Below are positions 1 through 64,000 of a DNA stretch of 64,000 nucleotides, in pieces (the first letter of the stretch is position 1; each line of letters begins with the position of its first letter). The notes below the pieces were generated by a model. It was given only the letters and a program-made list of their open reading frames with translations. It was not told the origin of the DNA and ran no database searches. The stretch covers positions 8,546 through 72,545 of the forward strand of contig CALRFU010000004.1 in NCBI GenBank assembly GCA_943356775.1. The letters run 5' to 3'. This stretch comes from Candidatus Nomurabacteria bacterium. GTDB taxonomy: Bacteria; Patescibacteriota; Minisyncoccia; Phycocordibacterales; UBA2100. The translations under genes were made by a program, and so were the position numbers.

Positions 1-1050
1 GAGAGCCGCATGCGCAAACTCGAGATAACCGGCAACGAGAAGCTGGAACACCGGGCCAACGAAATCCTCGTGACCGCAGTGCACCGTCTCGGCAATTCCG
101 TCGTCTCCGACGTTTTGGCGACCACAATTTCAATCCCGAATGACGAACTCAAGGGTAAAATCATCGGCAAAGAAGGCCGTAACATCCGCGCATTCGAACG
201 CGCGACCGGCGTCGACGTCATCATTGACGATACCCCGGGCACCATTACCCTCTCTTCCTATGACCCCATCCGCCGTCAGATAGCACGCATCGCGCTTGAG
301 AATCTCATTCTCGACGGCCGCATCCAACCCGCCAAGATAGAAGAATCCGTGCAGAAGGCCGAGCAAGAAATCAACAACATCATCAAAAAGAAGGGCGCAG
401 AAGCTGCGTTTGAGGCAAAAGTCCCGAACCTCGATCCGAAACTCATCATGATTCTCGGACGACTCTATTTCCGTTCGAGCTATGGTCAGAATGTACTTGA
501 TCACTCCGTCGAAGTTGCCCATATGGCAGGTATGCTCGCCGCAGAACTCGGTGCCAACGAAGCCGTCGCCCGTGCGGGAGCACTCTTCCATGATATCGGC
601 AAAGCTGTGGACCACGAGGTCCCCGGCACACACGTCGAAATCGGCCGTCGCATCTTGCAGAAATTCGGTGTGAGCGAAGAAGTGGTCAAGGCGATGCAGG
701 CGCACCATGAGGAATACCCATACGAAACTCCGGAATCAATGATCGTGCAGGTCGCCGACGCCATCTCTGGCGCTCGTCCAGGAGCTCGTCGTGATTCAGT
801 CGAGAACTACATCAAACGTCTCACCGAATTGGAAGCTATCGCCAACAGCAACCCTGGCGTTGAGAAGAGCTACGCAATTGCAGCTGGACGCGAAGTGCGC
901 GTCATCGTGAAGCCTGAGGCAATCACTGACCTTGAAGCACGCAAGCTCGCCCGCGACATCGCAGACAAAATCGAGAAAGACATGCAGTACCCGGGAGAGA
1001 TAAAAATCTCCGTCATCCGCGAGACAAGAGTCATCGAGTATGCGAGATAG
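1..1050 (+). CDS. rny: Ribonuclease Y, C-terminal KH + HD domains. The 5' end is truncated by the window edge.
   Basis: The translation contains the KH motif GKIIGKEGRNIRAFE and the HD motif HSVEVAHMAGMLAAELG...LFHDIGKA. The reading frame is open from base 1. Confidence 0.85.
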   Translation, partial: ESRMRKLEITGNEKLEHRANEILVTAVHRLGNSVVSDVLATTISIPNDELKGKIIGKEGRNIRAFERATGVDVIIDDTPGTITLSSYDPIRRQIARIALENLILDGRIQPAKIEESVQKAEQEINNIIKKKGAEAAFEAKVPNLDPKLIMILGRLYFRSSYGQNVLDHSVEVAHMAGMLAAELGANEAVARAGALFHDIGKAVDHEVPGTHVEIGRRILQKFGVSEEVVKAMQAHHEEYPYETPESMIVQVADAISGARPGARRDSVENYIKRLTELEAIANSNPGVEKSYAIAAGREVRVIVKPEAITDLEARKLARDIADKIEKDMQYPGEIKISVIRETRVIEYAR

Positions 1051-1075
1051 TGGCTCTGTTGAGCCCTTTAATCAA

Positions 1076-1108
1076 GAGCCCCGAAACAAGATGTTTCGGG
1101 GCTTAAAA
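1076..1108 (+). terminator. Rho-independent terminator after rny
   Basis: A perfect about 10-bp stem (ccccgaaaca/tgtttcgggg) lies 26 nt after the rny stop and is followed by a short T/A-rich tail. Confidence 0.5.
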
Positions 1109-1110
1109 GC

Positions 1111-1139
1111 TGTGGATAATGACATTTTGTCAATTGACA
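1111..1139. promoter_or_regulatory. Consensus DnaA box (TGTGGATAA) plus a 12-bp perfect palindrome TGTCAATTGACA overlapping a TTGACA -35-like hexamer, upstream of hup
   Basis: The motifs are read directly from the sequence at 1111-1119 and 1128-1139. They lie about 85 bp upstream of the hup ATG. Confidence 0.4.
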
Positions 1140-1223
1140 GGCAGAAAATACGGCTCAAAATGGTCAGATAGAGGTCGAGTGCGCATGACGTAAGTTATTT
1201 AATAAAAGGTAATTAGAAAATCT

Positions 1224-1499
1224 ATGGCAAATAAAATGGATTTGGTTGAGAAAGTAGCTCAGACAATCAGCTGCACGAAAGCTGATGGCGAGCGCGCAGT
1301 AGAGGCAATCATCGCGATGATTACCGACACCCTAAAGAAGGGCGACGAGGTATCGATTGCAGGTCTCGGTATCTTCCAAGCGAAGACACGCGCCGGCCGC
1401 ACAGGCCGCAACCCACGTACGGGTGCGACCATTCAGATTAAGGCGATGCGAGTGCCGAAGTTCCGCGCTTCCAAGACCTTGAAGGACGCTGTTAAGTAA
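1224..1499 (+). CDS. hup: HU/IHF family nucleoid-associated DNA-binding protein
   Basis: The 91-aa product has the HU signature GLGIFQAKTRAGRTGRNPRTGATIQIKAMRVPKFRASK. A strong terminator follows the gene. Confidence 0.85.
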   Translation: MANKMDLVEKVAQTISCTKADGERAVEAIIAMITDTLKKGDEVSIAGLGIFQAKTRAGRTGRNPRTGATIQIKAMRVPKFRASKTLKDAVK

Positions 1500-1520
1500 C
1501 CGCTGAAGAATTCTTCACCA

Positions 1521-1548
1521 AAAGCCGCCTTCGGGCGGTTTTTGTTTT
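1521..1548 (+). terminator. Rho-independent terminator after hup
   Basis: The sequence aaagccgccttcgggcggtttttgtttt forms a GC stem with a TTCG loop and a T-run. Confidence 0.7.
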
Positions 1549-1572
1549 GCTTGCGCTGAGATCGTCGAAGTG

Positions 1573-1643
1573 TGCGGGCGGCGGGAATCGAACTCGCAAC
1601 TGCTCTTTGGAAGAGAGCCATTTTACCACTAAACTACGCCCGC
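1573..1643 (-). tRNA. tRNA-Gly (anticodon TCC)
   Basis: The reverse complement folds as a cloverleaf: acceptor GCGGGCG/CGCCCGC, anticodon arm GCTCT-CTTCCAA-AGAGC, T-loop GTTCGATTC. CCA is not encoded. Confidence 0.85.
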
Positions 1644-2317
1644 AAATTCTCATTTCCTAACACGAGTCCCGACCATGCAGCTATCTTTCGGAAAAGAAAA
1701 ACACCAAACCTCTTCTCACCGAAGCTTTTAAAGCGTAAGTGAGCCGTTCCGTGAAGTAACTTCCCCGACTTAATAGCTTTTTTGTCGGTTCGCCTATCAA
1801 AAGAAGTCTTCTGAAATTGGCTAATGGGAATAGTAGTCATTTTCGACCAATACTGCAAACTTTTCTTTTCATCACAATCGGGATACAAGTGAAGGCGGAC
1901 CCGAAGATTCTTTTTGGGGAGCTCGAGTCCTTCAGTGAACCAGCGAAGTATGAAATTAATTACCGACGGGTCTGCGTTAGCGAAGCTCGTTATTTCAGCT
2001 GTCTTGGAGCCTTCACCAATGTACAAACCAAGGCCGATCATAAACACGTCACGCCGAGATATCTTCCCGAGTTCGCGTCTCGCCTGAAGGCCTGCCTCAA
2101 GAATTGAGTCCTGTTTTATCTTACTCTTCACCCGTCCTGAGGCGGCCCGCGCCGAACCTATTTTTTTGACAGTCTCTTCATTCGGCGTGTACGACACGTT
2201 GGCCAACCAATCTGAGAGCGTGCTTTTGGAAATCTTGAGAACTTCAGAAATATAATTGTAAGAATGCCCTTCTTTTCTAAGTTCGATTGCTCGCAACTTG
2301 TCCGTGAATCTAGCCAC
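1634..2317 (-). CDS. Hypothetical protein with an N-terminal HTH and a degenerate LAGLIDADG-like motif (IGLGLYIGEGSK), a possible free-standing homing endonuclease. Its last 10 nt overlap tRNA-Gly.
   Basis: The HTH is YNYISEVLKISKSTLSDWL and the LAGLIDADG-like block is GLGLYIGEGS. The gene sits in a distinctly lower-GC (about 43%) stretch next to a tRNA. Confidence 0.4.
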   Translation of the reverse strand: MARFTDKLRAIELRKEGHSYNYISEVLKISKSTLSDWLANVSYTPNEETVKKIGSARAASGRVKSKIKQDSILEAGLQARRELGKISRRDVFMIGLGLYIGEGSKTAEITSFANADPSVINFILRWFTEGLELPKKNLRVRLHLYPDCDEKKSLQYWSKMTTIPISQFQKTSFDRRTDKKAIKSGKLLHGTAHLRFKSFGEKRFGVFLFRKIAAWSGLVLGNENLRA

Positions 2318-2419
2318 GGTTACATGTTATGGTTTATCAAATATATGTCGAGGGTTCGTTATCCACACCAAATATCGCTTGACTTGAGTTGCAGAGATAC
2401 AAAGCGTATATTCAAATGA

Positions 2420-3592
2420 ATGTCGCCGCGCCTCCGATCATTCATTCTGAATCTCTCAATTCTTTCATTCATTGCGGGTGGATTCTTTTTTCTCCTCGAC
2501 CGTGAGCCGGCCGGGATTGCAGTTCAAACCGCCGCAACGAGCACGGATACGTCAATCCAAACCGCGGCCGAGATTACCGCATTAGAGGCTCCGACTCCCC
2601 CACGACGCGCTACATCAACCCCTAAAAAAGTAGCCGCAGCTCCGGCAAAAGCAACCATACAAAAGGCACCAGCTCAGCAACCTGTTGTACAGAAAGAGCC
2701 CGATAATCAGGCGCGACGCATCCAAAATCCATACTCCTTTGCCCCAGTACCTTTTGAATCGATAGACGCGATTACACGGCCGGCTCTCGTCAATATCCTC
2801 TGCAAGCCGCGCGGTGGGAACACCCTCCCGCCCATCTCCGGTTCTGGTGTCATCATCGACCCGAGAGGAATTATTCTCACCAACGCACACGTAGCGCAAT
2901 ACGTACTCCTTGCACAGAGCGCTCGTATCAATCTTTCGTGTGTTATCCGCACAGGGGCGCCAGCTATCGCTAGATGGAACGCCGAAATCCTCTACATCCC
3001 GCCTGTGTGGGTAGAAGCGCATGCCAAAGAGATAACGGCGACGCATCCGGTCGGCACGGGAGAGCATGACTATGCGCTCCTCCGTATTACCGGCTCCCTC
3101 GATGCGACACCGCTCCCAATCCCCTTCCCGCACCTCCCCGTCGATACACGTGAAGCAATCGGATTCTACGGCGACCAGGTCTTGGTCGTGAGTTATCCCG
3201 CGGAATTCCTTGCGGGAGCTGCGCAATTCACCATGTACCCGGCTTCATCCATTACAACAATCGGACAACTCATGACCTTCGTGGCAAAAACAGTCGACCT
3301 CATTTCGCTTGGCGGCATTATTGAAGCACAAGGTGGTTCTTCCGGCGGTGCGGTGGTAAATGCCTGGGGTCGCCTTATAGGGCTCATATCGACGACAAGC
3401 GAGGGCGAGACGACCGCCACGAGAGACCTCCGCGCCATTAGCCTCAGCTACATCAATCGCGACATATCTATACAAACCCAATTCGATATCGCAACCACGC
3501 TCGGCGGCGACGTTGTCGCACAGGCATTCGATTTCAATACGAATGTCGCACCAAGGCTGATCGATCTCTATCTCACGCAGATCGAAAAGTGA
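2420..3592 (+). CDS. Membrane-anchored trypsin-like (S1/DegP-like) serine protease
   Basis: The product has an N-terminal TM segment, the His motif GSGVIIDPRGIILTNAHV and the Ser motif GGSSGGAVVN. Confidence 0.7.
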   Translation: MSPRLRSFILNLSILSFIAGGFFFLLDREPAGIAVQTAATSTDTSIQTAAEITALEAPTPPRRATSTPKKVAAAPAKATIQKAPAQQPVVQKEPDNQARRIQNPYSFAPVPFESIDAITRPALVNILCKPRGGNTLPPISGSGVIIDPRGIILTNAHVAQYVLLAQSARINLSCVIRTGAPAIARWNAEILYIPPVWVEAHAKEITATHPVGTGEHDYALLRITGSLDATPLPIPFPHLPVDTREAIGFYGDQVLVVSYPAEFLAGAAQFTMYPASSITTIGQLMTFVAKTVDLISLGGIIEAQGGSSGGAVVNAWGRLIGLISTTSEGETTATRDLRAISLSYINRDISIQTQFDIATTLGGDVVAQAFDFNTNVAPRLIDLYLTQIEK

Positions 3593-3720
3593 TTGCTTTC
3601 GACTAAAGGAATTTCCGAACCGCAAGAAGTGGAGCGCTCGCAAGCGCAAATGAAAGCCACATGGGCGGATTCTCCTACTACTTCGTCGTAAATTTCTGTC
3701 TATAGTTTTTTGAATTTCGA

Positions 3721-4299
3721 TCAGTATCGCTCGAGAAGCACGGTCATGGGCATGACGGCAACCGAAACTCCATGCTTACGAGATCGTTTTGAGGCTTCTT
3801 CTGGAGTCATCCCTGACGTTAGGAAAAACTCTGCAGCCATGTCAGTCGAATGGTGGGTGTGTGTTTCGTCCTGATTGACGTCGGTAAAAACGTCGAAACC
3901 AAGACGGAGCCCGATCGCTTCAGATCCAAGTCTAGATACTCCTACAATATACTTTGCCTGGGCGAATTCGCTTTCTGGATGACTCCGTGCATATTTGGCA
4001 AATTCTTTCAAAGCTCGCTCAGAGTCACGAAAATAGTTAAGTCCTATTTGCGCAGGTGTTTTTCCTTGATCCAGCTCTTGTTTTGCGTATGCTCCGATCC
4101 GATCAATATCGAAATAACAAATAGGTGGGGAAAACTTCTCGACAAGCTCGGGGTATTTTTCCGCAAGAGCTCTCGATTCGGGCAGTGCCCAATCGTCAAT
4201 ATGTCGTCTAACAATAATTGAAACAATCCCAATGTTCATCCAAGAGGAATTTTTAAATCTGATTGCGCCAACGGCGGCGTCTTCGTTTTCAAAGTCCAT
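3721..4299 (-). CDS. Hypothetical protein of unknown function, lying in a lower-GC segment
   Basis: This 192-aa ORF has clean boundaries and no recognisable motif. Its GC (about 47%) is lower than the flanking genes. Confidence 0.4.
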   Translation of the reverse strand: MDFENEDAAVGAIRFKNSSWMNIGIVSIIVRRHIDDWALPESRALAEKYPELVEKFSPPICYFDIDRIGAYAKQELDQGKTPAQIGLNYFRDSERALKEFAKYARSHPESEFAQAKYIVGVSRLGSEAIGLRLGFDVFTDVNQDETHTHHSTDMAAEFFLTSGMTPEEASKRSRKHGVSVAVMPMTVLLERY

Positions 4300-4359
4300 A
4301 GACCAACAATAGCATTATCTTTTCATGGACTATTAAGAAAGAAACTCTGTATTCAGTTA

Positions 4360-4430
4360 TCGGGGCGCCGAGAATCGAACTCGGTCAACTTGCTCCCAAA
4401 GCAAGCGTACTACCGGTATACTACGCCCCG
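4360..4430 (-). tRNA. tRNA-Pro (anticodon TGG)
   Basis: The cloverleaf has the C1:G72 acceptor pair typical of bacterial tRNA-Pro, the anticodon arm CTTGC-TTTGGGA-GCAAG and the T-loop GTTCGATTC. Confidence 0.85.
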
Positions 4431-4529
4431 CATTTACCCGTTGAAGATCGCAACGATGGAAAAGCCTTCGTATACTAACACATATCATGTGCAGAATATA
4501 AAGGACAGGCTATCGGACATGAGTGTCCC

Positions 4530-4937
4530 TTACAGGTTACTCTCGAGGGCTTGCTCGAAAAGTCGACAACGGGCAGTCCTCGTACCCATGACCATAATTA
4601 CCCCCACCACATCTATCTGGAATTCGCGCTTATCTTTCTTTACCTCCATATACAAAGCAGCGGTTCTGGCCAATTTCCTAAGCTTCCTAAAGTCAACCAT
4701 CTCCTCTGGCCTATAGTCCATTTCACGGGAAACGTCCGGCAAGCTTTCACGTGAAACTGCCTTTACTTCAACAAAGCGCACAATTCCACCTTTTTCGGCA
4801 ATGATATCTATCTCACCCCAGGGTTTCCGATAGTTTCGGGTAATAACCTTAAATCCCTTACCTTCAAGGAACTTTGAGGCGACGTCCTCACCCATCCGCC
4901 CGACTTCCTTTCTTGCAGAGTCATCCACCATGCCCAC
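4530..4937 (-). CDS. yraN: YraN/UPF0102 family endonuclease
   Basis: The 135-aa product contains KGFKVITRNYRKPWGEIDIIAEKGGIVRFVEVKA, the YraN pattern. Confidence 0.75.
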   Translation of the reverse strand: MGMVDDSARKEVGRMGEDVASKFLEGKGFKVITRNYRKPWGEIDIIAEKGGIVRFVEVKAVSRESLPDVSREMDYRPEEMVDFRKLRKLARTAALYMEVKKDKREFQIDVVGVIMVMGTRTARCRLFEQALESNL

Positions 4938-5017
4938 CAGTATATATCAGCCAAGAGGGGAGTTTTCACCCCGTTAGAAGCATTGCCTCTAACGGGGTTC
5001 ACGCGAAACGTGCAGAG

Positions 5018-5037
5018 GACGTTACTTAAGTAACGTC
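5018..5037. promoter_or_regulatory. Perfect 20-bp palindrome GACGTTACTTAAGTAACGTC, a candidate operator, in the 420-bp AT-rich intergenic region between divergent yraN and a membrane-protein gene
   Basis: The palindrome is read directly from the sequence. Confidence 0.35.
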
Positions 5038-5356
5038 TTACACCGGCGTCTTTTACACTTTTCCCGCATAATACCCATAAAAATAAGGTTTTTTCAGATA
5101 AATACCTATGTTTCATGAAGAAAAGACATAAAAGCATGTCCTTTATCCCCATATCCACAGACTTTTCCCCAGTTTTGTCCAAAAAGAACCTTTATAAACA
5201 TTGAGTTTTATATCTTTTTCAATAGCGCCTTACCGATTGATTCAAAAAAGAGTTCTTGTCCTTTAGGATCCTTGGCTCAGAATCTGGATAAAATATGCAT
5301 TTACAACACAGAATCTCCTTGACGCCAACGTCAGTCGTGTACTACGTTTTGCACAT

Positions 5357-6406
5357 ATGAAACAACTTGGAGGTTCTACTTATCAATTGCTTCTTTTTGT
5401 TCTTGCGATTTTTGCTTTTACTATTGTCCTTGCTATTTTTCCGGTCAAAGCATTCGCTTTGGACGCAGCCACTCAAACAAGCCAAGTGCTGCCGGCGGGC
5501 GGCAACAACTGCCCGGCAGTTTCTGCTACCAACTTTACGCCATATATATACGAGGGAGGTCTTCACTCTTTTGAATTCACCGTCTCTGATGCCTCGTACG
5601 TTGCTCTCGCTGGCTCGGCAGGGAATACCCCCATCTCTTTCAACTTAGTAACACGCAAGACCGATCCTTCAGGAATGCTTCGTCTCCATGTCGATATCGA
5701 AACAACACCTATCTCAGGCACCTTGCCCTTAAAAGTAACCCTGCTCTCTGCTCGTGCTGGTAGTCCTGTATGTATGACCGTCGTCTCGGTGGGCGTGAGC
5801 TCAGCAGGTCTAGCACCGGTCCAAAACATTTCCTCTGTAAATACGATTCCAAGGACGGTGACCGCTGCGCCGACCACATCGGGATCGAGCGCGACTCCTG
5901 CTCCAAAACCAAGCACATCAACTGATCCTGTCCCGACCTCAAAGCAAGTCTTGACCACGAGCACGCCGGACGGCTCTGCAGTAGGCACCGCAAAAGTCGC
6001 ATTCGGAAAGATGTGTTCTTCGGAGACAAGCGCCTACCGCCTCTGGCTCATCCTCCTCGTGTTGTACATACTCACCGTCGGAGCTATTCTCTGGGCGAAA
6101 TTCCCCGTATCTGCCACCTGGGCACGGACTCCTGAGCGCGTAGCGACCATCACCCTCGTCCTTTTGCTCTTGCTCCTCACATTCTGGTACTTCTCAATAT
6201 CCTGCAGAGCAGCCCTCTGGATGCCTCTCATGGCCTTTCTCGTGGCGGTCTTGGGCTTACTCGCCGCATTCTGGAATCACCCACGCGTAACGCAGATGCT
6301 CCTCATCCAAGAGACAAAACAGCCGACTCCTGCGCCAGTAAAGACGACTTCCCCGACCATCATCACTCCTCCTGCAAAAGTCGTCGTCCCTCCGGCAAAG
6401 AAGTAG
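5357..6406 (+). CDS. Hypothetical secreted and membrane protein with a signal peptide, a Thr/Pro-rich region and C-terminal TM helices
   Basis: The product has an N-terminal hydrophobic signal, the low-complexity stretch TTSGSSATPAPKPSTSTDPVPTS, and multiple C-terminal hydrophobic helices. Confidence 0.5.
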   Translation: MKQLGGSTYQLLLFVLAIFAFTIVLAIFPVKAFALDAATQTSQVLPAGGNNCPAVSATNFTPYIYEGGLHSFEFTVSDASYVALAGSAGNTPISFNLVTRKTDPSGMLRLHVDIETTPISGTLPLKVTLLSARAGSPVCMTVVSVGVSSAGLAPVQNISSVNTIPRTVTAAPTTSGSSATPAPKPSTSTDPVPTSKQVLTTSTPDGSAVGTAKVAFGKMCSSETSAYRLWLILLVLYILTVGAILWAKFPVSATWARTPERVATITLVLLLLLLTFWYFSISCRAALWMPLMAFLVAVLGLLAAFWNHPRVTQMLLIQETKQPTPAPVKTTSPTIITPPAKVVVPPAKK

Positions 6407-6429
6407 CCCTCTTGCGCCTCACTCGTTCC

Positions 6430-6503
6430 TGGTGCGGGTACGGAGAATCGAACTCCGCTCTCGTCCTTGGCAAGGACGCGTTCTACCACTAAACCATACC
6501 CGC
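6430..6503 (-). tRNA. tRNA-Gly (anticodon GCC), with encoded CCA
   Basis: The reverse complement reads GCGGGTA...CGTCC-TTGCCAA-GGACG...GGAGTTCGATTCTCC-GTACCCGC-ACCA. Confidence 0.9.
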
Positions 6504-6556
6504 ATTACCGAGGGATTATACAGTACTCGTCATAAGCGGCAACAATATTACTTTTG

Positions 6557-6628
6557 TGCTCCCGGAGGGATTCGAACCCCCAACAACAGCTTCGAAGGCT
6601 GGCATGATATCCATTTCACCACGGGAGC
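6557..6628 (-). tRNA. tRNA-Arg (anticodon TCG). The anticodon assignment is moderately certain.
   Basis: The cloverleaf has acceptor GCTCCCG/CGGGAGC, anticodon loop CTTCGAA and T-arm GGGGG-TTCGAAT-CCCTC. There is one mismatch at the base of the anticodon stem. Confidence 0.7.
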
Positions 6629-6725
6629 TAGCGAGGGACAAAGTGAAAGTTTACTTTCATTTTCCCCGAGCGACGCTCACGAAAGCTTTGTGCTTACGGG
6701 AGCTTACCGCCTATAATGCACTACA

Positions 6726-8201
6726 ATGTCAGATATGGAAACAAAGCTGGCCGTGCCCAAAGAAGTCCTCGAGGTATCCGAGGCACTTCAGGCGGGAGGC
6801 TTTGAGGCGTACCTCGTCGGCGGTTGTGTGCGCGATCTCATCATCGGTCGTGAGCCGAAGGATTGGGACATCACGACCAACGCGACGCCAGAAAAAATAC
6901 AAGCTCTTTTTGAGGATACTTTCTACGAAAACGATTACGGAACCGTTGGCGTCGTCACAAAATCCGATGATGCGCGGCTCAAGGTCATCGAGGTCACTCC
7001 GTACCGCACGGAAGGGAAGTACTCGAATGCACGACATCCTGATGAAGTGAGCTTTAGCGACAGCCTCTCCGATGATTTGAAGCGCCGCGACCTCACCATC
7101 AATGCGATTGCGTATGGTGCCGCACGCTCCGTGCTCGTCGACGAACACGGCGGGCGGGAAGACCTCGCGGCGAAACGCGTCAGGACCGTAGGGAATCCGC
7201 ATGAGCGGTTCGAAGAAGATGCGCTGCGTATGCTGCGCGCAGTGCGTATCGCAGCCGAGCTTGATTTTGTCATTGATACGCAAACCGCCGAAGGTATCGC
7301 GGCGCAAGCTCCGCAACTCGCGAAGATTTCCCGCGAGCGCGTGCGCGACGAACTCATTCGTATTGTGCAGAGCCCGCGCCCGATGCAAGCTCTCTATGTG
7401 GCTCAGAAGCTTGGTATTTTGAAGTATGTCATTCCGGAACTGGAAGAGGGAATCGGTTGTGCACAAAATCAGGCGCACTCATTCGACGTATTCGAGCATC
7501 TCATGCGAAGCCTCCAGCACGCCGCAGACAAAGAATGGCCGCTCGACGTGCGGCTCGCGGCACTGCTCCACGACGTGGGAAAGCCGGCGACGCGCGTATG
7601 GTCGGAAGAGAAAAAAGATTGGACCTTCCACGGGCATGACGTCGTCTCGGCACGGATGACGAAGAAAATTATGAATGATTTGAAATTTCCGAAAGAGACT
7701 ACCGACAAAGTATCGACGCTTGTGCGGACGCACATGTTCTTCTCGGACCCTGAGGTTGTCACGCTCTCCGCGGTACGCAGAGTCATAGCGCGCGTGGGCA
7801 AAGAAAATATCAACGACCTTTTGAATTTGCGCGTGTGCGACCGCATCGGCACGGGGAGACCAAAAGCGCATCCGTTCCGCCTCCGCAAATATATGTCGAT
7901 GGTGGACGAGGCGATGCGCGATGCCGTATCGGTCGGCATGCTGAAGATTGACGGTACAAAATTGATAGAGCTTGCTGAGAAGCCGGGACCTCGCATCGGC
8001 TGGATACTCCATGCGCTCCTCGAGGAAGTCCTCGATGAGCCTGAGAAAAACACCGGAGAATACCTGGAAAAGAGGGCGGCTGAGCTTATGAAGGTGGACG
8101 ACAAAGAACTCCGCGAACTTGGTGAGGCGGGCAAAGACCGCCGCGAAGAAGAAGACGAAGCGGCCATACAAAAGTTGAGAGAGAAACATCACGTAAGCTA
8201 G
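6726..8201 (+). CDS. cca: CCA-adding tRNA nucleotidyltransferase with a C-terminal HD domain
   Basis: The product has the polymerase-beta-type head GGCVRDLIIGREPKDWDITT and the HD region LLHDVGKP. Confidence 0.85.
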   Translation: MSDMETKLAVPKEVLEVSEALQAGGFEAYLVGGCVRDLIIGREPKDWDITTNATPEKIQALFEDTFYENDYGTVGVVTKSDDARLKVIEVTPYRTEGKYSNARHPDEVSFSDSLSDDLKRRDLTINAIAYGAARSVLVDEHGGREDLAAKRVRTVGNPHERFEEDALRMLRAVRIAAELDFVIDTQTAEGIAAQAPQLAKISRERVRDELIRIVQSPRPMQALYVAQKLGILKYVIPELEEGIGCAQNQAHSFDVFEHLMRSLQHAADKEWPLDVRLAALLHDVGKPATRVWSEEKKDWTFHGHDVVSARMTKKIMNDLKFPKETTDKVSTLVRTHMFFSDPEVVTLSAVRRVIARVGKENINDLLNLRVCDRIGTGRPKAHPFRLRKYMSMVDEAMRDAVSVGMLKIDGTKLIELAEKPGPRIGWILHALLEEVLDEPEKNTGEYLEKRAAELMKVDDKELRELGEAGKDRREEEDEAAIQKLREKHHVS

Positions 8202-8363
8202 GGTCGGTGCGTGCATTCCCAGAGCCTCCGCAGCCGAAGAGGCGAGGATTGAGGACTTTTCAGTAGAAAAGTCCGTGCTCTGGGAATGTATGCGCCGACA
8301 CTAGCATTACCAACCCTACTTCGCATAAAGCTACGCAGGGCTTTTTTGCTTCGCAAAAAAGAA

Positions 8364-8426
8364 AAAGCCGCCTCACCTGGCCACCCGTTTCTTTGTTTAG
8401 GTGGCCGCCGTGAAGCGGCTTTTAGT
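8364..8426 (+). terminator. Nested GC-rich hairpin with a T-run, a likely cca terminator
   Basis: The stems aaagccgcctcac...gtgaagcggcttt enclose ggccacc...ggtggcc, followed by ttttagttg. Confidence 0.45.
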
Positions 8427-8674
8427 TGTTGTCTCCGATTCCTCCAAAGGAATTGAATAATTACTGCAAGTACCTAGGCGTTCAATCGGTCACGGAGGCG
8501 ACCGTAATTTTTAGAACATGAGTACTTTGTAATGTATTTACTCGACCATTAGAGGTGCGAGAGACATAAAGAGCAACTAGGATGAATCTTATCGCTGTAT
8601 TGGACACTGTAAAGGACAGACTGTTGATAACTGCTCTGTTTAGCATGTCCTTTAAAGGACATCCCTAAATAAGC

Positions 8675-9520
8675 CTAAGAATCAAGCTCCAATAAGACCG
8701 GACAGTGATCGGAGCCACGTGCTTCTGGATAGATTTTGGCAGCCAGTACCTTTGAGGCAAGCGCCTTGCTGACAAAAAAATAGTCTATCCTCCAGCCTAC
8801 GTTTCGCGCGCGCGCGTTCCCAAAATTGCTCCACCATGTGTAATGTCCGTTACCTTTTGTAAAAAGCCGGAAGGTATCGACAAATCCCGCCTCGATGATT
8901 GCGTCGATGCCCGCCCTCTCTTCCTTTGTGAACCCATGATCACCCTCGTTCTCCTTTGGCTTTGCCAAATCATCTGATGTATGTGCCACATTTAGGTCAC
9001 CACAGAAAATAACAGGCTTTCCTTGTGGTGAGCCTGCTTGCGGTGAGCTTGTCGAACTTGTCGAACCATTCTTCTCCAGTTGTTTGCAAAACTCTAGAAA
9101 AGCGGGATCCCAATGCTTGTGGCGCAGGTTGAGCCGACTCAAATCCGGTTTTGCATTCGGCGTATACACGTTCACAACAAAAAAGTCTTCGAATTCTGCG
9201 GTGACAACCCGACCTTCTTCGTTGGGGTCTCCGTAGCCATCTTTAAGTTTATATTTCTCAAGAATATTCTCAGGAAATCCAAAAATAAGGCTCAAAGGCT
9301 TGATTTTGGAGAATATAGCCGTACCGGCGTAGCCCTTGCGACCCTTTGAGGAATTCCAATATTCCTCGTATTCAGGCAAGTCTACTTCCGATTGATGCTC
9401 CTCTGCCTTTGTCTCTTGGAGGCATACAATATCTGGTTTCACCTTCTCAAGAAACGGCACAAGAGCATCCTTCCTATGAACACTCCGGATCCCGTTTACA
9501 TTCCACGAGATGAGTTTCAT
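8675..9520 (-). CDS. xth: Exodeoxyribonuclease III (AP endonuclease, EEP superfamily)
   Basis: The product reads MKLISWNVNGIR...CLQETK...GDLNVAH...WRIDYFFVS...SDHCPV. The start is taken at the internal Met because the upstream part of the ORF overlaps the xer gene. Confidence 0.8.
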   Translation of the reverse strand: MKLISWNVNGIRSVHRKDALVPFLEKVKPDIVCLQETKAEEHQSEVDLPEYEEYWNSSKGRKGYAGTAIFSKIKPLSLIFGFPENILEKYKLKDGYGDPNEEGRVVTAEFEDFFVVNVYTPNAKPDLSRLNLRHKHWDPAFLEFCKQLEKNGSTSSTSSPQAGSPQGKPVIFCGDLNVAHTSDDLAKPKENEGDHGFTKEERAGIDAIIEAGFVDTFRLFTKGNGHYTWWSNFGNARARNVGWRIDYFFVSKALASKVLAAKIYPEARGSDHCPVLLELDS

Positions 9521-9563
9521 ACCAAGACGATACCACAACGTTTCATAAGCAAGGACCGCCGCA

Positions 9564-10487
9564 TTACTTCCTACGTTTCCCATGAAATGCTTGATGCACT
9601 TCGCGCAGATGTTTGTCGGTGACGTGTGTGTAGACCTGCGTTGTCGCGATATTCGCATGGCCGAGGAGCGCTTGGACGCTGCGCAAATCGGCGCCGTTCT
9701 CTAAGAGGTCTGTGGCGAAGCTGTGGCGGATGACGTGCGGTGTCACTTTGCGCGTAATGCCTGCCTTGACTGCATACTGTTTCACCATGCGCTCGATGGA
9801 GCGGGGAGTGATGCGCGGTAAATCTTTTCCTTTGCTCGTACCACCTTTGCCGTAGCTTACAAAAAGCGCTTCACTCATGTCACCGCGTTTTTTTATATAC
9901 GCCGCGACTGCTTTCTTCGCAGATTCCGAAAGAAATACGACGCGCACCTTTTCTCCTTTGCCGCGTACCGAGAATTCATCACGCGTGAGGTCCAAATCCT
10001 GATTGAGTCCGGTTAATTCCGAGACGCGGAGGCCGGTGGAGAATAAAAGTTCGAGAATTGCGCGGTCGCGAAGTGCTGCAAGCTCGTCTCCCTGAGGTGC
10101 GCGCATGATTCGATTCAATTCATCTGCCGTAATGAGATCGAGATCGCGACCTCCGACCTTGGCAAGCTCGATGCGCTCGGGATTGAGCGATTCGACATCG
10201 CGTTTGCGGAGGAATTTGAGGAACGCCCGCAGCGCGATGAGGTGATAATTCTGCGTATTCTTCTTCATCGTGCCCGAGACACCACCCGAGCGGTTCAGGT
10301 TGATACGAAATTCACGCACCATTTGCTCAGTAATTTGAGAAGGGGACTTTACCTTCGCATAATCCAAAAAACGCCGGAGATAGCGGTCATAATTTTCGAC
10401 CGTTTTCACGCTCCGCCCTTTTTCTATCTCAATGTATTCAAGAAATTGTGTCTTGAGCTCTTTGAGGTCAGCAGCCATACGTCGCAC
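9564..10487 (-). CDS. Tyrosine site-specific recombinase of the XerC/XerD family
   Basis: The catalytic region reads HVIRHSFATDLLENGADLRSVQALLGHANIATTQVYTHV. Confidence 0.85.
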   Translation of the reverse strand: MRRMAADLKELKTQFLEYIEIEKGRSVKTVENYDRYLRRFLDYAKVKSPSQITEQMVREFRINLNRSGGVSGTMKKNTQNYHLIALRAFLKFLRKRDVESLNPERIELAKVGGRDLDLITADELNRIMRAPQGDELAALRDRAILELLFSTGLRVSELTGLNQDLDLTRDEFSVRGKGEKVRVVFLSESAKKAVAAYIKKRGDMSEALFVSYGKGGTSKGKDLPRITPRSIERMVKQYAVKAGITRKVTPHVIRHSFATDLLENGADLRSVQALLGHANIATTQVYTHVTDKHLREVHQAFHGKRRK

Positions 10488-10536
10488 AATATCATATCGT
10501 TATCGGAGATGGTTTCGCGCTGTCCTCGAATTCTCT

Positions 10537-11697
10537 TTACTTCAAATACTTTTTCTTTTGCAATTTTTTGGGAAGATACGACTCCTTATCATACATGTCG
10601 TAGCCTTTTCCGTATTTCAATTCTTTCATGAGTTTCGTCGGTGCATTGCGCACCCTGAGGGGAATGGGAAGGTTTCCAAACTGTTTCACGTCGTCGAGCG
10701 CTTCGAATATCGCATCGTACGACCGGCGATCTTTTTTGCATTGCGCGAGGTAGGCGACCCCGTGCGCGAGATTAATGATCGCTTCGGGATATCCGATTTT
10801 GTGCACCGCCTCAAAAACGGCATTGGCGACGACGAGCGCGGTCGGCTGTGCGAGACCGATATCTTCACTCGCAAATATCACCATGCGCCGCGCGATGAAT
10901 TTGGGGTCTTCGCCCGCGTCCACCATGCGCGCGAGGTAGTAGAGGGCGGCATCCGGCTGCGATGCCCGCATACTTTTTATCAACGCAGAGATGGTGTTGT
11001 AATGCTCTTCGCCTTTTTTATCGTAGCGAATATGTTTCGACTGAACGGCCTCTTTCAACGTATCGAGAGTGATCGTCCCGTAAAGCGCCTGTGCCGTTTC
11101 GAGGGTAGTAATCGCTTGGCGCGCATCGCCATCCGTCATTTGCACGAGCCAATCCCGTGCGTCATTGGGAATTTTTAATTTCGTACGTTTCAATATCTGC
11201 TCCATCTCTTTCTCATTGTGTCCATTGAGTACGAAGACGCGTGCACGCGAGAGGAGGGGAGAGATGATTTCAAAAGAAGGATTCTCTGTAGTCGCGCCGA
11301 TGAGCGTGATGTCACCGCGCTCGACGAAAGGCAAAAGAAAATCCTGCTGTGCTTTGTTGAATCGGTGAATCTCATCGATGAAAAGTACTTTCGGTTTGCC
11401 GCCAAGCTTCAGCTGCCTGCCCTGCCCTGAGCTTGTCGAATGGGTTCCCACGACCTTTTTTATATCCTCTTTGCCGGAATCCACCGCCGAGAGTTCGTGA
11501 AACTCCGCGCCGACCGCTTTTGCATATATGCGCGCGAGTGTCGTTTTGCCTGAGCCGGGCGGGCCCCACAAGATGAATGAAAAGAGTTCTTTTTTCTCTA
11601 TGGCGACGCGCAGCGGCTTCCCCTTGCCGGTTAAATGCTCCTGCCCCACGAATTCATCGAGTATTTTAGGTCGTATCCGCGAGGCTAGTGGCTCCAT
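10537..11697 (-). CDS. rarA: Replication-associated recombination protein A (MgsA/RarA AAA+ ATPase)
   Basis: The product contains the Walker A motif GPPGSGKTTLA and the conserved RarA C-terminal domain. Confidence 0.85.
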   Translation of the reverse strand: MEPLASRIRPKILDEFVGQEHLTGKGKPLRVAIEKKELFSFILWGPPGSGKTTLARIYAKAVGAEFHELSAVDSGKEDIKKVVGTHSTSSGQGRQLKLGGKPKVLFIDEIHRFNKAQQDFLLPFVERGDITLIGATTENPSFEIISPLLSRARVFVLNGHNEKEMEQILKRTKLKIPNDARDWLVQMTDGDARQAITTLETAQALYGTITLDTLKEAVQSKHIRYDKKGEEHYNTISALIKSMRASQPDAALYYLARMVDAGEDPKFIARRMVIFASEDIGLAQPTALVVANAVFEAVHKIGYPEAIINLAHGVAYLAQCKKDRRSYDAIFEALDDVKQFGNLPIPLRVRNAPTKLMKELKYGKGYDMYDKESYLPKKLQKKKYLK

Positions 11698-11809
11698 AAT
11701 CGTCAGTATACGCTTCAGCTATCCCGTGCACACCTTGCCCCCACACCAACATTCATAACATGTTGGTGTGGGGGCTTGCGTGATTTGGTTGAATTGTTAT
11801 TCTATACGC

Positions 11810-12322
11810 ATGAATACAAAAGCAATCGGTATAGGAGTCGTTGTCATTGTCGTGCTCGCAGTCGGCGGTTATTTCATATACAAGAAGTCTGCAGGCTCTT
11901 CAGCAGCACCTACAACTATGCAAAATGCCGCCGCCGCCGCCACTGACCAAGCGAACCAGGTGCAAGGCCAGGACGTGAAAGTGGGTACCGGCCTCGAAGC
12001 AAAGCCCGGCGACACTGTTTCTATCCTTTATATAGGCAAATTCACCGATGGAACCGTGTTTGATAGCTCCGCAGCCCACGACAATCAGCCGCTTACCTTC
12101 GTGCTCGGTTCAAATGGCCTCATCCCAGGCTTCCAGATAGGCGTAAATGGTATGAAAGAAGGGGGCGACCGCCTGCTCGCCATTCCGCCGAGCCTTGCCT
12201 ACGGCGGAGAGGATGTGAAGGACGGGAGCGGTAAGGTCATCATTCCAGCCAATTCAACCCTTATTTTCTCAGTACAATTGGTCAAAGTCGTCGCGACAAC
12301 TTCCGTTCCCAAGACTCAATAG
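11810..12322 (+). CDS. FKBP-type peptidyl-prolyl cis-trans isomerase, membrane-anchored
   Basis: The product has an N-terminal TM segment and the FKBP domain GDTVSILYIGKFTDGTVFDSS...LIFSVQLVKV. The start is set at the internal ATG after the spurious N-extension. Confidence 0.75.
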   Translation: MNTKAIGIGVVVIVVLAVGGYFIYKKSAGSSAAPTTMQNAAAAATDQANQVQGQDVKVGTGLEAKPGDTVSILYIGKFTDGTVFDSSAAHDNQPLTFVLGSNGLIPGFQIGVNGMKEGGDRLLAIPPSLAYGGEDVKDGSGKVIIPANSTLIFSVQLVKVVATTSVPKTQ

Positions 12323-12402
12323 AGGCCTCAAATGGGGCCGATAGGGCTTCGTGAAGGGCTCAAACCCTTGCAAACATGATGAGAACGTGATACGGTTCTG
12401 AA

Positions 12403-12669
12403 ATGCTTACGAAGCGTAAGAAGGCGAATGAAATCGGCAAAACAAGCCGTCACGCTACCGATACGGGTTCTCCGGAGGTACAAGTGGCTGTGCTTACGCG
12501 CCGCATTGAGGAACTTTCGGTCCATTTGGATAAGAATCGCAAGGATACACACAGCCGCCGCGGACTTTTGGGTCTCGTCGCTGACCGCCGCAAGCATTTG
12601 AAGTACCTGGAGGTCAATAATAAGCGTGCGTACGGTACTTTGGTGAAGAAACTCGGTTTGAAGAAGTAA
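12403..12669 (+). CDS. rpsO: 30S ribosomal protein S15
   Basis: The product reads GSPEVQVAVLTRRIEELSVHLDKNRKDTHSRRGLLGLVADRRKHLKYL. Confidence 0.9.
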   Translation: MLTKRKKANEIGKTSRHATDTGSPEVQVAVLTRRIEELSVHLDKNRKDTHSRRGLLGLVADRRKHLKYLEVNNKRAYGTLVKKLGLKK

Positions 12670-12715
12670 TCTCGGCCTTTTGGCCTTCATCTTCTCTACT
12701 TCGTTCGTAAGCTAT

Positions 12716-12742
12716 AATCCCTGTAGTGGGATTGAAATTTTT
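12716..12742 (+). terminator. Hairpin (aatccc-tgtagt-gggatt) plus T-run after rpsO
   Basis: The structure is read directly from the sequence and is followed by gaaattttt. Confidence 0.4.
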
Positions 12743-12790
12743 AATACGTTTCACTAGTGGCTACACCCTAGTGGCTAACAACTATTTACT

Positions 12791-13474
12791 ATGGCCATAG
12801 TCAAACATTCTGAACAACGCGTCGGTGTATTCATCGATACGCAAAATTTGTATCATAGTGCGAAAAACATTTACCACGCGCGCGTAAATTTCGGCAACGT
12901 CCTCAAGGACGCAGTCGCCGGACGCCACCTCATCCGTGCGCGCGCCTACATGGTAACGACAGAAAGCGGTGAGGAGACCGCATTTCTCGAAGCGCTTACC
13001 AAAGTCGGTATCGAACCGAAGACCAAGGAGCTTCAGATATTCTACGGCGGTGCGAAGAAGGCAGACTGGGACGTCGGTATGGCCGTCGATGCCATCACGG
13101 CATCGCCTAAGCTCGACGCGGTCATCCTCATTACAGGAGACGGCGACTTCATACCGCTCGTCGAATACTTAAAGATGCACGCCGGCTGCCAGGTCGAGGT
13201 CGTCTCGTTCGGCCGCTCCACATCGGGCAAGCTCCGCGAGGCAACCGATCACTTCCTCGACCTCGACGAGGACCCGAAACGCTATCTTTTGAATTATCGT
13301 TCGACCGCTTCGACAAACCCCGGTCGGCCGAGCTTGCGCCGGGCCGCTCCCGGTCGCGGCACAAATTCCCGGCAAACAGGGAGGGACATTCAAGTTTCGG
13401 CACCGAATGATTCAATAGCGCCGAACGATACCGAGGAAGCATCCGATACCGGACGAATCACGGGAGTGGAGTAA
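12791..13474 (+). CDS. NYN/LabA-like domain protein (PIN-like, DUF88)
   Basis: The product contains VGVFIDTQNLYHSA...VILITGDGDFIPLVEYLK. The family call (NYN/LabA-like) is the annotator's judgement. Confidence 0.65.
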   Translation: MAIVKHSEQRVGVFIDTQNLYHSAKNIYHARVNFGNVLKDAVAGRHLIRARAYMVTTESGEETAFLEALTKVGIEPKTKELQIFYGGAKKADWDVGMAVDAITASPKLDAVILITGDGDFIPLVEYLKMHAGCQVEVVSFGRSTSGKLREATDHFLDLDEDPKRYLLNYRSTASTNPGRPSLRRAAPGRGTNSRQTGRDIQVSAPNDSIAPNDTEEASDTGRITGVE

Positions 13475-13507
13475 CCGAAAAGCGCCGCGTACTGCGGCGC
13501 TTTTTCG

Positions 13508-14497
13508 CTATAGAGCGGCCTTCTGAAGTTCGCGGCGAGACGACCAGTACGCAAGTCCGACGAATACCAGCCCCACAAGACCGGTAAGCGGCTCCGGTAC
13601 GTGCACGAAAATTCCGAAAATCATTGCGAGCGCGAGACCGAATATTGCCCAGTGTGCACCGTGTTCAAGGTATCGCAGTGTATCGAGAGTCTTCGCACGC
13701 ACGAGCGCAACCGTAAAGGTACGCACAAAAAGCGCCCCGATACCGAGACCCGTTATGATGATTGGCAGGGCAGATGTAATAGCGAATGCTCCGATGACTC
13801 CGTCGAGTGAAAAAGCGGAATCGAGGACGTTGAGATATACGAAGAGTGCGGCACCACCCACAGCGGCGCCTGCCCCTGTTTCTATTTCGAACGATTGCGC
13901 TATTCCCTCGATTGCAATGAAGAGAATTACGCCGACAAGTCCCGCAATGAGCAGCGTCGCCGCTTGCGCGGGCACGAAGAAGGCACAGACAAGAAGAACC
14001 GAGAGTACGAGCGCTATCTCTATGGCCTCAATCCCACCCCAACGCGAGAGGTGCCGCTCGATGACTCCAATCCAATGCACGGTCTTTCGGTGATTGAAAA
14101 AGTACTTGAGCGATACGAGAAGGAGAAAGGCGCTGCCGAATGCAGAGATCGCGACCCGCGCATCTGCAAGCCGCTCCCCATACGCAGCAGGGTCATAGAA
14201 AGCGAGCATGGTCACTGCGTACGGTGAGAGCCAGGCAGCGGCCGCAACGATAAAGATGGGGAAGACGAAACGCGTACCGAATACGGCAATCAATATACCC
14301 CATGTAAGGAAGCGATTCTGCCACTCAGGTGTCATTCGCTGCAGTACCCGCGCATTTACAACCGCATTGTCGAAAGAGAGAGTGGTTTCGAGTATAGCGA
14401 GAAGTACTGCGAGAAAAAGTGCTGAAAACCCGCCCCAGATAAACACACCTATAAAGGCGACTAGCGACACTGCCGTGGGAAAGAAAAATGCGCGCAT
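13508..14497 (-). CDS. TerC/Alx family integral membrane protein
   Basis: The product contains LSFDNAVVNA and multiple TM helices. Confidence 0.6.
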   Translation of the reverse strand: MRAFFFPTAVSLVAFIGVFIWGGFSALFLAVLLAILETTLSFDNAVVNARVLQRMTPEWQNRFLTWGILIAVFGTRFVFPIFIVAAAAWLSPYAVTMLAFYDPAAYGERLADARVAISAFGSAFLLLVSLKYFFNHRKTVHWIGVIERHLSRWGGIEAIEIALVLSVLLVCAFFVPAQAATLLIAGLVGVILFIAIEGIAQSFEIETGAGAAVGGAALFVYLNVLDSAFSLDGVIGAFAITSALPIIITGLGIGALFVRTFTVALVRAKTLDTLRYLEHGAHWAIFGLALAMIFGIFVHVPEPLTGLVGLVFVGLAYWSSRRELQKAAL

Positions 14498-14635
14498 AGG
14501 GATGCCGCTATCCTACCACATTGTTATTAATAAAGATTCATACTATAGTCAGAGTATTAGCAGATAGTAGTGACGTGCGGATAGGCATTGCGAGTGAGTG
14601 ACTCGCGCTGAAATCCGAGCGTCACCCAAAGCACA

Positions 14636-16843
14636 ATGGAAAAGAAAGTATATTCTCTCGATATCGGGGGGAAGACGATGACAGCAGAGTTTAACGATTG
14701 GGCAGACCAGGCGAATGGTTCGGTACTCGTGCGCTACGGCAACAGCACCGTCTTGGCGACTGCCGTTATGGGCAAGGAGTCAGACAAAGATTATTTCCCG
14801 CTCTCCGTTGAATACGAGGAGAAGTTTTATGCTGCGGGAGCGATACTCGGCTCACGATTTATGCGTCGCGAAGGTCGCCCCTCAGATGAAGCCATCCTCT
14901 CGGGCCGCATCGTCGACCGCACCATCCGTCCGCTCTTCCCCAAAGGAATGAAACGCGAGGTGCAGGTCATCATTTCCGTCCTCTCTATAGAGGAGTACGA
15001 CACCGACATCTTGGCGGTCAATGCGGCATCGCTCGCACTCGCAACATCCGATATCCCGTTCAACGGGCCTGTCTCTTCGCTGCGTGTCGGTCTTGAAGAG
15101 TCCGTCGACTCCGCTCAGAATAAAGGAAATCCTGTATTTATCGTGAATCCTACATACAAACAGCGTGACGAAGAGTTCGAACCGAAGGCCCTCTTGGACC
15201 TCACGGTCTGCGGAAAAGACGGCCTCATCAACATGATAGAAGTCGGTGCACGCGAAGTAGATGAATCGATCCTTGAAAAATCTCTCGCGCTCGCAAGTGA
15301 AGAAATCGAGAAAATTCAAGCATGGCAGAAATCCATCATCGCCGAACGAGGCAAAACGAAATGGGAATTCAAGGCACTGGAGACAACGCCTGAGCTCGTC
15401 GCGGCGTTTGCGGAGTTCGTCGAGCCAAAATTACAGGCGTCCGGAGGCAAACTCCCGAAGCAGGAGCTTGGTCCAATGAAATCCGAATGGATGAAGGCGG
15501 CTACAGAGAAACTTCCCGAGATGCCGAAAGGTCAACTCGATGCGTACTACGAAGAGCGTCTCGACGCATTCGTGCACGACCTTGCCATCAACGAAGACAA
15601 ACGCGTCGACGGCCGAACACTCGACCAAATCCGTCCGCTCTTCGCACAGGCAGGTGGTGTTTCTCCCGTTATTCACGGCACCGGTATTTTCTACCGCGGC
15701 GAGACACACGTACTTGCAGCGCTCACGCTCGGCGGCCCCGGCGACGCACAGCTTCTCGATACGATTGAAAATCGGGACACGAAGAAGACGTTCATGCTCC
15801 ACTACAATTTCCCGCCCTTCTCGGTGGGAGAGACAGGTCGCGTCGGAGGATTCAACCGTCGTATGACAGGACACGGCGCGCTCGCCGAGAAAGCATTGCG
15901 CGTCATGATGCCTTCGAAAGAAATCTTCCCCTACACCGTACGCATCGTTTCTGAATGTCTCGCTTCCAACGGCTCGACATCAATGGCTACTGTCTGCGCG
16001 GGCACTATCGCACTCATGGATGCGGGCGTCCCTATCACACGTCCGGTCGCCGGCATCGCGATGGGAATGATGAGTGATGCAAAGAAGGGAGCGTACAAAG
16101 TTCTCACCGACATCCAAGGTCCTGAAGACCACCACGGAGATATGGACTTCAAGGTTGCCGGTACGTCAGAGGGAGTAACCGCTGTCCAGATGGACGTGAA
16201 GGTGGAAGGAGTCCCGCTCAAGGTGCTCGCCGAAGCTTTTGCTCAGGCCAAGAAAGCGCGTTTGCAGATTCTCGACGTCATCACGAAAGAAATCGCAGCT
16301 CCGCGCGCAGACATCAGCGAACGCGCTCCGAAGATTCTCACCATTGTCGTCAAAAAGGATCAGATAGGACTCGTCATCGGTCCGGGCGGCAAGATGATAA
16401 ACGGTATTCGTGAGCGCACCCTCGTTGACGACATCACCATCGAAGAAGACGGCACGATATTCATCACCGGCAAGACCGGCGCGGCAGAAGCGGCACTCAA
16501 GGAGATTGCCGACCTCACACGCGAATACATGGTGGGTGACAGATTCGAGGGACCTGTTGTGCGGCTCATGGACTTCGGCGCGTTCATAAAAATCAGCCCT
16601 ACTCAAGACGGCCTCGTGCACGTCTCTGAAGTTGCACCTTTCCGCATCGGGAAGATTTCCGACGCAGTACAGATTGGAGAGATTGTTCCGGTCGTATTGA
16701 AAGAAATTGACGAGAAAGGACGCTATAATCTCTCTATCAAAGCAGCTGATCCGGAGTGGGCCGCACGCAAGGGGCTCACACCTGACACAAGCGGCGGAGA
16801 TAACCATGGCGGACGAAGCGAAAGACCAAGACGCAATTTCTAA
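14636..16843 (+). CDS. pnp: Polynucleotide phosphorylase
   Basis: The 735-aa product has two RNase PH domains followed by KH and S1 domains. The N-terminus MEKKVYSLDIGGKTMTAEF is typical of PNPase. Confidence 0.9.
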   Translation: MEKKVYSLDIGGKTMTAEFNDWADQANGSVLVRYGNSTVLATAVMGKESDKDYFPLSVEYEEKFYAAGAILGSRFMRREGRPSDEAILSGRIVDRTIRPLFPKGMKREVQVIISVLSIEEYDTDILAVNAASLALATSDIPFNGPVSSLRVGLEESVDSAQNKGNPVFIVNPTYKQRDEEFEPKALLDLTVCGKDGLINMIEVGAREVDESILEKSLALASEEIEKIQAWQKSIIAERGKTKWEFKALETTPELVAAFAEFVEPKLQASGGKLPKQELGPMKSEWMKAATEKLPEMPKGQLDAYYEERLDAFVHDLAINEDKRVDGRTLDQIRPLFAQAGGVSPVIHGTGIFYRGETHVLAALTLGGPGDAQLLDTIENRDTKKTFMLHYNFPPFSVGETGRVGGFNRRMTGHGALAEKALRVMMPSKEIFPYTVRIVSECLASNGSTSMATVCAGTIALMDAGVPITRPVAGIAMGMMSDAKKGAYKVLTDIQGPEDHHGDMDFKVAGTSEGVTAVQMDVKVEGVPLKVLAEAFAQAKKARLQILDVITKEIAAPRADISERAPKILTIVVKKDQIGLVIGPGGKMINGIRERTLVDDITIEEDGTIFITGKTGAAEAALKEIADLTREYMVGDRFEGPVVRLMDFGAFIKISPTQDGLVHVSEVAPFRIGKISDAVQIGEIVPVVLKEIDEKGRYNLSIKAADPEWAARKGLTPDTSGGDNHGGRSERPRRNF

Positions 16844-18431
16844 GACCGGCACTACGCCGAACGTTGCCCCTACACCGCAACCCCAGACTACAGAACCGGA
16901 GGTGCACATCCTCGAGGAGCACGTGACGCGTGCAGCACAAAAACCGGCGGTTCAAAGTACCGGAAATCCCGTACCGGCGGCGCAAGCTGTGTCCGATCCT
17001 ATCGGTGTGCCGGAGACAAAGCCTGCCGCACCGAAAGCGCCTACGGTAAGCCCGTCGCCGACGCCGACTACTCCGGTACCACCCCCGGCAATCGCTGCAC
17101 CAAGTCCCACCCCTCGACCTGTGACACAACCTGATACCGTAGCGGAAGATGTCGGACTCGTCCGGCAAACTCGGAATGTACCAACTCCTATAGCTCCTCC
17201 CATACCCCCGTCCTCTCCCGTACAAGAACGGCCTACAGTGCCCCCCTCGGCGCAAAAGATTGTGGCGTCAAGCCAAGGCGAACACGCGCTGGGGAACGAC
17301 ATAGCAAAAATACTTGCGGAAGTTAAGCTGCCCGAACGCCGCAGTGCGGGCACTTCAGCCGACAAACTTGTCCCATCCGGAGCAAAAAAATTCGACACAG
17401 GTATTGTTGGTTCTGCGTTAAACGAGGGAACACCCTCTGCCGCAACCGCCTCGCAATCGCCGCAAGCAAGTACGGTAAATACTCCGACCGAGGTTACACC
17501 AGCCACGCAAAATCCCGGAGGGATGAAGGTGATGGAGAAGAACCCGAGTAGCGTCGTGGCCGTTCACACACTCAAAGACGATTTGCAGGCAGTGGTACAC
17601 GATCAAAAGATATCAGTTGTACGGGCTGTTTCTCTCGAAGAGGACCGCCGCGCTCATAAAGGATTACAGGCGGGCGAGACCTTAGGAACCCAACAGCGCT
17701 CGAGCCGAACATTTGGAATACTCTTCGCCTCACTGACCCTCATCGGCCTCGGCTCCGGCGCGCTTTTCGGTGTCCTTTTCATTATGAATCAACAAAAAGC
17801 GCCCGCACAAATAGATACGGGTACCTCGATACTCTTCGCCGAGCAGAGTGTTCTGCTCTCTCTCGATGCTCAATCACCCCAAAACATAAAAAGGGCACTT
17901 AGCTTGGGACGAACTTCATCACAGGGTGCGCTCGGGTCCATCACCCGGGTCATTCCCGTGACCGCAGAGGCGGGCCCCGACGAGGCACCACAAAATCGCC
18001 CGGCAACATTCAGGGAGTTTATGGCGGCACTAGGAGCACATCCGCCCGATGACCTCTTGCGCGCTCTGGGGGATGACTTCTTTCTTGGTATACACGCTGC
18101 GGACAAAAGTGCTCCCCTCATTGTCATTCCCGTCGCCTCCCATTCGCGCGCGTTCGCAGCGATGCTGAGTTGGGAAGAAGCGCTGAACTCCGACTTCGTA
18201 CCCCTCTTCACCGCCGTTCCTACCCTTACATTCGACGGAAACGGCGTCCCGTCCAAACGTACCTACGAAGATTTGATTATGCGCAATTATGATGTCCGCG
18301 CGCTCAAAGACGATGCAGGGGAAGTCCAAATATACTATTCGTTCCCGACACAAAACATCCTCATCATCGCGGAAAGCCCCTATTCATTCCCCGAAATATT
18401 GAGTCGTCTGCAGGCGGGCCGTCAACTCTAG
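16806..18431 (+). CDS. Hypothetical Pro/Thr-rich protein with a single TM segment. Its start overlaps the pnp 3' end by about 38 nt.
   Basis: The product has a low-complexity Pro-rich N-terminal half, the TM segment TFGILFASLTLIGLGSGALFGVLFI, and a C-terminal globular region. Confidence 0.4.
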   Translation: MADEAKDQDAISKTGTTPNVAPTPQPQTTEPEVHILEEHVTRAAQKPAVQSTGNPVPAAQAVSDPIGVPETKPAAPKAPTVSPSPTPTTPVPPPAIAAPSPTPRPVTQPDTVAEDVGLVRQTRNVPTPIAPPIPPSSPVQERPTVPPSAQKIVASSQGEHALGNDIAKILAEVKLPERRSAGTSADKLVPSGAKKFDTGIVGSALNEGTPSAATASQSPQASTVNTPTEVTPATQNPGGMKVMEKNPSSVVAVHTLKDDLQAVVHDQKISVVRAVSLEEDRRAHKGLQAGETLGTQQRSSRTFGILFASLTLIGLGSGALFGVLFIMNQQKAPAQIDTGTSILFAEQSVLLSLDAQSPQNIKRALSLGRTSSQGALGSITRVIPVTAEAGPDEAPQNRPATFREFMAALGAHPPDDLLRALGDDFFLGIHAADKSAPLIVIPVASHSRAFAAMLSWEEALNSDFVPLFTAVPTLTFDGNGVPSKRTYEDLIMRNYDVRALKDDAGEVQIYYSFPTQNILIIAESPYSFPEILSRLQAGRQL

Positions 18432-18529
18432 CGCTAGCCCCGGGCATTTTGCTCTACCCCGTGAGATAGGAACATTTTCCCATATATGCCATTTTGAGAC
18501 TTTTTATCTCACGGGGTATACTCAGAGAC

Positions 18530-18892
18530 ATGAAACACATAACCGAAGAGCATCTGGAGGAATTACGAGGAGCATTAAACGCCGAGCGCGATGCACTTGA
18601 AGAAGAGTTGGCGACCTACGGTCGTGTACAGAGTGATTCGGGGGATTGGCACGGAGCAAGCCAAGCCGGCGGACAAGAGGCCGACCCGAACGATGCCGCT
18701 GACCAAATCGAGGAATTAGTAACCAACGTACCTTTGGTGGAAGAGCTCGAAAAGCGCCATAAAGATATCGCCTCTGCGCTCGAAAAGATGGAAGACGGCA
18801 CCTACGGCATCTGTGAAGTGGGGGAAGAAGAAATTCCGCTTGATAGACTCGAGGCAAATCCCGCCGCGATTACCTGCGTTGCACACGCCTAG
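18530..18892 (+). CDS. DksA/TraR-family C4 zinc-finger protein
   Basis: The C-terminus reads CEVGEEEIPLDRLEANPAAITCVAH, which fits the Cys-x2-Cys...Cys-x2-Cys zinc-finger pattern. Confidence 0.55.
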   Translation: MKHITEEHLEELRGALNAERDALEEELATYGRVQSDSGDWHGASQAGGQEADPNDAADQIEELVTNVPLVEELEKRHKDIASALEKMEDGTYGICEVGEEEIPLDRLEANPAAITCVAHA

Positions 18893-18956
18893 TCGGATTC
18901 ACATAAAAGCGACGCAGCCGCGCCTATAGGCGCGGCTGCTTGTTACAATTGCGCCG

Positions 18957-20501
18957 ATGGGTAAAAAACAAAAAATCGCTTCGGGATTCGCGCGCGTCTT
19001 CGGCGCACAGCCGATGCTGCCCAAAGGTACGGTCGTCTCGGTGGAGTGCGATATCGCAAAAGGTCTCCACGCGTTCACCATCGTTGGCTTGCCTGACAAA
19101 TCCGTGGAGGAGGCAAAAGACCGCCTCGCTTCAGCGATAAAAAATAGTGACCTCGAATCGCCAAAGAAGACCAACAAGAAGATTGTTATCTCACTCGCGC
19201 CCGCCGCACTCAAGAAAGAGGGCGCGGCGTTCGATCTGCCGCTTGCGCTCTCGTATCTGCTCGCATCCGAACAAGTGATTTTCGATCCGAGTGGGAAATT
19301 ATTTGCCGGTGAACTTTCGCTCGACGGCACACTCTCTCCGATTCTCGGCTGCCTCGCCATCGCAGTCGCTGCGCGCGACGCCGGATTCACAGACATATAC
19401 GTGCCGGAAGAAAACGCGGACGAAGCGTCGCTCATCTCCGAATTGCGCATCCACCCCGTCGCCTCCTTATCGGACGCACTCGAACAGCTGACGAAACCCG
19501 ACGCAAAGAAAAATCCTGTACGTCGCACGCCCCGCACGCACGTGCATGATGACGAGGCGCTCGACGAAATCCGCGGTCAGACAAGCGCAAAGCGGGGACT
19601 CATCATCGCGGCGGCTGGCGGACACAACATCGCCCTGTACGGACCGCCCGGCACCGGGAAGACTTTGCTTGCCCGCGCGACGGTTTCTATTCTCCCCGAC
19701 CTCTCGGAAGAGGAGATGATAGAGGTAACGACCATTCATTCGCTCTCGGGCACACTAAACGGTGCCGCGATATTCCGCCCACCCTTCCGCTCGCCGCACC
19801 ACACCTCCTCGTATGCCGCTCTCATCGGTGGGGGCTCCGCAGGTATACGCCCCGGGGAAGCCACGCTCGCGCATCGCGGCGTACTTTTCGCGGACGAATT
19901 CCCCGAATTTCATCGGGACGTTATTAATGCCCTGCGCGAGCCGCTCGAAGACCGCGTGATATCCATCGCGCGCGCCAGAGGCTCGGCGGTATTTCCCGCC
20001 AATTTCATGCTCATCGCAGCCCTCAATCCGTGCCCGTGCGGATTTTGGGGAAGTCCACGTTGCAGATGCATGCCGCACCTCGTAGAAAAATACCGGAGGA
20101 AGATTTCCGGCCCTGTCGCCGACCGTATCGATATGTGGGTTTCTGTCGGAGAAATGCCGCCCGAGACGCTCTCCACACAGACAAAAAGAGGTAGGGGTGA
20201 GACCAAGCGCGCACGCGAAGAAGTCGGCGCGGCGCGCGCGCGACAGCGCGCGCGGTTCAAGGGAGTGCCCGATACTTCCACGAACGCCGACATGGGTCCG
20301 AAAGAAATTGAATCCCTTGCCGGGCTCTCGGCAAAAGCCGAAGAAACGCTGCAGGGTGCGGCACGTTCGATGAAACTATCGCCGCGCGGCTATCACCGCA
20401 CCATCAAACTCGCGAGAACAATAGCCGACCTCGCCGCATCGGAGAATATCGAACCGTCTCATATGCTCGAGGCCTTACAATACCGGGCGAGGGAACTATA
20501 G
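18957..20501 (+). CDS. comM: YifB/ComM family Mg-chelatase-like AAA+ ATPase
   Basis: The product contains FTIVGLPD, the Walker A motif GPPGTGKT, and the C-terminal ChlI-like domain. Confidence 0.85.
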   Translation: MGKKQKIASGFARVFGAQPMLPKGTVVSVECDIAKGLHAFTIVGLPDKSVEEAKDRLASAIKNSDLESPKKTNKKIVISLAPAALKKEGAAFDLPLALSYLLASEQVIFDPSGKLFAGELSLDGTLSPILGCLAIAVAARDAGFTDIYVPEENADEASLISELRIHPVASLSDALEQLTKPDAKKNPVRRTPRTHVHDDEALDEIRGQTSAKRGLIIAAAGGHNIALYGPPGTGKTLLARATVSILPDLSEEEMIEVTTIHSLSGTLNGAAIFRPPFRSPHHTSSYAALIGGGSAGIRPGEATLAHRGVLFADEFPEFHRDVINALREPLEDRVISIARARGSAVFPANFMLIAALNPCPCGFWGSPRCRCMPHLVEKYRRKISGPVADRIDMWVSVGEMPPETLSTQTKRGRGETKRAREEVGAARARQRARFKGVPDTSTNADMGPKEIESLAGLSAKAEETLQGAARSMKLSPRGYHRTIKLARTIADLAASENIEPSHMLEALQYRAREL

Positions 20502-20623
20502 GAGACGAGCGTTGTCTTGTTATTCGCCGTTTATGAAAATAGTTTCACTCACACGTATCATGACGTAAAAACGAGGCCCGGGAGCAGCCTCGGCACGTAT
20601 GCCATAGCTTCTCCCGGGCATTC

Positions 20624-20992
20624 TTACGTCTGAAGCAGTCCGAGCACGCGCAACTTTGCCTCGAGCTTCTGCGAGTCGTAGCCACCCATGATGACCTCGT
20701 GGGCTCCGGCAGTTCGCAAGGAACCCGCGCGTTCGAAATCAGAGTTCTTCAATATGGCGATGATTTTTTTGTCGCCGCTATCGAAGCCGCGAGCCGATCT
20801 GATTGCCTCCACCGCTCCGAAGGGCGGCAGCTCCGCGTCGATAACCAGCAGGTCGGGTTTCATTCGCCCGAGTACTGCGAGCATCGCATTTCCGTCGGCG
20901 ACACCTTCGGACTCGAAGAAAAGTGCGGTGAGCCCGTACAAGATAGCTCCGCGTGGGATTTGCAATCCGTGCGCAACCAAAGCTTTTTGCAT
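20624..20992 (-). CDS. Stand-alone response regulator receiver (CheY-like) domain protein
   Basis: The product contains KALVAHG...PDLLVIDAELP...KIIAILKNS. No sensor kinase gene lies adjacent. Confidence 0.65.
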   Translation of the reverse strand: MQKALVAHGLQIPRGAILYGLTALFFESEGVADGNAMLAVLGRMKPDLLVIDAELPPFGAVEAIRSARGFDSGDKKIIAILKNSDFERAGSLRTAGAHEVIMGGYDSQKLEAKLRVLGLLQT

Positions 20993-21177
20993 TGTTCGTC
21001 TCCTCAGCATTTGCACCATCTGGTTCTAGAACCAGTCCGTGCCGGACACCACTATAGTCGAGACGGGCACTTCTTCAAATTGCTTGGCAGAACCGTGCGC
21101 CTGAGGTAGATTCGTGCGAGGATTGTTCGAACATATCGCATGCCCGAGCGTATCGGGCCCTAGAAGAGGAGGCACGG

Positions 21178-21654
21178 ATGGTGATGTTTCTCTTGCTGCC
21201 CTTCGCACATTTCGCGAAGCTACGGCGTCCCATACTTATCGCCTGCGTTCTCCTCTATTTCTGGTGGGAGACATTTCTGCGACAGCTGGCGAAATATGTC
21301 ATTGTGGGCGGTATCGCAACCCTGTTGTACTGGACCATCTACGGCGCATTGCTGGTGCTTACGACGGTCTGGTACATCTATGCTTCGTGTGCCGCAGTCG
21401 TTATCGTATTTCTGCTCAAATTCGTAGTACAGAAAAAGTGGGTGTTCGAGAATGCTGGCAGAGCTCATGCTCTCGTCCTTGCTCAAGCCATTCTCCTCGC
21501 AGGCAAGTACACCATCTTCTCTGGAATGAATACCGCTCTACTCTACTCGTTCGTGGAGTTCGGAGGTCTTGGCAAAATGAGCGGCGCAATCGTCGCGACC
21601 CTCTGTCTCGGACTCTTCAGTTTTTTCGCATCTCGATGGGTCTTCAAGACTTGA
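21178..21654 (+). CDS. GtrA-family membrane protein (polysaccharide biosynthesis flippase-like)
   Basis: The product contains LRQLAKYVIVGGIATLLYWTIYGALL and four TM helices. The exact start is uncertain. Confidence 0.55.
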   Translation: MVMFLLLPFAHFAKLRRPILIACVLLYFWWETFLRQLAKYVIVGGIATLLYWTIYGALLVLTTVWYIYASCAAVVIVFLLKFVVQKKWVFENAGRAHALVLAQAILLAGKYTIFSGMNTALLYSFVEFGGLGKMSGAIVATLCLGLFSFFASRWVFKT

Positions 21655-21765
21655 AATCCCCGGCACGGGCGGCCGGGGATTTCTCTTTTACCCTAGGTCA
21701 TACGAATCCCAATACTTAGTTTCAAACCTACGTATTGGGATGTCGATTAAATTTGATTGCGATGG

Positions 21766-22773
21766 TCAGATCGTCTCCTTGCTGTCCGAAAAATACACTT
21801 TCGCTTTTGGAATACCAAGTGATTTGAGGCGCTTGAGGGTAAAATCTTGCATTGGTTTTTCGCCTTTGAATTTCACCACCTTGTTTTTATCTATCACCGC
21901 CCACGCGCCGACATCACGCAAGACATCGGTCTTGCTGAAGACGATATGTGTAACGCCGTTCATGCGGATGGCGCGTTCGAGCGTCTGCATATTCATCCAG
22001 TTGGTCTGGCGGCGGCGACCGGTCGTTGAGCCGAATTCCTCGCCGACATTTCCTATTCGGTCGAAGAGCTCCCCGTCGGGCTGGAATTTCTTGCTGCCGA
22101 CGTAGGTCTCATATATCTTCGCGACTCCCCAAACATCACGGACGGCATTCGACGGAAGACCGTTCAAAAGTGCGCCGGCGGTCGTACAGTGGCTCGAAGT
22201 AACAAATGGATAATCGCCCCAATCAATGTCGAGTCCGAATCCCTGCGCACCTTCGGCGAGAATGTAGACATCCTTTTTACTTCCGTACCACTCTTTGTAT
22301 AGGTCGACGAGGTACGGTTTGAGTTCAGAAACCTTTTCCGCACGCACACCCGTGCGTCCGTACTTGTCGCGATAGGCGGGGCCGTTGCCCCGGCCTGTCG
22401 TACCGATTGCGGCACCCTGCTGCTTATCCTCATTCTTGTGTGCGTCCGTGATGACGTGCGTGTTCTCCGCGATAAATATCTTTCCTTTGGTCTTCACGCC
22501 CCCCTCCTCGAGCATCTGTATCTCGCGGAAGAATTGCTCGGGGTCGAGGACACATCCGGAGCCGATGATGGATTTCACGCCGAAGAAAACGCCCGCTGGT
22601 ATGTGGTGGGTGACAAACTTCTTCCCTTTATGAAAAATCGTGTGGCCGGCGTTACATCCGCCGTTGTAGCGGAGCACGTGGGTATAGGAGTTCTTGTGGC
22701 TCAAATAGTGGGCAACTTTGCCTTTTCCGCAATCTCCATACTGGAGATCAACTATGACATCCATCGTTAACAC
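21766..22773 (-). CDS. purA: Adenylosuccinate synthetase, short archaeal-type form (about 335 aa)
   Basis: The product contains QYGDCGKGKV, GGCNAGHTI and GTTGRGNGPAY. Confidence 0.8.
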   Translation of the reverse strand: MLTMDVIVDLQYGDCGKGKVAHYLSHKNSYTHVLRYNGGCNAGHTIFHKGKKFVTHHIPAGVFFGVKSIIGSGCVLDPEQFFREIQMLEEGGVKTKGKIFIAENTHVITDAHKNEDKQQGAAIGTTGRGNGPAYRDKYGRTGVRAEKVSELKPYLVDLYKEWYGSKKDVYILAEGAQGFGLDIDWGDYPFVTSSHCTTAGALLNGLPSNAVRDVWGVAKIYETYVGSKKFQPDGELFDRIGNVGEEFGSTTGRRRQTNWMNMQTLERAIRMNGVTHIVFSKTDVLRDVGAWAVIDKNKVVKFKGEKPMQDFTLKRLKSLGIPKAKVYFSDSKETI

Positions 22774-22873
22774 AGCTGCCGCAGAATAACAGCTCGGAAG
22801 AGAAAAGGCAATCCCCCTGTTACTTGAAGTGGCGGAACAAGATTAACAAGTCGTGGATAATCTTACACATACA

Positions 22874-24067
22874 TTAGAAGGGGTTGCGGATGCCGTTGCG
22901 GATCTCGAAGTGGACGTGCGCACCGGTCGATTTACCGGTCGAGCCGACGTATCCGATGACCTGCCCTTGCTCCACGTGCTGCCCGGGGGATACGGCAACG
23001 GCGGATTGGTGTGCGTAGAGCGTTTGAGTCCCGTTTGTATGCTTGATGACGACATACCCGCCGTAGCCTGCGTTCCATCCCATGTCTTTGGCGATAAGCA
23101 CGTCACCCTCAGCGGCGGCGAGTATCGGGGTCCCGGTAGGCGCGGCGAGGTCGACTCCGTTGTATCCGTGGACGCCCTGCGTCCTCACACCACCCGCGAG
23201 CGGACGCATGTAGTATCCGATTTGCGTTTCATTTCCCCTAGACGAATTGAGTGTCGCTGCCAAAATGCCCGTCGCCCGCTTCACGGGCGGCGCTGTCACG
23301 GCGGTAATCTCACCGTCCGGGATGAGAATCTGCGCACCCACCGCAAGTAGGGAATCATCGATACCGTTGAACGTCGCGATTTCTGTCGCATCCGCGCCGA
23401 AGCGCTTAGCAACAGAAGAAATAGTGTCTCCCTTCTTAACTGTGTATTTCACCCCTGTGACAGGCAAAATGGTAAGTGTTTGCCCTACCTGCAAAGCACT
23501 CCCCCGCGGCAAATCATTGGCCCAGAGGATGGTGTTGGAAGAAACGCCGAAGAGTTTCGCAATACCGCTCAACGTATCACCCTCGCGCACGATGTAGACG
23601 CTGATCATCGAGTTCTTCGGCTTATCTATATCCGCAAGAGTGCCGGAAGGCCCTTCCGACGGCATAAGCGCCGAGTCATCGACGATGATGATGTCTCCAC
23701 CTCCTTTGCCGGCCGTAGGGTTCACATTCATTGCCGGCTTCGGAAGAACCATTGTTTGAAGGTTGCCGCCCCCGAAAGACACCTCGGTCTGCTTTTCCGA
23801 AGGATGGAAGACGGCAGAGACGAAATCTCCCAAAACACTTGCCCGCGCGGTCGCGGGCATGAGCACTCCGGAAATGAGCACGAGAGATATGAGAGTCGCC
23901 GCTCGTTTAGTCGCGGCAACGCCAAAGCGAGCCGATGGAGCGGTTTTAGACGAGCTATATTTCATCACTCGCGGGTGTGCCAATCCCGGGAGTGAATCCT
24001 TAGTTTTTCTTACTTGTATAAGCCGTTTTCGATGGTTCTCCGTCTTTCCCTCTTGAATCGACAGCAA
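22874..24067 (-). CDS. Secreted M23 metallopeptidase with two LysM domains
   Basis: The LysM domains read YIVREGDTLSGIAKLFGV and YTVKKGDTISSVAKRFGA. The C-terminal M23 domain reads HGYNGVDLAAPTGTPI...HVHFEI. Confidence 0.8.
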   Translation of the reverse strand: MLSIQEGKTENHRKRLIQVRKTKDSLPGLAHPRVMKYSSSKTAPSARFGVAATKRAATLISLVLISGVLMPATARASVLGDFVSAVFHPSEKQTEVSFGGGNLQTMVLPKPAMNVNPTAGKGGGDIIIVDDSALMPSEGPSGTLADIDKPKNSMISVYIVREGDTLSGIAKLFGVSSNTILWANDLPRGSALQVGQTLTILPVTGVKYTVKKGDTISSVAKRFGADATEIATFNGIDDSLLAVGAQILIPDGEITAVTAPPVKRATGILAATLNSSRGNETQIGYYMRPLAGGVRTQGVHGYNGVDLAAPTGTPILAAAEGDVLIAKDMGWNAGYGGYVVIKHTNGTQTLYAHQSAVAVSPGQHVEQGQVIGYVGSTGKSTGAHVHFEIRNGIRNPF

Positions 24068-24348
24068 ACCGATTTCAGCGACTTTCCATCAGCTTTCATA
24101 GGGAAAAGGGAACTCCTTTTTGCTCCCCTCTGATATAGCTAGACGATAAGCCGTATTTAGCGATGGCACGATGGATTTGTCTGGAATTTGGCTCTAAATC
24201 TCACTTTTTTGAGATCCGGCCTCGGGATAGGTACGGCGGTGCCACCGATTGGTTCACTCTACCTTCATGCTCATCGCGGCGTCAACCGTGCTAATATTGT
24301 ACCAGGGGATAGCTTTTTGTCAATAGTTCGAGCAGCTTGTGATATAGT

Positions 24349-27300
24349 TTGCAAGTGAAATATCTCGAAGGCCTCAATACGGCTCAAAAGGAGGCTGTTT
24401 TGCACGTTGACGGCCCACTTTTGATTGTCGCGGGGGCCGGAGCAGGCAAAACTAAGACTATTGTGCACCGCATCGCACATCTAATAGAAGAGAATATACC
24501 CGCCTCGTCAATACTTGCCGTCACTTTCACCAACAAGGCCGCCGGCGAGATGCGCGACCGGGTCCGGAGCCTCCTCGAAGGCAAGCGGGGCGGGCTGCCT
24601 CTCGTTGCCACATTCCACTCACTGGGGGTCAGGCTCCTGCGGGAGTTCCACGAAGCAGCGGGAATACCGCGAGGTTTTAGTATTTGGGATCGCGACGACA
24701 GTTTGCGTGCTGTGAAAGCCGAGCTCAAACGTCTCGACACTGATGAATGGACGCCGCGACAGATACTCGGTGCCATATCGCGCGAGAAGGGCGGGGGAAA
24801 GACGCTCGCCGAGTACCGCGAACGTGCCTCAAGCCGACGGGAGCAAGCCGTCGCGCAATTATGGGAGCGGTACGAGCAGGCACTAAAAGAGGAGGACGGG
24901 CTCGACTTCGACGACTTGCTCGTACGGACCCTCTCGCTCGTACGCGAATCCCCTCAGATACTTTCTCTTTTGCAGAACCGCTGGCGCTATATCATCGTCG
25001 ATGAATATCAGGACACGAGCAGCGTGCAATACGAACTTATGAAGCTTTTGAGTGGTGAACGCGCCAATATGTGCGTCGTCGGTGACCTGGACCAATGTCT
25101 TGTTGCTGGCACAGAGATTACGATGGCGGATGGCAGCAAAAAGCCGATTGAATTCGTGCGCAAAGGCGACAGTATACTCTCTAATTACGGGGGCGGACGC
25201 ATGCGAGCCGCCAGAGTCACGCGTTCACGTTCACGTTTCTTCTCGGACGACCTTGTCGCACTCACATTCAAATCCGGAAAAAGACTCGTGAGTACGCCTA
25301 AACACATGCACTTCGCCGGATATAAACTGGGGATTGTTCCGCAGACGTATTTTACCTACCTCATGCACAAACGACAGGTTGGATGGCGTATGGGAGTCTC
25401 GCAAGTGTACACAAAAGGTCAGCGAGCGCCGATGGTTGGATTCCAGCAACGCTGCAATCATGAACACGCAGACAAAGTCTGGATTATCGGCACGCACACA
25501 TCGGTGAACGAGGCGCGCATTCTTGAATACACACTCTCACTAGAATACAGAATACCGACCCTCCCGTTCGTGGCGCGAAAAGGGATCAGCAAAAACGGGT
25601 ATGTACACGACCAACAGTCGATCTTCAGCATATTCAAATATTTCGATACCGAGACATCGGCGCGCGCGTTACTCAAGGCACGTGACCTCTCCTACGAATA
25701 CCCGCACCATCGCGCGCAAGCAACGACCGGCGGACGACGCAATATAATCATAACGCTGTGCGGAAGCGAAAGGAAGTCAACGGCGATGCACCGCATAAGT
25801 CTCGCCGCGAGTGATCCAATGGACAAACAAGCGCTTGAATCGATCGGACTCAGGGTACGTCCCGCAAAACGCGGATCACAAAACTGGCGATTTGAAACTG
25901 CGTACAAGGACTATGGTGTGTTGCGCGAGATCGTGAGAAAAATACAGGCAGTCCTACCACATGCGGAAGTCGTTGAAACGGCGCGTCTCGGCGGCAACAA
26001 AAAGCGCCCAAAAGACGGAAACTCTCTCCCGTATCTTCCAGCCGCTTCAATCATGCCCGGAATGGCGATGTTTGATGGGAAAAGCAATCACGCTATCGTT
26101 GAAAAAGTTGAGCGTATACCGACAAAAAATATCCGTGTGTATGATCTCGATATCGAAGGCACGCATAACTTCATCGCGAACGACATCATCACTCACAACT
26201 GCATCTACACGTGGCGGCAGGCGGAGATAGAGAACCTGCTCTCCTTTGAACGCGTGTTCCCGAATGTGAAGGTCGTCCGACTCGAACAAAATTACCGCTC
26301 CACACGGACAATCATCGCCGCGGCAAATGCAGTGATAGAAAAGAACACAAATCGCATCCCAAAAACACTTTTCAGCGAGAACGAGACCGGTGACCCTATC
26401 ACGATGCACGGCGCCTTAGACGAACGGTACGAAGCATGGTTTGTAGCCGAACAGGCGGCGGCACTCATCGACAAAGGCGTGCCCGCGCACGAGATAGCCG
26501 TCCTCTATAGAGAGAACTCCCAGTCGCGTGTACTTGAAGAAGCGCTTTTGCATGCGGGACTGCCATATCGCGTCCTGGGTACACGCTTCTTCGAACGCAA
26601 AGAGGTGAAGGATGTCCTTTCGTATCTTCGCGCCGCCGTCAATCCGAAAGGGAAGGGCGATCTCATGCGCATTGTCGGCGTACCTCCGCGCGGCATCGGC
26701 AAGGTAACGCTTGAGAAGATGTTTGCGGGGCAACCACTCGGCGCAGCCGGCTCAAAAGTCGCCGCGTTCCGGGAAACACTCGAGAAAATCCGCCACGCGG
26801 TGAATACGTTGCCCACGTCGGAGGCGGTGCGCTTTTGTATCGAAGCAAGCGGCATACAAAAGATGTACGGAGGCAAGACGGAGGAGGACGCTGAGCACCT
26901 CGGCAACGTGCGTGAACTTGCGAACCTCGCGGCAAAGTACGAAAGTGACGAACCCCCCGCGGGTATTGAACGGCTTTTGGAGGAAGCGGCGCTCCAGAGC
27001 GAGCAAGACGAACTCACTATCAATCAAGGCAAGAGCGGAATATCGCTCATGACGGTCCACGCGGCGAAAGGTTTGGAATTTGATGCGGTCTTCGTTGTCG
27101 GCTTGGAACAAGGACTGTTTCCTTCTATACGCAACGACGACTCACGTGACCCCGAGGAAGAGCGCCGCCTCTTCTATGTCGCGCTGACGCGGGCACGCAA
27201 GCATCTATTCCTCAGCTATGCCTACGAACGCACCAAATACGGCACCCGTGAGAGTGCACTGCCCTCAGAATTTCTTTCTGATATTGATGTGCGGTTACTC

Positions 27301-27369
27301 GCCGATGCGGAAAGCACCCCCGCGAAGAAGAGGCGTGGTCTTCTCGATGATTTCTATGAAATCCGTTAG
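24349..27369 (+). CDS. uvrD: UvrD/PcrA-family DNA helicase interrupted by an in-frame intein (TTG start)
   Basis: Motif I reads AGAGAGKTKT. Motif III GDLDQ|CIYTWRQA is split by a 368-aa insertion. The C-terminal helicase domains are intact. Confidence 0.85.
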   Translation: MQVKYLEGLNTAQKEAVLHVDGPLLIVAGAGAGKTKTIVHRIAHLIEENIPASSILAVTFTNKAAGEMRDRVRSLLEGKRGGLPLVATFHSLGVRLLREFHEAAGIPRGFSIWDRDDSLRAVKAELKRLDTDEWTPRQILGAISREKGGGKTLAEYRERASSRREQAVAQLWERYEQALKEEDGLDFDDLLVRTLSLVRESPQILSLLQNRWRYIIVDEYQDTSSVQYELMKLLSGERANMCVVGDLDQCLVAGTEITMADGSKKPIEFVRKGDSILSNYGGGRMRAARVTRSRSRFFSDDLVALTFKSGKRLVSTPKHMHFAGYKLGIVPQTYFTYLMHKRQVGWRMGVSQVYTKGQRAPMVGFQQRCNHEHADKVWIIGTHTSVNEARILEYTLSLEYRIPTLPFVARKGISKNGYVHDQQSIFSIFKYFDTETSARALLKARDLSYEYPHHRAQATTGGRRNIIITLCGSERKSTAMHRISLAASDPMDKQALESIGLRVRPAKRGSQNWRFETAYKDYGVLREIVRKIQAVLPHAEVVETARLGGNKKRPKDGNSLPYLPAASIMPGMAMFDGKSNHAIVEKVERIPTKNIRVYDLDIEGTHNFIANDIITHNCIYTWRQAEIENLLSFERVFPNVKVVRLEQNYRSTRTIIAAANAVIEKNTNRIPKTLFSENETGDPITMHGALDERYEAWFVAEQAAALIDKGVPAHEIAVLYRENSQSRVLEEALLHAGLPYRVLGTRFFERKEVKDVLSYLRAAVNPKGKGDLMRIVGVPPRGIGKVTLEKMFAGQPLGAAGSKVAAFRETLEKIRHAVNTLPTSEAVRFCIEASGIQKMYGGKTEEDAEHLGNVRELANLAAKYESDEPPAGIERLLEEAALQSEQDELTINQGKSGISLMTVHAAKGLEFDAVFVVGLEQGLFPSIRNDDSRDPEEERRLFYVALTRARKHLFLSYAYERTKYGTRESALPSEFLSDIDVRLLADAESTPAKKRRGLLDDFYEIR
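25096..26199 (+). mobile_element. Intein of 368 aa in UvrD motif III
   Basis: The N-terminal splice block is CLVAGTEITMADGS. Block B is TPKHMHF, block F is VYDLDIEGTHNF, and block G is NDIITHN followed by the +1 Cys. No clear LAGLIDADG or HNH motif was recognised in the central region. Confidence 0.8.
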
Positions 27370-28150
27370 AAAAGGAGCCAGACTTGGACAACACTTCCTC
27401 ACGGGGACATGGGCGGCTCACGCGCTGGCCGAGTCGGTACACGTATCTCCCGGCGAAACAATCCTTGAAATCGGGCCGGGTAAAGGTGCGCTCACCCGTG
27501 AACTTCTTACGACAGGCGGGCACGTGCTTGCCATAGAAAAAGATGAGGGGCTTGCGAACGGTCTCCTGGAAACTTTTGTGGGAGAAATAGCGTCGGGCGC
27601 GCTGCGCGTCGTCGCGGCCGACATTCGCGACTTTGCACCGAGAGAGTACGGTCTCGTGGCAGGGGAATACGTTCTCGCGGCAAATATTCCGTACTACATT
27701 ACCGGAGAGATCATCAGACAATTTCTGGAAACGGCATCCGCGCCGCGTGCAATGGCGCTCCTGATACAAAAAGAGGTCGCGGACCGCATCATCGCGCGGA
27801 ACGGCAAGGAGTCGATTCTCTCGCTCTCGGTCAAGGCATACGGAAACCCTTCTATAATCGCAAAAGTATCGCGAGGGAATTTCTCGCCGCCTCCTTCGGT
27901 GGATTCCGCAATACTGCTCGTAGAGGATATTTCCAAGAAATTCTTCGATGGATTTGAAGAGAAAATGTTTTTTAAAGTCGTAAAAGCGGGATTCGCCTCG
28001 AAGCGGAAATTCCTCGCGAATAATCTCGCGGTTGTTTTTGAAAAAGATTCGGTTCTGCATGCACTCGAAACGTGCGGCCTTTCAACAAAGGTGCGCGCGG
28101 AAGATGTGCCGCTTTTGAAGTGGGGAGCGCTTACACACAAATTGTCCTAG
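27356..28150 (+). CDS. rsmA: 16S rRNA (adenine1518/1519-N6)-dimethyltransferase
   Basis: The product contains LGQHFL, ILEIGPGKGALT and the NIPY motif (LAANIPYYIT). The start is set just before the uvrD stop. Confidence 0.85.
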   Translation: MKSVRKGARLGQHFLTGTWAAHALAESVHVSPGETILEIGPGKGALTRELLTTGGHVLAIEKDEGLANGLLETFVGEIASGALRVVAADIRDFAPREYGLVAGEYVLAANIPYYITGEIIRQFLETASAPRAMALLIQKEVADRIIARNGKESILSLSVKAYGNPSIIAKVSRGNFSPPPSVDSAILLVEDISKKFFDGFEEKMFFKVVKAGFASKRKFLANNLAVVFEKDSVLHALETCGLSTKVRAEDVPLLKWGALTHKLS

Positions 28151-28191
28151 TCGCCGCACGCCCCACCCGTTGGATGCCGTATACTATCCGT

Positions 28192-28506
28192 ATGCGGATT
28201 GCGTCTTTTATTTCCGGACTGCTCCTCCTTGCCTCACCTGCGTTTGCCTTCGCCTTTCCTTTCGGCGGACAAGCCGGTATCGTTATCCCTTGTTACAATC
28301 AGGCCATTTACGCGAACTTAGGTCCTCCGCGCGGTGGTCCGTACGTATGGACGCCATCGACAAAGACATACCAATTCGGCCCTCCAACTCATGCGGGGCA
28401 ATGGCTCCTCGGCCTTGCGAGCGCACCCTACTACTGCATCGTTTCAAACCAGCCCGTCATCGTCTGGCCGGGCACATACATTACGATGATGGGCTCGAGT
28501 CAGTAA
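28192..28506 (+). CDS. Small secreted protein with a signal peptide; first gene of the type IV secretion-like array
   Basis: The N-terminus is MRIASFISGLLLLASPAFAFA. Confidence 0.4.
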   Translation: MRIASFISGLLLLASPAFAFAFPFGGQAGIVIPCYNQAIYANLGPPRGGPYVWTPSTKTYQFGPPTHAGQWLLGLASAPYYCIVSNQPVIVWPGTYITMMGSSQ

Positions 28507-28507
28507 T

Positions 28508-29395
28508 ATGGAATGGGCCCGCACACATCCGTATACCGCCGCACTGTGCGCAGCGGGAATTCTCGTTCTCATGGGAGTATTCATCGTGGCGAGCCGGGCT
28601 GCACAACCGGCAGGGACACGCGCGACCACATGGGGAGGAGAGGCCGCACCCCTTTTGAATCCGACCTCGAACAATAATCCTCAAGCCACACCGGGCGGCA
28701 TGCCAACCACACAGCCGGTACAAGACGGTCCGCCGTATACCTATATTGCGCCGAGCTTCTCGACCTCTCCGTCTTCTGAAGAAGAGAGTTCGTATGACTT
28801 TGCCGCTTTCATAACGAAACTCACGAAGGAATCCTCCTCGAAAGGGCAACCCGAGGCGCCCGCCGACGATTCCCTCCTCAGCGCCTATGCATACATTCCT
28901 CGTGGACTCATGAGCACTACTTCCATCTCACGCCCACAGAGGACAGCGCTCCAACAAGAGCTCTATGACTACGGCAATGATATCGGTTCGACGATTGAAT
29001 CGCATGAACAGCAACACTCAAATACGATTCAAATACTAAAAGGGCAAGTCGAAGACCGCACAAACCCTGAAAAGGCGGCTGCCGTCGTGCGAATAGGACG
29101 CGACCTACAGGAGCTAGGGGAGAGTCTGGCCGCTATGGAGACGGTACCGTCAACCATCTCTTCCACGCACGATGCCCTCGCACGAAGCTACATCGAAATC
29201 GGAAAAAATCTTGCGCTCATACCAAGCGCCGAGCGCGATAGCGACTTTATTGCAGCTATTCAGACCTACAACTCATCCGCAGACACGTTTACAAGAAACT
29301 ACATCCAGCTTGTGTCACTCTTCGGGGCGCACGGCGTAACGTTCGCCGCAAGTGATTCGGGAAAAGTCTTCTCTTTTAGTCCGACCGGGTTTTAG
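28508..29395 (+). CDS. Hypothetical membrane-anchored protein with an N-terminal TM segment and an extracytoplasmic alpha-helical domain
   Basis: The gene follows the upstream gene's stop after one intervening base. The product has TM segment LCAAGILVLMGVFIV and shares its architecture with the next gene. Confidence 0.45.
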   Translation: MEWARTHPYTAALCAAGILVLMGVFIVASRAAQPAGTRATTWGGEAAPLLNPTSNNNPQATPGGMPTTQPVQDGPPYTYIAPSFSTSPSSEEESSYDFAAFITKLTKESSSKGQPEAPADDSLLSAYAYIPRGLMSTTSISRPQRTALQQELYDYGNDIGSTIESHEQQHSNTIQILKGQVEDRTNPEKAAAVVRIGRDLQELGESLAAMETVPSTISSTHDALARSYIEIGKNLALIPSAERDSDFIAAIQTYNSSADTFTRNYIQLVSLFGAHGVTFAASDSGKVFSFSPTGF

Positions 29396-29437
29396 AGAGC
29401 CTCTGCAAATACCCAAATCCACTAAACCCCTTCAGAC

Positions 29438-30328
29438 GTGAGCGCCTCGCTCTCTTCCGTGCGTTATACTAATCGTGTGGAAATAGAACGCGCGTACAAA
29501 AGCGGGCGTGTTTGTCCTACTTTCGTAGGCAGGCATTCTACCGTCTCTCTCACACAGCATGGTTTCTCTCATATCTTTATTACTGCAGCCGTATCTCTCG
29601 TCGTTCTCGTCGGCGTAGTGGGCTGGCAAATCAACAGTTTCGTGCGCGACCGCAGCGACGCGACATCGTACATTGCCACGTCCGATTCGCTCGACTCTGA
29701 CGCCGCGAACACAGACCCTTTAGCTGACAGCTCTCTCTTTGGTATAGATCCTGGCACCACACCAATTGGCTCTGCAGTGCTGGACAGTGTCGTAGAAAAA
29801 TACTTATCTCTGCAGTCACAAGGTCTTTACACACCCGAGGTAGGAGAGAAAGCTGCAGAAAAGATGGCGGAGGGCCTCACTGCTCCCACAGAGCATCGAA
29901 CCTACGCTGCCGCAGATATCCAGACGAGCGCCGATACATCCTACGCACGCATGATTACGTATCGAACCGACTTGCAACTCTCCCTCATGCCTCTCCTTAA
30001 AAATACCGAGCCTGAATATGAGGTTTTCGCATACTACGTAAGCACACGAGATAAAAAACACCTCGAGAAACTCAAGGCTGCCGCACAAAATTACCGTGCC
30101 GCAGCACAGGCGACCGCACACGTCGTCCCGCCGAAGGACGCGCTCTCTCAGCATGTTGGCATTCTGAACGCGCTCGAAGCATTCGCTGCAGCGCTCGATG
30201 CATTGGCCGTAAACGCAGAGGACCCATTCGCTTCCGTGGTCGTTCTCCGCGGATACAACCAAGCTGAGACCGGTGTCCTCACCTCGTTCGCATCTCTTGC
30301 TAAGTACTACCGAGAGAAACAATCATGA
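29438..30328 (+). CDS. Hypothetical membrane-anchored protein (GTG start) with architecture similar to 28508-29395
   Basis: The product has TM segment ITAAVSLVVLVGVVGW. The stop overlaps the next gene's ATG (ATGA). Confidence 0.4.
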   Translation: MSASLSSVRYTNRVEIERAYKSGRVCPTFVGRHSTVSLTQHGFSHIFITAAVSLVVLVGVVGWQINSFVRDRSDATSYIATSDSLDSDAANTDPLADSSLFGIDPGTTPIGSAVLDSVVEKYLSLQSQGLYTPEVGEKAAEKMAEGLTAPTEHRTYAAADIQTSADTSYARMITYRTDLQLSLMPLLKNTEPEYEVFAYYVSTRDKKHLEKLKAAAQNYRAAAQATAHVVPPKDALSQHVGILNALEAFAAALDALAVNAEDPFASVVVLRGYNQAETGVLTSFASLAKYYREKQS

Positions 30329-32487
30329 GTATGAAACGCTCCCTCTTTGCCATTCTACTGTTCAGTGCGCTCGGTATAGTACCGCTTGTTACTCTCGCTC
30401 AGACTGACATGACAGCACCGACCTCTCCCACGAATCTGCGCGCATCAGCCGTCTCCTCCTCTGCGATTCTTCTAACTTGGAACGCTTCTACGGATGCGAG
30501 CGGGGTACAGGGCTACAAAATATACCGAGCGACTGCTCCAAGTACGACCACCGTACAGGTCGCGACATCGACCACCCTCTCATTCCAAAATTCAGGTCTC
30601 GCCCCTGCGACAAATTACATCTATAGTGTCGCTGCGTACGATACGGCTGGCAATACATCCGCGAAGTCTACGCCCGCATCGACCGCAACGCAGGCGAGTA
30701 CAGGAACTTCGGGGGGAACGGGCTCGACTGGAACGGGGAGCACTGGGGGGACGGGGACAACCGGCACAGGGAGCACGGGTACTGGGAGCACGGGTACTGG
30801 GAGTACGGGTACTGGGAGCACGGGCGGCACAGGAACGGGGAGCGGAACGCCCCCCGCCAGTCTTGACCTTCAGCGACAAGGAATTTTCGATTGTAATCAA
30901 AACGGGGCATACGCAATGAGTGTCGGGGCACTCGGTGCGACGGGCGGCGTGTATGTACCGGTTGCGGACTCGACGGTTGAGCTAAATACCGGCACGCTTG
31001 TCTACAAAGAGTGCGTCTTGAGAGAGGTCGTAAACCGAGAGCGCGAAGCCGCGACTGCTGGTCTCGGAAGAACGGCGATAAGCGCAATCCAAACTGGTCG
31101 CAACGGCTCACCCCAGTATGTGGTAGACCAAGACATGGAGATCCTGCTTGGAGCGAATGACCCTGCCTTTCTTGCTTTCCTGCGAGATGATGCGCTATGG
31201 CAAAATGTGCACCCCGCCATTCGAAATCCCCTCAAGCGCGCTGCGGTACGAGCGTACGAAGCCAAGACTGGTGCTCCCGGAGCAATGATTGCTTGTCCCT
31301 ACAAGGGCGACCTTGAAGCGTTCCGAACCGGCAAAACCAGATTTTCAATAGCGACTTTCCTTGAGGCTACCGCTCCTCAGTGCGACCCGGTAATCGCAGC
31401 TGCTCTCCTCGAGGAGATTAGCAACGCGCGCATCGCGAAGTGCACCCAGTATATACGCGACCAATGGGACTGGGGAGGCGGGTACTACGCAAAGACAGAC
31501 GATCCAAACAACCCTTGCTCGGCGAAAATCCTGACCCCCGCCTCAACCATCCAGCAATCGTTCCAGACTATTATCGACAGCCCCGTGCGCCAGCTTGAAA
31601 GCGCCAACGACATCGGACAAATGATAAACGCCCTGTATGCAGGCTTGACGACGCAGATAATCTCGGACAACAAGGGTCTCGCTGGGCTCACCCAATCCAT
31701 CGCTGGTCAGCCGCGGTACATAGACAGAGTGGTGCAGGAGGCAGCTCAAGGACTCCGCAATGCCGCGACCAACGTTGCCATACAAAATCTCCAGGTCGCA
31801 CAGCGCATAGAGGCTCTGTACTTACAGACGGTAAATGCGATGGGGGCGGCACTCACGACGGCAATACAACAGTTGCGCAGCGCGGAGAAACAGTGTTGGG
31901 ACCTCATCGTCTACCAGAATGACGGAAAGCCCGAGCGGCATGTGTGTGCGGGTCCGCTTGCCGCCGACAAGACATGTACTTCATATGTGGGAGGGTGTAC
32001 GACTGACACTCAAACAGGTACGCAAACATGTCCCGCCGGCGCTGTTCTCCAGGTCTCCACCTCCACCGCATTTTCACAATCGGTTATCACACGAAGTATT
32101 CAACCGCTCGCAACCACAACCTTGGCGCGTATCGAATCGTCGCAAAACGCGCTTAATCTGATTGGTAGATTGATCGAGGGCGTCACGGGCTCTTCACTCG
32201 ACGCCCAGCGCCTTGCAATCGTGCAGCTCAATTCGCTCGTCGCTCAAAAATTGCTCCACATCCAGCCCGACCTCGACGGACCAAATGGCGTCATCAAACA
32301 ATTGGATAATATACAGACAGCAATACTGGGTAGCGAGGGGCTGGTCGTGACGACAATCAAGGCGTGGGCTGACTCAACAAATATCCCCCCAGGATGGTGC
32401 AACGTGAACAATCCGGCGGTCCTCGAGGCATGGAAAAAATGTTGGAATAAAAATAATCCAGACCGCTCCGCCTGCCCTACACCATGA
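30325..32487 (+). CDS. Large secreted protein with a fibronectin type III-like domain and a Gly/Thr low-complexity linker
   Basis: The product has a signal peptide and an FN3-like region NLRASAVSSSAILLTWNASTDASGVQGYKIYRA...YIYSVAAYDTAGN. The linker reads (GSTGT)n. Confidence 0.55.
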   Translation: MSMKRSLFAILLFSALGIVPLVTLAQTDMTAPTSPTNLRASAVSSSAILLTWNASTDASGVQGYKIYRATAPSTTTVQVATSTTLSFQNSGLAPATNYIYSVAAYDTAGNTSAKSTPASTATQASTGTSGGTGSTGTGSTGGTGTTGTGSTGTGSTGTGSTGTGSTGGTGTGSGTPPASLDLQRQGIFDCNQNGAYAMSVGALGATGGVYVPVADSTVELNTGTLVYKECVLREVVNREREAATAGLGRTAISAIQTGRNGSPQYVVDQDMEILLGANDPAFLAFLRDDALWQNVHPAIRNPLKRAAVRAYEAKTGAPGAMIACPYKGDLEAFRTGKTRFSIATFLEATAPQCDPVIAAALLEEISNARIAKCTQYIRDQWDWGGGYYAKTDDPNNPCSAKILTPASTIQQSFQTIIDSPVRQLESANDIGQMINALYAGLTTQIISDNKGLAGLTQSIAGQPRYIDRVVQEAAQGLRNAATNVAIQNLQVAQRIEALYLQTVNAMGAALTTAIQQLRSAEKQCWDLIVYQNDGKPERHVCAGPLAADKTCTSYVGGCTTDTQTGTQTCPAGAVLQVSTSTAFSQSVITRSIQPLATTTLARIESSQNALNLIGRLIEGVTGSSLDAQRLAIVQLNSLVAQKLLHIQPDLDGPNGVIKQLDNIQTAILGSEGLVVTTIKAWADSTNIPPGWCNVNNPAVLEAWKKCWNKNNPDRSACPTP
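30700..30850 (+). repeat. Tandem 15-bp repeat (actgggagcacgggt, about 4-5 copies) encoding GSTGT repeats, inside a wider Gly/Thr/Ser-rich linker
   Basis: The repeat is read directly from the sequence at about 30764-30825. Confidence 0.6.
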
Positions 32488-34964
32488 GTATGTCAACTCG
32501 AAATAACCACGTGCATATCCTAGTGTCTATCATCTTAGTAGGCATGCTGTTACCAGTCTTCGTTGAGGCAATGACAGCGGATGCGTATCTAAGCCTTGTC
32601 GCCACGCAGAGACAACAAAATAAGCAGCGCCCCCTGAACACGGCAGAAACAAACGCAACCGTGACCGCATGGAATTCACTCTCAGAAAATCAACGACTCT
32701 ATGTAGAAAATCGAATAGCGGCAATACAAGCAAACATTGCCCGATACGGCGGCAATCTTCCCATCGGAGCTGCCATAGGAGTGATTGGTAACGGATACGA
32801 TCAGTTGCCACCTAACGAACAGGGAATACTTACTAAAGATGCGAAGGAAGAGGCTGCAAACCCGCAAAAGAGATCGTCCGCATCATGGTGCTCTGGCATT
32901 GTGGACTGTCTAATGCTGATACCAAGTGCGATAGGAAAGGCTATTTTTACACTCCTTGGCGGATTTCTACTTGAACTAAGTAGGGTGATTCTCGGGATCG
33001 CGGGGCTTTTGTTCAATCTATTGATCGAGAAGACCATCATACAATTTGGCACCTTCTACGGGGATATGAAACCCGCGGTCGAGCAAGCCTGGACAGCGTT
33101 TCGCGATATCGCGAATATTCTCATTATTGGAATCTTTACGTTTATCGCAATCTCCATCATTCTCGGACTCAAAGAGTACGGTCAAAAGAAAATGATTGCG
33201 AACGTCCTCATCATCGCAGTGATGATAAATTTCAGTCTGCTGTTTGCAAAAATGATAATCGATGCGTCGAATTACACTGCCGCGCAGATATACACCGCCG
33301 CCGCTCTTGGGGGGACAGGAGGGACAACGGGCGGAACAGCAGGTGCTGCCTCGACACAAACGACCTACGGAATAGCCGACCAGTACATGAACCTGCTTGG
33401 AGTCGGATCGGTGGGTGGGTCCTTTAATGTTCTGTGGGATGTGCCCGGCGCTTGGGCCACCCTTAGTCACAGCATTTTTATGACGATGATTCTGCTGGGC
33501 GCCGCCTTGGTACTTTTTTATGGATGTTTTCTTCTCGCATCACGCATGATTATGCTCATATTCCTTATGGTAACCGCATCAATCGCATTCGCGAGTTATC
33601 TTATTCCTAAGTGGGCAGGAAGCTCTTACGGATGGAGCGCCTGGTGGAGCTCACTCCTCTGGTGCGCGGCGCTCGCACCGATACTCATGTTCTTTCTCTG
33701 GATGACACTCAACGTCTCGTACGCCCTCAAGGGGACTTCGAGCCCAAATTTAAGCGCCGCACTTTCGAACCCCTCGGTTTCGACCATCGGCTTTCTCCTC
33801 AATTACCTTCTTATCCTCGGTCTTCTCTTCGGCACATTCAAGATCTCGAGCATGGCGGCAAACAAGATCGGCGGATTTAGCTTCGCGCAAATGGCAACCG
33901 CGCTTCCGCTCACCATGGGTTCTCGATTCCTTGTAGGAGGCCTGGGGCGATTAGCTGTAGGAGCTCCTGCGTATTTTAAAGGGAAAAGTTTGACCAAGGA
34001 GGCTCGTGGTTTACGCAATGAGGCAGCGCAGGCTGAATTAGCAGCAAAGAGACACGAAAGTTTCGGGAATCTTGGATTGGCGGATCAGGCGCGAGCAGAG
34101 GCGAAGAGAAAGCGAGACGAGGCTGCCGGAAAGATACAGCGAGCCGGTCTTATGGGTACACTTGCCAGTAGTAAGTTTAACGTGATGGATACTGCGGGAG
34201 CTAAAGCCGTTATGGGCGCTGTTGGAGTAAAAGGTTTCGCAGCAGGGGCATCATCTAAAATGATGTTCGAAAAAGGTATCGCAGACCGAGTTGAAACACG
34301 GGCTAAGGCGGCAGAAAAAATGGCGGCAAAGATGGCCCCCTCGACAGAGCAAAACGACGATGCTGAGAACGAAGCGCGGCGTGTTGTTCGCGAACAGAGG
34401 CAGGTGGCACTGGCCCAGCTTGAAGCAACGAGAGATGCTACAAAGACAACTGAGCAGCTCGAACAGAAATTGACTACAGCAAATCAAGACGCTAAGACAG
34501 TTGAGGATACGGCTTCGAAGGAAAAGGCGCGTATCCAAACCGACCCAACGATAGGACAGCAACGGCGACAGGGGCTAATGAAGGCGGAAGACGATAAGAT
34601 CGAGAGAGCTGCCGCGACCGTACAGGCGGTACAAAACAGGATTAACTTCTTAGATAAGCCCGCAAAAGATCATGACGCGGAAACGGAGCGGCTCGCGAAA
34701 AAGGCAGGCGATGACATCGTTGGGGCTATGCGGGACAGCGCCATTGACATTGCCGAACGAATTGGAGAAAAACAAGGAGATATTTTTACGCGCGCATTTG
34801 GAACCCTCAATAGAGAAAATAAAGCTGTTGCCGACGAGACAAAAGATATGTACAAGAAAAAAGTAAAAACTGCGAGGTTCCGAGATGCAATAAAGTTGAC
34901 TCAAGATGAGGATGGAGGGGGTGCCGCACCAGCGGCCGCCGCGCCGACAACCCCCCATCCGTAG
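32484..34964 (+). CDS. VirB6/TrbL-like (PrgH-like) polytopic membrane protein with a long charged coiled-coil C-terminal tail
   Basis: The product has a signal/N-terminal domain, at least six TM helices, and a Lys/Glu/Ala-rich tail. It sits immediately upstream of the VirB3/VirB4 homologues. Confidence 0.5.
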   Translation: MSMSTRNNHVHILVSIILVGMLLPVFVEAMTADAYLSLVATQRQQNKQRPLNTAETNATVTAWNSLSENQRLYVENRIAAIQANIARYGGNLPIGAAIGVIGNGYDQLPPNEQGILTKDAKEEAANPQKRSSASWCSGIVDCLMLIPSAIGKAIFTLLGGFLLELSRVILGIAGLLFNLLIEKTIIQFGTFYGDMKPAVEQAWTAFRDIANILIIGIFTFIAISIILGLKEYGQKKMIANVLIIAVMINFSLLFAKMIIDASNYTAAQIYTAAALGGTGGTTGGTAGAASTQTTYGIADQYMNLLGVGSVGGSFNVLWDVPGAWATLSHSIFMTMILLGAALVLFYGCFLLASRMIMLIFLMVTASIAFASYLIPKWAGSSYGWSAWWSSLLWCAALAPILMFFLWMTLNVSYALKGTSSPNLSAALSNPSVSTIGFLLNYLLILGLLFGTFKISSMAANKIGGFSFAQMATALPLTMGSRFLVGGLGRLAVGAPAYFKGKSLTKEARGLRNEAAQAELAAKRHESFGNLGLADQARAEAKRKRDEAAGKIQRAGLMGTLASSKFNVMDTAGAKAVMGAVGVKGFAAGASSKMMFEKGIADRVETRAKAAEKMAAKMAPSTEQNDDAENEARRVVREQRQVALAQLEATRDATKTTEQLEQKLTTANQDAKTVEDTASKEKARIQTDPTIGQQRRQGLMKAEDDKIERAAATVQAVQNRINFLDKPAKDHDAETERLAKKAGDDIVGAMRDSAIDIAERIGEKQGDIFTRAFGTLNRENKAVADETKDMYKKKVKTARFRDAIKLTQDEDGGGAAPAAAAPTTPHP

Positions 34965-34969
34965 AATAT

Positions 34970-35542
34970 ATGGATGCAACAACCTCTCAAGATAAACTGA
35001 ATGAAAAACTCCAGAAGCGCTTTAAAGAGTTGCCGAAGGTCATACAGGATGCTGTTACCTCAGCTGAGGTTGAAAAACAACTCCGCACATTAGCGGACAC
35101 AAACAAACTGCATATCGACCAGTGGCAACTTCTTGAGAATGAAGTCATGCTTACGCTTTTTGGCTTCCAACCGGCAGAAGAGCTCGCCCATCATCTAAAA
35201 ACTGACCTTGATATCTCTACGGAGAAAGCCGAGCAACTTGCAGTTGAGATTTCTCGAATTGTTTTTGAACCTATCCGCGAAGAACTTGAACGCGAACTTG
35301 AGCATCCGGATGCAAAAGCCGCTGCGGTAAGCGACGTAGAGGGAGCACGCACACAAGCGCTCACTGCTGAAGCCGCCTCAATTGCCCCTGTCGTACCCGC
35401 AGTATTGCCGGCGACGCCACCCGCAGATGCACCCACAACAAAAATAGAACGTGCTCCGGTATCCGAATCGTACAAAGCGGGGGAGACGAGTGCGGCGCGC
35501 AAATCGGTTCACGATGATCCGTATCGTGAGATACCCGCGTGA
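34970..35542 (+). CDS. Hypothetical soluble acidic protein within the type IV secretion-like array
   Basis: The 190-aa product has no TM segment and no recognisable motif. Confidence 0.35.
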   Translation: MDATTSQDKLNEKLQKRFKELPKVIQDAVTSAEVEKQLRTLADTNKLHIDQWQLLENEVMLTLFGFQPAEELAHHLKTDLDISTEKAEQLAVEISRIVFEPIREELERELEHPDAKAAAVSDVEGARTQALTAEAASIAPVVPAVLPATPPADAPTTKIERAPVSESYKAGETSAARKSVHDDPYREIPA

Positions 35543-35583
35543 ATAACGCAGAGTTCGCTCCTCTGCACTGATATACTACAGTC

Positions 35584-36099
35584 ATGCAGTTCCAGGTTCC
35601 TCAATTCATCGAGGTCGAGGATAAAATATTCGGTCCGCTGACCTTCAAACAATTCATCTACGTAGGTGGCGGTCTCGGCGCGTCGTACATTCTCTGGCGC
35701 TTACTGCCTATCTACCTTGCAGGACCTCTGATTGCGGTCGTCGGCGGCACCGCCGCAGGGTTAGCTTTTTTTCAGATCAACGGCAGGCCATTTATTATCG
35801 GTCTCGAGAACGGGTTCTACTTTCTTATACGCAGTAAGCTCTACCTATGGAATAACGCGCGCAAGAAGGGTATTCCTGCCCCGGTCGCACGCGCGCTCGC
35901 AGAGAGCAGGGGTGATGTCTACGTACCCAAGCTTTCCGAAAGTAAGCTGCACGAGCTCTCCTGGAATCTCGATATCAAGGAACGCATCTCTGCGGGAGTC
36001 GCAAATGACGAAGAGCGGCACACAGTCCGGACGGCAGAAAATATCGTAACCCCCATCCGTACGCCACAACAGGCGATGTCATCGCTTTCTTCCCGTTAA
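35584..36099 (+). CDS. VirB3/TcpE/PrgI-like small two-TM membrane protein
   Basis: The product has two adjacent hydrophobic helices after a short N-terminus (FGPLTFKQFIYVGGGLGASYILWRLLPIYLAGPLIAVVGG). It lies directly upstream of VirB4. Confidence 0.4.
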   Translation: MQFQVPQFIEVEDKIFGPLTFKQFIYVGGGLGASYILWRLLPIYLAGPLIAVVGGTAAGLAFFQINGRPFIIGLENGFYFLIRSKLYLWNNARKKGIPAPVARALAESRGDVYVPKLSESKLHELSWNLDIKERISAGVANDEERHTVRTAENIVTPIRTPQQAMSSLSSR

Positions 36100-36105
36100 T
36101 ACCGT

Positions 36106-36768
36106 ATGCCTACTCAAGAAGACAAAGGGCCACGCGCGAGCGCAAAATCGACACAGGACTTCCTGCCGGTTTCTGAGGTGCGCGATGGCGTCATCGTACT
36201 CAAAGACGGCGGCTTGCGGGCGATACTCCTCGCATCCTCCCTCAACTTCGCCCTCAAGTCCGAAGACGAGCAGACTGCATTCATTATGCAGTTCCAAAAT
36301 TTCCTCAACTCGCTCGATTTTTCCGTGCAGATATTTGTGCAGTCGCGCATGCTCGATATCCGGCCCTATGTTGCCACCCTCGAAGTCGCCTACAAAGAAC
36401 AGCTCGACGACCTTATGCGAATCCAAATCCGCGAATACATCCAATTCGTAAAAAGCTTCACCGAAGCCGCAAACATCATGACCAAAAACTTCTTCCTCGC
36501 GGTTCCGTATTCACCTTCGGTTAACATCAAAAGGGGCGGCGTGCGCTCCATGCTTCCGTTCGGGAAAAAAGATGCGAACACGGAAGAAGCGAACCGCACA
36601 TTCGAAGAGCAGGTTTCCCAGCTCGAACAGCGCGTTTCAATTGTGCAACAAGGCCTCATCCGCACGGGAGTACGCACGGTGCAGCTCGGCACTGAAGAGG
36701 TGATAGAGCTTCTCTACAAGATGTTTAATCCCGGCGAGGAGGGCAAACCAATGCCACTGCAAAAATAA
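36106..36768 (+). CDS. VirB4/TraE/PrgJ-family conjugal ATPase, N-terminal domain. The ORF stops 1 nt before the ATPase ORF, which is in a different frame.
   Basis: LPVSEVRDGVIVLKDGGLRAILLASSLNFALKSEDEQ matches the conserved VirB4 N-terminus of Gram-positive T4SS ATPases. Confidence 0.6.
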   Translation: MPTQEDKGPRASAKSTQDFLPVSEVRDGVIVLKDGGLRAILLASSLNFALKSEDEQTAFIMQFQNFLNSLDFSVQIFVQSRMLDIRPYVATLEVAYKEQLDDLMRIQIREYIQFVKSFTEAANIMTKNFFLAVPYSPSVNIKRGGVRSMLPFGKKDANTEEANRTFEEQVSQLEQRVSIVQQGLIRTGVRTVQLGTEEVIELLYKMFNPGEEGKPMPLQK

Positions 36769-36769
36769 T

Positions 36770-38704
36770 ATGGCGCTTCTGGACTTATTCAAGAAAACCA
36801 AGCCCGAAGACGGGCCGAACATCCTCCCCGTCCTACCCGAGGAAATATACAAATCAGGCATTCTGGATTTGCAGGACGTCATCGCGCCGCATGCGCTGCG
36901 TATCAATTCCCGCGAGCTCGACTTGGGCGAGAAAATCGCGCGCACATTCTTCGTCATTTCATATCCACGTTTTTTGACGACGGGCTGGTTCGCACCTATC
37001 ATCAACATGGACAAGGTCATCGATATTTCCATCTTCATACACCCGATGGATACGAATGAGATGCTCCGCAAATTCCAAAAGAAGGTCGCCGAGGTGCAGA
37101 GTCAGATATCCACACGTGAGTCAAAGGGGATGGTGCGCGACCCGATGCTCGATACCGCGTATTCAGACCTCGAACAACTGCGCGATTCTCTCCAGCAAGC
37201 ACAAGAACGCATCTTCGAAGTAGGTCTCTATCTCACCATCTACGGTAGTACGCGCGAAGAGATAGACAAAGTCGAGACAGAAGTACGCTCCATTCTCGAA
37301 TCGCGTCTCGTCTACATCCGACCTGCGCTTTTCCAGCAAGAGCAAGGATTCCGAAGTGTGCTCCCGCTCGCGACTGACGAGATAAACGTCCATACCAAAC
37401 TCAATTCCGCTCCGCTGTCTTCCATATTCCCGTTCATTTCCTTCGACCTCACCTCAGACCGCGGCATTCTCTACGGCATCAACCGTCACAACTCGTCACT
37501 CATCCTTTTCGACCGGTTCAGCCTCGAAAACTACAACTCCGTGACCTTCGCGAAATCCGGCGCGGGAAAATCCTACACGACCAAGCTGGAAATACTCCGG
37601 AGTCTCATGTTCGACACGGAAGTTATCGTAATTGACCCTGAGCGCGAATACGAGTACCTCGCCGAGACGGTCGGCGGACGCTACTTCAACATCTCACTCT
37701 CGTCTGAGCACCACATCAATCCCTTCGACCTGGCCATTCCGAGAGAAGACGAGAACCCCGGCGATATTCTGCGCAACAACATCATCACGCTCGTCGGGCT
37801 CTTCCGCATCATGTTGGGCGGTCTTACACCAGAGGAAGATGCGGTCATTGACCGTGCTATCACAGAGACATACGCCCTGAAAGACATTTCTGCAGATGCA
37901 AATTTCGCCCTCGTCGAACCGCCTCTTCTCAGTGACTTCGAGCTCGTGCTCTCTGGCATGGAAGGGAGCGAGTCTTTGGTCGCGCGATTATCGAAATACA
38001 CAAAAGGCACGTGGTCGGGATTCATGAACCGCCCGACAAATGTCGACATGAACAAAAAACTCATCGTATTCTCCGTACGCGACATGGAAGACGATTTGAA
38101 GCCGGTCGCCATGTACATCATCACGCACCACATTTGGAATGCCGTGCGCAAAGAACTCCGCAAGCGGCTGCTTATCATCGACGAGGCGTGGTGGATGATG
38201 CGCTCAGAAGACACGGCGTCGTTCCTTTTCTCTATCGCAAAGCGCGGACGCAAATACTTCCTCGGCATCTCGACGATTACCCAAGACGTTTCCGACTTCT
38301 TAAACTCGCCCTACGGCATCCCCATGATTACTAACTCCTCGATCCAGATGCTCCTGCGTCAATCGCCCACATCAGTCGACCTTGTGCAACAGACGTTTAA
38401 ACTCTCCGACGAGGAAAAGTACCTGCTCCTCGAATCCGATGTGGGGGAGGGAATTTTCTTCGCGGGTCTCAAACACGTCGCTATCAAAGTCATCGCCTCA
38501 TATACCGAAGACCAGATAATTACTTCCGATCCTTCGCAGATTCTCGCTATCAAGAAAGCAAAACAAGACCTCGCCGCGGCGAATGAGGGAGGGCCCGGTA
38601 CCGCCGAGGTCGCGGCCGGCGCAGCACAGCAGGCTGAACGCGCGCAATCAGCATCAGTTAATTTCAACCCGTCCGAGGCTCCCGCGACGACACCCCAACA
38701 ATGA
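36770..38704 (+). CDS. VirB4/TraE/PrgJ-family conjugal ATPase, central and ATPase domains
   Basis: The Walker A motif is FAKSGAGKSYT and the Walker B-like motif is LLIIDEAWWMM. The conserved region ISYPRFLTTGWFAPIINMD is present. Confidence 0.8.
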   Translation: MALLDLFKKTKPEDGPNILPVLPEEIYKSGILDLQDVIAPHALRINSRELDLGEKIARTFFVISYPRFLTTGWFAPIINMDKVIDISIFIHPMDTNEMLRKFQKKVAEVQSQISTRESKGMVRDPMLDTAYSDLEQLRDSLQQAQERIFEVGLYLTIYGSTREEIDKVETEVRSILESRLVYIRPALFQQEQGFRSVLPLATDEINVHTKLNSAPLSSIFPFISFDLTSDRGILYGINRHNSSLILFDRFSLENYNSVTFAKSGAGKSYTTKLEILRSLMFDTEVIVIDPEREYEYLAETVGGRYFNISLSSEHHINPFDLAIPREDENPGDILRNNIITLVGLFRIMLGGLTPEEDAVIDRAITETYALKDISADANFALVEPPLLSDFELVLSGMEGSESLVARLSKYTKGTWSGFMNRPTNVDMNKKLIVFSVRDMEDDLKPVAMYIITHHIWNAVRKELRKRLLIIDEAWWMMRSEDTASFLFSIAKRGRKYFLGISTITQDVSDFLNSPYGIPMITNSSIQMLLRQSPTSVDLVQQTFKLSDEEKYLLLESDVGEGIFFAGLKHVAIKVIASYTEDQIITSDPSQILAIKKAKQDLAAANEGGPGTAEVAAGAAQQAERAQSASVNFNPSEAPATTPQQ

Positions 38705-38752
38705 ACGTAAGCATCCCAAAGAGGCTGTCTCTCGCGATATACTGAGAGTGTT

Positions 38753-39811
38753 ATGGCGGCTCGCACTCAATTACTGTTCGTCGCCCTCGTCATATGCGCA
38801 TTCTCTGCGTTTACCTCTCCGGCACATGCGCAATTCAGTCTGACGGGCATGGGGAGCGCGCTCTCTATTTCATTTTCTCCCGCAACTCCGTCTCCCGGCG
38901 ACACCGTGACTGTGTCCGTACAAAGCTCTCTCGTTGACATCCAAGACAGTGACATCCTCTGGCAGGCCAACGGGAAGAACGTCGCGCAAGGGAAGGGCGT
39001 CGACTCTGCGAGGGTTATAGCCGGCGCACTCGGCGCCGAAACACGGATTGTAGTCACCGTCGTCACGTCAGACGGCACAAGCGCTTCGACTGAAGCAACC
39101 ATAAACCCGACCGAGCTCGACCTCCTTGTCGACTCTGATTCGTATACACCGCCCTTTTATCGCGGATGGCCGCGTCCGTCAGCGGGTACCAACCTTCGTC
39201 TCCAGGCGTTTCCACGTTTTAAACGGGGGAACGTGACAGTGTCCGCGTCCGAGCTTATATATACATGGCGGCGCAACGGAGAAGTCCTCGGAAGTATTTC
39301 AGGGCGCGGGAAGACATCGGCGGTCGTCCCCGTCGAACACATCTTCGGCACCGACACAATCTCGGTCGAGGCCCGTAGCGCAGACAGCAAAATGTCACAC
39401 GTTTCGTCTATCTCTGTCTCCGCGACCGAACCTACGCTCGCACTCTATGAAGAGCATCCGCTGTACGGAGTTCTGTATCACCGGGCATTCTCCACGTCGG
39501 CATTCATCTCGGGAGTGGAGGCGACATTCGCGGCTGTACCTTTTTTTGCGCAAGCACGGAGCGTATATGACCCCGCCCTTCGTTTCGATTGGCGCGTCAA
39601 CTCCGCGGAAATTCCGGCAAATCTCAAGAATCCAAGCGCCCTCACCATCAACGCGGAGAATTCAAGCGGAGTAGCATTCATCGAACTCCAGGTCACACAC
39701 GCAACAAACTTTTATCTCGATGCAAAAAATACCTGGAATATGAGTTTTTCATCCGGTGCCGATTCCGGAGCATTCGGACAGTTCAATCCGTTCAATAACG
39801 CAACTCAGTAA
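38753..39811 (+). CDS. Hypothetical secreted beta-rich protein with a signal peptide
   Basis: The N-terminus reads LLFVALVICAFSAFTSPAHA. No motif was recognised. Confidence 0.45.
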   Translation: MAARTQLLFVALVICAFSAFTSPAHAQFSLTGMGSALSISFSPATPSPGDTVTVSVQSSLVDIQDSDILWQANGKNVAQGKGVDSARVIAGALGAETRIVVTVVTSDGTSASTEATINPTELDLLVDSDSYTPPFYRGWPRPSAGTNLRLQAFPRFKRGNVTVSASELIYTWRRNGEVLGSISGRGKTSAVVPVEHIFGTDTISVEARSADSKMSHVSSISVSATEPTLALYEEHPLYGVLYHRAFSTSAFISGVEATFAAVPFFAQARSVYDPALRFDWRVNSAEIPANLKNPSALTINAENSSGVAFIELQVTHATNFYLDAKNTWNMSFSSGADSGAFGQFNPFNNATQ

Positions 39812-39815
39812 ACCT

Positions 39816-41063
39816 ATGAAAATGAAAACTGTCGTCGAATATGTGCTGGCCGTGGTTGTTGTCCTCATACTCGGAAGCCTTGCCGGGTGGTACTTCTTCC
39901 TCCGCACTCAAACCGACACCACCATCGCCGAGAGTGTCGCCCGCGGGTTCGGTCTTGGCGCGCCGGAAGGGAATACAAACGGTAGCGTCTCGAGCGCATC
40001 ACAGGAGGCGGCGACCGACGCGTCGCCCGCACAATCGGCACAGCGTCCCGCCCAGCTTTGGAGTGTGGAACCAAAACCGACATCGGGACACACGTTCATC
40101 GGGAGCGGAAAAAATCTCCGGCTGCGCTACGTAGAGCGCGCGAGCGGGTACGTACTGGAAGCCGACCCCGAGACAGGACAAATTCTCCGCCTCACCAATA
40201 CGCTCATGCCGAAAATTTATGAGGCTTTGCTCAGTGAGAACGGACACGTGCTTGAACGCTCACTCGATACGGCCGGGAACATAACAACGTTCGTCGGAAC
40301 TATAGCGACAAGCACAAGCTCCGCATCTTCATCGGCCAAAACCCTTACCGGGACGTACCTTGCAAAGAATATTTCAAGCGTAAGCATGCACCCGGTCTCA
40401 GGGGCACTCTTTTATGTTGTGGGCGGTCAGGGCGGTAGCGCCGTTGTAAGTGCCGAGTGGAACGGCGAGAAACAGAAAACGCTTCTTGAATCAGCAATCA
40501 TAAGCTGGAAACCCGTCACCTTGGCAGACGGTCGCACCATACTTGTGCAGGCCGCCGCCGATGGAGTACCCGGTTATAGCTATGAAGTGAGACAAGGCGG
40601 GGTCCTGAACGCCATACTCGGGCCTGTCCCCGGTCTCGTGGTACGCGCGCGACCTTCGTCTTCAGCAGGCACCCCAAATGCCCTTTTGTGGAGTCAGTCA
40701 ATCGGCGGAACTCTCAGCGTATTCGCCCGTGTCGACCAAAACTCGACAGCGGTGCAAATACCCGTGAGGACTGTCGCAGATAAATGCGTATGGAAATCCG
40801 GAGAAGGGTTCGTCGCGTATTGCGGCGTGCCTCAGGGTTCGACCGGTCAAAACTTCCTGGACAATTGGTACCGGGGTGCGACGCACTCATCCGATGCACT
40901 GTGGCGCATTGATGCGAGCGCAGGCACTGCAGAGATACTCTACACTCCTCCCTCTAACACACCGGTTGATATTGAAAATATACTGATAGACAAAGCGGGG
41001 CAGTACATTTCTTTTACTAACGCCGCGGATAAGTCGCTCTGGCTCTTCCGGCTCACTAAATAA
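39816..41063 (+). CDS. Hypothetical membrane-anchored extracytoplasmic protein
   Basis: The product has an N-terminal TM segment (VVEYVLAVVVVLILGSLAGWYFF). The ATG lies 5 nt after the upstream stop. Confidence 0.45.
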   Translation: MKMKTVVEYVLAVVVVLILGSLAGWYFFLRTQTDTTIAESVARGFGLGAPEGNTNGSVSSASQEAATDASPAQSAQRPAQLWSVEPKPTSGHTFIGSGKNLRLRYVERASGYVLEADPETGQILRLTNTLMPKIYEALLSENGHVLERSLDTAGNITTFVGTIATSTSSASSSAKTLTGTYLAKNISSVSMHPVSGALFYVVGGQGGSAVVSAEWNGEKQKTLLESAIISWKPVTLADGRTILVQAAADGVPGYSYEVRQGGVLNAILGPVPGLVVRARPSSSAGTPNALLWSQSIGGTLSVFARVDQNSTAVQIPVRTVADKCVWKSGEGFVAYCGVPQGSTGQNFLDNWYRGATHSSDALWRIDASAGTAEILYTPPSNTPVDIENILIDKAGQYISFTNAADKSLWLFRLTK

Positions 41064-41065
41064 AT

Positions 41066-41596
41066 ATGGCCGCACTCATTCAGTACCGTGTATACGCGCT
41101 GTGCGCCCTCAGCGCTCTCGCAATCACCTGTATCCTTACCCCGTACATCACACACGCGGCGGATTTCGTCCCGCTCGCGCAGACCCCGGGAGGCTCGAAG
41201 CTTGGACAGCTCTACAGCTCCGGTGATTTCTCTAACTTTATAAACGGGCTGTTCAAATTTGCTATCGCTCTCGGTGCTATCGGTGCGGTGCTTCGCCTCG
41301 CGTACGCAGGCTATCTCTACATGGGGCAGTCAGATATGTGGAGCCAAAAAGGAGCAGCCAAAGAAATCATCAAAGACGTGACCCTCGGACTCCTCCTGCT
41401 CTTGAGCATTTACCTCATTCTCTTCCAAATCAATCCCGATATTTTGACACTCAAAGCGTTGCGCAATATCAAAGAGATACGGCAGACAGGCCCCGCGGCG
41501 CCATCGACATCATCAGGCGGCGGCATGCCCGCAGGACTAGAGCCATCCGGCTTACCTAGCAATCCTCTCGACTCGACGTTCCTCGGAGCGCCTTGA
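41066..41596 (+). CDS. VirB2/TrbC-like pilin candidate with a signal peptide and two hydrophobic helices
   Basis: The signal peptide is followed by the helices FINGLFKFAIALGAIGAVLRLAYAGYLYM and VTLGLLLLLSIYLILFQI, separated by a short charged loop. The C-terminus is Pro/Ser/Gly-rich. Confidence 0.45.
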   Translation: MAALIQYRVYALCALSALAITCILTPYITHAADFVPLAQTPGGSKLGQLYSSGDFSNFINGLFKFAIALGAIGAVLRLAYAGYLYMGQSDMWSQKGAAKEIIKDVTLGLLLLLSIYLILFQINPDILTLKALRNIKEIRQTGPAAPSTSSGGGMPAGLEPSGLPSNPLDSTFLGAP

Positions 41597-41597
41597 G

Positions 41598-42071
41598 TTA
41601 ATCGGTGGAATACTTAATGACGACGCGGCGGCTTCTTCCTTCTCCCTGTGACTCTGTTTTTACATTCGGGGCGTCCTGCAGTGTCGTGTGCACAATGAGT
41701 CGCTCGTAGGCACTCATAGGGGAGAGTTCCACATCGTATTGAAATGACCGCGCCCGTTCCGCCATCATTAAAGCTTTCGTCTGCAGGTCTTTTATCTGTT
41801 TCGTACGGTACTCATTGACGTCGACAAGAAACATCGGCGTACGCTCGGCAATCGCTCCCTCAACCGGGGTCGGCAGGCGATTCTCGTAAATTTTCTTCAC
41901 CAGAAAATCAATGGCATGAAGGGTGTCCCCATGCGCGCCGATAAGGGTGTGTGTGTCGTCGGTGCGGATTGAAAATATTTCCTGGCCCGCTACGGAGCTC
42001 TGTTCGATACTCGAGTAGGGGATACTCGCTGCGGTGAGCAATTCTTTGAGGATAGCGGAGACGGATTCCAT
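41598..42071 (-). CDS. jag: Jag/KhpB-like RNA-binding protein with an R3H domain
   Basis: The product ends with LSPMSAYERLIVHTTLQDAPNVKTESQGEGRSRRVVIK. The gene sits downstream of yidC. Confidence 0.7.
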   Translation of the reverse strand: MESVSAILKELLTAASIPYSSIEQSSVAGQEIFSIRTDDTHTLIGAHGDTLHAIDFLVKKIYENRLPTPVEGAIAERTPMFLVDVNEYRTKQIKDLQTKALMMAERARSFQYDVELSPMSAYERLIVHTTLQDAPNVKTESQGEGRSRRVVIKYSTD

Positions 42072-42122
42072 GGAGGGCACTATACCCCATGACATACAGA
42101 CACTCAACCCGCCCCCTCTGTT

Positions 42123-42860
42123 TTACAGTCCTTTCCCGAACCGTCTACCCGCCGCGTACTCCTGAAGTATCATTAAAATGTTGCCGGTTACCCAATAGAG
42201 AGGTGCCGCCGCGGGGATGGTGTAGGCGATAACGCCGATAATGGCGGGGAGCATATAGCGCGCCTGCAAATCAAAACTCTTGGCCATGTCGCCGGAAAGA
42301 GAGGCCTCAACGGGAGTCGCATCAAGCACTTTCTGACGCGAACCCATCGAGAGGCGCGTGTAGATAAATTGTGTGAGAGCCGCAAGGACGGCGAGAACTA
42401 TGCTCCGCTGCGACATATCAAGCACACCGAGAAATTCCATGTTGACCGATGCCGGTACCTGTACGAACGAGTACAGGAGCGACGCGTCGACCTTCGGGAA
42501 TCCTCCCGCGTAAAAGACCCAGTAGAGTCCGATAAGGACGGGGAATTGTATGAGGACAAGTCCGATACTCGCAAAGGGATGCACTCCGCGCTCCTTGTAG
42601 AGCGCAAATATCGCCCTGCCCTGCTCTTCGCGGTTATCTTTGTGTTTCGCCTTCAACAATTCCACCTCCGGGGCGATTTCCTTCATAGCCATTTGCGCTT
42701 TGATTGCGCGGCTTGAAAGCGGATAAATAATGATACGTACCACAATCGTGAGTGCGATAATGGCGAGACCTATATCGTGCGAAGGAATGATTCCCACGAA
42801 GAACGCCACCCCATTGTAGAGCGGGTCGTAAATACCCGCGTGAAAGAGATTCGATATCAT
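42123..42860 (-). CDS. yidC: Membrane protein insertase YidC, short Gram-positive-type form
   Basis: The product contains PLSSRAIKAQMAMKEIAPEVELLKAKHKDNREEQGRAIFALYKERGVHPFAS. Confidence 0.85.
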   Translation of the reverse strand: MISNLFHAGIYDPLYNGVAFFVGIIPSHDIGLAIIALTIVVRIIIYPLSSRAIKAQMAMKEIAPEVELLKAKHKDNREEQGRAIFALYKERGVHPFASIGLVLIQFPVLIGLYWVFYAGGFPKVDASLLYSFVQVPASVNMEFLGVLDMSQRSIVLAVLAALTQFIYTRLSMGSRQKVLDATPVEASLSGDMAKSFDLQARYMLPAIIGVIAYTIPAAAPLYWVTGNILMILQEYAAGRRFGKGL

Positions 42861-43210
42861 GATTGGAGTATTCTATCCCGCGCATCAATAGTTCTCAACA
42901 GCTTCTGAATATCGCTCGTCACCTCAGCCCGGGACGCTTCACGCGCTTCTCGTTTGGCGTAGAAGATAAAAGCCGCTGACTGTGTCCTTCCCGCAAGGAG
43001 TGGACGGAGGCTTTCTCGGCAATGACGTTCAATTCGATTGCGATCAACCGAGCGTGGAGATACTTTTTTTGAAACCACACACGCTGCCCGCGGCCCACCC
43101 AAAGAGGGAAGCGGCGTCACCGTTACAGAGAAAAAATCCCCGTGAATGCGCCGGGCAGGGCGGGGGAGGCGGATAAATTCGGCACGTGAGAGCCGGTATT
43201 TTTTTGGCAT
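42857..43210 (-). CDS. rnpA: RNase P protein component
   Basis: The product reads MPKKYRLSRAEFIRLP...RNRIERHCRE. The gene lies between rpmH and yidC. Confidence 0.8.
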   Translation of the reverse strand: MPKKYRLSRAEFIRLPRPARRIHGDFFSVTVTPLPSLGGPRAACVVSKKVSPRSVDRNRIERHCRESLRPLLAGRTQSAAFIFYAKREAREASRAEVTSDIQKLLRTIDARDRILQS

Positions 43211-43226
43211 GATGAGGCGGGACAGC

Positions 43227-43367
43227 CTACACCGTAAGCTTCGCGCGGCCTTTACGGCGGCGGCGGACCAAGACGTTCTTGCCCGATGTGCTCGCTGAGC
43301 GCGCGCGGAAACCGTGCGTGCGGACACGCTTACGCTTCTTTGGCTGCCAATTTCGTTTTGTCGACAT
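43227..43367 (-). CDS. rpmH: 50S ribosomal protein L34
   Basis: The reverse-strand translation is [46 protein letters not shown]. This ORF is below the size cutoff of the supplied ORF track. Confidence 0.85.
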
Positions 43368-43458
43368 GCCGCCCACTATACCCGTATTCCTAATTAATTC
43401 AACCTTTGCGACCTCACAGGATAAAAATCACCCCCCGATCAATCTACAATCAAAACAA

Positions 43459-43578
43459 GCGCTTGTGTGGCGTTGCCGAACCTCGCGCAGCGGATAAAAG
43501 GACCGCCAACACATACAGCAGTGGTGATACACGGCACGATCGAGACAAACTTCAGGTTCGGCAACGCCACACAAGCGC
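43459..43578. repeat. Perfect 25-bp inverted-repeat pair with a 70-bp spacer, in the rpmH-dnaA intergenic region
   Basis: The arms gcgcttgtgtggcgttgccgaacct (43459-43483) and aggttcggcaacgccacacaagcgc (43554-43578) are exact reverse complements. A DnaA-box-like TATCCACA lies at 43610-43618. Confidence 0.6.
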
Positions 43579-43700
43579 GCAAATCCACTCTCCCCACACT
43601 ATCCACACCTTATAAACAGTGGCATGACCGAACTTGAAACTTCCCCAGAGAAGCGTCCCGCGTATAATGTAGAACTTGGTTGCGCATGACTACTACTTCT

Positions 43701-45050
43701 ATGAGTAATCGCGAATTGTGGCAGAACGCGCTCGTGCAAATAGAGCTCGGGACGTCTGAGGCTTCCTTCCGCACATGGTTTCGCAACACCGACATCGCAA
43801 GCCGCGACGGAAACACCGTCCACGTGGCTGTTCCTTCCAAAATAGTCAAAGAATGGCTCATGGAGAAGCATCACAAGCTCATCATGAAAGCTCTCCGCGG
43901 CCTGGATAACACCGTCCGGACCGTCGAATATGCGGTTCATCGCTCTGCGGCGGCACCGGCGGAGCGTAAAGCCCCGCGGCCTCAGGTACAAGAGAACGCC
44001 TCGCTCGATCTCGGCAGTCTCTACATAGATAAACGCGATAATTTGAACCCCCGATATACGTTTGAGACTTTTGTCGTCGGCCCTTTCAACGAACTCGCGC
44101 ACGCGGCCGCAAAAGCAATCCTCGAGAGACCCGGCCTGGCTTACAATCCGCTTTTTATCTACGGTTCTACCGGACACGGTAAGACACACCTCATACAAGC
44201 GGTGGGGAATTACTTTAAAAAAGGACACTCGAACAAAAAAGTCCTCTACGTCACCTCGGAGCGCTTCTCGGTGGACTACATCAACGCCGTCCGCGCCGGA
44301 CACGCGAACAATTTCAAGGATCAGTACCGCCAATACGACGTACTTATCATGGACGACGTGCAATTCATCGCGAATACCGAGAAAACGCAGGAAGAATTGT
44401 TCCATCTCTTCAATGCGATGCGCGACAACAACAAACAAATCGTATTCTCGAGCGACAAACACCCCGCATTGCTCCCCGGACTTGAAGACAGGCTCAGGGG
44501 CCGCTTCGGCGCAGGCATGATAGCCGAGATACCCGAGCCCGATATGGAATCGCGCATCGCCATCATTCGCGCAAAAATCGAACAGCATGGGTTTTCTATT
44601 CCGGAAGATATTATCCAATACATCGCAGAAAATCTGCGTGGAAATATCCGCGAGCTTGAGGGGGTCCTCAACATGATTGTGTGTAAATCACAACTCAAGG
44701 GTAAGGCGGTGACACAAGCTGATGTCCGCGCGCTCATTAAACACAATGTGAAGCCCAATAGGGGAGTATCTGTCGATGAGGTGGTACGCCGTATTGCATC
44801 GTATTACGACGTACCCGAGAAAAGTATCTACGAAAAGACACGTAAAAAGGAAGTGGTGAAGCCGCGACAAATAATCATGTATATGCTGCGCGAAGAATTC
44901 AGCGTTTCATACCCATCCATAGGAGAAAAGCTTGGGGGGCGCGACCACACGACGGTGATTCACTCATGTGAAAAGATAAAAGAGGAAATTAAATCAAATC
45001 CTTCACTCGAACAGGAGCTTGATCACATCCGCACACTCATACACGCGTAA
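43701..45050 (+). CDS. dnaA: Chromosomal replication initiator DnaA
   Basis: The AAA+ core contains GSTGHGKTHL and the C-terminal DNA-binding domain contains GGRDHTTVIHSCEKI. The start could instead be the upstream Met at 43680. Confidence 0.9.
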   Translation: MSNRELWQNALVQIELGTSEASFRTWFRNTDIASRDGNTVHVAVPSKIVKEWLMEKHHKLIMKALRGLDNTVRTVEYAVHRSAAAPAERKAPRPQVQENASLDLGSLYIDKRDNLNPRYTFETFVVGPFNELAHAAAKAILERPGLAYNPLFIYGSTGHGKTHLIQAVGNYFKKGHSNKKVLYVTSERFSVDYINAVRAGHANNFKDQYRQYDVLIMDDVQFIANTEKTQEELFHLFNAMRDNNKQIVFSSDKHPALLPGLEDRLRGRFGAGMIAEIPEPDMESRIAIIRAKIEQHGFSIPEDIIQYIAENLRGNIRELEGVLNMIVCKSQLKGKAVTQADVRALIKHNVKPNRGVSVDEVVRRIASYYDVPEKSIYEKTRKKEVVKPRQIIMYMLREEFSVSYPSIGEKLGGRDHTTVIHSCEKIKEEIKSNPSLEQELDHIRTLIHA

Positions 45051-45284
45051 TCACCCTGTTAATAACTCCACGAACAACCACTGCTCAGAACTCGTACAAC
45101 CTATCACTTATCCACTCCGAAAAAATATGAAATTACTTACTCACAACTTATCCGAACTTCCGGTGAAAGTTCTCAACAGTGAACTTCACCGAAAATACAT
45201 AATCAATTCCTCGATTAGAATGATTTCTCCCCAGTATCCACAGTACTAATAGTAGTAATAGTATTTATATATAATTATCTAGGT
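45051..45284. promoter_or_regulatory. Candidate oriC core with DnaA-box-like motifs and an AT-rich unwinding element
   Basis: The region contains ttatccact, cttatccgaac and agtatccacag, followed by the AT-rich stretch taatagtagtaatagtatttatatataattatc immediately upstream of dnaN. Confidence 0.5.
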
Positions 45285-46391
45285 ATGAAACTAACAACAA
45301 TAAAAGAAAAGATTTTGAATGCGGTTCAGCTCGCAGAAAAAATCACCGGAAAGAAAGAATCTCTTCCCGTGTTGTCGTGTGTCCTCCTTGAGGTTGTGTC
45401 CGGTAAAGGGGAGTTGATTGTACGGGCGACGAATTTGGAAGCGGGAGTTGAAGTGTCTGTTCCATGTGAGGTTGAGGATGCGGGTGTTGTCGCTGTTTCA
45501 GCTTCTGTTTTATCACAAACAATACGTTCTATATCGGGTGAGAAAATATCACTCAAAACAGAGGATGGAAATTTAGTTGTTGAATCGAGGGGGACGCGGA
45601 CTCTTATAAAGGCTATACCACATGAAGAATTTCCGGCGCTGGGGGGTGAAAATGATGTGAAGGGGGTAAGTGTCTCCCGTGAAGAGCTTATGCGTGGGGT
45701 CCAATCGGTCGCGTATGCAGCCTCACCATCGATGATACGACCGGAATTGGGGAGTGTGTACGTACTTCTCAAACCGGGAGCAATTATATGTGTAGCCACA
45801 GATTCTTTCCGGCTTGCTGAAAAAACAATTCCAGGAGTCTCGAGTAAGAGTGAGACAGAGCTCCTTGTCCCACTCAAGCATGCGCTTGAACTCGTGCATG
45901 TACTTGAGAGAATTGATGCGAATGAGGTGAGTCTTTCAGCGGACGACTCTCAAATGTCGATATCCGCCAATGGGGTCCGGTATGTTTCGCGGGTGGTAGA
46001 CGGCACCTTCCCGAACTATAAAGAAATACTACCGAAAGTATTCGAAACCGAGGCGACTGTTCTTAAGAATGATTTCTCTGAAATGCTCCGTAAGGCCCGT
46101 GTATTTTCAGGTAACGACCAACATGTCGGCCTTCATATATATCCAAAACGTAAAATATTCAGTGCAACGGCGCGCAGCTCTGAGGTGGGGGAGATGTCGG
46201 ATTCAATCGATGCGGCCATTTCCGGTAACGACCTCGACATTAATTTCCATATCGGTTATCTCGCCGACTGTCTCTCCCTCATCGAATCAGACTCGATTAT
46301 TCTTGGTTTTGCAGGAGCGGGAAAGCCACTCGTTATCCGCGGCGTCTCCGACTCCTCGTTTACCTACCTCGTGATGCCTCTCAACAGATAA
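45285..46391 (+). CDS. dnaN: DNA polymerase III beta sliding clamp
   Basis: The 368-aa product has the three-domain clamp pattern and the N-terminus MKLTTIKEKILNAVQLAEKITGKKESLPVLSCVLLEV. Confidence 0.9.
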   Translation: MKLTTIKEKILNAVQLAEKITGKKESLPVLSCVLLEVVSGKGELIVRATNLEAGVEVSVPCEVEDAGVVAVSASVLSQTIRSISGEKISLKTEDGNLVVESRGTRTLIKAIPHEEFPALGGENDVKGVSVSREELMRGVQSVAYAASPSMIRPELGSVYVLLKPGAIICVATDSFRLAEKTIPGVSSKSETELLVPLKHALELVHVLERIDANEVSLSADDSQMSISANGVRYVSRVVDGTFPNYKEILPKVFETEATVLKNDFSEMLRKARVFSGNDQHVGLHIYPKRKIFSATARSSEVGEMSDSIDAAISGNDLDINFHIGYLADCLSLIESDSIILGFAGAGKPLVIRGVSDSSFTYLVMPLNR

Positions 46392-46402
46392 TCTTAGATA
46401 AT

Positions 46403-48853
46403 TTATTGCACCATAAAGGTGATGGCGCGTTCCTCGCGCGTCCCGTCTATGTGTAATGCGACTGCTCGGAGGCTCACAAAGCCCGCAGCGCCCGGCTGGT
46501 AGGAGATAAGGTACGGAGACTGGCCTGAGGTGCCTACGAGCGCGCCATTGGCAAAATAAGAGACATTGAGGATGGTCTGTGGTTGCGGTGACTCGGCTCC
46601 GAATGTTACAGTCGCACCGAAAGGAATTGTGGCACCCGCACGCGGAGAAGCGATACGGAATCCTTCAGTGGAAGAGGGGGGCTTGTTTGGATCAATTTGA
46701 CCCGGGGTTGTGCTCGCGGGTTGACCTCCCGACCAGAGCGACACAGGATAGTCCCAATAGGAAAACTGAGGGTCGCTCGCTGGATTCGCAGGGCGTCCAC
46801 CTCGGGGGTTGTCCTTGTTGACCCAGTAGAGAATATCGTGGACACCCTGGGAGGAATCGCTGTTCCAGTTACCTTTGAGGACTTCCGGCATCGTCGCAAC
46901 ATCCGAATCCGGACCTGGGGCAGGGAATGTGTCCGACGGTGAGGAATACTTCGAGAGCGCGTGCACCATAAAATCATGCCAGAGAGGAGCAATGATGAAT
47001 GAGGCCGGGTTGTTCACCATCGACGAGCCGTTGTTGTTACCTGTCCAGGCGCCGACGCTGATGCTTGGCGTGTACCCGATAATCCATGCATCATCGAAGT
47101 TATCCGTGGTTCCTGTTTTTGCCGCGACCTGATAGCCGGGGAAAAAGAGCGGTGAATTGAGACCGAATTCAGGGGAGCGCGCGACGTTGTCCGAAAGGAT
47201 GTCGTTGATGAGCCGTGCGATACGGGGCTCAAGAACGCGCGAGCTTTCTTGTTGGTACGTTTCGAGAATGTTGCCCTCGGTATCTTCGACTCGGAGTATT
47301 CCTGTCGGAGGATTTTTGATACCATCATTCGCGAAAACGCCATATGCACCCGTCATGTCGAGGAGTTTGACCTCTCCGCCTCCGAGCACGAGCGGCAATC
47401 CGTAGTGGTCGGGTGAAAGGTTGAGCGTTGTGATGCCGAGGTTGTGCGCAGTATCAATCGAATTCCGGATGCCTGCGAGGTAGAGGAGTTTGATGGCGGG
47501 AATGTTTTCCGAACGCGCGAGCGCGGCGCGTAATTTCATCGGCCCCTCGAAGCCTCCGTCGAAGTTGCCCGGCGCGTAACACGGATAGGTGCTGTTCGTC
47601 ACGTCGCTCGGCGCACACGCGGTCGAAAACTGTGTCGCGAGGTCGAAAATAACCGTGTCGGGCGTGTATCCTTTTTCGAATGCGGTTGCGTAGACGAACG
47701 GCTTGAATGAAGATCCCGGCTGACGGTTGGCGACGGCTATATTTACTTTGCCGTCGATTGTCTCGTCGAAGTATCCCTTGGAGCCGACCATGGCAAGTAT
47801 CTGCCCGGTCTTCGGGTCGGTAGCGACGATGCCCTGATTCGACGCATTCAAATTCTTCAAGAGGCCCGGTGCAAATTTTGCAACACTCTCCTCGGCCTTT
47901 TGCTGCAAGTCATAGTCGAGAGTTGTCACCACGTGGAGACCGACCTGGTTCACCACATCCGCACCGTACTTTTGCTCGAGGTATTCTTGAATATAAAAGA
48001 CAAAGTGCGGTGCCTTGATGCCCGCGTTCTTCGGGTCCTTGAATTCGACGCTCTCACCTTGCGCTTGATCGTGTTCCTCTTGCGTGATGAGGTTATTCTC
48101 GAGCATTTTCGCGAGGACGAGATTTTTGCGCGCATCAAGCGCATCTTTGTGGTTACCGTACGGAGAGAAATACGTCGGCTTTTGTGGGAGTGCGGCTATG
48201 TAGGCCGCTTGTGCCAAGTCGACGTCCTTTGCAGGGATGCCGAAGAAGTATTGGCTCGCTTCTTCGACGCCGTAAATCGTGCCGCCGTACGGGGTTTCAT
48301 TGAGGTAGGTGTTGAGAATCTGGTCTTTGGTGTATACGCGAGTGAGTCGAAGGGCGAGGATTATTTCTTTTACTTTGCGTGTGACGGTTTTGTCTTGCGT
48401 GAGGAGAGCGTTTTTTACAACCTGCTGCGTGATGGTCGAGCCGCCCTGTCCGCTCAAGAGATTGCCGCGCGTCAGGTTTGTCCACATGGCGCTCACGAGT
48501 CTTAGGGGGCGGAAGCCGGCGTTTTCATAGAAGGTCGCGTCCTCAATCGCTATCGCCGCTTTCTGAATGTACGGAGAAATCTCTTCGAGCGGAACAGACG
48601 TGCGTCGCATGGTGCCGTGCACATCGTAGAGAACAATATTTCCCGTCCGGTCGAATATTTTAGTCGATTGCGCGACTTGTCGATTCTCAAAATCGTTGAT
48701 TGCGGGTATTGGCATGATGGTTGCCCACACTATGCCGCCCCCTACAATGAGAAGTGTCGCTATGGTAACAAGGAGGAGTCCCACCTCAATCCATCGCGGC
48801 ATGCTACGCCAAATATATTTGATGCGGCGAAAAAACCCTCGTTTTGCGACCAT
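46403..48853 (-). CDS. Class A penicillin-binding protein (bifunctional transglycosylase/transpeptidase)
   Basis: The transglycosylase motifs are EDATFYEN and GGSTITQQVVKN. The transpeptidase domain contains the SxxK motif SSFKPF and the KTG motif AAKTGT. The N-terminus is a TM anchor. Confidence 0.85.
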   Translation of the reverse strand: MVAKRGFFRRIKYIWRSMPRWIEVGLLLVTIATLLIVGGGIVWATIMPIPAINDFENRQVAQSTKIFDRTGNIVLYDVHGTMRRTSVPLEEISPYIQKAAIAIEDATFYENAGFRPLRLVSAMWTNLTRGNLLSGQGGSTITQQVVKNALLTQDKTVTRKVKEIILALRLTRVYTKDQILNTYLNETPYGGTIYGVEEASQYFFGIPAKDVDLAQAAYIAALPQKPTYFSPYGNHKDALDARKNLVLAKMLENNLITQEEHDQAQGESVEFKDPKNAGIKAPHFVFYIQEYLEQKYGADVVNQVGLHVVTTLDYDLQQKAEESVAKFAPGLLKNLNASNQGIVATDPKTGQILAMVGSKGYFDETIDGKVNIAVANRQPGSSFKPFVYATAFEKGYTPDTVIFDLATQFSTACAPSDVTNSTYPCYAPGNFDGGFEGPMKLRAALARSENIPAIKLLYLAGIRNSIDTAHNLGITTLNLSPDHYGLPLVLGGGEVKLLDMTGAYGVFANDGIKNPPTGILRVEDTEGNILETYQQESSRVLEPRIARLINDILSDNVARSPEFGLNSPLFFPGYQVAAKTGTTDNFDDAWIIGYTPSISVGAWTGNNNGSSMVNNPASFIIAPLWHDFMVHALSKYSSPSDTFPAPGPDSDVATMPEVLKGNWNSDSSQGVHDILYWVNKDNPRGGRPANPASDPQFSYWDYPVSLWSGGQPASTTPGQIDPNKPPSSTEGFRIASPRAGATIPFGATVTFGAESPQPQTILNVSYFANGALVGTSGQSPYLISYQPGAAGFVSLRAVALHIDGTREERAITFMVQ

Positions 48854-48890
48854 ATATCTCGTCTATTGTATTCTTTTTCGATGTTTTTAG

Positions 48891-49370
48891 CTATGTGATG
48901 CGCACCCGGGAGAGGTGCGTGACCGCGATAGCAATGGCATCGTACTCGTCGTCATGTGCTATTTCTTTTTCTATCTTTATAAGCACATGAAGCATCCGCG
49001 CGACGGCTTTCTTGTCCGCGCTGCCGTTTCCCGCCGCGGCGCTCTTTACTTCGCCTGGTGTGTATTCGAAAACCTTGACGCCCGCACTTTGCGCCGTGTT
49101 GATGAGCGCACCGCGTACCTCGGCGACGCGCATCGCGGTCTTTTGATTATTAGAAAAATATAATTTTTCGAGCGCCACACAATCAGGGTCGTGTTCTGTA
49201 ATGAGTAGGGCGCACTCCTGCGCCACTTGTGAGAGGCGTTCCGCGAATTCTGTCTTTGCCGAAGTTTCGATGCAAGCCGAATAAATTAAAACTTCTTTTC
49301 CGCCGTTATTTTTCTCCACGACGGCGACACCACATCGCCCGTAGCCAGGGTCAATCGCGAGCACTTTCAT
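48891..49370 (-). CDS. ruvC: Holliday junction resolvase RuvC
   Basis: The product contains MKVLAIDPGYGRCGVAVVE and DEYDAIAIAVTHL. The start is set at the internal Met. Confidence 0.85.
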   Translation of the reverse strand: MKVLAIDPGYGRCGVAVVEKNNGGKEVLIYSACIETSAKTEFAERLSQVAQECALLITEHDPDCVALEKLYFSNNQKTAMRVAEVRGALINTAQSAGVKVFEYTPGEVKSAAAGNGSADKKAVARMLHVLIKIEKEIAHDDEYDAIAIAVTHLSRVRIT

Positions 49371-49497
49371 GGGTTGAGTATAGCCCAAAGAAAAACCACC
49401 TGCGTTGCGGATGCTTTTCGCTAGTGGCATGATTCCGGTAGGCCTGTACACGGTCTCAGATGTAACCCTAAACGCGCTGCGGCGCAGGGAGGATACG

Positions 49498-50391
49498 ATG
49501 CCCAACATCGCTCGTCATCGCCAAATTCTGGCCACGCTCGAGCCGTTCGTCGCTGAACAAACACGCCTCCATGAGAGCCGGCAGAAACTTTGGTTTCCAT
49601 CGGAACTCTTGGCGGATGCCCCCCAGACATTCAGGTTGGACCCGAAAGTCGGGGCGCTTCTTGTCCTCAACACGCTCACCGAGGAGGGCTTGCCAAGCTT
49701 TCATCGATTGCTGGCGACCAATCTCGGCGAGAGTCCTGCGTTGGTCAGCTGGACTGATCTGTGGACGGCAGAAGAAGATCGACACGGCGCAGTGCTGCAT
49801 GACTATCTTCTTCGTGTGAGCAACGTCAACATGGTCGAAGTGGAGCGTATGCAATACAGCTACCTCCGCCAGGGATTCCGTCCGCACTGGCAGTCGGACC
49901 CGTACCTGCTCTTCGCCTACACCGCCCTTCAGGAGTGGGCGACGCAGATCGCCCACCAAAACATCTCGAGCGAGCTCCTCCGCGGTGGAGAGCCTGTCCT
50001 CGAGGGAATCGTCAGCAAGATCGCGAAGGAGGAGGCGAAGCATCTTGCCTTCTACCGCTCCATCTTGGCCAAGCTTTTGGAACATGACCCTGATGATGTT
50101 CTCGCGGCACTAGCCGAAGTCATGATGAGGTTCCACATGCCGGGGAGTAACATTCCAGGCTTCCTTGAGCTCACGACGTTGTCCAATGATACGAAGATGT
50201 TCACTCCGTATGATTACGCGAAGATCGTGAGAGGTACAGGTATATTTCTCGGGCTCATCGAGATTCAGGGGCTCGGCGATGAAGGGAAACGGGCACGGGA
50301 CGCCATTCTCGCACTCCCGGATCGCCTCGAGAAGATTGCGGCGCGGAAGGTGCGATTCGAGATGCCTCGGTTCCCGTTCCTGATCACATAA
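49498..50391 (+). CDS. Acyl-ACP desaturase family (soluble di-iron, ferritin-like; FA_desaturase_2)
   Basis: The two di-iron motifs are TAEEDRHG and AKEEAKH, with the characteristic spacing. Confidence 0.65.
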   Translation: MPNIARHRQILATLEPFVAEQTRLHESRQKLWFPSELLADAPQTFRLDPKVGALLVLNTLTEEGLPSFHRLLATNLGESPALVSWTDLWTAEEDRHGAVLHDYLLRVSNVNMVEVERMQYSYLRQGFRPHWQSDPYLLFAYTALQEWATQIAHQNISSELLRGGEPVLEGIVSKIAKEEAKHLAFYRSILAKLLEHDPDDVLAALAEVMMRFHMPGSNIPGFLELTTLSNDTKMFTPYDYAKIVRGTGIFLGLIEIQGLGDEGKRARDAILALPDRLEKIAARKVRFEMPRFPFLIT

Positions 50392-50464
50392 GGCGACCAC
50401 TTCGGGCGCGGCGGGAGATTCTCCGTCGCGCCCGCCTTCTTTTAAAAGGTGCTACGATATTGAA

Positions 50465-50959
50465 ATGAAATCCAAGGCAGTACGCAGCGCACTTTTCCTG
50501 CGCAACGTGGTCTTCGGCGTGGAAGATGGGCTGGTATCGACTGTCGGACTTCTCTCGGGAATCGCGATTGCGGGCGTCCCGCGCGAAACAATATTTCTGA
50601 CAGGCGTCATTCTCATTTTTGTCGAAGCTTTTTCAATGGCGGTGGGAAGCTTCCTCTCGGAAGCGTCGGTGGAGGAAATGGATGGGGGAGAAGATGATAC
50701 GCGGGGTTCGGTCATGGCCGGGGTCATCATGTTTGCCTCGTATTTCGTCGCAGGCATCATTCCTCTTTCCCCGTACCTCGTTTTCAATGTCGAGCAGGCG
50801 TTCGCGGTTTCCGTCGCAGGTTCCGTGTTCGCACTTTTCATTCTCGGTTACTGGAGTGGAAGGAAAACGAAAACAGCGAGGCAAAAAGCCGTGCGCATGG
50901 CACTCGTCGGCGGCCTCGCGATTCTCGTCGGCGTCTTCGCGGGAAGTCTGCTCACCTGA
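50465..50959 (+). CDS. VIT1/CCC1-family iron/manganese transporter, short membrane form
   Basis: The product contains VFGVEDGLVSTVGLLSGIA and has four to five TM helices. Confidence 0.7.
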   Translation: MKSKAVRSALFLRNVVFGVEDGLVSTVGLLSGIAIAGVPRETIFLTGVILIFVEAFSMAVGSFLSEASVEEMDGGEDDTRGSVMAGVIMFASYFVAGIIPLSPYLVFNVEQAFAVSVAGSVFALFILGYWSGRKTKTARQKAVRMALVGGLAILVGVFAGSLLT

Positions 50960-51336
50960 TGTTGCTATAAAAAAAGACAACCCTCCTGCGTGTGCGGTGT
51001 GGGTTGTCAGTCTTTTGTGCCCGGCGTTGACGTGCCGCACGGCGAGCTCCGGATCCGGACGGGTCTGCGTCCAGGCCCGCACCCGGAAGAGATTCCTCAG
51101 GTCGCGGGCATTCTTGCAGATGAGACCCATCGCAAGCTTGCCGCTCTGTGCGGAATCCGCGTGCGGCAATCGCGGGGAAGCGGCGGGCGCGGGTGTCGCG
51201 AACGCTACTAAGCCCATGATGGCTACGACGCAGGGCTGAATAATTTTCATCACGCCTCACTTTCCGGTCAGGTGCTTAATTGCAAGACCGGCAGCCGCCA
51301 CCATAGCATGGGCGGTTTTTGTACGAAAATACAAGC

Positions 51337-51870
51337 CTATTCCGCGTTCGTGTAGACTTCCTGCACGTCGTCGTACGCGTCTATCTTCTCCAGAATTTGC
51401 ATGAGTTTCTCATCGTCTTCCGCTGAAAGCGGAACGGTGGTTTTCGGCGTGTATCCCTCAGCAGTTTTTTCAAACGCCCACAAAGCGCTTCCTTGGGAGG
51501 CGAGCACGAGACCGTTTTCAGAAAGGAGGTGTTTTATTTCTTGCGCCGTTCTGTTCCTGCTATCGGTGAGCGCCTCTATCACGATTGCGCATCCCCCCGG
51601 TCCGTACGTTTCATAGGTTATCGCTTCAAGCGCGGCCGCATCCTTCGCAGTCCCTTTTGCTATCGCACGCTCGATACTATCCTTCGGCATATTTTCTTTC
51701 TTCGCTGTTTCGATGATTGCGCGAAGCCCTGGCAAGGTTACATCACCCTTCGCCTGCTTACTCTCCACTGCAATACGCTTGGCGAGCTTGCCCCACACTT
51801 TGCTTTTGTTGGAATCAGCAGCACCTTTTTGACGTTTTATTTGTGACCATTTGTTGTGACCTCCCATCGC
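51337..51870 (-). CDS. yebC: YebC/PmpR-family probable transcriptional regulator, shortened form
   Basis: The product reads GHNKWSQIKRQKGAADSNKSKVWGKLAKRI...ETYGPGGCAIVIEALTDSRNRT. The start is set at the internal Met. Confidence 0.75.
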   Translation of the reverse strand, partial: AMGGHNKWSQIKRQKGAADSNKSKVWGKLAKRIAVESKQAKGDVTLPGLRAIIETAKKENMPKDSIERAIAKGTAKDAAALEAITYETYGPGGCAIVIEALTDSRNRTAQEIKHLLSENGLVLASQGSALWAFEKTAEGYTPKTTVPLSAEDDEKLMQILEKIDAYDDVQEVYTNAE

Positions 51871-51887
51871 GGTAGTATAGTAAAACA

Positions 51888-52922
51888 ATGGCAGAAAATA
51901 CAGGAGAGAGGATTTTGAGCTCTGCAGACGTATCTCGAAGGAGATTTCTGTCCGCAGCTGCTGTATTTGCGGCGAGTTTGCCAACCGCAGCCGTTGCACA
52001 GGGACAAAGCCAGGAGTATGTCAGCTCGTCTGAACTGGTCGCGGTGTTTCCGCCGGTCAAGGCAAACGGAGTTGATGCCAACTTTCAGTTTGTCGGGGCA
52101 GCGCATGCCCCGCGGACTTTTCTTAATCCAAAACTACGCCAATCGCTTGAGGAGCAAATCAAAAGTGCAACATTTGTGACACTCGAGATATTTACGCCGT
52201 CCATACAGGCAATGGTTTGGGAGTTAATACGGATTGGCGACGCAGAAATACCCACGAGCCTGTTGAAACAGGAAGGATTCTTCTTCGCTGGTTGCGCATA
52301 TCTTGCTTGGAAACATAAGAAAGACATCGTGGTCACCAATCCGCAGGGCGCCGGAGATGGCATTGGAGAGACGCTCATTGAAATTGAACACCTTTTGGCG
52401 GATCGCAGAATCTCTCTCGTTCAGACCGCGGCGATCGCGGGCGTTGCTCCCCTGTTAGGCGCCGCGGGTGTTGGTTCGACCCGGCGCTGGGTGCTAAAAG
52501 CGCCGATCGCCGCAGCCGCGGCAGTTGCAACGACTGTGTTTGGTGGCGCAACATTGGACAAGATTGAAACAGACCAGATATACACAAAACTTGTTAAGCT
52601 TCTAGAAAAATACAAAAGCAACAATCCTCATTTTACCGAAGAGGATGTGAAAGATTTTGGGCACGCGCTTCCGCATATTATTAGGTGGAGAGACAGGCAA
52701 ACAAGTCGTGGGCTTTTGAAGGCCATGAAGATATATGACACAAAGGGAACCGTTGCAGGAATCTTCGGCACGTACCACGCAGGCATGAGGAGCGACGTGA
52801 GAGATGGCCACTGGGTTGATACTGACACATATCCGTATCATCGTCTTCTGGGTACCTCCACCATCCGGAAGTTCACATGGTCGCAAGCGGGATATAAGGC
52901 AGAGGAGCCAGTACCGTTCTGA
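51888..52922 (+). CDS. Hypothetical exported protein with a twin-arginine-type signal (SRRRFLSAAAVFAASL)
   Basis: The signal is an RR motif followed by a hydrophobic h-region. No catalytic motifs were recognised. Confidence 0.45.
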   Translation: MAENTGERILSSADVSRRRFLSAAAVFAASLPTAAVAQGQSQEYVSSSELVAVFPPVKANGVDANFQFVGAAHAPRTFLNPKLRQSLEEQIKSATFVTLEIFTPSIQAMVWELIRIGDAEIPTSLLKQEGFFFAGCAYLAWKHKKDIVVTNPQGAGDGIGETLIEIEHLLADRRISLVQTAAIAGVAPLLGAAGVGSTRRWVLKAPIAAAAAVATTVFGGATLDKIETDQIYTKLVKLLEKYKSNNPHFTEEDVKDFGHALPHIIRWRDRQTSRGLLKAMKIYDTKGTVAGIFGTYHAGMRSDVRDGHWVDTDTYPYHRLLGTSTIRKFTWSQAGYKAEEPVPF

Positions 52923-53346
52923 ACGCGTCGTGCCAGTTATTCACACCTCTATCCACTCGAAATCCACCGTTTTTGAGGTTTGTCGCGTTGCCCACGGTTT
53001 TTTCTATACGGTATTATTTTCTTTATCGATGCGCTTTACCGTGCGTCGGTCGCTTCCGAAAGAGATTATAGAAATGTAGTCACACCCGAAAGCAATTCCC
53101 AGGATATATCGGGGCGAAAGCCTTTGAAACAGTGCGGGAACAGGTGGCTAGAGCAATGAGGTGATGTGTTGGGTGAGATGAGATTACATCAAGTCGAATC
53201 AGGCAGGTCATTCATCCGAAATAGTCGTAAAACAAAAGGCTCCCGAAAGGGAGCTTTGTGCTTACCGTGCGTATGCAACATAGTGTACAGTACAAAAAAA
53301 GTTTTTTTGCATTATCCCCACCCCCGTCGAAGTCTACAGAATCCCA

Positions 53347-54048
53347 ATGCATACTTCATGTATGAGTGAGGGCGTTGGGCCGGATAAGAAAATCTCGAGA
53401 CGGGATATTTTACTTGGAACGGCGGCGGTCGGAGCGGCCTCCGCGCTCGCAGCCTGTGGTCCTAGCGAACAAAACCCGGCAGAAAAGAAACCAGAAGTGG
53501 CTCCCAATAGAGAAATCATAAAGGAAAAGTTGAGCGACAGACAAGAACGACGTGTGCAGAATATCATCGACGACGCGATTGATAAGTATGACACCATGGG
53601 GAAGGTTTTGTTCGAGGTGCAAAATGGCGCGCTCCCAAAAAATTATCGGCAATTTGTCATACTCAAAACCTATGGCACCCGATACACGGAACAAGGAATG
53701 GATTTCGGTGAAACTATCATAGCGAGACGTGACGAGCTTCTTAAAAGTGATTCATTCAAGCGAGATTTCCTGCGAGCACTTTTGGCGCGAGGTTATTTTA
53801 AACCACTTACGCGGCGTCAGGAAGACAATTTGTACAAGCATGATGAGGCTTATTCGAATTTTCGTTATCAAATGTGGATGGAAATGTCTGGTGCGCGGAT
53901 TGGAGATGCGCCGGGGGGACTTAAACCCGAGCAATTGAATTCGCAAGAGTTCGAAGCAAGTGCCTCTCGTCTGGGACTTTCCGCAAGATATTACAACTCA
54001 TCTCGCAACGGAGTTTCTTTTAAATGGTATTACAGTTGGCGCAGCTAG
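53347..54048 (+). CDS. Hypothetical lipoprotein with a twin-arginine-type signal and a lipobox (SRRDILLGTAAVGAASALAAC)
   Basis: The RR motif is followed by an h-region and the lipobox LAAC. The 3' end overlaps the ruvB stop by 4 nt on the opposite strand. Confidence 0.45.
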   Translation: MHTSCMSEGVGPDKKISRRDILLGTAAVGAASALAACGPSEQNPAEKKPEVAPNREIIKEKLSDRQERRVQNIIDDAIDKYDTMGKVLFEVQNGALPKNYRQFVILKTYGTRYTEQGMDFGETIIARRDELLKSDSFKRDFLRALLARGYFKPLTRRQEDNLYKHDEAYSNFRYQMWMEMSGARIGDAPGGLKPEQLNSQEFEASASRLGLSARYYNSSRNGVSFKWYYSWRS

Positions 54049-55058
54049 AGTAATGCGGATTGCGCGGTTGGCACATCCGCGCCCATGTGCTCGTAGCCTT
54101 TCTTTGTGACCGTTCTTCCGCGCGGGGTTCTTTCAATAAGACCGGTTTGCATGAGGTACGGTTCGTTTACTTCTTCTATCGTCGCCTCTTCTTCTGAGAG
54201 CGCCGCGGCGATGGTCTTCAGACCGACGGGACCGCCATTAAATTTCTCGATGAGAAGTGTCAAGATGTCGCGGTCGGTTTGGTTGAGCCCGCCCTCGTCT
54301 ATTTCCAGAAGTGCGAGCGCTTTTTTCACCGTCTTCAAATTCAAAGGTTCTTCGTTCACCGATGCAAAATCGCGCGCGCGCTTCAGTAAGTAGTTGGCGG
54401 TGCGCGGGGTGGAGCGGCTACGCTTCGAGACTTCTTTGAGCGAATCAAGATCGATATCGATAGTTAAAATCTTTGCTGACCGACGCAAGATTTCCGCAAT
54501 CTCATCATCGGTATAGTACTGCAGTCGGAATGTGCCACCAGAAAATCGTGAGCGAAGTGGTGCCGAGAGCATCGAGATGCGCGTGGTGGCGGCGATAAGC
54601 GTAAATGGCGGAAGTTCGAGCTGCACGGTGCGCGCCGAGGGACCTTTACCGATGACGATGTCCAAAACACCTGCTTCCATGGCGGGGTACATGACTTCCT
54701 CGATGGTGCGGTTGAGTCGATGAATTTCGTCGATGAAAAGCACGTCGCCGGGCGAGAGATTGGTGAGGATTGCGGCGAGGTCGCCGACGCGCTCAATTGC
54801 GGGCCCGGAAGTTGATCGGAGGTTGGCTCCGATTTCCTTCGCCATGAGGTGCGCGAGGGTGGTCTTGCCCAATCCCGGCGGACCATAGAGGAGCACGTGC
54901 TCGGGCTGATGGTTGCGGCCTTTGGCGGCCTGCAAAAGGATACGGAGATTCTCTTTGATAGCCTCCTGCCCCACGTATTCCGCCCATGAATCAGGACGAA
55001 GCGCTTGATCGAGGGAGCGCGGACTTTTTTCTATGATTTGTTGGTCTTTGTTTGTCAT
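54045..55058 (-). CDS. ruvB: Holliday junction branch-migration helicase RuvB
   Basis: The product contains the Walker A motif GPPGLGKTTLA, the Walker B motif VLFIDEIHRL, and the RuvB C-terminal winged helix. Confidence 0.9.
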   Translation of the reverse strand: MTNKDQQIIEKSPRSLDQALRPDSWAEYVGQEAIKENLRILLQAAKGRNHQPEHVLLYGPPGLGKTTLAHLMAKEIGANLRSTSGPAIERVGDLAAILTNLSPGDVLFIDEIHRLNRTIEEVMYPAMEAGVLDIVIGKGPSARTVQLELPPFTLIAATTRISMLSAPLRSRFSGGTFRLQYYTDDEIAEILRRSAKILTIDIDLDSLKEVSKRSRSTPRTANYLLKRARDFASVNEEPLNLKTVKKALALLEIDEGGLNQTDRDILTLLIEKFNGGPVGLKTIAAALSEEEATIEEVNEPYLMQTGLIERTPRGRTVTKKGYEHMGADVPTAQSALL

Positions 55059-55133
55059 AAGTTGGCTTATTTGGGTCCTTTTGGACCGAAAGAAGGCGCC
55101 TCGGCCCGTTAGAGGCGGAGCTCTCTAACGAAC

Positions 55134-55395
55134 TTGACTTTTGGTTTATATATGCTACACTGTTGATTAGTATTCATATTTTCCTGACGGGGTTTCAATT
55201 CTCTCAACGATGGTGACTTTATCGAGGACGTAGCAGTCCTACCGCGTGCGGTAGGTAACTTCCGCCATCCTTAGATCCGCGTTGCACCTTTCTCCCGAAA
55301 GTGTCGCTGAGAGAATCGAGCCCCTCGTCAACTACTTGAACGATAGCACCCCCTTGCCACCGCGCAATCTGCCTGCGCAGGCGGGCGGGGTTTTG
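55134..55395 (+). ncRNA. Candidate small structured RNA of unknown class, with sigma70-like promoter and intrinsic terminator
   Basis: The promoter has -35 TTGACT (55134-55139), a 16-nt spacer and -10 TACACT (55156-55161). The terminator is gcctgcgcaggcgggcggggtttt at about 55371-55395. No long ORF lies between them. Confidence 0.3.
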
Positions 55396-55411
55396 TGGTG
55401 TAAAAAGTTTG

Positions 55412-57109
55412 TTAGTTACCAATCGACTCGAGCATGACCTCGTCGTGGAGGTCTACGACACGCGAGAGTTCATCGAGCGAGGTTACGCCCTGCAATACTT
55501 TCACGACGCCGTCTTGCGACATGCGACGAATCTTTTGGTGTGAGGCGGCTTTCCAGATGTCGCGCTCCGAAGATGTGTGACGCACGCACTCTTCTATTTC
55601 GTGGTCCATGAGGATGACTTCCACAACCGCGATGCGGCCTTTGTATCCGAGCCCTCCGCATTTCTCGCAGCCCTTGGGGAGCCACATAGTGTCGCGATTC
55701 GCAGGGAGTTCGTCTCCGTGGGGGATGTTGCGCAAGAGTGGTTCCATCGTCTTCTTATCTTCAGGCCCGATTGGTGTCGGCACGCGGCAATGCGGACAGA
55801 GGCGGCGCACAAGGCGTTGTGCCATCGCGACCGTCAGCGCTGCACCCAGAATATCCGCGTTCACACCCATGTCGATGAGGCGGGGGAACGTACCTGCGGC
55901 GTCGTTGGTGTGCAGTGTGGAGAACACCAAGTGTCCGGTGAGGGACGCGTTCACTGCTGTCGAGGCGACTTCAGCATCGCGGATTTCTCCGACCATGATT
56001 ATGTCCGGGTCTTGGCGGAGTGTCGAGCGCAGGCCGAGTGCGAATGAATAGTCTTTTGAGACCTGCGTTTGCACGAGTCCGGGCAAGTGATATTCAATCG
56101 GGTCTTCAATCGTGACGACCTTAATTCCGGGATTCGCCACCTGACGCAAGAATGCGTAGAGCGTCGTCGTCTTTCCGGAGCCTGTCGGACCGGTGTTGAG
56201 TATCATGCCGTTCGGTTTTGCAATTTCACGGGCGAAAATATCCATCAGGTATTTGTCGAAGCCGAGCGCTTCCATCGGGAGTGCAATCGTCGACGGGTCC
56301 AAAATACGCATAACGATCGTCTCTGCATACGCGCCCGGCAAGACCGAGGCGCGGATTTCAATTTCTTTCTTGTTGACCTGAATAGAGAAGCGACCGTCTT
56401 GCGCGGCGTTTTTTATGTTGAGCTTGAGACCCGAGAGCAGTTTGAGGCGGCTCGAGATGAGCGCGTACGTTGCTGCGTCGAATGTCGTCACCTCAATGAG
56501 CACTCCGTCGAGTCGGTAGCGCATGCGGACAGACTCTTCTTCAGGTTCAAGGTGGACGTCGGAAGCGCCGAGCGATAAGGCGCCCGCCATGATGATTTCG
56601 AGGACGCGTGAGATTCTGTGTGTGTCTTTGGAACCCGCGTGTGATTGAATTTCAATCTTCACATCCTCGAGCTTCTTCAGCTTCTCGAGCATTTGTTGGA
56701 TGGTTTCGTTGGAGAGCGTGAGAATTCCCGCCTCGGTCTCTGTAGCAAACGATATATCGTGATAGCGGTCCCATGCGTGGTCGAGCGACGCTTTGGAAAC
56801 GATGAAGCGACGCACGGTGTACCCAAGCTTCTCTATGTTTTGGATGACCTGAATCCCATCGGGTCGCTCGGGGGCACGCATGGCGAGGAAGAGATTCTTG
56901 TTGACCTTGTGGAACGCCGCCACCTCCGCGGCCCGCGCGACCTTCTCTTCGACGATACGCAGAGCGTCGGTATCGATGGATTTTGAGGTGAGGTCTACGT
57001 ACTCAATACCGTATTTAGTCGAAAGCATTTCGGCGAGCTGCTCCTCTTCTTGCGCGCGAAGTTCAAGGAGTCGTTCCTCCTGTTTTTTCTCGTTGAACTG
57101 TGTAGCCAT
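55412..57109 (-). CDS. pilB: Type IV pilus / type II secretion ATPase of the PilB/GspE family
   Basis: The Walker A motif is GPTGSGKTT. The Asp and His boxes are present, and the C-terminal tetracysteine region reads CPHCR...CEKCGG. Confidence 0.85.
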   Translation of the reverse strand: MATQFNEKKQEERLLELRAQEEEQLAEMLSTKYGIEYVDLTSKSIDTDALRIVEEKVARAAEVAAFHKVNKNLFLAMRAPERPDGIQVIQNIEKLGYTVRRFIVSKASLDHAWDRYHDISFATETEAGILTLSNETIQQMLEKLKKLEDVKIEIQSHAGSKDTHRISRVLEIIMAGALSLGASDVHLEPEEESVRMRYRLDGVLIEVTTFDAATYALISSRLKLLSGLKLNIKNAAQDGRFSIQVNKKEIEIRASVLPGAYAETIVMRILDPSTIALPMEALGFDKYLMDIFAREIAKPNGMILNTGPTGSGKTTTLYAFLRQVANPGIKVVTIEDPIEYHLPGLVQTQVSKDYSFALGLRSTLRQDPDIIMVGEIRDAEVASTAVNASLTGHLVFSTLHTNDAAGTFPRLIDMGVNADILGAALTVAMAQRLVRRLCPHCRVPTPIGPEDKKTMEPLLRNIPHGDELPANRDTMWLPKGCEKCGGLGYKGRIAVVEVILMDHEIEECVRHTSSERDIWKAASHQKIRRMSQDGVVKVLQGVTSLDELSRVVDLHDEVMLESIGN

Positions 57110-57131
57110 AGCAATATTGTACTATGGCGAT

Positions 57132-57593
57132 ATGGAACTACCGACCCGTTCCCTCGCAGAGCTCAACGAGGCCGCAAACCGCTTAATCGCGGAGCTATCG
57201 CCGCACCCGAAGACTGCCACCCTCATCACTCTCTCAGGAGAGCTGGGCGCGGGGAAGACCACTTTTGTACAAGCAATGGCGAGGACTCTCGGAGTCGAAG
57301 AAACGGTCACAAGCCCGACATTTGTTCTTGAAAAAATATACAAATTGGAAGGGCGCCAGTTTTCACACCTCGTTCATATTGACGCGTATAGATTGAAAGG
57401 AGCCCACGAACTCGAAGCACTCGGATGGAAGGAGCTCCTCGCCGATTCAGGGAATCTCATTGTGCTCGAATGGCCGGAGCGGGTAGCAGAGGTAATTCCC
57501 CACGACGCCACCCGCATCACATTCGACATTGTGGACGACGGGCGTATCATCACTGTTGATGGTCAAGAAAAAAACGGAAAAAACATCGTCTAA
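57132..57593 (+). CDS. tsaE: tRNA threonylcarbamoyladenosine biosynthesis protein TsaE (YjeE ATPase)
   Basis: The product contains the Walker A motif LSGELGAGKTTFVQ followed by SPTF. Confidence 0.8.
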   Translation: MELPTRSLAELNEAANRLIAELSPHPKTATLITLSGELGAGKTTFVQAMARTLGVEETVTSPTFVLEKIYKLEGRQFSHLVHIDAYRLKGAHELEALGWKELLADSGNLIVLEWPERVAEVIPHDATRITFDIVDDGRIITVDGQEKNGKNIV

Positions 57594-59973
57594 AAAACCT
57601 TTGCGGCTTGTTTTGCTTGATTCGCACGCCATTTTGCATCGCGCGTATCACGCGATACCGGATTTTTCTACGTCGAAGGGCGAGCCGACGGGCGCGCTCT
57701 ACGGGCTCACGACCATGCTCTTGAAGACGATCGACGAATTGAGTCCCGATTATATTGTCGCTGCGCGCGATCTCCCCGGAGGGACCTTTCGCCATACATT
57801 ATTTGAAGAGTACAAAGGCACACGCGCGGAGGCGGACCCTGCGCTCATCGAACAACTCAAAAAAGCGCCGGAGATTTTCGAGGCGTTCGGCATTCCCGTC
57901 TATTCTGCACCCGGATTCGAAGCAGACGACGTGATCGGGACGATCGTACATACGCTCAAGAAAAATAAAGATATCAATATTGTAATCGCGACCGGGGACC
58001 TCGATACGCTACAGCTTGTCGACGGAAAAAAGGTGCAAGTGTTCACCCTGCGGCAGGGGATTACGGACACGATTATCTACGACGAAGACCGCGTGCGCGA
58101 GCGGTACGGATTTGGTCCCGAGCTTGTGCCTGATTACAAAGGGTTGCGCGGCGACCCGTCGGACAACATCAAGGGTATCAAGGGTATTGGAGAAAAAACC
58201 GCCGAAGCTTTAATTACAAATTTCGGATCCATCGAGAATATATACACGATTTTGAAAGAAGATTCTGCCGCGTTTGAAAAAGCGGGAATCAAGAAGCGAA
58301 TCGTCGAATTGCTTATCGCGGGAGAAAAAGATGCGCGATTTTCAAAACAGCTTGCGACCATCAATCCCGAAGCGCCGATAGATTTTAAATTGCCAGAAAA
58401 AACGTTGGATATACTCGAGCACATCGCTGCAATTGAGGCGATGTGCGACACGTATGAATTTCGCTCCGTCAAAGAGCGGTTGCGTTCCCGGTTGAAAAAT
58501 CTATCTGCAACAGGTGTGGTCGCTGAGCCAGACGAGGCGGCGGAAGATGTCGATTCGATTGCTTTGAAAGAAGTTGCGACCATGCTCTGGCTCCTGCATT
58601 CCGACATGACGAATCCGACCCTGCAACAGATACTGGATTACGCGCAGACAAAGAAATTTGCCGAGGCGCACACAATGATTGAAAAAGAATTGCGTGAGAC
58701 GGGGCGATTGTGGGAGGTGTATGAAAACATAGAGAAGCCGCTTATTCCCGTAGTTCTACGCATGAATGCGGCGGGAGTCTATGTCGACAAGTCGCGTCTC
58801 AAAGCGCTGGCCGACGAATACAACAAAGAGCTGGGGATTCTTGCGGGAAAGATATATGCGCACGCCGGCCACGAATTCAATATTAATTCTCCGAAACAGC
58901 TGGGGGTGATCCTCTACGACGAGCTCAAAATAAATCCCGTGAAGCAAAAGAAAACCGCGGGCGGAGCCCGGACGACGCGCGAAGAAGAGCTCATAAAATT
59001 AGCCCCGCTGCACCCCATCATCGACGACATTCTCGGCTACCGGGAACTGCAAAAACTTCTCTCAACGTATATCGAGAAAATGCCGGCGCTCATCGGAAGT
59101 GACAACCGCCTTCATGCAGAATTCTTGCAGACGGGTACGACCACGGGCCGCATGGGGTGCCAGAATCCGAATCTCCAAAACATTCCGATAAAATCAGAAT
59201 ACGGGCGCCGCATACGCACCGCATTTGCGGCACCGGAAGGGCGAGTGCTCGTCGCGCTCGATTATTCGCAGATAGAGCTTCGCATCGCTGCGGGGCTCTC
59301 GGGAGATGAGAAATTAGTGCGGATATTTCAGGACGGCGGCGACGTGCACGCGGCTGTCGCGGCGCAGGTTTTCAATGTGCCGCCCGAATTGGTGGACCAT
59401 GAGATGCGCCGCCGCGCCAAAGTGATTAATTTCGGCATTCTCTACGGCATGGGGGTCAACGCACTGCGCGCGAATCTCGGTGCTTCAGTTACACACGAAG
59501 AGGCCGCGGCGTTCCTCTCGGAATATTTCAAGAATTTCTCCGGTCTCGCGCGGTATATCGAGCACACAAAAGCTGAAGCGTCCCGGAACGGATACACCGA
59601 AACACTTTTCGGACGTCGTCGTTATTTCGCCGGATTTAAATCTTCTATTCCAGGTCTGCGCGCGCAGGCAGAGCGTATGGCTGTGAACGCGCCAATGCAA
59701 GGGACCCAATCCGACATCATTAAGCTTGCGATGGTGGAAGCGGACGCGCTCATCGAAAAAAACGGTTGGCGCGACAGCGCGAAGCTCGTGCTCCAGGTCC
59801 ATGACGAACTCGTGTATGAGCTCGATGCAAAAATTGCCGGAGAGGCGACGCAGATGCTGCGGGGTGTTATGGAATCTGTTATCGATATCAAAGAGCTGAG
59901 CGGTGTCCCCATTTTGGTGGAAGCCGCGGTGGGAGAAGATTGGGGTACTCTCAAGAAAGTGTTGCGTGCATAA
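57559..59973 (+). CDS. polA: DNA polymerase I (5'-3' exonuclease + polymerase domains)
   Basis: The N-terminal FEN domain contains LLDSHAILHRAYHA. Pol motif A is DYSQIELR, motif B is RRRAKVINFGILYGM and motif C is VHDE. The start overlaps the tsaE end. Confidence 0.85.
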   Translation: MVKKKTEKTSSKKPLRLVLLDSHAILHRAYHAIPDFSTSKGEPTGALYGLTTMLLKTIDELSPDYIVAARDLPGGTFRHTLFEEYKGTRAEADPALIEQLKKAPEIFEAFGIPVYSAPGFEADDVIGTIVHTLKKNKDINIVIATGDLDTLQLVDGKKVQVFTLRQGITDTIIYDEDRVRERYGFGPELVPDYKGLRGDPSDNIKGIKGIGEKTAEALITNFGSIENIYTILKEDSAAFEKAGIKKRIVELLIAGEKDARFSKQLATINPEAPIDFKLPEKTLDILEHIAAIEAMCDTYEFRSVKERLRSRLKNLSATGVVAEPDEAAEDVDSIALKEVATMLWLLHSDMTNPTLQQILDYAQTKKFAEAHTMIEKELRETGRLWEVYENIEKPLIPVVLRMNAAGVYVDKSRLKALADEYNKELGILAGKIYAHAGHEFNINSPKQLGVILYDELKINPVKQKKTAGGARTTREEELIKLAPLHPIIDDILGYRELQKLLSTYIEKMPALIGSDNRLHAEFLQTGTTTGRMGCQNPNLQNIPIKSEYGRRIRTAFAAPEGRVLVALDYSQIELRIAAGLSGDEKLVRIFQDGGDVHAAVAAQVFNVPPELVDHEMRRRAKVINFGILYGMGVNALRANLGASVTHEEAAAFLSEYFKNFSGLARYIEHTKAEASRNGYTETLFGRRRYFAGFKSSIPGLRAQAERMAVNAPMQGTQSDIIKLAMVEADALIEKNGWRDSAKLVLQVHDELVYELDAKIAGEATQMLRGVMESVIDIKELSGVPILVEAAVGEDWGTLKKVLRA

Positions 59974-59975
59974 AT

Positions 59976-60611
59976 ATGTTGTATTTCTACACAGGAACAG
60001 ACAGAAAAAAAACCCGGTCGGCGCTCGATGCGGCGGTCAAAAAAGCGGCAAAAAAAGATTCACACATCGTACGTATTACAGATACGAATGTGCCGGCGGA
60101 TCTCGTTGCAGCACTCGGGGGCGGGGGAATGTTCAACGAATCCCGCGTGGTCGTGCTCAATGGGGTTCTTTCGAACGAAGAGATGAGGTCGGAATTGTTG
60201 GAATCCTTGAAGCGCATCCGAGATTCGGAAGAAATTTTCTTTATTCTCGAGGAGAAGCCGGATGCTGCGACACGCAAACAAATCGAGAAGTACGCTGAGA
60301 CGTCAGAGCGGTACGACAGTCCCGCCGCCAAAAAGGGTGCAGATATTTTTGCGATAGCCAATGCGCTTCGGCGTGCCGACAAGAAAGCGCTCTGGGTAAA
60401 TTACCAGCAGCAGCTTGCGGAAGATGCGGCGCCGGAAGCAATACATGGAGTTCTTTTTTGGGCTGCAAAAGATATGGCGCTCAAAGCGCGCACCGATGCG
60501 GAAAGAATGCGCGCACAACGGCTTCTGATAGAGCTTGCCGAGCTTCCGCATGAATCCCGTCGGCGGGGTTTTGAGCTCGAGTACGCGCTTGAATTGTTCG
60601 TTCTTCAGTAG
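59976..60611 (+). CDS. holA: Probable DNA polymerase III delta subunit (HolA-like), short form
   Basis: The N-terminus MLYFYTGTDRKK and its helical architecture resemble clamp-loader delta. The gene lies immediately downstream of polA. The assignment is tentative. Confidence 0.45.
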   Translation: MLYFYTGTDRKKTRSALDAAVKKAAKKDSHIVRITDTNVPADLVAALGGGGMFNESRVVVLNGVLSNEEMRSELLESLKRIRDSEEIFFILEEKPDAATRKQIEKYAETSERYDSPAAKKGADIFAIANALRRADKKALWVNYQQQLAEDAAPEAIHGVLFWAAKDMALKARTDAERMRAQRLLIELAELPHESRRRGFELEYALELFVLQ

Positions 60612-60626
60612 GTTATACTGTTTTGC

Positions 60627-61292
60627 ATGCAGGCGTTTATAGCTGCCTTCCTTGTACTCCTTTTTCCGTTTACATCGTTTGCAGCCCTCACAACGGGCCC
60701 CTTCGATTCCGTGTCGGTCCGCATCTTGGGCAACCTCGGCGTACCTCCCACTGATGCCATAAGCGCGAATTCTTCATTCCTCACCTCAATCGAGGCTCCA
60801 AAAGCGGTCGGGCTCAATGTCGTCGGCGCGACGGGTGGACTCACCCATCCCGCTTGTATCGCCGAGACTATCCGCCGCGCCAATATGAAACCTCCTCAGC
60901 CTCCTCCCGCGGGGGATTTTCCTTGCATCGTGCCTGCGGCGTCAGGTATCGTCGACGGTGTATGTTTTGTGAATGTATGCAAAGGAATTGCGTCGACGGG
61001 GCTCGATGGAATTATGGCGGCCCTTAAAAGTATTGGTTCTCTGGGCGGAATAGTGAGCGGGATATTGTCGAAGCTCCTACAGGGAGGCTCAAGTGCGCCG
61101 GACAGTCCGCCCCCGAGTGTCAGTGACTCCATCACAACCATCGTCACGCCGCCCGCGTCTCAGAGCATCTCGACCAATCTCGCACAACCCCTCGACACCG
61201 CCCTTTTGTTCAGGGAGTCAGCCGTCATTGTGAGCGACCTGCTCTTTTCCCTGAATCCTCCGGTAGTGCAGGGTGCTGGCAGTGCGAGGTAA
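60627..61292 (+). CDS. Secreted Cys-containing protein with a signal peptide, paralogous to the next gene
   Basis: The shared core is C.AE..RRA..KPP.PPP...F.C...G.C...CKG...GLD..M.AL...KL.QG...SPPPS. Confidence 0.45.
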   Translation: MQAFIAAFLVLLFPFTSFAALTTGPFDSVSVRILGNLGVPPTDAISANSSFLTSIEAPKAVGLNVVGATGGLTHPACIAETIRRANMKPPQPPPAGDFPCIVPAASGIVDGVCFVNVCKGIASTGLDGIMAALKSIGSLGGIVSGILSKLLQGGSSAPDSPPPSVSDSITTIVTPPASQSISTNLAQPLDTALLFRESAVIVSDLLFSLNPPVVQGAGSAR

Positions 61293-61313
61293 GCGGTGTG
61301 ATAGTATTTACAT

Positions 61314-62678
61314 ATGAATGTGCGTGATCAATTAGTTTTGAATCAGATGGTTCGGATGTGCATACTAGTGTTCAGCATTCTTTTTTTCTTGATGCCACAT
61401 GCGGTTAGTGCCGAGGGGGGGAATCTCGATGCGGTCGCGAATGCGATGTGCAAGGCGGAAGTAACACGCCGCGCTGCGCGGAAACCGCCCATACCTCCTC
61501 CTCCAGCCCCACCGTTTGCGTGTGAAGGACCTCATACAACGGGAACGTGCATGGGGGCAATCTGTAAGGGAACGGCTTTCAAGCCAGATGGTGGTCAGCC
61601 GGGAGGTGCGGCTGGTCTCGACCAAGTGATGAAAGCGCTCGGCGACCTCTTCGGCAAGCTCATGCAGGGCAAGCCGCCGGGCGGCTCTCCGCCGCCATCA
61701 ACACCGCCTACGACGGGAACGGGTGGTACAGGTTGTCAGGGGACGATTTTCCAAACCTCCGATATTTCACAAATTTCAAACCCGTGTGCGCGGTACACGC
61801 CACCAGTATCCACAGAGATTCCGACGGACCCGGGTTCATGTTCGACACTCAATGAGCTCCTCGGATTGTGTACGAATAATCCGGGCAACTGCCCGGCTGT
61901 CCCCGTGGTAGATTGCGCACCCGGGAACCGTCCGGTTTCGGGAGGCAAAGACGCCAACGGATGTGTCCTTAGGGATACCTGTGTACCGGATACCGCTGCC
62001 ACGACCACCGCTTCGACGACACCGAATACGGGAACACCTATTGTGTTCTCAACTACGACAGGGGTCTTCGTCGTTCCGCCAGGAGGCTTGCGGGGGGATA
62101 TCAACACACAGGTGACGGGGGCGACCGTCATTGGGGGTGCACGCGATACGCAGAGCAATGTCGAGGTCGCAGGTTTTTATGGTTCGGAAACGTTTAACGG
62201 GGGGTCGCAAGGTCTCGTTGGTTCGTGGTGCAAATCCCGTCCGTGGGCGACCAACTTCCTTTCGAAGATAATCACGCCGACGTTCTTCGACAATCTTTGC
62301 ACGTCGCGCGGCTTCCAAGTGGGCACTCCACCCCCAGCACCCGCAGTAGTCCTCCAGCAAACTCCTAAGCCAAAACTAAAACCGGTTGTTGCAACTACAA
62401 CAGCCGCCACAAGTACCACTTCCGGGGTCAAACCCAAGGTAGATATTTGGGCGGTTCCTGCGTCGGTCCCTCTCGGAGGCCGCACATCGGTCTTCTGGAA
62501 TACCCAAGGCGTCACGAACTGCACAGAGACATCTCCGAACGGCGGCTTCAGCCAAAATTCACTCTCCGGCGGCGCGGCAACACAGCCTATTACCGCTGCG
62601 ACAACATTTTCCATTTCATGCTTGGCCCCAGACGGTTCGCCGGTGACGAATTCCGTCACGGTGAATTTGAAAATATAA
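61314..62678 (+). CDS. Secreted Cys-rich protein with a paralogous N-terminal core and an additional Cys-rich, Thr-rich C-terminal domain
   Basis: The product has a signal peptide and the same core as 60627-61292, followed by a 300-aa extension carrying multiple Cys and a TTTAATSTTS linker. Confidence 0.45.
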   Translation: MNVRDQLVLNQMVRMCILVFSILFFLMPHAVSAEGGNLDAVANAMCKAEVTRRAARKPPIPPPPAPPFACEGPHTTGTCMGAICKGTAFKPDGGQPGGAAGLDQVMKALGDLFGKLMQGKPPGGSPPPSTPPTTGTGGTGCQGTIFQTSDISQISNPCARYTPPVSTEIPTDPGSCSTLNELLGLCTNNPGNCPAVPVVDCAPGNRPVSGGKDANGCVLRDTCVPDTAATTTASTTPNTGTPIVFSTTTGVFVVPPGGLRGDINTQVTGATVIGGARDTQSNVEVAGFYGSETFNGGSQGLVGSWCKSRPWATNFLSKIITPTFFDNLCTSRGFQVGTPPPAPAVVLQQTPKPKLKPVVATTTAATSTTSGVKPKVDIWAVPASVPLGGRTSVFWNTQGVTNCTETSPNGGFSQNSLSGGAATQPITAATTFSISCLAPDGSPVTNSVTVNLKI

Positions 62679-62681
62679 GCT

Positions 62682-63914
62682 GTGAACGCATTCGAGGAAG
62701 CGCAGGAGCAGCTCAAGCGCTCGCTCGCAATTTTCCCGGTAGGGAATCAACTCCGCACACGACTCACGCGCGCAGAGCGTGAAGTGACCGTTTCCATTCC
62801 GCTCACGATGGACAACGGCTCGACCAAGGTGTTCGAAGGGTATCGTGTTCAGTACTCGAATCTGCGGGGTCCGTACAAAGGAGGTATCCGTTTTCATCCC
62901 GATGCGGATATCAATGAGGTTACAGCCTTGGCGTTCTGGATGACATTTAAATGTGCCGTCACGAACATTCCGATGGGCGGTGGGAAAGGCGGAATCACCG
63001 TCAATCCGCGGGAACTTTCAAAAGGAGAGGTTGAACGCTTGTCCCGGGGGTGGGTGAGGGCATTGGCTCCGGTGCTTGGTCCTGAGCGTGATGTTCCGGC
63101 TCCCGACGTAAACACAACGCCGGAAATTATGACCTGGATGGCAGACGAGTATCAAAAGCTGACGGGAGACACACGCAACGCGACATTCACCGGAAAGCCA
63201 ATAGCGCAGGGCGGCTCTGAGGGCCGGGGGGTTGCGACGGGGATGGGCGGATTTTATGTATTCGAAGCGCTGCGCGATGTGCTGAAGTTGCCGAAAACCG
63301 TCTCTGTCGTTATACAAGGAATGGGAAATGTCGGAGGGAATGCTGCAAAGATTTTTCACGAGCATGGGCACACAATCCTCGCGATGTCCGATTCGAAAGG
63401 CGGCATATATTCCGCGGGCGGACTTGAGCCGGAGGCAGTAGAGAAATACAAAAAAGAAAACGGGAGCCTTGAAGGGTTTCCAGGCGCGGAGCACATAAGC
63501 AACGAGAAACTTCTGGAACTCTCATGTGATGTGCTCGTCCCTGCCGCACTCGAGAATCAGATAACGCAAAAGAATGCCCAGAGCATCAAGGCAAAAGTAG
63601 TGCTCGAATTGGCAAACGGTCCGACGTCTACGAAGGCGGATGATATTTTGTTTAGGAAGGGGATTGCGGTGGTTCCGGATATTCTCGCGAATGCCGGAGG
63701 GGTTGTCGTCTCGACGTACGAGTGGGAGCAAAACCTGAAGAACGAACATTGGAGCGAGAAGGATGTGCTCAACAAACTCCGCGAATTGCTCAACCGAGAA
63801 TCGAAGAATGTGTGGGAACTTAGTGTGAAGTTGAGTACTGACCTTCGTCGCGCGGCTTTCGCTCTCGCACTCGAGCGGCTTGAGGAATCTCTTGACGCGA
63901 AAATAGCGAAGTGA
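62682..63914 (+). CDS. gdhA: Glutamate dehydrogenase (Glu/Leu/Phe/Val dehydrogenase family)
   Basis: The product contains GPYKGGIRFHP, the catalytic Lys region MGGGKGG, and the NAD(P)-binding GMGNVGG. Confidence 0.85.
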   Translation: MNAFEEAQEQLKRSLAIFPVGNQLRTRLTRAEREVTVSIPLTMDNGSTKVFEGYRVQYSNLRGPYKGGIRFHPDADINEVTALAFWMTFKCAVTNIPMGGGKGGITVNPRELSKGEVERLSRGWVRALAPVLGPERDVPAPDVNTTPEIMTWMADEYQKLTGDTRNATFTGKPIAQGGSEGRGVATGMGGFYVFEALRDVLKLPKTVSVVIQGMGNVGGNAAKIFHEHGHTILAMSDSKGGIYSAGGLEPEAVEKYKKENGSLEGFPGAEHISNEKLLELSCDVLVPAALENQITQKNAQSIKAKVVLELANGPTSTKADDILFRKGIAVVPDILANAGGVVVSTYEWEQNLKNEHWSEKDVLNKLRELLNRESKNVWELSVKLSTDLRRAAFALALERLEESLDAKIAK

Positions 63915-64000
63915 TTCTTGTAAGGCCGGACAATGACAGCGCCATTATCGGAGGAAGGCTGTTTTAGTAGCGGTGTACGCCGTTGCTGCCGAGAGGTTTG

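Follow-up and report, generated by a model that had tools for sequence, protein, structure and literature searches.

An intein in motif III of a UvrD/PcrA helicase

The 64,000-nucleotide stretch of DNA analysed here (the window) contains a UvrD/PcrA DNA-repair helicase gene of a Kaiserbacteria-like bacterium that is interrupted by a long in-frame insert, and the question raised by this locus is what the large domain nested within the insert does. According to the list of open reading frames and its translation, the intein-interrupted gene occupies 24349..27369 on the forward strand and encodes 1006 aa. Within it, positions 25096-26199 translate without a stop into 368 aa that begin with CLVAGTEITMADGS... 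and end with ...VYDLDIEGTHNFIANDIITHN. The flanking residues are ...VVGDLDQ on the N-terminal side and CIYTWRQA on the C-terminal side, so that helicase motif III is split. The preliminary description had placed a full-size intein here, and its coordinates and junctions were exact. The host protein was recognised by Pfam as a helicase on both sides of the insert (Table 1). No entry for the window protein was found in public gene tables.

Table 1. Parts of the interrupted helicase gene, in positions of the window
Feature	Position	Strand	Basis
N-extein of UvrD/PcrA, 249 aa, ending in the first half of motif III (...VVGDLDQ)	24349..25095	+	UvrD-helicase PF00580, residues 9-250, E 1e-75
N-terminal Hint part of the intein, residues 1-81	25096..25338	+	Weak Hom_end_hint/Vint/intein_Nterm matches; modelled beta-strands 7-75; Foldseek matches to intein N-halves
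Cys1 of the intein	25096-25098	+	Translation
Block B of the intein, T67-P-K-H70	25294-25305	+	Translation
Lobe A of the nested domain, residues 82-160, beta-beta-alpha-beta-alpha	25339..25575	+	Secondary structure of the model; invariant columns in 51 members
Invariant residues of lobe A	Y88 25357, R98 25387, G100 25393, R119 25450, E123 25462, D126 25471, E144 25525	+	Alignment of 51 members
Loop and two-helix connector between the lobes, residues 161-202	25576..25701	+	Helices 173-182 and 185-195 in the model
Lobe B of the nested domain, residues 203-302, PHH motif then beta-beta-alpha-beta-alpha-beta	25702..26001	+	Model; near-invariant P203, H204, H232
C-terminal Hint part of the intein, residues 303-368, blocks F/G, ending ...VYDLDIEGTHNFIANDIITHN	26002..26199	+	TIGR01443; PDB sequence matches to mini-intein C-termini
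His367-Asn368 of the intein	26194-26199	+	Translation
C-extein of UvrD/PcrA, stop codon included	26200..27369	+	Second half of motif III (CIYTWRQA); UvrD_C PF13361, downstream of the insert, E 8e-71; colinear with the intein-less allele L126
Cys+1 of the C-extein	26200-26202	+	Translation

The window protein matched the profiles PF14890 Intein_splicing (40.4 bits, curated cut-off 35.8) and TIGR01443 intein_Cterm (29.5 bits, curated cut-off 15.6). The N-terminal nucleophile Cys1 stands directly after ...GDLDQ and is kept in the 72 loci in which both junctions were present. The TxxH of block B, TPKH in the window, is kept as TP[EK]H across the family alignment, and the C-terminal junction H367-N368/C369 (slashes mark splice points) corresponds to [HS]N/[CS] in all loci with both junctions. 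A model of the whole intein (pLDDT 88.7, pTM 0.85) showed the Hint fold, and with this model Foldseek retrieved PI-SceI, VMA inteins and mini-inteins at E 1e-7 to 1e-4; these matches and those to BIL had a probability of 1.00. The Pfam search of the window protein gave no endonuclease family in the inner region of the insert, and the structure prediction combined the Hint fold with a confidently modelled, two-lobed nested domain. Judged by these motifs and this predicted fold, the insert is almost certainly a canonical class-1 intein of the motif-III UvrD family. The 1006-aa precursor would be translated as a whole, and Cys1, the TPKH block, the terminal His-Asn and Cys+1 would then catalyse splicing, which would set free the intein of 368 aa and leave a helicase of 638 aa whose motif III is intact (VVGDLDQ-CIYTWRQA).

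As in PI-SceI/VMA, PI-PfuI and PI-TkoII, a nested domain interrupts the Hint fold between blocks B and F, and Cys1, the TxxH block, the terminal HN and the +1 nucleophile are all in place. In contrast to these inteins, the nested domain in the window is not of the LAGLIDADG type (no Pfam match, a different secondary-structure order, TM ~0.2), and the Hint domain has no separate DNA-recognition region. The intein itself is ordinary; the nested domain is the interesting part.

A large family at a single site

Using a profile of the nested domain, we found 1,819 protein clusters at E ≤ 1e-3 (clusters defined at 50% identity), of which 906 remained at E ≤ 1e-10. All members examined had the arrangement GDxxQ/C...HN/[S/C]IYxxRG, which is motif III of a UvrD-like helicase, and the oddly placed matches that were checked with Pfam were UvrD-like helicases as well (12 of 12). 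The pattern GDxxQ/C...HN/[SC]I[YF]xx[RA]G was found in about 70 of the 93 full-coverage matches; the others were nearly all truncated fragments, or the loose junction pattern had caught a nearby match. Both junctions were located in one open reading frame in 72 of 80 species-representative loci, with intein lengths of 357-371 aa. The intein is thus one member of a very large family, and motif III of UvrD-like SF1 helicases is the specific insertion site of that family.

Carriers comprise at least 195 GTDB species representatives from the CPR, Actinomycetota, Chloroflexota, Nitrospira and Proteobacteria, among them Rubrobacter, Ktedonobacterales, Nitrospira and gamma-, beta- and alphaproteobacteria. 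Whole clades carry the intein in Rubrobacter, Usitatibacter, Steroidobacteraceae and Saccharibacteria, and a homologue is also present in the isolate Hydrocarboniphaga effusa AP103. Phages of Escherichia, Klebsiella and Campylobacter are carriers too, including cultured coliphages in which the intein is already annotated. In Escherichia phage JohannJBalmer (Bas62, MZ501084, bas62_0080) and related Justusliebigvirus/Phapecoctavirus phages the insertion site is the same (VVGDEFQ/CVSEN...LSHN/CIYQFRG), and the Bas62 intein contains the same nested domain with its two lobes (26% identity over 85% of the nested domain in tblastn, E 1e-8). It keeps the Tyr, the R-x-G, the Arg, E123 and E144, while D126 is replaced by Gln. 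The Bas62 intein is 347 aa long and resides in a phage, whereas that of the window lies in a CPR chromosome, and its GenBank record bears the label "intein" alone, with no endonuclease type. With 16 UvrD inteins already listed by Novikova et al. 2016 (PMC4760082), the Bas62 annotation and the numbers given above, the earlier remark that UvrD/PcrA inteins are uncommon does not apply to the motif-III site.

Empty alleles and variants at the motif-III site

The closest extein relative that we found, the metagenome sequence L126, has no intein. It encodes an uninterrupted ...VVGDLDQCIYTWRQA... and shares 89.7% aa identity with the spliced window protein over 351 aa. A second sequence, L127, is also intein-less (79% identity), and both encode a contiguous VVGDLDQCIY[TA]WRQA. 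The empty site in L126 reads ...GTGGGCGACCTCGACCAG/TGCATTTACACATGGAGG..., and this natural allele shows the restored motif III that the preliminary description had expected from removal of the intein. The exteins of two intein-bearing relatives, L003 and L004, are just 76-84% identical to those of the window. Such a presence/absence polymorphism between alleles whose exteins are 90% identical speaks for recent mobility of the intein.

Besides empty alleles, the motif-III site harbours shortened inteins. Lobe A is deleted in three variants (P0013, P0015 and P0022), which retain lobe B, and near-mini variants are also present. Such a range of lobe-A-less and near-mini forms at one site is as expected for a homing cycle. 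With intein-less alleles in close relatives and with these deletion and mini variants, a conserved, non-spliced domain of 368 aa in homologous helicases, which had been named as the observation that would speak against an intein, was not borne out. The distribution is that of a mobile element, with presence and absence at one exact site among close relatives and with a spread over unrelated hosts. The occurrence of the family at one exact site in lytic coliphages and in distant phyla needs a site-specific invasion mechanism. In addition, the GC3 of the intein is about 0.10 below that of the exteins, and its dS is ~1.7x the extein dS, an excess that may in part be an artefact, as the strong GC3 bias of the exteins could depress their dS.

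Fold and constraint of the nested domain

The nested domain (~235 aa) lies in frame between splicing blocks B and F and consists of two lobes. No significant match to it was found in Pfam, NCBIfam and PHROGs at E ≤ 10, either with the window protein or with 14 and 51 family members, or in PDB sequence and profile searches. The absence of a LAGLIDADG or HNH signature from the centre of the intein, noted in the preliminary description, was confirmed, since residues ~75-310 had no Pfam, NCBIfam or PHROGs match at E ≤ 10. An HNH endonuclease was rejected, with no HNH match at E ≤ 10 and no invariant His in lobe A. When the central domain was compared with the PDB by Foldseek, the best match had E 0.024 and TM ~0.2. 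Comparison of lobe A with lobe B by hhalign gave no signal of an internal duplication.

A confident fold prediction was obtained from just 21 sequences. In the model, lobe A consists of strands 85-92 and 96-107, helix 115-123, strand 127-134 and helix 137-151. The pLDDT of this block is mostly 87-98, with a dip to 73-79 at residues 101-120, where beta2 ends and alpha1 begins. Seven residues of lobe A (Y88, R98, G100, R119, E123, D126 and E144) are invariant in 51 members that share 28-57% identity. Median dN/dS over 93 genome pairs was 0.067 (lobe A), 0.088 (lobe B), 0.085 (exteins) and 0.145 (Hint part), and across phyla conservation of the central domain exceeds that of the exteins (for example 65% vs 49-51% and 52% vs 39-41%). 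The nested domain is under strong purifying selection and is very probably functional. The preliminary description had left two options for the endonuclease, degenerate or of an unrecognised type; constraint of the same order as that of the helicase, together with the invariant residues, speaks against the first and favours the second.

Comparison of lobe A with GIY-YIG nucleases

The element order of lobe A recalls the GIY-YIG nucleases, of which we considered I-TevI, the N-terminal domain of UvrC and the T5orf172 domains of ICP1. As predicted by the model, lobe A shares their beta-beta-alpha-beta-alpha core with a three-stranded sheet. The order of motifs also appears to agree, with a Tyr on beta1, R-x-G-x-[ST] on beta2 (compare [Y/K/R]-x-G-x-[S/T]), an Arg on alpha1 and a Glu on alpha2 that is followed by Y..P. 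Y88 and G100 are invariant; the second Tyr of GIY-YIG is replaced by the invariant R98, at a position where T5orf172 has a Lys. The invariant R119 and E144 lie in the model on the helices that would correspond to those with the catalytic Arg (helix 1) and Glu (helix 2) of GIY-YIG nucleases. In three members with a short loop (alignment rows 29, 42 and 47) the Arg follows the Gly at +8, +8 and +10 residues, and +8 is the spacing from G31 to R39 in Thermotoga UvrC; the window protein carries 18 extra residues between G100 and R119 when compared to the members with the shortest loop. The pattern [KR][IV]G.[ST].D...R.RQ is shared with the ICP1 T5orf172 domains. Lobe A differs from GIY-YIG nucleases in its additional invariant E123 and D126 and in the Arg in place of the "YIG" Tyr, and the nested domain has a globular second lobe instead of a linker plus NUMOD/HTH.

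Foldseek yielded weak matches to several phage GIY-YIG homing endonucleases (E 0.02-0.2), the Pfam T5orf172 model had one marginal match among 51 members (E 0.031), and UvrC was placed colinearly on lobe A by both HMMER and hhalign. True GIY-YIG sequences scored higher than shuffled ones against the HMM (Wilcoxon p 2.5e-7), a tiny effect measured on non-independent sequences. When lobe A was aligned by hhalign with UvrC-N, I-TevI-like and T5orf172 alignments (the latter from ICP1), scores were 11-18 with probabilities of at most 4%, no better than the 11 of the negative control, T5orf172 against lobe B. Whether or not the loop insertion was included, the alignments had the correct register and their scores stayed at noise level. 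The positive control, T5orf172 against GIY-YIG, reached a score of 28.6 with a probability of 57% and E 1e-4. Since the control succeeded while no significant profile similarity to PF01541/PF10544 or to the family alignments was found, GIY-YIG membership of lobe A was not accepted.

Earlier papers reported that GIY-YIG domains are absent from inteins (PMC1564403; PMC2677866). The fractured genes of Dassa et al. 2009 (PMC2677866), with split inteins and free-standing GIY-YIG/Vsr-like genes, resemble the present case in that an intein goes together with an endonuclease, here a putative one, outside the LAGLIDADG and HNH types, in replication/repair genes including helicases. In contrast to those genes, the window intein is contiguous and its extra domain is in frame, not a separate gene between intein halves. 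That lobe A is a divergent nuclease of the GIY-YIG/T5orf172 superfamily is possible but rather unlikely, and we treat the resemblance as a lead, not as a classification.

Function of the nested domain

Few nuclease folds are known to drive homing, and the accepted list of endonucleases encoded in frame with inteins is essentially LAGLIDADG and HNH. Taking distribution, variants and constraint together, we think that the nested domain probably functions as a homing endonuclease, most likely one that is active or was recently active and whose type is so far undescribed in inteins. Catalysis would take place in lobe A, with the invariant Y88, R98-x-G100, R119, E123, D126 and E144 on its beta-beta-alpha-beta-alpha core, and lobe B is a candidate DNA-binding lobe for the motif-III site of uvrD in its empty form, approximately GTSGGYGACCTSGACCAR/TGCATYTACACRTGG. 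A cut at the empty site would then be repaired from an intein-bearing copy. The site-specific mobility role proposed here is the one known for GIY-YIG nucleases. A further step, to which we give slightly less than an even chance, is that the domain represents a new family of homing endonucleases carried by inteins, being either the first in-frame nuclease of the GIY-YIG superfamily in an intein or a wholly new nuclease fold, and that through it one intein reached motif III of SF1 helicases in different bacterial phyla and in phages.

The high conservation and the long persistence within clades could instead reflect a role that benefits the host. The nested domain might be a domesticated module, for example a DNA-binding or regulatory one, that imposes conditions on splicing of the repair helicase or has a role of its own once excised; conditional-splicing roles have been proposed for inteins of repair proteins (PMC4760082; PMC5874633). 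Constraint equal to that of the helicase, conservation across phyla above that of the exteins, a reading frame that is uninterrupted in ~70 of 80 species representatives and the presence of the intein in whole clades would all fit such a module. However, the closest relatives have intein-less alleles, the same exact site is occupied in lytic coliphages and in distant phyla, deletion and mini variants occur at the site, and the intein departs from its host gene in GC3 and dS. Moreover, the invariant Y/R/R/E/D/E set is confined to one lobe and looks catalytic. We therefore consider a domesticated module improbable, and prefer the homing endonuclease.

Still less probable is a degenerate, non-cutting remnant of a LAGLIDADG enzyme that has lost the LAGLIDADG helices, in an intein kept by vertical descent only. 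The weak top Foldseek matches do include the monomeric enzymes I-OnuI, I-LtrI, I-AabMI and I-GzeII (E 0.03-0.13 over ~255 columns), full-length LAGLIDADG inteins outranked mini-inteins when the whole model was searched, and the two-lobed, pseudo-symmetric layout of sheets plus helices is loosely saddle-like. These matches are not significant, however (TM ~0.2, rmsd 17 A), and MHC platforms score equally. None of the 51 members matches a LAGLIDADG Pfam model at E ≤ 10, and the Hom_end_hint match of the window covers only residues 1-36, which belong to Hint. The element order is bbaba/bbabab (b, strand; a, helix) and not a-bb-a-bb-a. Decay is also argued against by the dN/dS of 0.07-0.09, the seven invariant polar residues and the constant length, and vertical descent by the presence/absence polymorphism described above.

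Finally, mobility conferred by a separate out-of-frame or antisense endonuclease, with the in-frame region as a spacer, was rejected as extremely improbable: this architecture is documented in some actinobacteriophage inteins (bioRxiv 10.1101/2025.01.02.630785) and the antisense frame is stop-free for up to 365 codons in high-GC members, but such long antisense frames occur only at 60-72% GC, where composition predicts them, the longest stop-free alternative frame in low-GC members is ~93-146 aa (window 101, L010 93, L003 102) and not conserved in frame, no conserved homologous alternative-frame protein was found across low-GC and high-GC members, and the in-frame region itself is highly conserved as protein (dN/dS 0.08) and has a confidently predicted fold.

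More than 1,800 clusters make up this family, for which Pfam, NCBIfam and PHROGs have no model. Its site is among the most conserved motifs of a universal repair helicase, and the family bears signs of both function and mobility. Should the domain cut DNA, it would add a type of homing endonuclease for inteins, maybe linking inteins to the GIY-YIG world, and it would provide a new scaffold for recognition of long DNA sites. Cleavage would also explain how one intein colonised CPR, soil Actinomycetota, Proteobacteria and coliphages. With homologues in cultured E. coli phages such as Bas62 and in H. effusa AP103, the question is directly testable.

Broken gene calls

When we searched with a profile of lobe A for free-standing copies or copies in other hosts, only short fragments of broken UvrD-intein gene calls were obtained, for example from a frameshift-ridden Caloramator assembly, and no free-standing form was found. 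Natural split inteins, as suggested by N-half and C-half gene calls on one contig, were rejected as a general feature given the predominance of uninterrupted reading frames. The split appearance of L002 results from a 1-nt frameshift in a contig of 3x coverage, and that of L001 from a single in-frame TAA. In the annotation of metagenomes, many UvrD gene calls are split or truncated because of this family.

The intein and its predicted fold

Translation of the window placed the insert between ...VVGDLDQ upstream and CIYTWRQA... downstream. In the host protein, Pfam recognised UvrD-helicase at residues 9-250 (E 1e-75) and, on the far side of the insert, UvrD_C (E 8e-71), and the top NCBIfam models, PcrA, UvrD and Rep, were all interrupted at residues about 250/617. 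On the insert itself, PF14890 (Intein_splicing) scored 40.4 bits against a curated threshold of 35.8, and TIGR01443 (intein_Cterm) 29.5 bits against 15.6. Block B is T67-P-K-H70, and His367-Asn368 is followed by Cys+1. With families above threshold, splicing motifs and flanks all in place, the intein call was therefore confirmed far beyond chance: the preliminary description had located the insertion in motif III of UvrD/PcrA, a reading that is supported, and its coordinates and junctions were exact. The G+C content of the intein was 0.513, and that of the host gene 0.562 (25096-26199 versus 24349-25095 plus 26200-27369).

The fold prediction suggested earlier was performed with AlphaFold2 on 21 trimmed homologues and gave a confident model (mean pLDDT 88.7, pTM 0.85), in which a Hint domain is split by a two-lobed nested domain. 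In Foldseek searches, the Hint part matched PI-SceI, the Tli/Pho VMA inteins, PI-PfuI, BIL domains and mini-inteins (E 1e-7 to 1e-4).

Features of the window and of the predicted intein structure (AlphaFold2 model; residues count from Cys1)
Feature	Position	Strand	Size	Remarks
UvrD/PcrA ORF	24349..27369	+	1006 aa	
Intein	25096-26199	+	368 aa	stop-free translation, CLVAGTEITMADGS... to ...VYDLDIEGTHNFIANDIITHN
Hint domain	residues 1-81 + 303-368			
Lobe A	residues 82-160			beta-beta-alpha-beta-alpha
Inter-lobe connector				two helices
Lobe B	residues 203-302			PHH motif first, then beta-beta-alpha-beta-alpha-beta
Four tRNA genes	1573-1643, 4360-4430, 6433-6503, 6557-6628	- (all)		no other Rfam match in the window passes the gathering score
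ORF	16707-18431	+	574 aa	no Pfam family at E <= 1e-5
Fibronectin-type-III protein	30325-32487		720 aa	precedes 826-aa ORF
ORF	32484-34964	+	826 aa	no Pfam family at E <= 1e-5
TraG-like P-loop ATPase	36770-38704			downstream of 826-aa ORF

Distribution of the intein family

When the intein was used as query, 31 proteins were found, every one a UvrD-type helicase and many of them broken gene calls. An exhaustive search with a profile restricted to the nested domain yielded 1,819 representatives of protein clusters at E <= 1e-3 (906 at E <= 1e-10). The 12 matches with an odd position or an unusual protein length were likewise all UvrD-like helicases, some with two or three inteins. About 70 of 93 full-coverage matches showed GDxxQ↓C...HN↓[S/C]I[YF]xx[RA]G (arrows mark junctions), and the remainder were nearly all truncated fragments or cases in which the loose junction pattern had taken a nearby match. 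Both junctions lay within one ORF, mostly full-length (about 1000-1200 aa), in 72 of 80 retrieved loci, with inteins of 357-371 aa across these 72.

In GTDB species-representative genomes at least 195 stretches were confirmed with one peptide pattern, the top matches being Candidatus Kaiserbacteria MAGs (77-78% identity), so that the window derives from a CPR bacterium resembling Kaiserbacteria. Further carriers were found in Saccharibacteria, Nomurabacteria and Nitrospira, in Rubrobacter, Solirubrobacteraceae and Ktedonobacterales, and in Steroidobacteraceae, Solimonas, Usitatibacter, Casimicrobium, Hyphomicrobiaceae and the isolate Hydrocarboniphaga effusa AP103. In addition, a tblastn search of phage genomes detected the nested domain in 40 records, which belong to phages of Escherichia, Klebsiella, Serratia, Salmonella and Campylobacter. 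The gene of phage JohannJBalmer (Bas62), with junctions VVGDEFQ↓CVSEN...LSHN↓CIYQFRG, is annotated 'intein-containing UvrD / Rep family helicase precursor', and Novikova et al. 2016 (PMC4760082) counted 16 UvrD inteins. UvrD/PcrA inteins had been described to us as uncommon; given this family size and these records, the intein is not rare at the motif-III site and its existence was already known. The window intein is a further member of a large, already annotated kind.

Six UvrD-like helicases, P0111 (1210 aa), P0150, P0168 (2536 aa), P0125, P0143 and P0172, carry two or three inteins each. At the second insertion site of such proteins, the inteins have a LAGLIDADG_3 or a DUF559/Vsr-like nested domain; the latter, at residues 437-501 of P0111, would amount to a Vsr-like endonuclease encoded in frame within an intein, itself unusual.

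Constraint on the nested domain

The interest lies in the nested domain of the intein. Among 51 members, only 28-57% identical to the window, seven residues are invariant, all in lobe A (Y88, R98, G100, R119, E123, D126, E144), and P203, H204 and H232 of lobe B are nearly so. Over 93 genome pairs with extein identity of at least 80%, median dN/dS was 0.067 for lobe A, 0.088 for lobe B, 0.085 for the exteins and 0.145 for the Hint part. Across phyla, conservation is higher in the nested domain than in the surrounding helicase core: the domain is 65% identical between the window and the intein-bearing locus L008 (exteins 49-51%), and 52% between the window and Hydrocarboniphaga (exteins 39-41%). 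No conserved alternative-frame ORF was found in the intein when family members were compared; the longest in the window has 101 aa, and long antisense frames are limited to members at 60-72% GC. Together these four results speak clearly against a degenerate inner domain, one of two options left by the preliminary description; the other, an unrecognised type, is favoured.

Relationship to known endonucleases

For the nested domain, sequence and profile searches of Pfam, NCBIfam, PHROGs and the PDB gave nothing significant, nor did Foldseek against the PDB (best E 0.024; TM about 0.2 for LAGLIDADG enzymes as well as MHC platforms). Against viral models (BFVD), Foldseek returned three significant matches: an unnamed 924-aa protein, a siphovirus DNA 3'-5' helicase and A0A8S5TZY8 of Myoviridae sp. 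ctCuC1 (782 aa). The last aligned with one lobe over 133 columns (rmsd 2.8 A, 23% identity, E 1.6e-8). It is named 'adenine specific DNA methyltransferase', so the domain may also be present in a non-UvrD host protein.

Several GIY-YIG homing endonucleases also matched weakly among the viral models (E 0.02-0.2). Predicted lobe A has the same order of strands and helices as GIY-YIG domains, and its invariant residues come in the order of the GIY-YIG motifs. Of three short-loop members, two have the spacing Y-(10)-R-x-G-(8)-R-(4)-E, identical to that in Thermotoga UvrC (Y19, Y29, G31, R39, Y43); in the third, G-to-R is +10. Moreover, lobe A shares [KR][IV]G.[ST].D...R.RQ with the T5orf172 domains of phage ICP1 (verified by Pfam, 21-33 bits, cut-off 20), T5orf172 being a GIY-YIG subfamily (PMC10448857). 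However, when lobe A was compared by hhalign with alignments of UvrC-N, I-TevI-like and T5orf172 sequences, the result stayed at the level of the negative control (score 11-18, probability <= 4%), whereas the positive control, T5orf172 against GIY-YIG with equally thin alignments, succeeded (score 28.6, probability 57%, E 1e-4). We therefore did not file the nested domain under GIY-YIG, and that it works like such a nuclease is a lead we consider rather doubtful. According to the literature, inteins are not known to contain GIY-YIG domains (PMC1564403; PMC2677866). A published description of the nested domain was not found in the literature; it is a widespread, strongly constrained domain unmatched by any described endonuclease family.

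Mobility of the intein

When metagenomes were scanned with the peptide spanning the spliced junction, intein-less alleles were recovered. Over 351 aa, that of L126 (contig Ga0209541_10110309, 1501-1893) has an aa identity of 89.7% and an nt identity of 79.3% with the spliced window UvrD, and it is nearer to the window uvrD than every intein-bearing relative found. It is uninterrupted at the insertion site, ...GTGGGCGACCTCGACCAG running directly into TGCATTTACACATGG..., which, judged from the sequence, is a natural empty target site. A second intein-less allele, L127, is 79% identical, and the exteins of the intein-bearing L003 and L004 are more distant from the window (76-84%). Close relatives therefore differ in whether they carry the intein.

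Deletion variants occupy the same motif-III site. Lobe A is absent from P0013, P0015 and P0022, and P0021 and P0030 are near-mini; the variants keep lobe B (PHH…LCGDRRG…MHRIS…VRPAK) without the lobe bearing all invariant residues, which suggests that decay proceeds stepwise and removes the putative catalytic lobe before the rest. Across the family (loci L003-L082), GC3 of the intein lies about 0.10 below that of the exteins, and its synonymous divergence is about 1.7 times theirs, to which codon bias may contribute. In Usitatibacter-group genomes, intein dS (1.5-2.4) is well above extein dS (0.4-0.6).

Polymorphism, deletion variants, GC3 and dS, together with the spread across phyla and phages, form the pattern of a homing element. 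Because no other ORF is available in the intein, the putative endonuclease is most naturally sought in the nested domain, which is apparently responsible for mobility.

Genomic context and interrupted gene calls

The window is an ordinary stretch of CPR chromosome, with PNPase, ComM, PolA, a class-A PBP, a PilB-type ATPase, a TraG-like ATPase and a CCA-adding enzyme recognised; none of its ten largest proteins carries a further intein.

Two relatives, L001 and L002, are syntenic with the window (uvrD, then rsmA) and interrupted. L001 (GCA_009712145.1, VFSW01029310.1; 1381-1620) has one in-frame TAA in lobe B (…PMHRI*IIGSD…) and a GTG-initiated gene call downstream of it; L002 (2041-2280) has a 1-nt frameshift on a contig at 3x coverage. 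These interruptions could be sequencing errors, pseudogenes or incipient split inteins. In the 2.6-Mb 'complete' genome of Caloramator sp. Dgby_cultured_2 (CP118396.1), uvrD, ligA and neighbours appear as many short gene calls, which points to an error-rich assembly, and the intein fragments there give spurious 'hypothetical protein' entries (P0186).

Follow-up and report, generated by a model that had tools for sequence, protein, structure and literature searches.

We identified the genes at 28192-41596 of the window, a 64,000-nucleotide (64 kb) stretch of a Candidatus Nomurabacteria genome, as very probably a chromosomal Patescibacteria type IV secretion system (T4SS) that descends from the monoderm conjugation systems (MPF-FATA) and lies close to neither a relaxase nor a coupling protein gene. 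Homology, the absence of mobility genes and synteny agree on this point, and they uphold the proposal of an initial annotation that the locus is a host-encoded contact or transport machine of monoderm type, not a conjugative one. The locus is real but already known, and the novelty implied by that annotation is not borne out. A near-universal Patescibacteria T4SS by the replication origin has been described by Wang et al. 2023 (Cell; PMC10633639) and Quinonero-Coronel et al. 2025 (Microb Genom; PMC12102498). The latter study reports MPF-FATA ancestry, TrsD, PrgI, VirB6 and VirB2 near virB4, a missing relaxase and a dnaA/dnaN/rnpA/ksgA/rpmH neighbourhood in Paceibacteria; the phylum-wide T4SS, the absence of relaxase and the proximity to dnaA are also reviewed in PMC12857230. 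Our study adds fold-level support for VirB6, a paralogous bitopic pair, a helical family at the VirB5 position and a division into about four promoter-defined units.

All twelve ORFs were found where the initial annotation had placed them, co-directional on the + strand, tightly packed and intact, between ksgA and jag-yidC-rnpA-rpmH-dnaA-dnaN (Table 1). Their GC content of 0.51-0.57 resembles that of the flanks, as had been noted. They encode the T4SS core, namely a VirB6-fold polytopic protein, PrgI/VirB3, a TrsD-like protein, the VirB4 ATPase and a VirB2-like pilin, while the remaining seven are lineage-specific envelope or cytoplasmic proteins. Leaderless-type promoters divide the locus into about four units, and gaps of 41-48 nt precede s104, p296, PrgI and p352. 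Many overlapping or <=5-nt junctions had been claimed, and most within-unit junctions indeed measure -4 to +5 nt: -4 nt with an ATGA overlap at p296/FN3 and FN3/VirB6-like, +1 nt at s104/p295 and TrsD/VirB4, +2 nt at p435/pilin, +4 nt at p352/p435 (taking ATG 39816 as the start) and +5 nt at VirB6-like/p190; PrgI/TrsD measures +6 nt. The adjoining housekeeping genes match R3H, 60KD_IMP, Ribonuclease_P, Bac_DnaA and DNA_pol3_beta, with the L34 N-terminus readable on the - strand, and their order recurs in relatives, which anchors the chromosomal context.

Table 1. Features of the T4SS locus and its surroundings (positions in the window)
Feature	Position	Strand	Description
LysM + Peptidase_M23 peptidoglycan hydrolase	22874..24067	-	Peptidase_M23 6.8e-32, LysM 4.6e-25
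s104, small secreted protein	28192..28506	+	First gene of the block; 104 aa; hydrophobic signal-peptide-like N-terminus
p295, bitopic membrane protein	28508..29395	+	N-terminal TM residues 10-28, low-complexity linker, C-terminal helical domain
p296, bitopic membrane protein	29477..30328	+	p295 paralogue; mechanical ORF start 29438
FN3 secreted protein	30325..32487	+	720 aa; signal peptide, FN3, (GTGS)n linker, 545-aa domain
VirB6-like, extended polytopic membrane protein	32484..34964	+	826 aa; long charged C-terminal tail
p190, small acidic cytoplasmic protein	34970..35542	+	Nearly invariant C-terminal D-P-Y-R-E motif
PrgI/VirB3 homologue	35584..36099	+	PF12666, E 1.7e-9, above gathering score
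TrsD-like, free-standing VirB4 N-terminal domain homologue	36106..36768	+	220 aa, between PrgI and VirB4
VirB4 ATPase, signature T4SS motor	36770..38704	+	P-loop_TraG 8.3e-24, AAA_10, DUF87, TraC_F_IV
p352, secreted protein	38753..39811	+	Signal-peptide-like N-terminus
p435, bitopic protein	39816..41063	+	N-terminal TM helix; mechanical ORF start 39756
VirB2-like T4SS pilin	41066..41596	+	T4SS_pilin PF18895 3.1e-4, 21.2 bits against a cutoff of 26.6
Origin-proximal housekeeping block	41598..46391		jag(-), yidC(-), rnpA(-), rpmH(-), dnaA(+), dnaN(+)

The core genes encode a cytoplasmic-membrane translocon, composed of a VirB6-fold channel protein, a PrgI/VirB3 hairpin, VirB4 and a separate TrsD. 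The VirB4 assignment of the initial annotation agrees with the domain matches and with Walker A (GAGKS) and Walker B (LLIIDEAW) motifs in the translation. The protein is 74-100% identical to Patescibacteria VirB4/TraC proteins (named Candidatus Kaiserbacteria, Paceibacterota, Parcubacteria), and among plasmid proteins monoderm VirB4 of the CD1110 family come closest, at 27-36% identity; judged by best-hit identity, it appears to belong with the Patescibacteria clade. The genome is a Kaiserbacteria-like member of Paceibacteria. The proposed two-TM VirB3-like protein is corroborated by its PF12666 match and forms a membrane hairpin (hydrophobic residues 36-63). It is present in 75 of 80 related loci, and a -10-like box lies directly 5' of its start codon, here and in 44 of the 75 orthologues. 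The TrsD-like protein, whose identity the initial annotation missed, matches NCBIfam VirB4_plasma (4.7e-9), TIGR00929 VirB4_CagE (7e-7, profile positions 2-184) and TrsD NF041427 (1.6e-5, profile 13-200 of 201), all below the curated whole-protein cutoffs, and is found in 78 of the 80 loci at 48-86% identity. The call of a VirB6-like protein holds at fold level, where its support lies, but the window protein has no Pfam VirB6 match. As for the VirB2/TrbC-like pilin candidate, the window protein itself falls below the PF18895 cutoff, whereas all 31 of 31 orthologues match this family (best 5.9e-10) and 6 of the 31 also match TrbC/VirB2. The window protein has a leader and two hydrophobic helices, and G82, Y85 and G108 are invariant.

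The exported or bitopic set comprises two paralogous helical proteins, a large helical one at the VirB5 position, one Ig-like protein and one propeller-like protein. The C-terminal domains of p295 and p296 are paralogous (hhalign probability 97%, E 5.8e-11); p295 has no match in Pfam, NCBIfam or PDB, and p296 no family match. The true start of p296 is likely GTG 29477 rather than 29438, as a TATACT box at 29465-29470 is followed 6 nt on by this in-frame GTG, an arrangement kept in 15 of 21 orthologues. TATACT boxes also precede the ATG of p352 and, by 6 nt, that of s104, which has no family match and whose orthologues in 19 relatives keep the position on the opposite strand. The 720-aa secreted protein was correctly recognized as carrying an FN3 domain (fn3, 1.5e-10). 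Its 545-aa domain is all-helical and cysteine-bearing, and this large secreted family has no known fold relative. The gene extends into the beginning of the VirB6-like gene, the position of VirB5 in diderm systems, and its product has no detectable similarity to VirB5/TrwJ. The cytoplasmic p190, detected in 45 of 80 loci, has no TM segment and no match in family and PDB searches. Directly 3' of virB4, p352 (79 of 80 loci) is probably built of repeated Ig-like domains, to judge from weak matches (BiPBP_C 0.0088; Hoc 0.0019). Orthologue consensus indicates ATG 39816 as the likely start of p435 (71 of 80 loci), and weak TolB propeller matches (E 0.0035) point to a probable beta-propeller ectodomain. 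Profile comparison of the accessory families with PrgD-H, L, M and PcfA gave no match. The description of the accessory proteins as undescribed is largely true at family level, as none matches Pfam, NCBIfam or PDB apart from the recognizable FN3 domain and the weak Ig and propeller matches.

The Patescibacteria-clade T4SS in its Paceibacteria arrangement (PMC12102498) shows no essential difference from our locus, which adds neighbour-gene and promoter-placement detail. Both have VirB4 with TrsD, PrgI/VirB3, VirB6 and a VirB2-like pilin nearby, both lack a relaxase, a nearby T4CP and a recognizable VirB8, and both are chromosomal in ultrasmall monoderm bacteria, adjoining dnaA, dnaN, rnpA, ksgA and rpmH. 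Southlakia epibionticum ML1 likewise carries Gram-positive-like subunits and pilins with no recognizable in-cluster relaxase or coupling protein (SEML1_0006-0019; PMC10633639), and its gene numbers place the cluster near the genome start, as here by oriC. The Saccharibacteria locus has six divergent pilins and peptidase/lysozyme genes directly after virB4 (PMC12102498, PMC12857230), whereas the window locus has a single pilin gene, and virB4 is followed by the genes for the Ig-like and propeller-like proteins. MPF-FATA conjugative systems (pCF10 prgD-pcfC, C. perfringens pSXP-169_2) share the order of polytopic protein, PrgI and VirB4, the absence of an outer-membrane core complex and a VirB4 of CD1110 type, 27-36% identical to ours. 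However, in these plasmids MobC, a relaxase, VirD4 and an SLT/CHAP hydrolase surround PrgI-VirB4, with a VirB8-like PrgL, an LPXTG adhesin and no pilin. TrsD is a separate gene at the window locus, as in pGO1-type systems. In contrast to R388 Trw and Agrobacterium VirB (MPF-T), the locus has no VirB7/9/10 outer-membrane complex, VirB11, VirB8 or VirD4, and its protein at the VirB5 position does not resemble theirs.

We propose that PrgI would dock VirB4 onto VirB6, and that VirB4 would drive the building of a VirB2 pilus or tube that crosses the monoderm wall, with accessory ectodomains in place of the absent VirB8, VirB1 and adhesin components. This tube may touch the host cell carrying the episymbiont and transfer macromolecules between the two instead of conjugating DNA, preferentially taking up host material (nucleic acids), and proximity to oriC could keep both gene dosage and expression high. 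In S. epibionticum, epibiotic growth requires the Saccharibacteria counterpart and its pilins (PMC10633639), and tubular, possibly T4SS-pilus structures reach into the host, with host RNA taken up (bioRxiv 10.64898/2026.06.21.733656); such experiments concern Saccharimonadia and a second cultured lineage, both outside Paceibacteria of this type. The same machine may instead act as an exporter that injects effectors or toxins on contact to subvert or permeabilize the host bacterium, like pathogen T4SSs. Protein export by T4SSs that lack a T4CP has precedents (Ptl, Brucella VirB; cited in PMC12102498), and protein export is one option suggested by Wang et al. (PMC10633639), but we identified no effector, chaperone or coupling protein, and the secreted proteins have Sec-type leaders and can exit without the T4SS, so that we regard this direction as possible but the less probable one. 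Competence-like uptake of DNA, either free or from the host, as a source of nucleotides and for recombination, comparable to the relaxase-free T4SS-derived importers Helicobacter ComB and archaeal Ced, seems unlikely. Import of DNA or other macromolecules has been proposed (PMC12102498), and Patescibacteria lack nucleotide biosynthesis (PMC10633639; bioRxiv 10.64898/2026.06.21.733656). However, S. epibionticum needs comEC and type IV pili for transformation, and it can grow without comEC whereas the T4SS is essential (PMC10633639); the block also holds no DNA-processing or DNA-binding gene, and the window encodes a type IV pilus ATPase of PilB type.

The host-encoded T4SS is further supported by its context. 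Throughout the class, the block keeps its place between ksgA and jag-yidC-rnpA-rpmH-dnaA: the order KsgA - T4SS - jag - yidC - (rnpA) - dnaA - dnaN is identical in 80 related species-level genomes from several candidate orders, with DnaA at 62 of the 80 loci. The core-chromosome position beside oriC given by the initial annotation is thereby confirmed. VirB4 is 74-94% identical among these relatives, indicating strong purifying selection, and the same gene order and chromosomal context in 80 species argue for a host machine passed on vertically and against an integrative conjugative element. The locus had been described as free of relaxase and VirD4, and neither gene, nor a mobile-element (phage-type) integrase or att-like repeats, occurs in the window or within the 4-8 kb that we read past each end (about 76 kb in all); VirD4-like genes lie far from virB4 in most Patescibacteria (PMC12102498), and a VirD4-like ATPase may be encoded elsewhere in this genome. 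The claim of no integrase or repeat boundaries stands in this sense, although a XerC/D-type tyrosine recombinase lies 18 kb upstream among housekeeping genes. An integrated conjugative element or decayed remnant near oriC, its relaxase and coupling protein lost or elsewhere, would fit this recombinase and the homology of the VirB6-like protein, PrgI, TrsD and VirB4 to monoderm conjugation genes, but is highly improbable given the conserved position and order, the selection on VirB4, the intact ORFs, the lack of mobility genes, att repeats or GC deviation, and the architecture and neighbours of the recombinase.

Inside the block, VirB8-like and VirB1-like proteins were not identified. The earlier statement that a VirB1 hydrolase is missing thus applies to the block itself, but a LysM + M23 hydrolase is encoded 4 kb upstream. 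VirB1-type matches with M23/LysM domains associate with virB4 in Paceibacteria (PMC12102498), and this protein is a possible functional stand-in for VirB1, although it may simply be a housekeeping enzyme. The gene lies upstream of uvrD-ksgA in all three related loci that reach far enough, plus two others.

A large part of bacterial diversity falls within the Patescibacteria, whose members live attached to other microbes. Few of their machines have been shown to be essential for this attached lifestyle, and the chromosomal type IV secretion system (T4SS) is among them. The twelve-gene block lying next to oriC in this Nomurabacteria contig is a clean and complete Paceibacteria example of that T4SS. 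The observation made in the initial annotation is confirmed and its interpretation is supported, but the finding rediscovers, correctly, a system already known from the literature on the Patescibacteria T4SS. The locus is of value as a reference locus that lists conserved, unnamed neighbours of the secretion genes and gives fold-level support for VirB6, and not as a discovery.

Open reading frame coordinates and junctions bear out the description of the block as twelve tightly packed, co-directional genes, all on the + strand between 28192 and 41596. Two junctions overlap (-4 nt), six others measure +1, +1, +2, +4, +5 and +6 nt, and four gaps of 41-48 nt lie ahead of the genes at 28192, 29438/29477, 35584 and 38753. 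Upstream are uvrD, which carries an intein, and the directly adjoining ksgA. Immediately downstream, jag, yidC, rnpA and rpmH are encoded on the opposite strand, and beyond them come dnaA and dnaN.

Among the core components, PrgI/VirB3 scores above its profile cutoff, and the VirB4 ATPase retains both its domains and its Walker motifs. Between them lies a protein left unassigned in the initial annotation, which we identify as a TrsD-type, free-standing VirB4 N-domain. It matches the N-terminal part of two VirB4 profiles (4.7e-9 and 7e-7, below the curated cutoffs) and positions 13-200 of 201 of the TrsD profile NF041427 (E 1.6e-5, again below the curated cutoff); its BLASTP similarity to the N-terminus of the window's own VirB4 is marginal (E 0.085). 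The pilin candidate has the expected topology, and all 31 orthologues match PF18895 (best 5.9e-10), 6 of the 31 also matching TrbC/VirB2 (PF04956), although the window protein itself falls short of the PF18895 cutoff. The VirB6-like protein has a polytopic helical fold resembling TrwI/VirB6, and 3 of 31 orthologues match VirB6/TrbL PF04610 (best 7.7e-5), but the window protein has no PF04610 match; it also lacks a VirB6 match among PDB sequences and a match to PrgH of pCF10. The profile searches that had been proposed for VirB6, VirB3 and VirB2 succeeded for PrgI, fell below the cutoff for the pilin and returned nothing for the VirB6-like protein of the window. TrsD, PrgI/VirB3, VirB6 (from its fold and the TrbL matches of its orthologues) and the VirB2-like pilin are all encoded no more than 5 kb from virB4.

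Features of the T4SS block and its surroundings (window coordinates)
Feature	Position	Strand	Evidence or remark
LysM x2 + Peptidase_M23 hydrolase	22874-24067	-	4 kb upstream of the block, upstream of uvrD-ksgA
UvrD/PcrA-type helicase with intein	24349-27369		Intein_splicing and Hom_end-associated Hint matches
104-aa small secreted protein	28192-28506	+	
p295	start 28508	+	
p296	start 29477 (probable)	+	
720-aa helical secreted protein	30325-32487	+	
Linker repeats of the 720-aa protein	30712-30843		imperfect 15-nt tandem repeats
VirB6-like protein (826 aa)	32484-34964	+	
p190	34970-35542	+	
PrgI/VirB3	35584-36099	+	PF12666 38.5 bits against a cutoff of 27; hydrophobic hairpin at residues 36-63; adjoins virB4
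TrsD-type free-standing VirB4 N-domain	36106-36768	+	VirB4 and TrsD profiles
VirB4 ATPase	36770-38704	+	P-loop_TraG 8e-24, AAA_10, DUF87, TraC_F_IV; Walker A and B intact
p352	start 38753	+	
p435	start 39816 (probable)	+	
T4SS pilin (VirB2-like)	41066-41596	+	PF18895 21.2 bits, just under the cutoff of 26.6; leader and two hydrophobic helices
PilB/GspE-type ATPase	55412-57109	-	T2SSE 3e-113 and MshEN domain
TATACT/start boxes (examples)	28180-28194, 29465-29479, 35572-35586, 38738-38755, 60614-60629		
TATACT/start boxes (examples)	11695-11710, 49368-49382, 51865-51879	-	

A survey of 3,035 Patescibacteria genomes reported that VirB4 forms a monophyletic clade within MPF-FATA, with TrsD, PrgI/VirB3, VirB6 and VirB2-like pilins near virB4, relaxases nearly absent and VirB8 rare, and placed the Paceibacteria T4SS close to dnaA, dnaN, rnpA, ksgA and rpmH (Quinonero-Coronel et al. 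2025, PMC12102498). Our locus shares the following of these features: TrsD, PrgI/VirB3, VirB6 and the pilin are found near virB4, there is no virB4-associated relaxase or coupling protein in the window or its flanks, and the oriC-proximal housekeeping neighbourhood of dnaA, dnaN, rnpA, rpmH and ksgA is present both here and in related genomes. The best matches of VirB4 are exclusively Patescibacteria proteins (74-100% identity), and the nearest plasmid VirB4s belong to the CD1110 family, all monoderm, at 36% identity or less; these identities are consistent with a position of VirB4 within the Patescibacteria clade. The requirement for epibiotic growth is known only from transposon sequencing in S. 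epibionticum, where the Saccharibacteria counterpart, including its pilins, proved essential; this system too was without recognisable relaxase or coupling proteins (Wang et al. 2023, PMC10633639). In a 2025 review, the Patescibacteria systems already count as an established, new branch within the T4SS superfamily (PMC12857230). By contrast, in the monoderm conjugative modules examined for comparison, PrgI-VirB4 is surrounded by MobC, a relaxase, VirD4 and an SLT hydrolase, of which the relaxase and VirD4 are absent from our window and flanks. Comparison by hhalign of the window families with PrgD, PrgE, PrgF, PrgG, PrgH, PrgL, PrgM and PcfA of pCF10, and with the polytopic protein of a C. perfringens plasmid, gave no similarity.

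The alternative of an integrative conjugative element is dismissed because synteny is fixed and the mobility genes are missing from the window and its flanks; the block is not mobile. As the initial annotation had claimed, relaxase, VirD4/TraG coupling protein and phage-type integrase were all absent from a Pfam search of every open reading frame of at least 150 aa in the window, and precomputed Pfam assignments for about 8 kb to the left and 4 kb to the right showed only housekeeping genes, with no relaxase or coupling protein among them. The sole recombinase in the window is XerC/D-like and lies 18 kb from the block. The claims of the initial annotation that there are no repeat boundaries and no change in GC also held: a search for att-like direct repeats around the block gave one repeat internal to coding sequence and otherwise matches of a size expected by chance, and the GC content of the block (0.51-0.57) is similar to that of its flanks. 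One genome per species was scanned for relatives of VirB4; of the 578 that this gave, the best 80 loci, labelled Kaiserbacteria, Nomurabacteria, Campbellbacteria, Taylorbacteria, Adlerbacteria, Paceibacterota and others, were taken for synteny. Their common order is (uvrD) ksgA ... VirB6-like, (p190), PrgI, TrsD, VirB4, p352, p435/pilin, (jag), yidC, (rnpA), dnaA, dnaN. The constancy of both order and position in these 80 loci upholds the reading of the block as a host-encoded machine of the core chromosome and not a conjugative element.

The uncharacterised accessory families are the remaining interest of the locus and most deserve further study. None has a recognisable family, in agreement with the initial annotation: apart from the FN3 domain of the 720-aa protein, we found no relative in Pfam, NCBIfam, PHROGs or PDB sequences, and profile searches of eight families against PDB sequences gave only weak Ig hints for p352 and weak TolB-propeller hints for p435. 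Protein p352 follows virB4 in 79 of the 80 related loci, and p435, which has a TM helix, in 71 of 80. The bitopic membrane proteins p295 and p296 have paralogous C-terminal domains (hhalign 97%, E 5.8e-11) and look helical, their sole PDB matches being designed coiled coils. Between the VirB6-like protein and PrgI, p190 is small, acidic and cytoplasmic, with no match to a known family; its C-terminal D-P-Y-R-E motif is nearly invariant over 31 orthologues and could be a docking or recognition tail. The earlier statement that VirB8 and VirB1 are not recognisable in the block also stands, since sequence and profile searches found no VirB8-like or VirB1-like protein among the twelve genes and no locus protein matched VirB8/PrgL (NTF2-like). 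The LysM-M23 hydrolase upstream, whose position is kept in those relatives whose loci extend far enough, may act with the T4SS in wall remodelling, or may simply be a cell-division enzyme.

The 720-aa protein consists of a signal peptide, an FN3 domain, a repetitive Gly/Thr/Ser linker and a 545-aa helical domain. The (GTGS)n-like linker is encoded by tandem repeats, and both FN3 domain and linker are missing from many orthologues. The helical domain gave a confident predicted structure (pLDDT 80.9), for which a search found no significant structural neighbour. This helical secreted family comprises 2208 representative clusters at E <= 1e-3, and its gene lies immediately ahead of the VirB6-like gene, whose start it overlaps. 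An unlikely reading, to which we give little weight, casts the family in the role of VirB5: at the tip or in the stalk of the pilus, it would contact, or even insert into, the host envelope, and would equip Paceibacteria, on a monoderm chassis, with a penetrating tube of the VirB2/VirB5 type. Were this true, the conserved Ig-like, propeller-like and paralogous bitopic proteins would form a wall-spanning scaffold replacing VirB8 and VirB1.

What the analysis shows is the inventory of parts and its constant setting on the chromosome. From established knowledge of T4SSs, PrgI would anchor VirB4 to the VirB6 channel, and VirB4 would pull the pilin from the membrane for polymerisation of the tube. 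Wall-spanning and distal parts, which VirB8, VirB1, VirB5 or adhesins supply elsewhere, would be made by the exported proteins, namely the Ig-like, propeller-like and helical ones. As to cargo, a 2026 preprint describes tubes, possibly derived from a T4SS, that extend into the host, and also reports that host RNA is taken up. With modest confidence, we prefer a role in taking up host macromolecules to one in effector export or in DNA competence, because the relaxase and the coupling protein (T4CP) are missing, comEC is dispensable in S. epibionticum and RNA uptake has been reported.

Across the window there are 10 occurrences of the motif TATACT-N5-10-ATG, where 0.94 would be expected; nearly all stand at the starts of open reading frames, and none of 100 shuffles reached 10. 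Within the block, TATACT stands 6-9 nt ahead of the start codons at 28192, 35584 and 38753, and also ahead of an in-frame GTG at 29477. Similar -10-like boxes precede the orthologues of PrgI (44/75), p352 (30/77) and p296 (15/21) and are rare ahead of the other block genes. This placement, in the window and in orthologues, suggests that the boxes are -10 boxes that would drive leaderless mRNAs and that the block may form about four transcription units, namely 28192 onward, 29477-35542, 35584-38704 and 38753-41596. For ruvC (49370) and yebC (51867), the boxes suggest that the true starts may give shorter genes. A sigma-70 scan gave no excess of promoters over shuffles, and a terminator scan gave an excess of terminator-like sequences.

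Several further features of the region were observed. The 104-aa small secreted-protein gene is on the + strand here. In all 19 relatives with a detected orthologue, that orthologue lies between ksgA and p295 on the - strand; the gene appears to have been inverted on its own in this genome, and a search for flanking inverted repeats found none that were convincing. The intein of the UvrD/PcrA-type helicase separates its N- and C-terminal helicase domains. The PilB/GspE-type ATPase points to a type IV pilus system about 14 kb past the T4SS block. About 0.1 kb past the right end of the window, as seen on a near-identical contig (L085, 13338-14195), a free-standing LAGLIDADG homing-endonuclease gene follows the glutamate dehydrogenase gene.

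Follow-up and report, generated by a model that had tools for sequence, protein, structure and literature searches.

ORF1 and ORF2, two adjacent open reading frames of the 64,000-nt stretch of DNA analyzed here (referred to as the window), very probably encode, on a Candidatus Kaiserbacteria-like (Patescibacteria) chromosome, a VirB4 whose division into two genes is natural and ancient. The stand-alone TrsD/TraD-like protein ORF1 corresponds by homology to residues 1 to ~200 of the VirB4 N-terminal domain, and ORF2 is a VirB4/TrsE-type ATPase that combines the remaining half of this domain with the RecA-like C-terminal ATPase domain. The arrangement of TrsD next to VirB4 is already described and is normal across Patescibacteria and classic Gram-positive conjugative plasmids.

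Layout of the locus and of the ORF1-ORF2 junction

The positions of the two ORFs and of the neighboring genes are listed in Table 1. Inspection of the reading frames confirmed the structure given in the original prediction, namely, a 220-aa and a 644-aa ORF in different frames that meet at TAA-T-ATG and together amount to 864 aa. DGVIVLKDGGLRAILLASSLNFALKSEDEQ is located at residues 27 to 56 of ORF1. Upstream of its ATG, the frame of ORF2 contains no stop codon over 63 nt, starting at position 36707. No Shine-Dalgarno sequence is present before ORF2. As Shine-Dalgarno cores precede only 4 of 45 long ORFs, such sites are hardly used in this genome and the missing ribosome-binding site of ORF2 is uninformative. 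Judged from its nucleotide sequence, the junction looks like one of the termination-reinitiation (translational coupling) type.

Both ORFs belong to a cluster with similarity to type IV secretion system (T4SS) genes. The PrgI-family protein is likely the membrane anchor for the TrsD-like/VirB4 pair, and the gene order prgI, ORF1, ORF2 as well as the synteny of the cluster were retained in the loci L001 to L005. The ORFs of the window that were scanned included neither a relaxase nor a VirD4-type coupling protein.

Table 1. Coordinates of ORF1, ORF2, and neighboring features in the window
Feature	Position	Strand	Remarks
T4SS-like cluster holding ORF1 and ORF2	28508..41596	+	Co-directional, origin-proximal; 28508 is not an established upstream boundary
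PrgI-family (VirB3-like) membrane protein	35584..36099	+	171 aa, directly upstream of ORF1; PF12666, 38.5 bits (cut-off, 27)
ORF1	36106..36768	+	220 aa; ATG at 36106, TAA at 36766-36768
TAA-T-ATG junction	36766..36772	+	ORF1 stop, 1-nt spacer (single T, 36769), ORF2 start
ORF2	36770..38704	+	644 aa; ATG at 36770, stop at 38702-38704; one frame over from ORF1
Walker A, AKSGAGKS	37550..37573	+	ORF2 residues 261-268, from translation; fused homologue aligns GKAGSGKS there
Walker B, LLIIDEAW	38168..38191	+	ORF2 residues 467-474, from translation
T4SS-pilin-like protein (weak)	41066..41596	+	176 aa, cluster end; PF18895, E = 3e-4, 21.2 bits (below cut-off of 26.6)
jag/yidC/rnpA	41598-43327	-	Adjoin the T4SS-like cluster
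dnaA/dnaN	43680-46391		Near the T4SS-like cluster

Coverage of VirB4 by ORF1 and ORF2

ORF1 aligned with positions 13 to 200 of the 201 positions of the TrsD profile NF041427 (E = 1.6e-5), and the score of 24.9 bits did not reach the curated cut-off of 200. By this curated threshold ORF1 is not a TrsD member but a remote relative. This score and the hhalign probability of 68% obtained with TraD of Staphylococcus aureus indicate that the homology between ORF1 and the plasmid prototype TraD is remote. In total, 7,922 homologues of ORF1 were found, the best 120 of which all had a length of 216 to 240 aa, and 149 of the best 150 cluster representatives (50% identity) had the stand-alone form. PF26593 (TraC-like) was a precomputed match on all 120 ORF1 orthologues among the matches listed. 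The Pfam scan left it unmatched in ORF1 and likewise in P0007, despite the precomputed match of the latter, the model apparently being absent.

The sequence of ORF1 gave no match to PDB chains at E <= 10. An AlphaFold2 model of the protein (pLDDT 86.4) was searched against the PDB with Foldseek, and the best 14 matches were all TrwK/VirB4 chains of the R388 T4SS (probability 1.0, TMq 0.52 to 0.64, ~225 aligned columns); the next match had an E value of 0.19. According to this model, ORF1 is predicted to fold like the N-terminal region of VirB4.

For ORF2, Pfam matches were obtained with P-loop_TraG, AAA_10, DUF87, and the C-terminal end of TraC_F_IV. The score with the profile NF045971 (VirB4-like, CD1110 family) was 364.9 bits and exceeded the cut-off of 325, whereas ORF2 stayed below the cut-off of TIGR00929 (113 versus 643) and below those of other equivalogs. 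Residues 231 to 586 matched 4AG5, the VirB4 C-terminal domain (E = 5e-40), and TrwK was matched with an E value of 2.7e-7. The region matching 4AG5 is preceded by ~230 residues, which begin with MALLDLFKKTK, and the C terminus of ORF2 is an A/Q/P-rich tail of ~55 aa.

The original prediction had suggested an alignment of both ORFs to PF03135 (CagE_TrbE_VirB), but neither of them matches this family at E <= 0.1, and full-length VirB4 profiles of NCBIfam were used in its place. ORF1 and ORF2 cover positions 2 to 184 and 271 to 724 of TIGR00929, positions 8 to 114 and 180 to 733 of the CD1110 family profile, and positions 100 to 233 and 286 to 893 of the VirB4_plasma profile, respectively. At the level of these profiles, ORF1 followed by ORF2 thus corresponds to contiguous, non-overlapping, and colinear parts of VirB4, as had been anticipated. 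ORF2-type ATPases lack the first ~180 to 270 positions of every full-length VirB4 profile, and exactly these positions are supplied by the TrsD-like protein.

In the window, VirB4 is not a single polypeptide, as the ORF1 stop codon is followed by a new start, and the same was found at 81 of 81 orthologous loci. A rare fused homologue of 797 aa (P0268; MBI3088895.1) was identified in three Candidatus Colwellbacteria MAGs. Its residues 2 to 210 align with ORF1 and the subsequent residues 225 to 796 with ORF2, and it spans positions 18 to 725 of TIGR00929 without a break.

Conservation of the two-gene arrangement

The window was compared with 81 orthologous loci from ~80 Patescibacteria species (GTDB species representatives), comprising Kaiser-, Taylor-, Campbell-, Zambryski-, Adler-, and Nomurabacteria and relatives; the orthologous-locus scan was based on an alignment of 12 closer sequences. 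An ORF1 stop codon and a separate ORF2 ATG were present in all 82 loci, and a fused form in none. The gene order of the window (VirB3-like gene, ORF1, ORF2) recurred in the 81 Patescibacteria loci. The spacer between the ORFs ranged from -4 nt (ATGA) to +442 nt, with 63 of the 82 loci between -4 and +15 nt and 11 loci having a spacer of 1 nt. Spacers of more than 15 nt were found in 19 loci, 7 of which had more than 100 nt, and some of those above 15 nt showed a TATAAT-like box ahead of ORF2, indicating that tight translational coupling is not universal. All three possible frame relations occurred (23, 29, and 30 loci), and in the 23 loci with ORF2 in the same frame as ORF1 (of 82, window included) a stop codon still separated the two. 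The N terminus of ORF2 was kept as M-[AGS]-[LIF]-[LF]-D-[LF]-[LF]-K-K-K, and, judged by this pattern, the ORF2 start is genuine. In a short related contig (L014), ORF2 was cut to 202 aa, which shows that errors or real frameshifts do happen in the family.

The proteins closest to those of the window were Candidatus Kaiserbacteria orthologues with 80 to 93% identity. For both ORFs, pN was 0.07 to 0.17 and pS was 0.65 to 0.80, with saturated synonymous divergence, and dN/dS was at most 0.07. Strong purifying selection acts on ORF1 as well as on ORF2.

A sequencing or assembly frameshift might have broken a single VirB4 gene of ~860 codons, as the 1-nt spacer and the change of frame are a possible product of a single-base indel and the cut ORF2 of L014 provides a precedent. 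This explanation is extremely improbable, since the stop codon and the separate start recur in 81 of 81 other loci, which come from independent assemblies and different species, and since junction sequences, spacers, and frame relations vary between these loci. In addition, a stop codon is present between the ORFs even where they share a frame, the ORF2 N terminus is conserved and led by methionine, and the ORF lengths in the window (220 and 644 aa) are those usual for the family. We assign a similarly negligible probability to an inactivating mutation, that is, a pseudogenization that left the secretion locus non-functional. It is suggested by the stop codon inside the would-be fused VirB4 and by nothing else, and it is opposed by the low dN/dS of both ORFs at saturated synonymous divergence, the intact Walker A and Walker B motifs, and the fact that two genes are the family norm. 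Moreover, TrsD was placed among the essential genes of Ca. S. epibionticum ML1 (PMC12102498; Quinonero-Coronel et al. 2025, Microb Genom), and the T4SS of this cultivated relative (Ca. Southlakia epibionticum ML1) was reported to be essential for epibiotic growth (PMC10633639; Wang et al. 2023). Among the three options raised at the outset, a genuine two-subunit VirB4 is thus supported by the split in 81 of 81 loci and the dN/dS of <=0.07, which refute the other two, and the suspected loss of function of the locus is unsupported in view of the purifying selection on both ORFs and the intact Walker motifs. The comparison with orthologues yielded the consistent split and the intact start expected for a natural two-gene arrangement; the lack of a ribosome-binding site has no bearing in a genome that rarely uses Shine-Dalgarno sequences.

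Programmed +1 ribosomal frameshifting or stop bypass would lead to a fused 864-aa protein. A shift within the 63 nt in which the ORF2 frame is open upstream of its ATG would fuse the ORFs, and the Colwellbacteria protein indicates that a fused form is viable. On the other hand, the frame relation is not conserved, spacers reach 442 nt and contain stop codons, a promoter-like TATAAT box lies directly 5′ of the ORF2 ATG in some loci, and no conserved slippery or shift-prone motif was found within 25 nt before the junction. Because neither frame relation nor spacer length is conserved, programmed frameshifting was rejected as very improbable.

The TrsD-like protein might also be an independent accessory or regulatory factor, e.g., a chaperone for assembly or an inhibitor that imitates the VirB4 N terminus, rather than an integral subunit of the ATPase. 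Long low-complexity C-terminal extensions in some ORF1 relatives (P0166, P0169), the location of Gracilibacteria TrsD homologues mostly away from virB4 (PMC12102498), and the spacers above 100 nt, which permit independent expression, would be in line with such a role. It is nevertheless improbable, as the protein provides precisely the profile part missing from ORF2-type ATPases, as the natural fusion in Colwellbacteria joins both parts in the canonical order, and as adjacency is the rule, with 82 of 82 loci in our set and 1,664 of the 2,272 TrsD homologues of Patescibacteria adjoining virB4 in PMC12102498.

The two-gene VirB4 and known systems

In a two-gene VirB4, ORF1 and ORF2 would be co-transcribed with the VirB3-like prgI gene. 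Of the VirB4 N-terminal domain, ORF1 would supply the first half and ORF2 the remainder, together with the Walker A/B ATPase. The TAA-T-ATG junction probably couples translation of the two ORFs, which would favor roughly equal amounts of the products. These most likely associate non-covalently and rebuild a VirB4-like ATPase, which would dock on PrgI and power a Patescibacteria type IV secretion-like machine. It is conceivable, although unlikely, that the split itself has a function, with the free TrsD-like module docking first on PrgI/VirB3 and then recruiting the truncated ATPase or gating its hexamer assembly. If true, Patescibacteria and pGO1/pIP501-type systems would possess a regulated, dissociable VirB4, and the pair is not described as such in the literature examined.

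Staphylococcus, Enterococcus, Streptomyces, and Patescibacteria appear to share the break point, which would imply one ancient fission and a rare re-fusion in Colwellbacteria. The view that TrsD is a detached piece of VirB4, namely, the first half of its N-terminal domain, is supported by the common break point, by the naturally re-fused protein, and by the fold match to TrwK. In PMC12102498, TrsD was described as remotely homologous to the VirB4 N terminus and as the most abundant T4SS component adjoining virB4 in Patescibacteria, and it was treated as a component of unassigned function; the pair was not described as a split VirB4 with a common break point. A 2025 FEMS review on T4SSs mentions neither TrsD nor the split. 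As regards TraD of pIP501, a 2026 paper on TraF does not mention it. A detached VirB4 half is a concrete, testable role for TrsD and adds incrementally to what has been published, without amounting to a discovery. For annotation, it follows that a split VirB4 gene in Patescibacteria or in pGO1/pIP501-type systems is no reason to call a frameshift or a pseudogene and that the T4SS-like locus of the window should be treated as intact.

On S. aureus plasmids of the pSK41/pGO1 type, traD (227 aa) directly precedes the gene for TraE (670 aa), and plasmids of the Inc18/pIP501 type encode a TraD of 209 aa and a TraE of 653 aa. TraE had originally been cited as a single chain of about 800 to 860 aa; since a separate TraD is present in both prototypes, the premise of a universal single polypeptide in monoderm systems is wrong. 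As in the window, a VirB3-like gene is followed in these plasmids by a protein of ~210 to 230 aa and then by a VirB4-type ATPase of 650 to 670 aa. The S. aureus TraD scored 227.6 bits with NF041427 (cut-off, 200) and the Inc18 TraD 107 bits. ORF2 is colinear with S. aureus TraE from TraE residue 31 (23% identity), and the start of the latter, MAFLKKKKQ, resembles that of ORF2, MALLDLFKKTK, at an equivalent position. Both plasmid types are conjugative and carry a relaxase and a coupling protein, whereas the locus described here is chromosomal and the scanned ORFs of the window included neither of the two. On the unannotated stretch of the Streptomyces plasmid NZ_CP081497.1, a TrsD-like domain protein of 319 aa (hhalign probability, 97.5%) is followed, with a 4-nt overlap, by a 621-aa ATPase that is the best plasmid match to ORF2 (35.9% identity). 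The upstream protein is longer than ORF1 and has an extra N-terminal region of ~135 aa. This split pair is of the actinobacterial kind, in which an SCO6880-family protein accompanies the ATPase. The SCO6880-family profile matched the window ORFs weakly (E = 0.006 to 0.09).

Single-chain VirB4 proteins, such as TrwK of R388 (PDB 7O41/8RTD), the CD1110 family, and MBI3088895.1, share with ORF1 plus ORF2 both the profile positions covered and their order. In contrast to these, the window has two polypeptides, which are separated within the N-terminal domain and not at the boundary between the N- and C-terminal domains. The TrsD and virB4 genes of Patescibacteria T4SSs show the same order as the window (prgI/VirB3-like, TrsD-like, virB4), a chromosomal location adjacent to dnaA, and no relaxase or coupling protein detected nearby. 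The window thus adds one more orthologue of this pair, with no substantive difference.

Two reading frames covering one VirB4

The original prediction that virB4 is split at a TAA-T-ATG junction was confirmed at 36766-36772, where a TrsD/TraD-like ORF (ORF1, including the quoted peptide DGVIVLKDGGLRAILLASSLNFALKSEDEQ at aa 27-56) directly precedes the VirB4 ATPase ORF (ORF2). Both ORFs together gave a colinear, non-overlapping coverage of full-length VirB4 profiles; the expected contiguous coverage was found with TIGR00929, the CD1110 family, and VirB4_plasma, whereas PF03135, the domain proposed for the alignment, matched neither ORF1 nor ORF2. The structure of the VirB4 C-terminal domain (4AG5) was matched by ORF2 aa 231-586 (E 5e-40), which puts the break within the N-terminal domain instead of at the boundary between domains. 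ORF2 ends with an A/Q/P-rich tail of ~55 aa (38525-38701), and the orthologous ATPases range from 599 to 702 aa.

Features of the split virB4 locus, its surroundings, and plasmid counterparts
Feature	Position	Strand	Details
ORF1	ATG 36106 to TAA 36766-36768	+	220 aa
ORF1-ORF2 spacer	36769	+	single T between TAA and ATG
ORF2	ATG 36770 to 38704	+	644 aa, next frame relative to ORF1
Walker A	ORF2 aa 261-268		AKSGAGKS
Walker B	ORF2 aa 467-474		LLIIDEAW
TIGR00929	profile positions 2-184 (ORF1), 271-724 (ORF2)
CD1110 family	profile positions 8-114 (ORF1), 180-733 (ORF2)		ORF2 364.9 bits (cut-off 325)
VirB4_plasma	profile positions 100-233 (ORF1), 286-893 (ORF2)
Example starts (SD scarcity, TATAAT-like boxes)	upstream of 35584, 38753, 42860 (-), 43686, 6726, 11697 (-)
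LysM + M23 peptidase	22874-24067	-	about 4.4 kb upstream of the cluster
UvrD/PcrA-type helicase	24349-27369	+	1006 aa, intein inside
Two large cluster proteins	30325-34964	+	overlapping-coupled genes, ATGA at 32484-32487
435-aa ORF	39756-41063	+	GTG 39756; 56-nt overlap with preceding gene (38753-39811)
PilB-type T2SSE ATPase	55412-57109	-	outside the cluster
S. aureus pSK41/pGO1-type plasmid	CP030420.1		traD 227 aa, TrsD model 227.6 bits (above cut-off); ATPase 670 aa
Inc18/pIP501-type plasmid	NZ_CP116965.1		upstream TrsD-like protein 209 aa, 107 bits; ATPase 653 aa
Streptomyces plasmid			upstream 319 aa with TrsD-like domain (hhalign 97.5%); ATPase 621 aa, 4-nt overlap

The NCBIfam TrsD/TraD model matched ORF1 over its full length with 24.9 bits, far under the cut-off of 200, and ORF1 orthologues are annotated with Pfam PF26593 'TraC-like'. 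An AlphaFold2 model of ORF1 (input alignment of 58 sequences; pLDDT 86.4) matched solely TrwK/VirB4 chains of the R388 system in the PDB (probability 1.0; TMq 0.52-0.64 with about 225 aligned columns), the first match beyond these chains appearing at E 0.19. Some TrsD-like relatives (P0166, 406 aa; P0169, 443 aa) carry low-complexity, P/Q/A/S-rich C-terminal extensions of ~200 aa.

Conservation of the split and a natural fusion

Of the 7922 homologues of ORF1, the top 120 are 216-240 aa long, are 74-93% identical, and belong to Candidatus Kaiserbacteria and other Patescibacteria. When 1.84 billion cluster representatives were searched with ORF1, 149 of the 150 best matches were stand-alone proteins (146-443 aa). 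The sole fused form among them is a rare TrsD-VirB4 protein of 797 aa from three Candidatus Colwellbacteria MAGs (P0268/P0271/P0272; MBI3088895.1, MBI2506916.1), in which aa 2-210 align to ORF1 and aa 225-796 to ORF2 and which covers TIGR00929 positions 18-725 in a single stretch. Judged by this alignment, ORF1 and ORF2 are two parts of one VirB4, parted within a short variable linker.

Orthologous contigs show the gene order of the window, with prgI followed by a 221-225 aa gene and a 633-642 aa ATPase gene, and their junctions vary (TAG-gtct-ATG in one, a 12-nt spacer in another). Fused and split arrangements were compared in 82 loci, namely the window and 81 non-duplicate loci, with 80 further loci drawn from GTDB species representatives. 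In all 82, ORF1 ended at a stop and ORF2 began at an ATG of its own, and no locus had a fused ORF1-ORF2. Spacer length extended from an ATGA overlap (-4) up to +442 nt and lay between -4 and +15 in 63 loci, the three frame relations occurred 23, 29, and 30 times, and the MALLDLFKK-like N-terminus of ORF2 was conserved. Against ten orthologues, both window ORFs showed 0.07-0.17 non-synonymous differences per site with saturated synonymous differences (0.65-0.80), and dN/dS was ≤0.07 for ORF1 and ORF2 alike.

Of the three explanations offered originally, a genuine two-subunit VirB4 thus proved right, given the split at all 82 loci, the colinear coverage, and selection on both ORFs. Stand-alone homologues as the norm, the 82 junctions with their three frame relations and variable spacers, and the low dN/dS exclude a sequencing or assembly frameshift and an inactivating mutation, and likewise conserved programmed frameshifting. 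One short contig exemplifies what an artefact looks like in this family: in L014 (4185-bp contig VMEY01000080.1, about 1009-1617) the ATPase ORF has only 202 aa although the contig runs on, and either a genuine frameshift or faulty assembly may be the cause.

Translation signals and locus setting

No Shine-Dalgarno (SD) site was found before ORF2, which is uninformative because a 4-mer core at -20 to -4 precedes only 4 of 45 long window ORFs. At many window starts the ATG follows a TATAAT/TATACT-like box at a distance of 6-12 nt, a pattern that looks like leaderless mRNAs. In five loci with long spacers (L029, L030, L050, L054, L068) such a TATAAT-like box precedes the ATG of ORF2 by about 7 nt, suggesting independent, leaderless ORF2 expression, so that ORF1-ORF2 coupling would not be obligatory.

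In Patescibacteria, no T4SS component was detected more often than TrsD (2,272 homologues, 1,664 adjoining virB4), a protein without assigned function that is included among the essential ones of Ca. S. epibionticum ML1; the T4SS clusters usually miss a relaxase and often have dnaA nearby, an origin-adjacent location being reported for some Patescibacteria (Quinonero-Coronel et al. 2025, PMC12102498). Epibiotic growth was found to require the T4SS (Wang et al. 2023, PMC10633639). The window cluster agrees with those described: the window ORFs scanned included neither a relaxase nor a VirD4-type protein, and the cluster end adjoins jag (R3H), yidC, and rnpA (-), then dnaA and dnaN (+) (41598-46391), which places it beside a likely replication origin.

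The large cluster proteins have 720 aa (N-terminal fibronectin type III domain) and 826 aa (no Pfam match), and 865-958 aa genes are their equivalents in orthologous loci. Between a 190-205 aa gene and prgI, L001 (5080-5430) and L004 (5037-5408) contain an extra 116-123 aa gene of the PF05635 23S_rRNA_IVP/bAvd four-helix-bundle family, which has no counterpart in window 35542-35584. The true start of the 435-aa ORF is probably ATG 39816 (415 aa, as called in L001). The LysM + M23 peptidase might serve the T4SS-like machine as a cell-wall hydrolase, and the PilB-type ATPase indicates type IV pilus machinery. In the helicase, the intein (Intein_splicing aa 281-617, Hom_end_hint aa 250-285) separates the N-terminal UvrD helicase domain from the C-terminal one.

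A two-gene VirB4 and its plasmid counterparts

Observed are two conserved, selected cistrons that sum to VirB4 and adjoin a VirB3-like gene, mostly with very short spacers. ORF1 and ORF2 would be co-transcribed and, at the TAA-T-ATG of the window, translationally coupled. Non-covalent binding of the TrsD-like protein to the N-terminal portion of ORF2 would make the N-terminal domain of VirB4 complete, the domain that in R388 contacts VirB3 and the membrane, and the complex would energise the Patescibacteria T4SS-like machine. A purely regulatory TrsD-like protein is less probable, since TrsD provides precisely the segment that is missing from the ATPase.

The two-gene arrangement is the norm for TrsD-like/VirB4 homologues and has already been described. 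TraE, originally cited as a single chain of 800-860 aa, is wrongly so described for the pSK41/pGO1 and Inc18/pIP501 types, which encode two proteins. Modest additions are the natural re-fusion in Colwellbacteria and the TrwK fold matched by the predicted ORF1 structure. As with ORF1-ORF2, traD of the S. aureus plasmid lies directly 5' of the ATPase gene; TraE aligns with ORF2 from residue 31 onward and starts similarly (MAFLKKKKQ versus MALLDLFKKTK), and by these two likenesses the break point looks homologous between staphylococcal TraD/TraE and ORF1/ORF2. A further addition is that this break point appears to be common to Patescibacteria and the pGO1/pIP501 prototypes.
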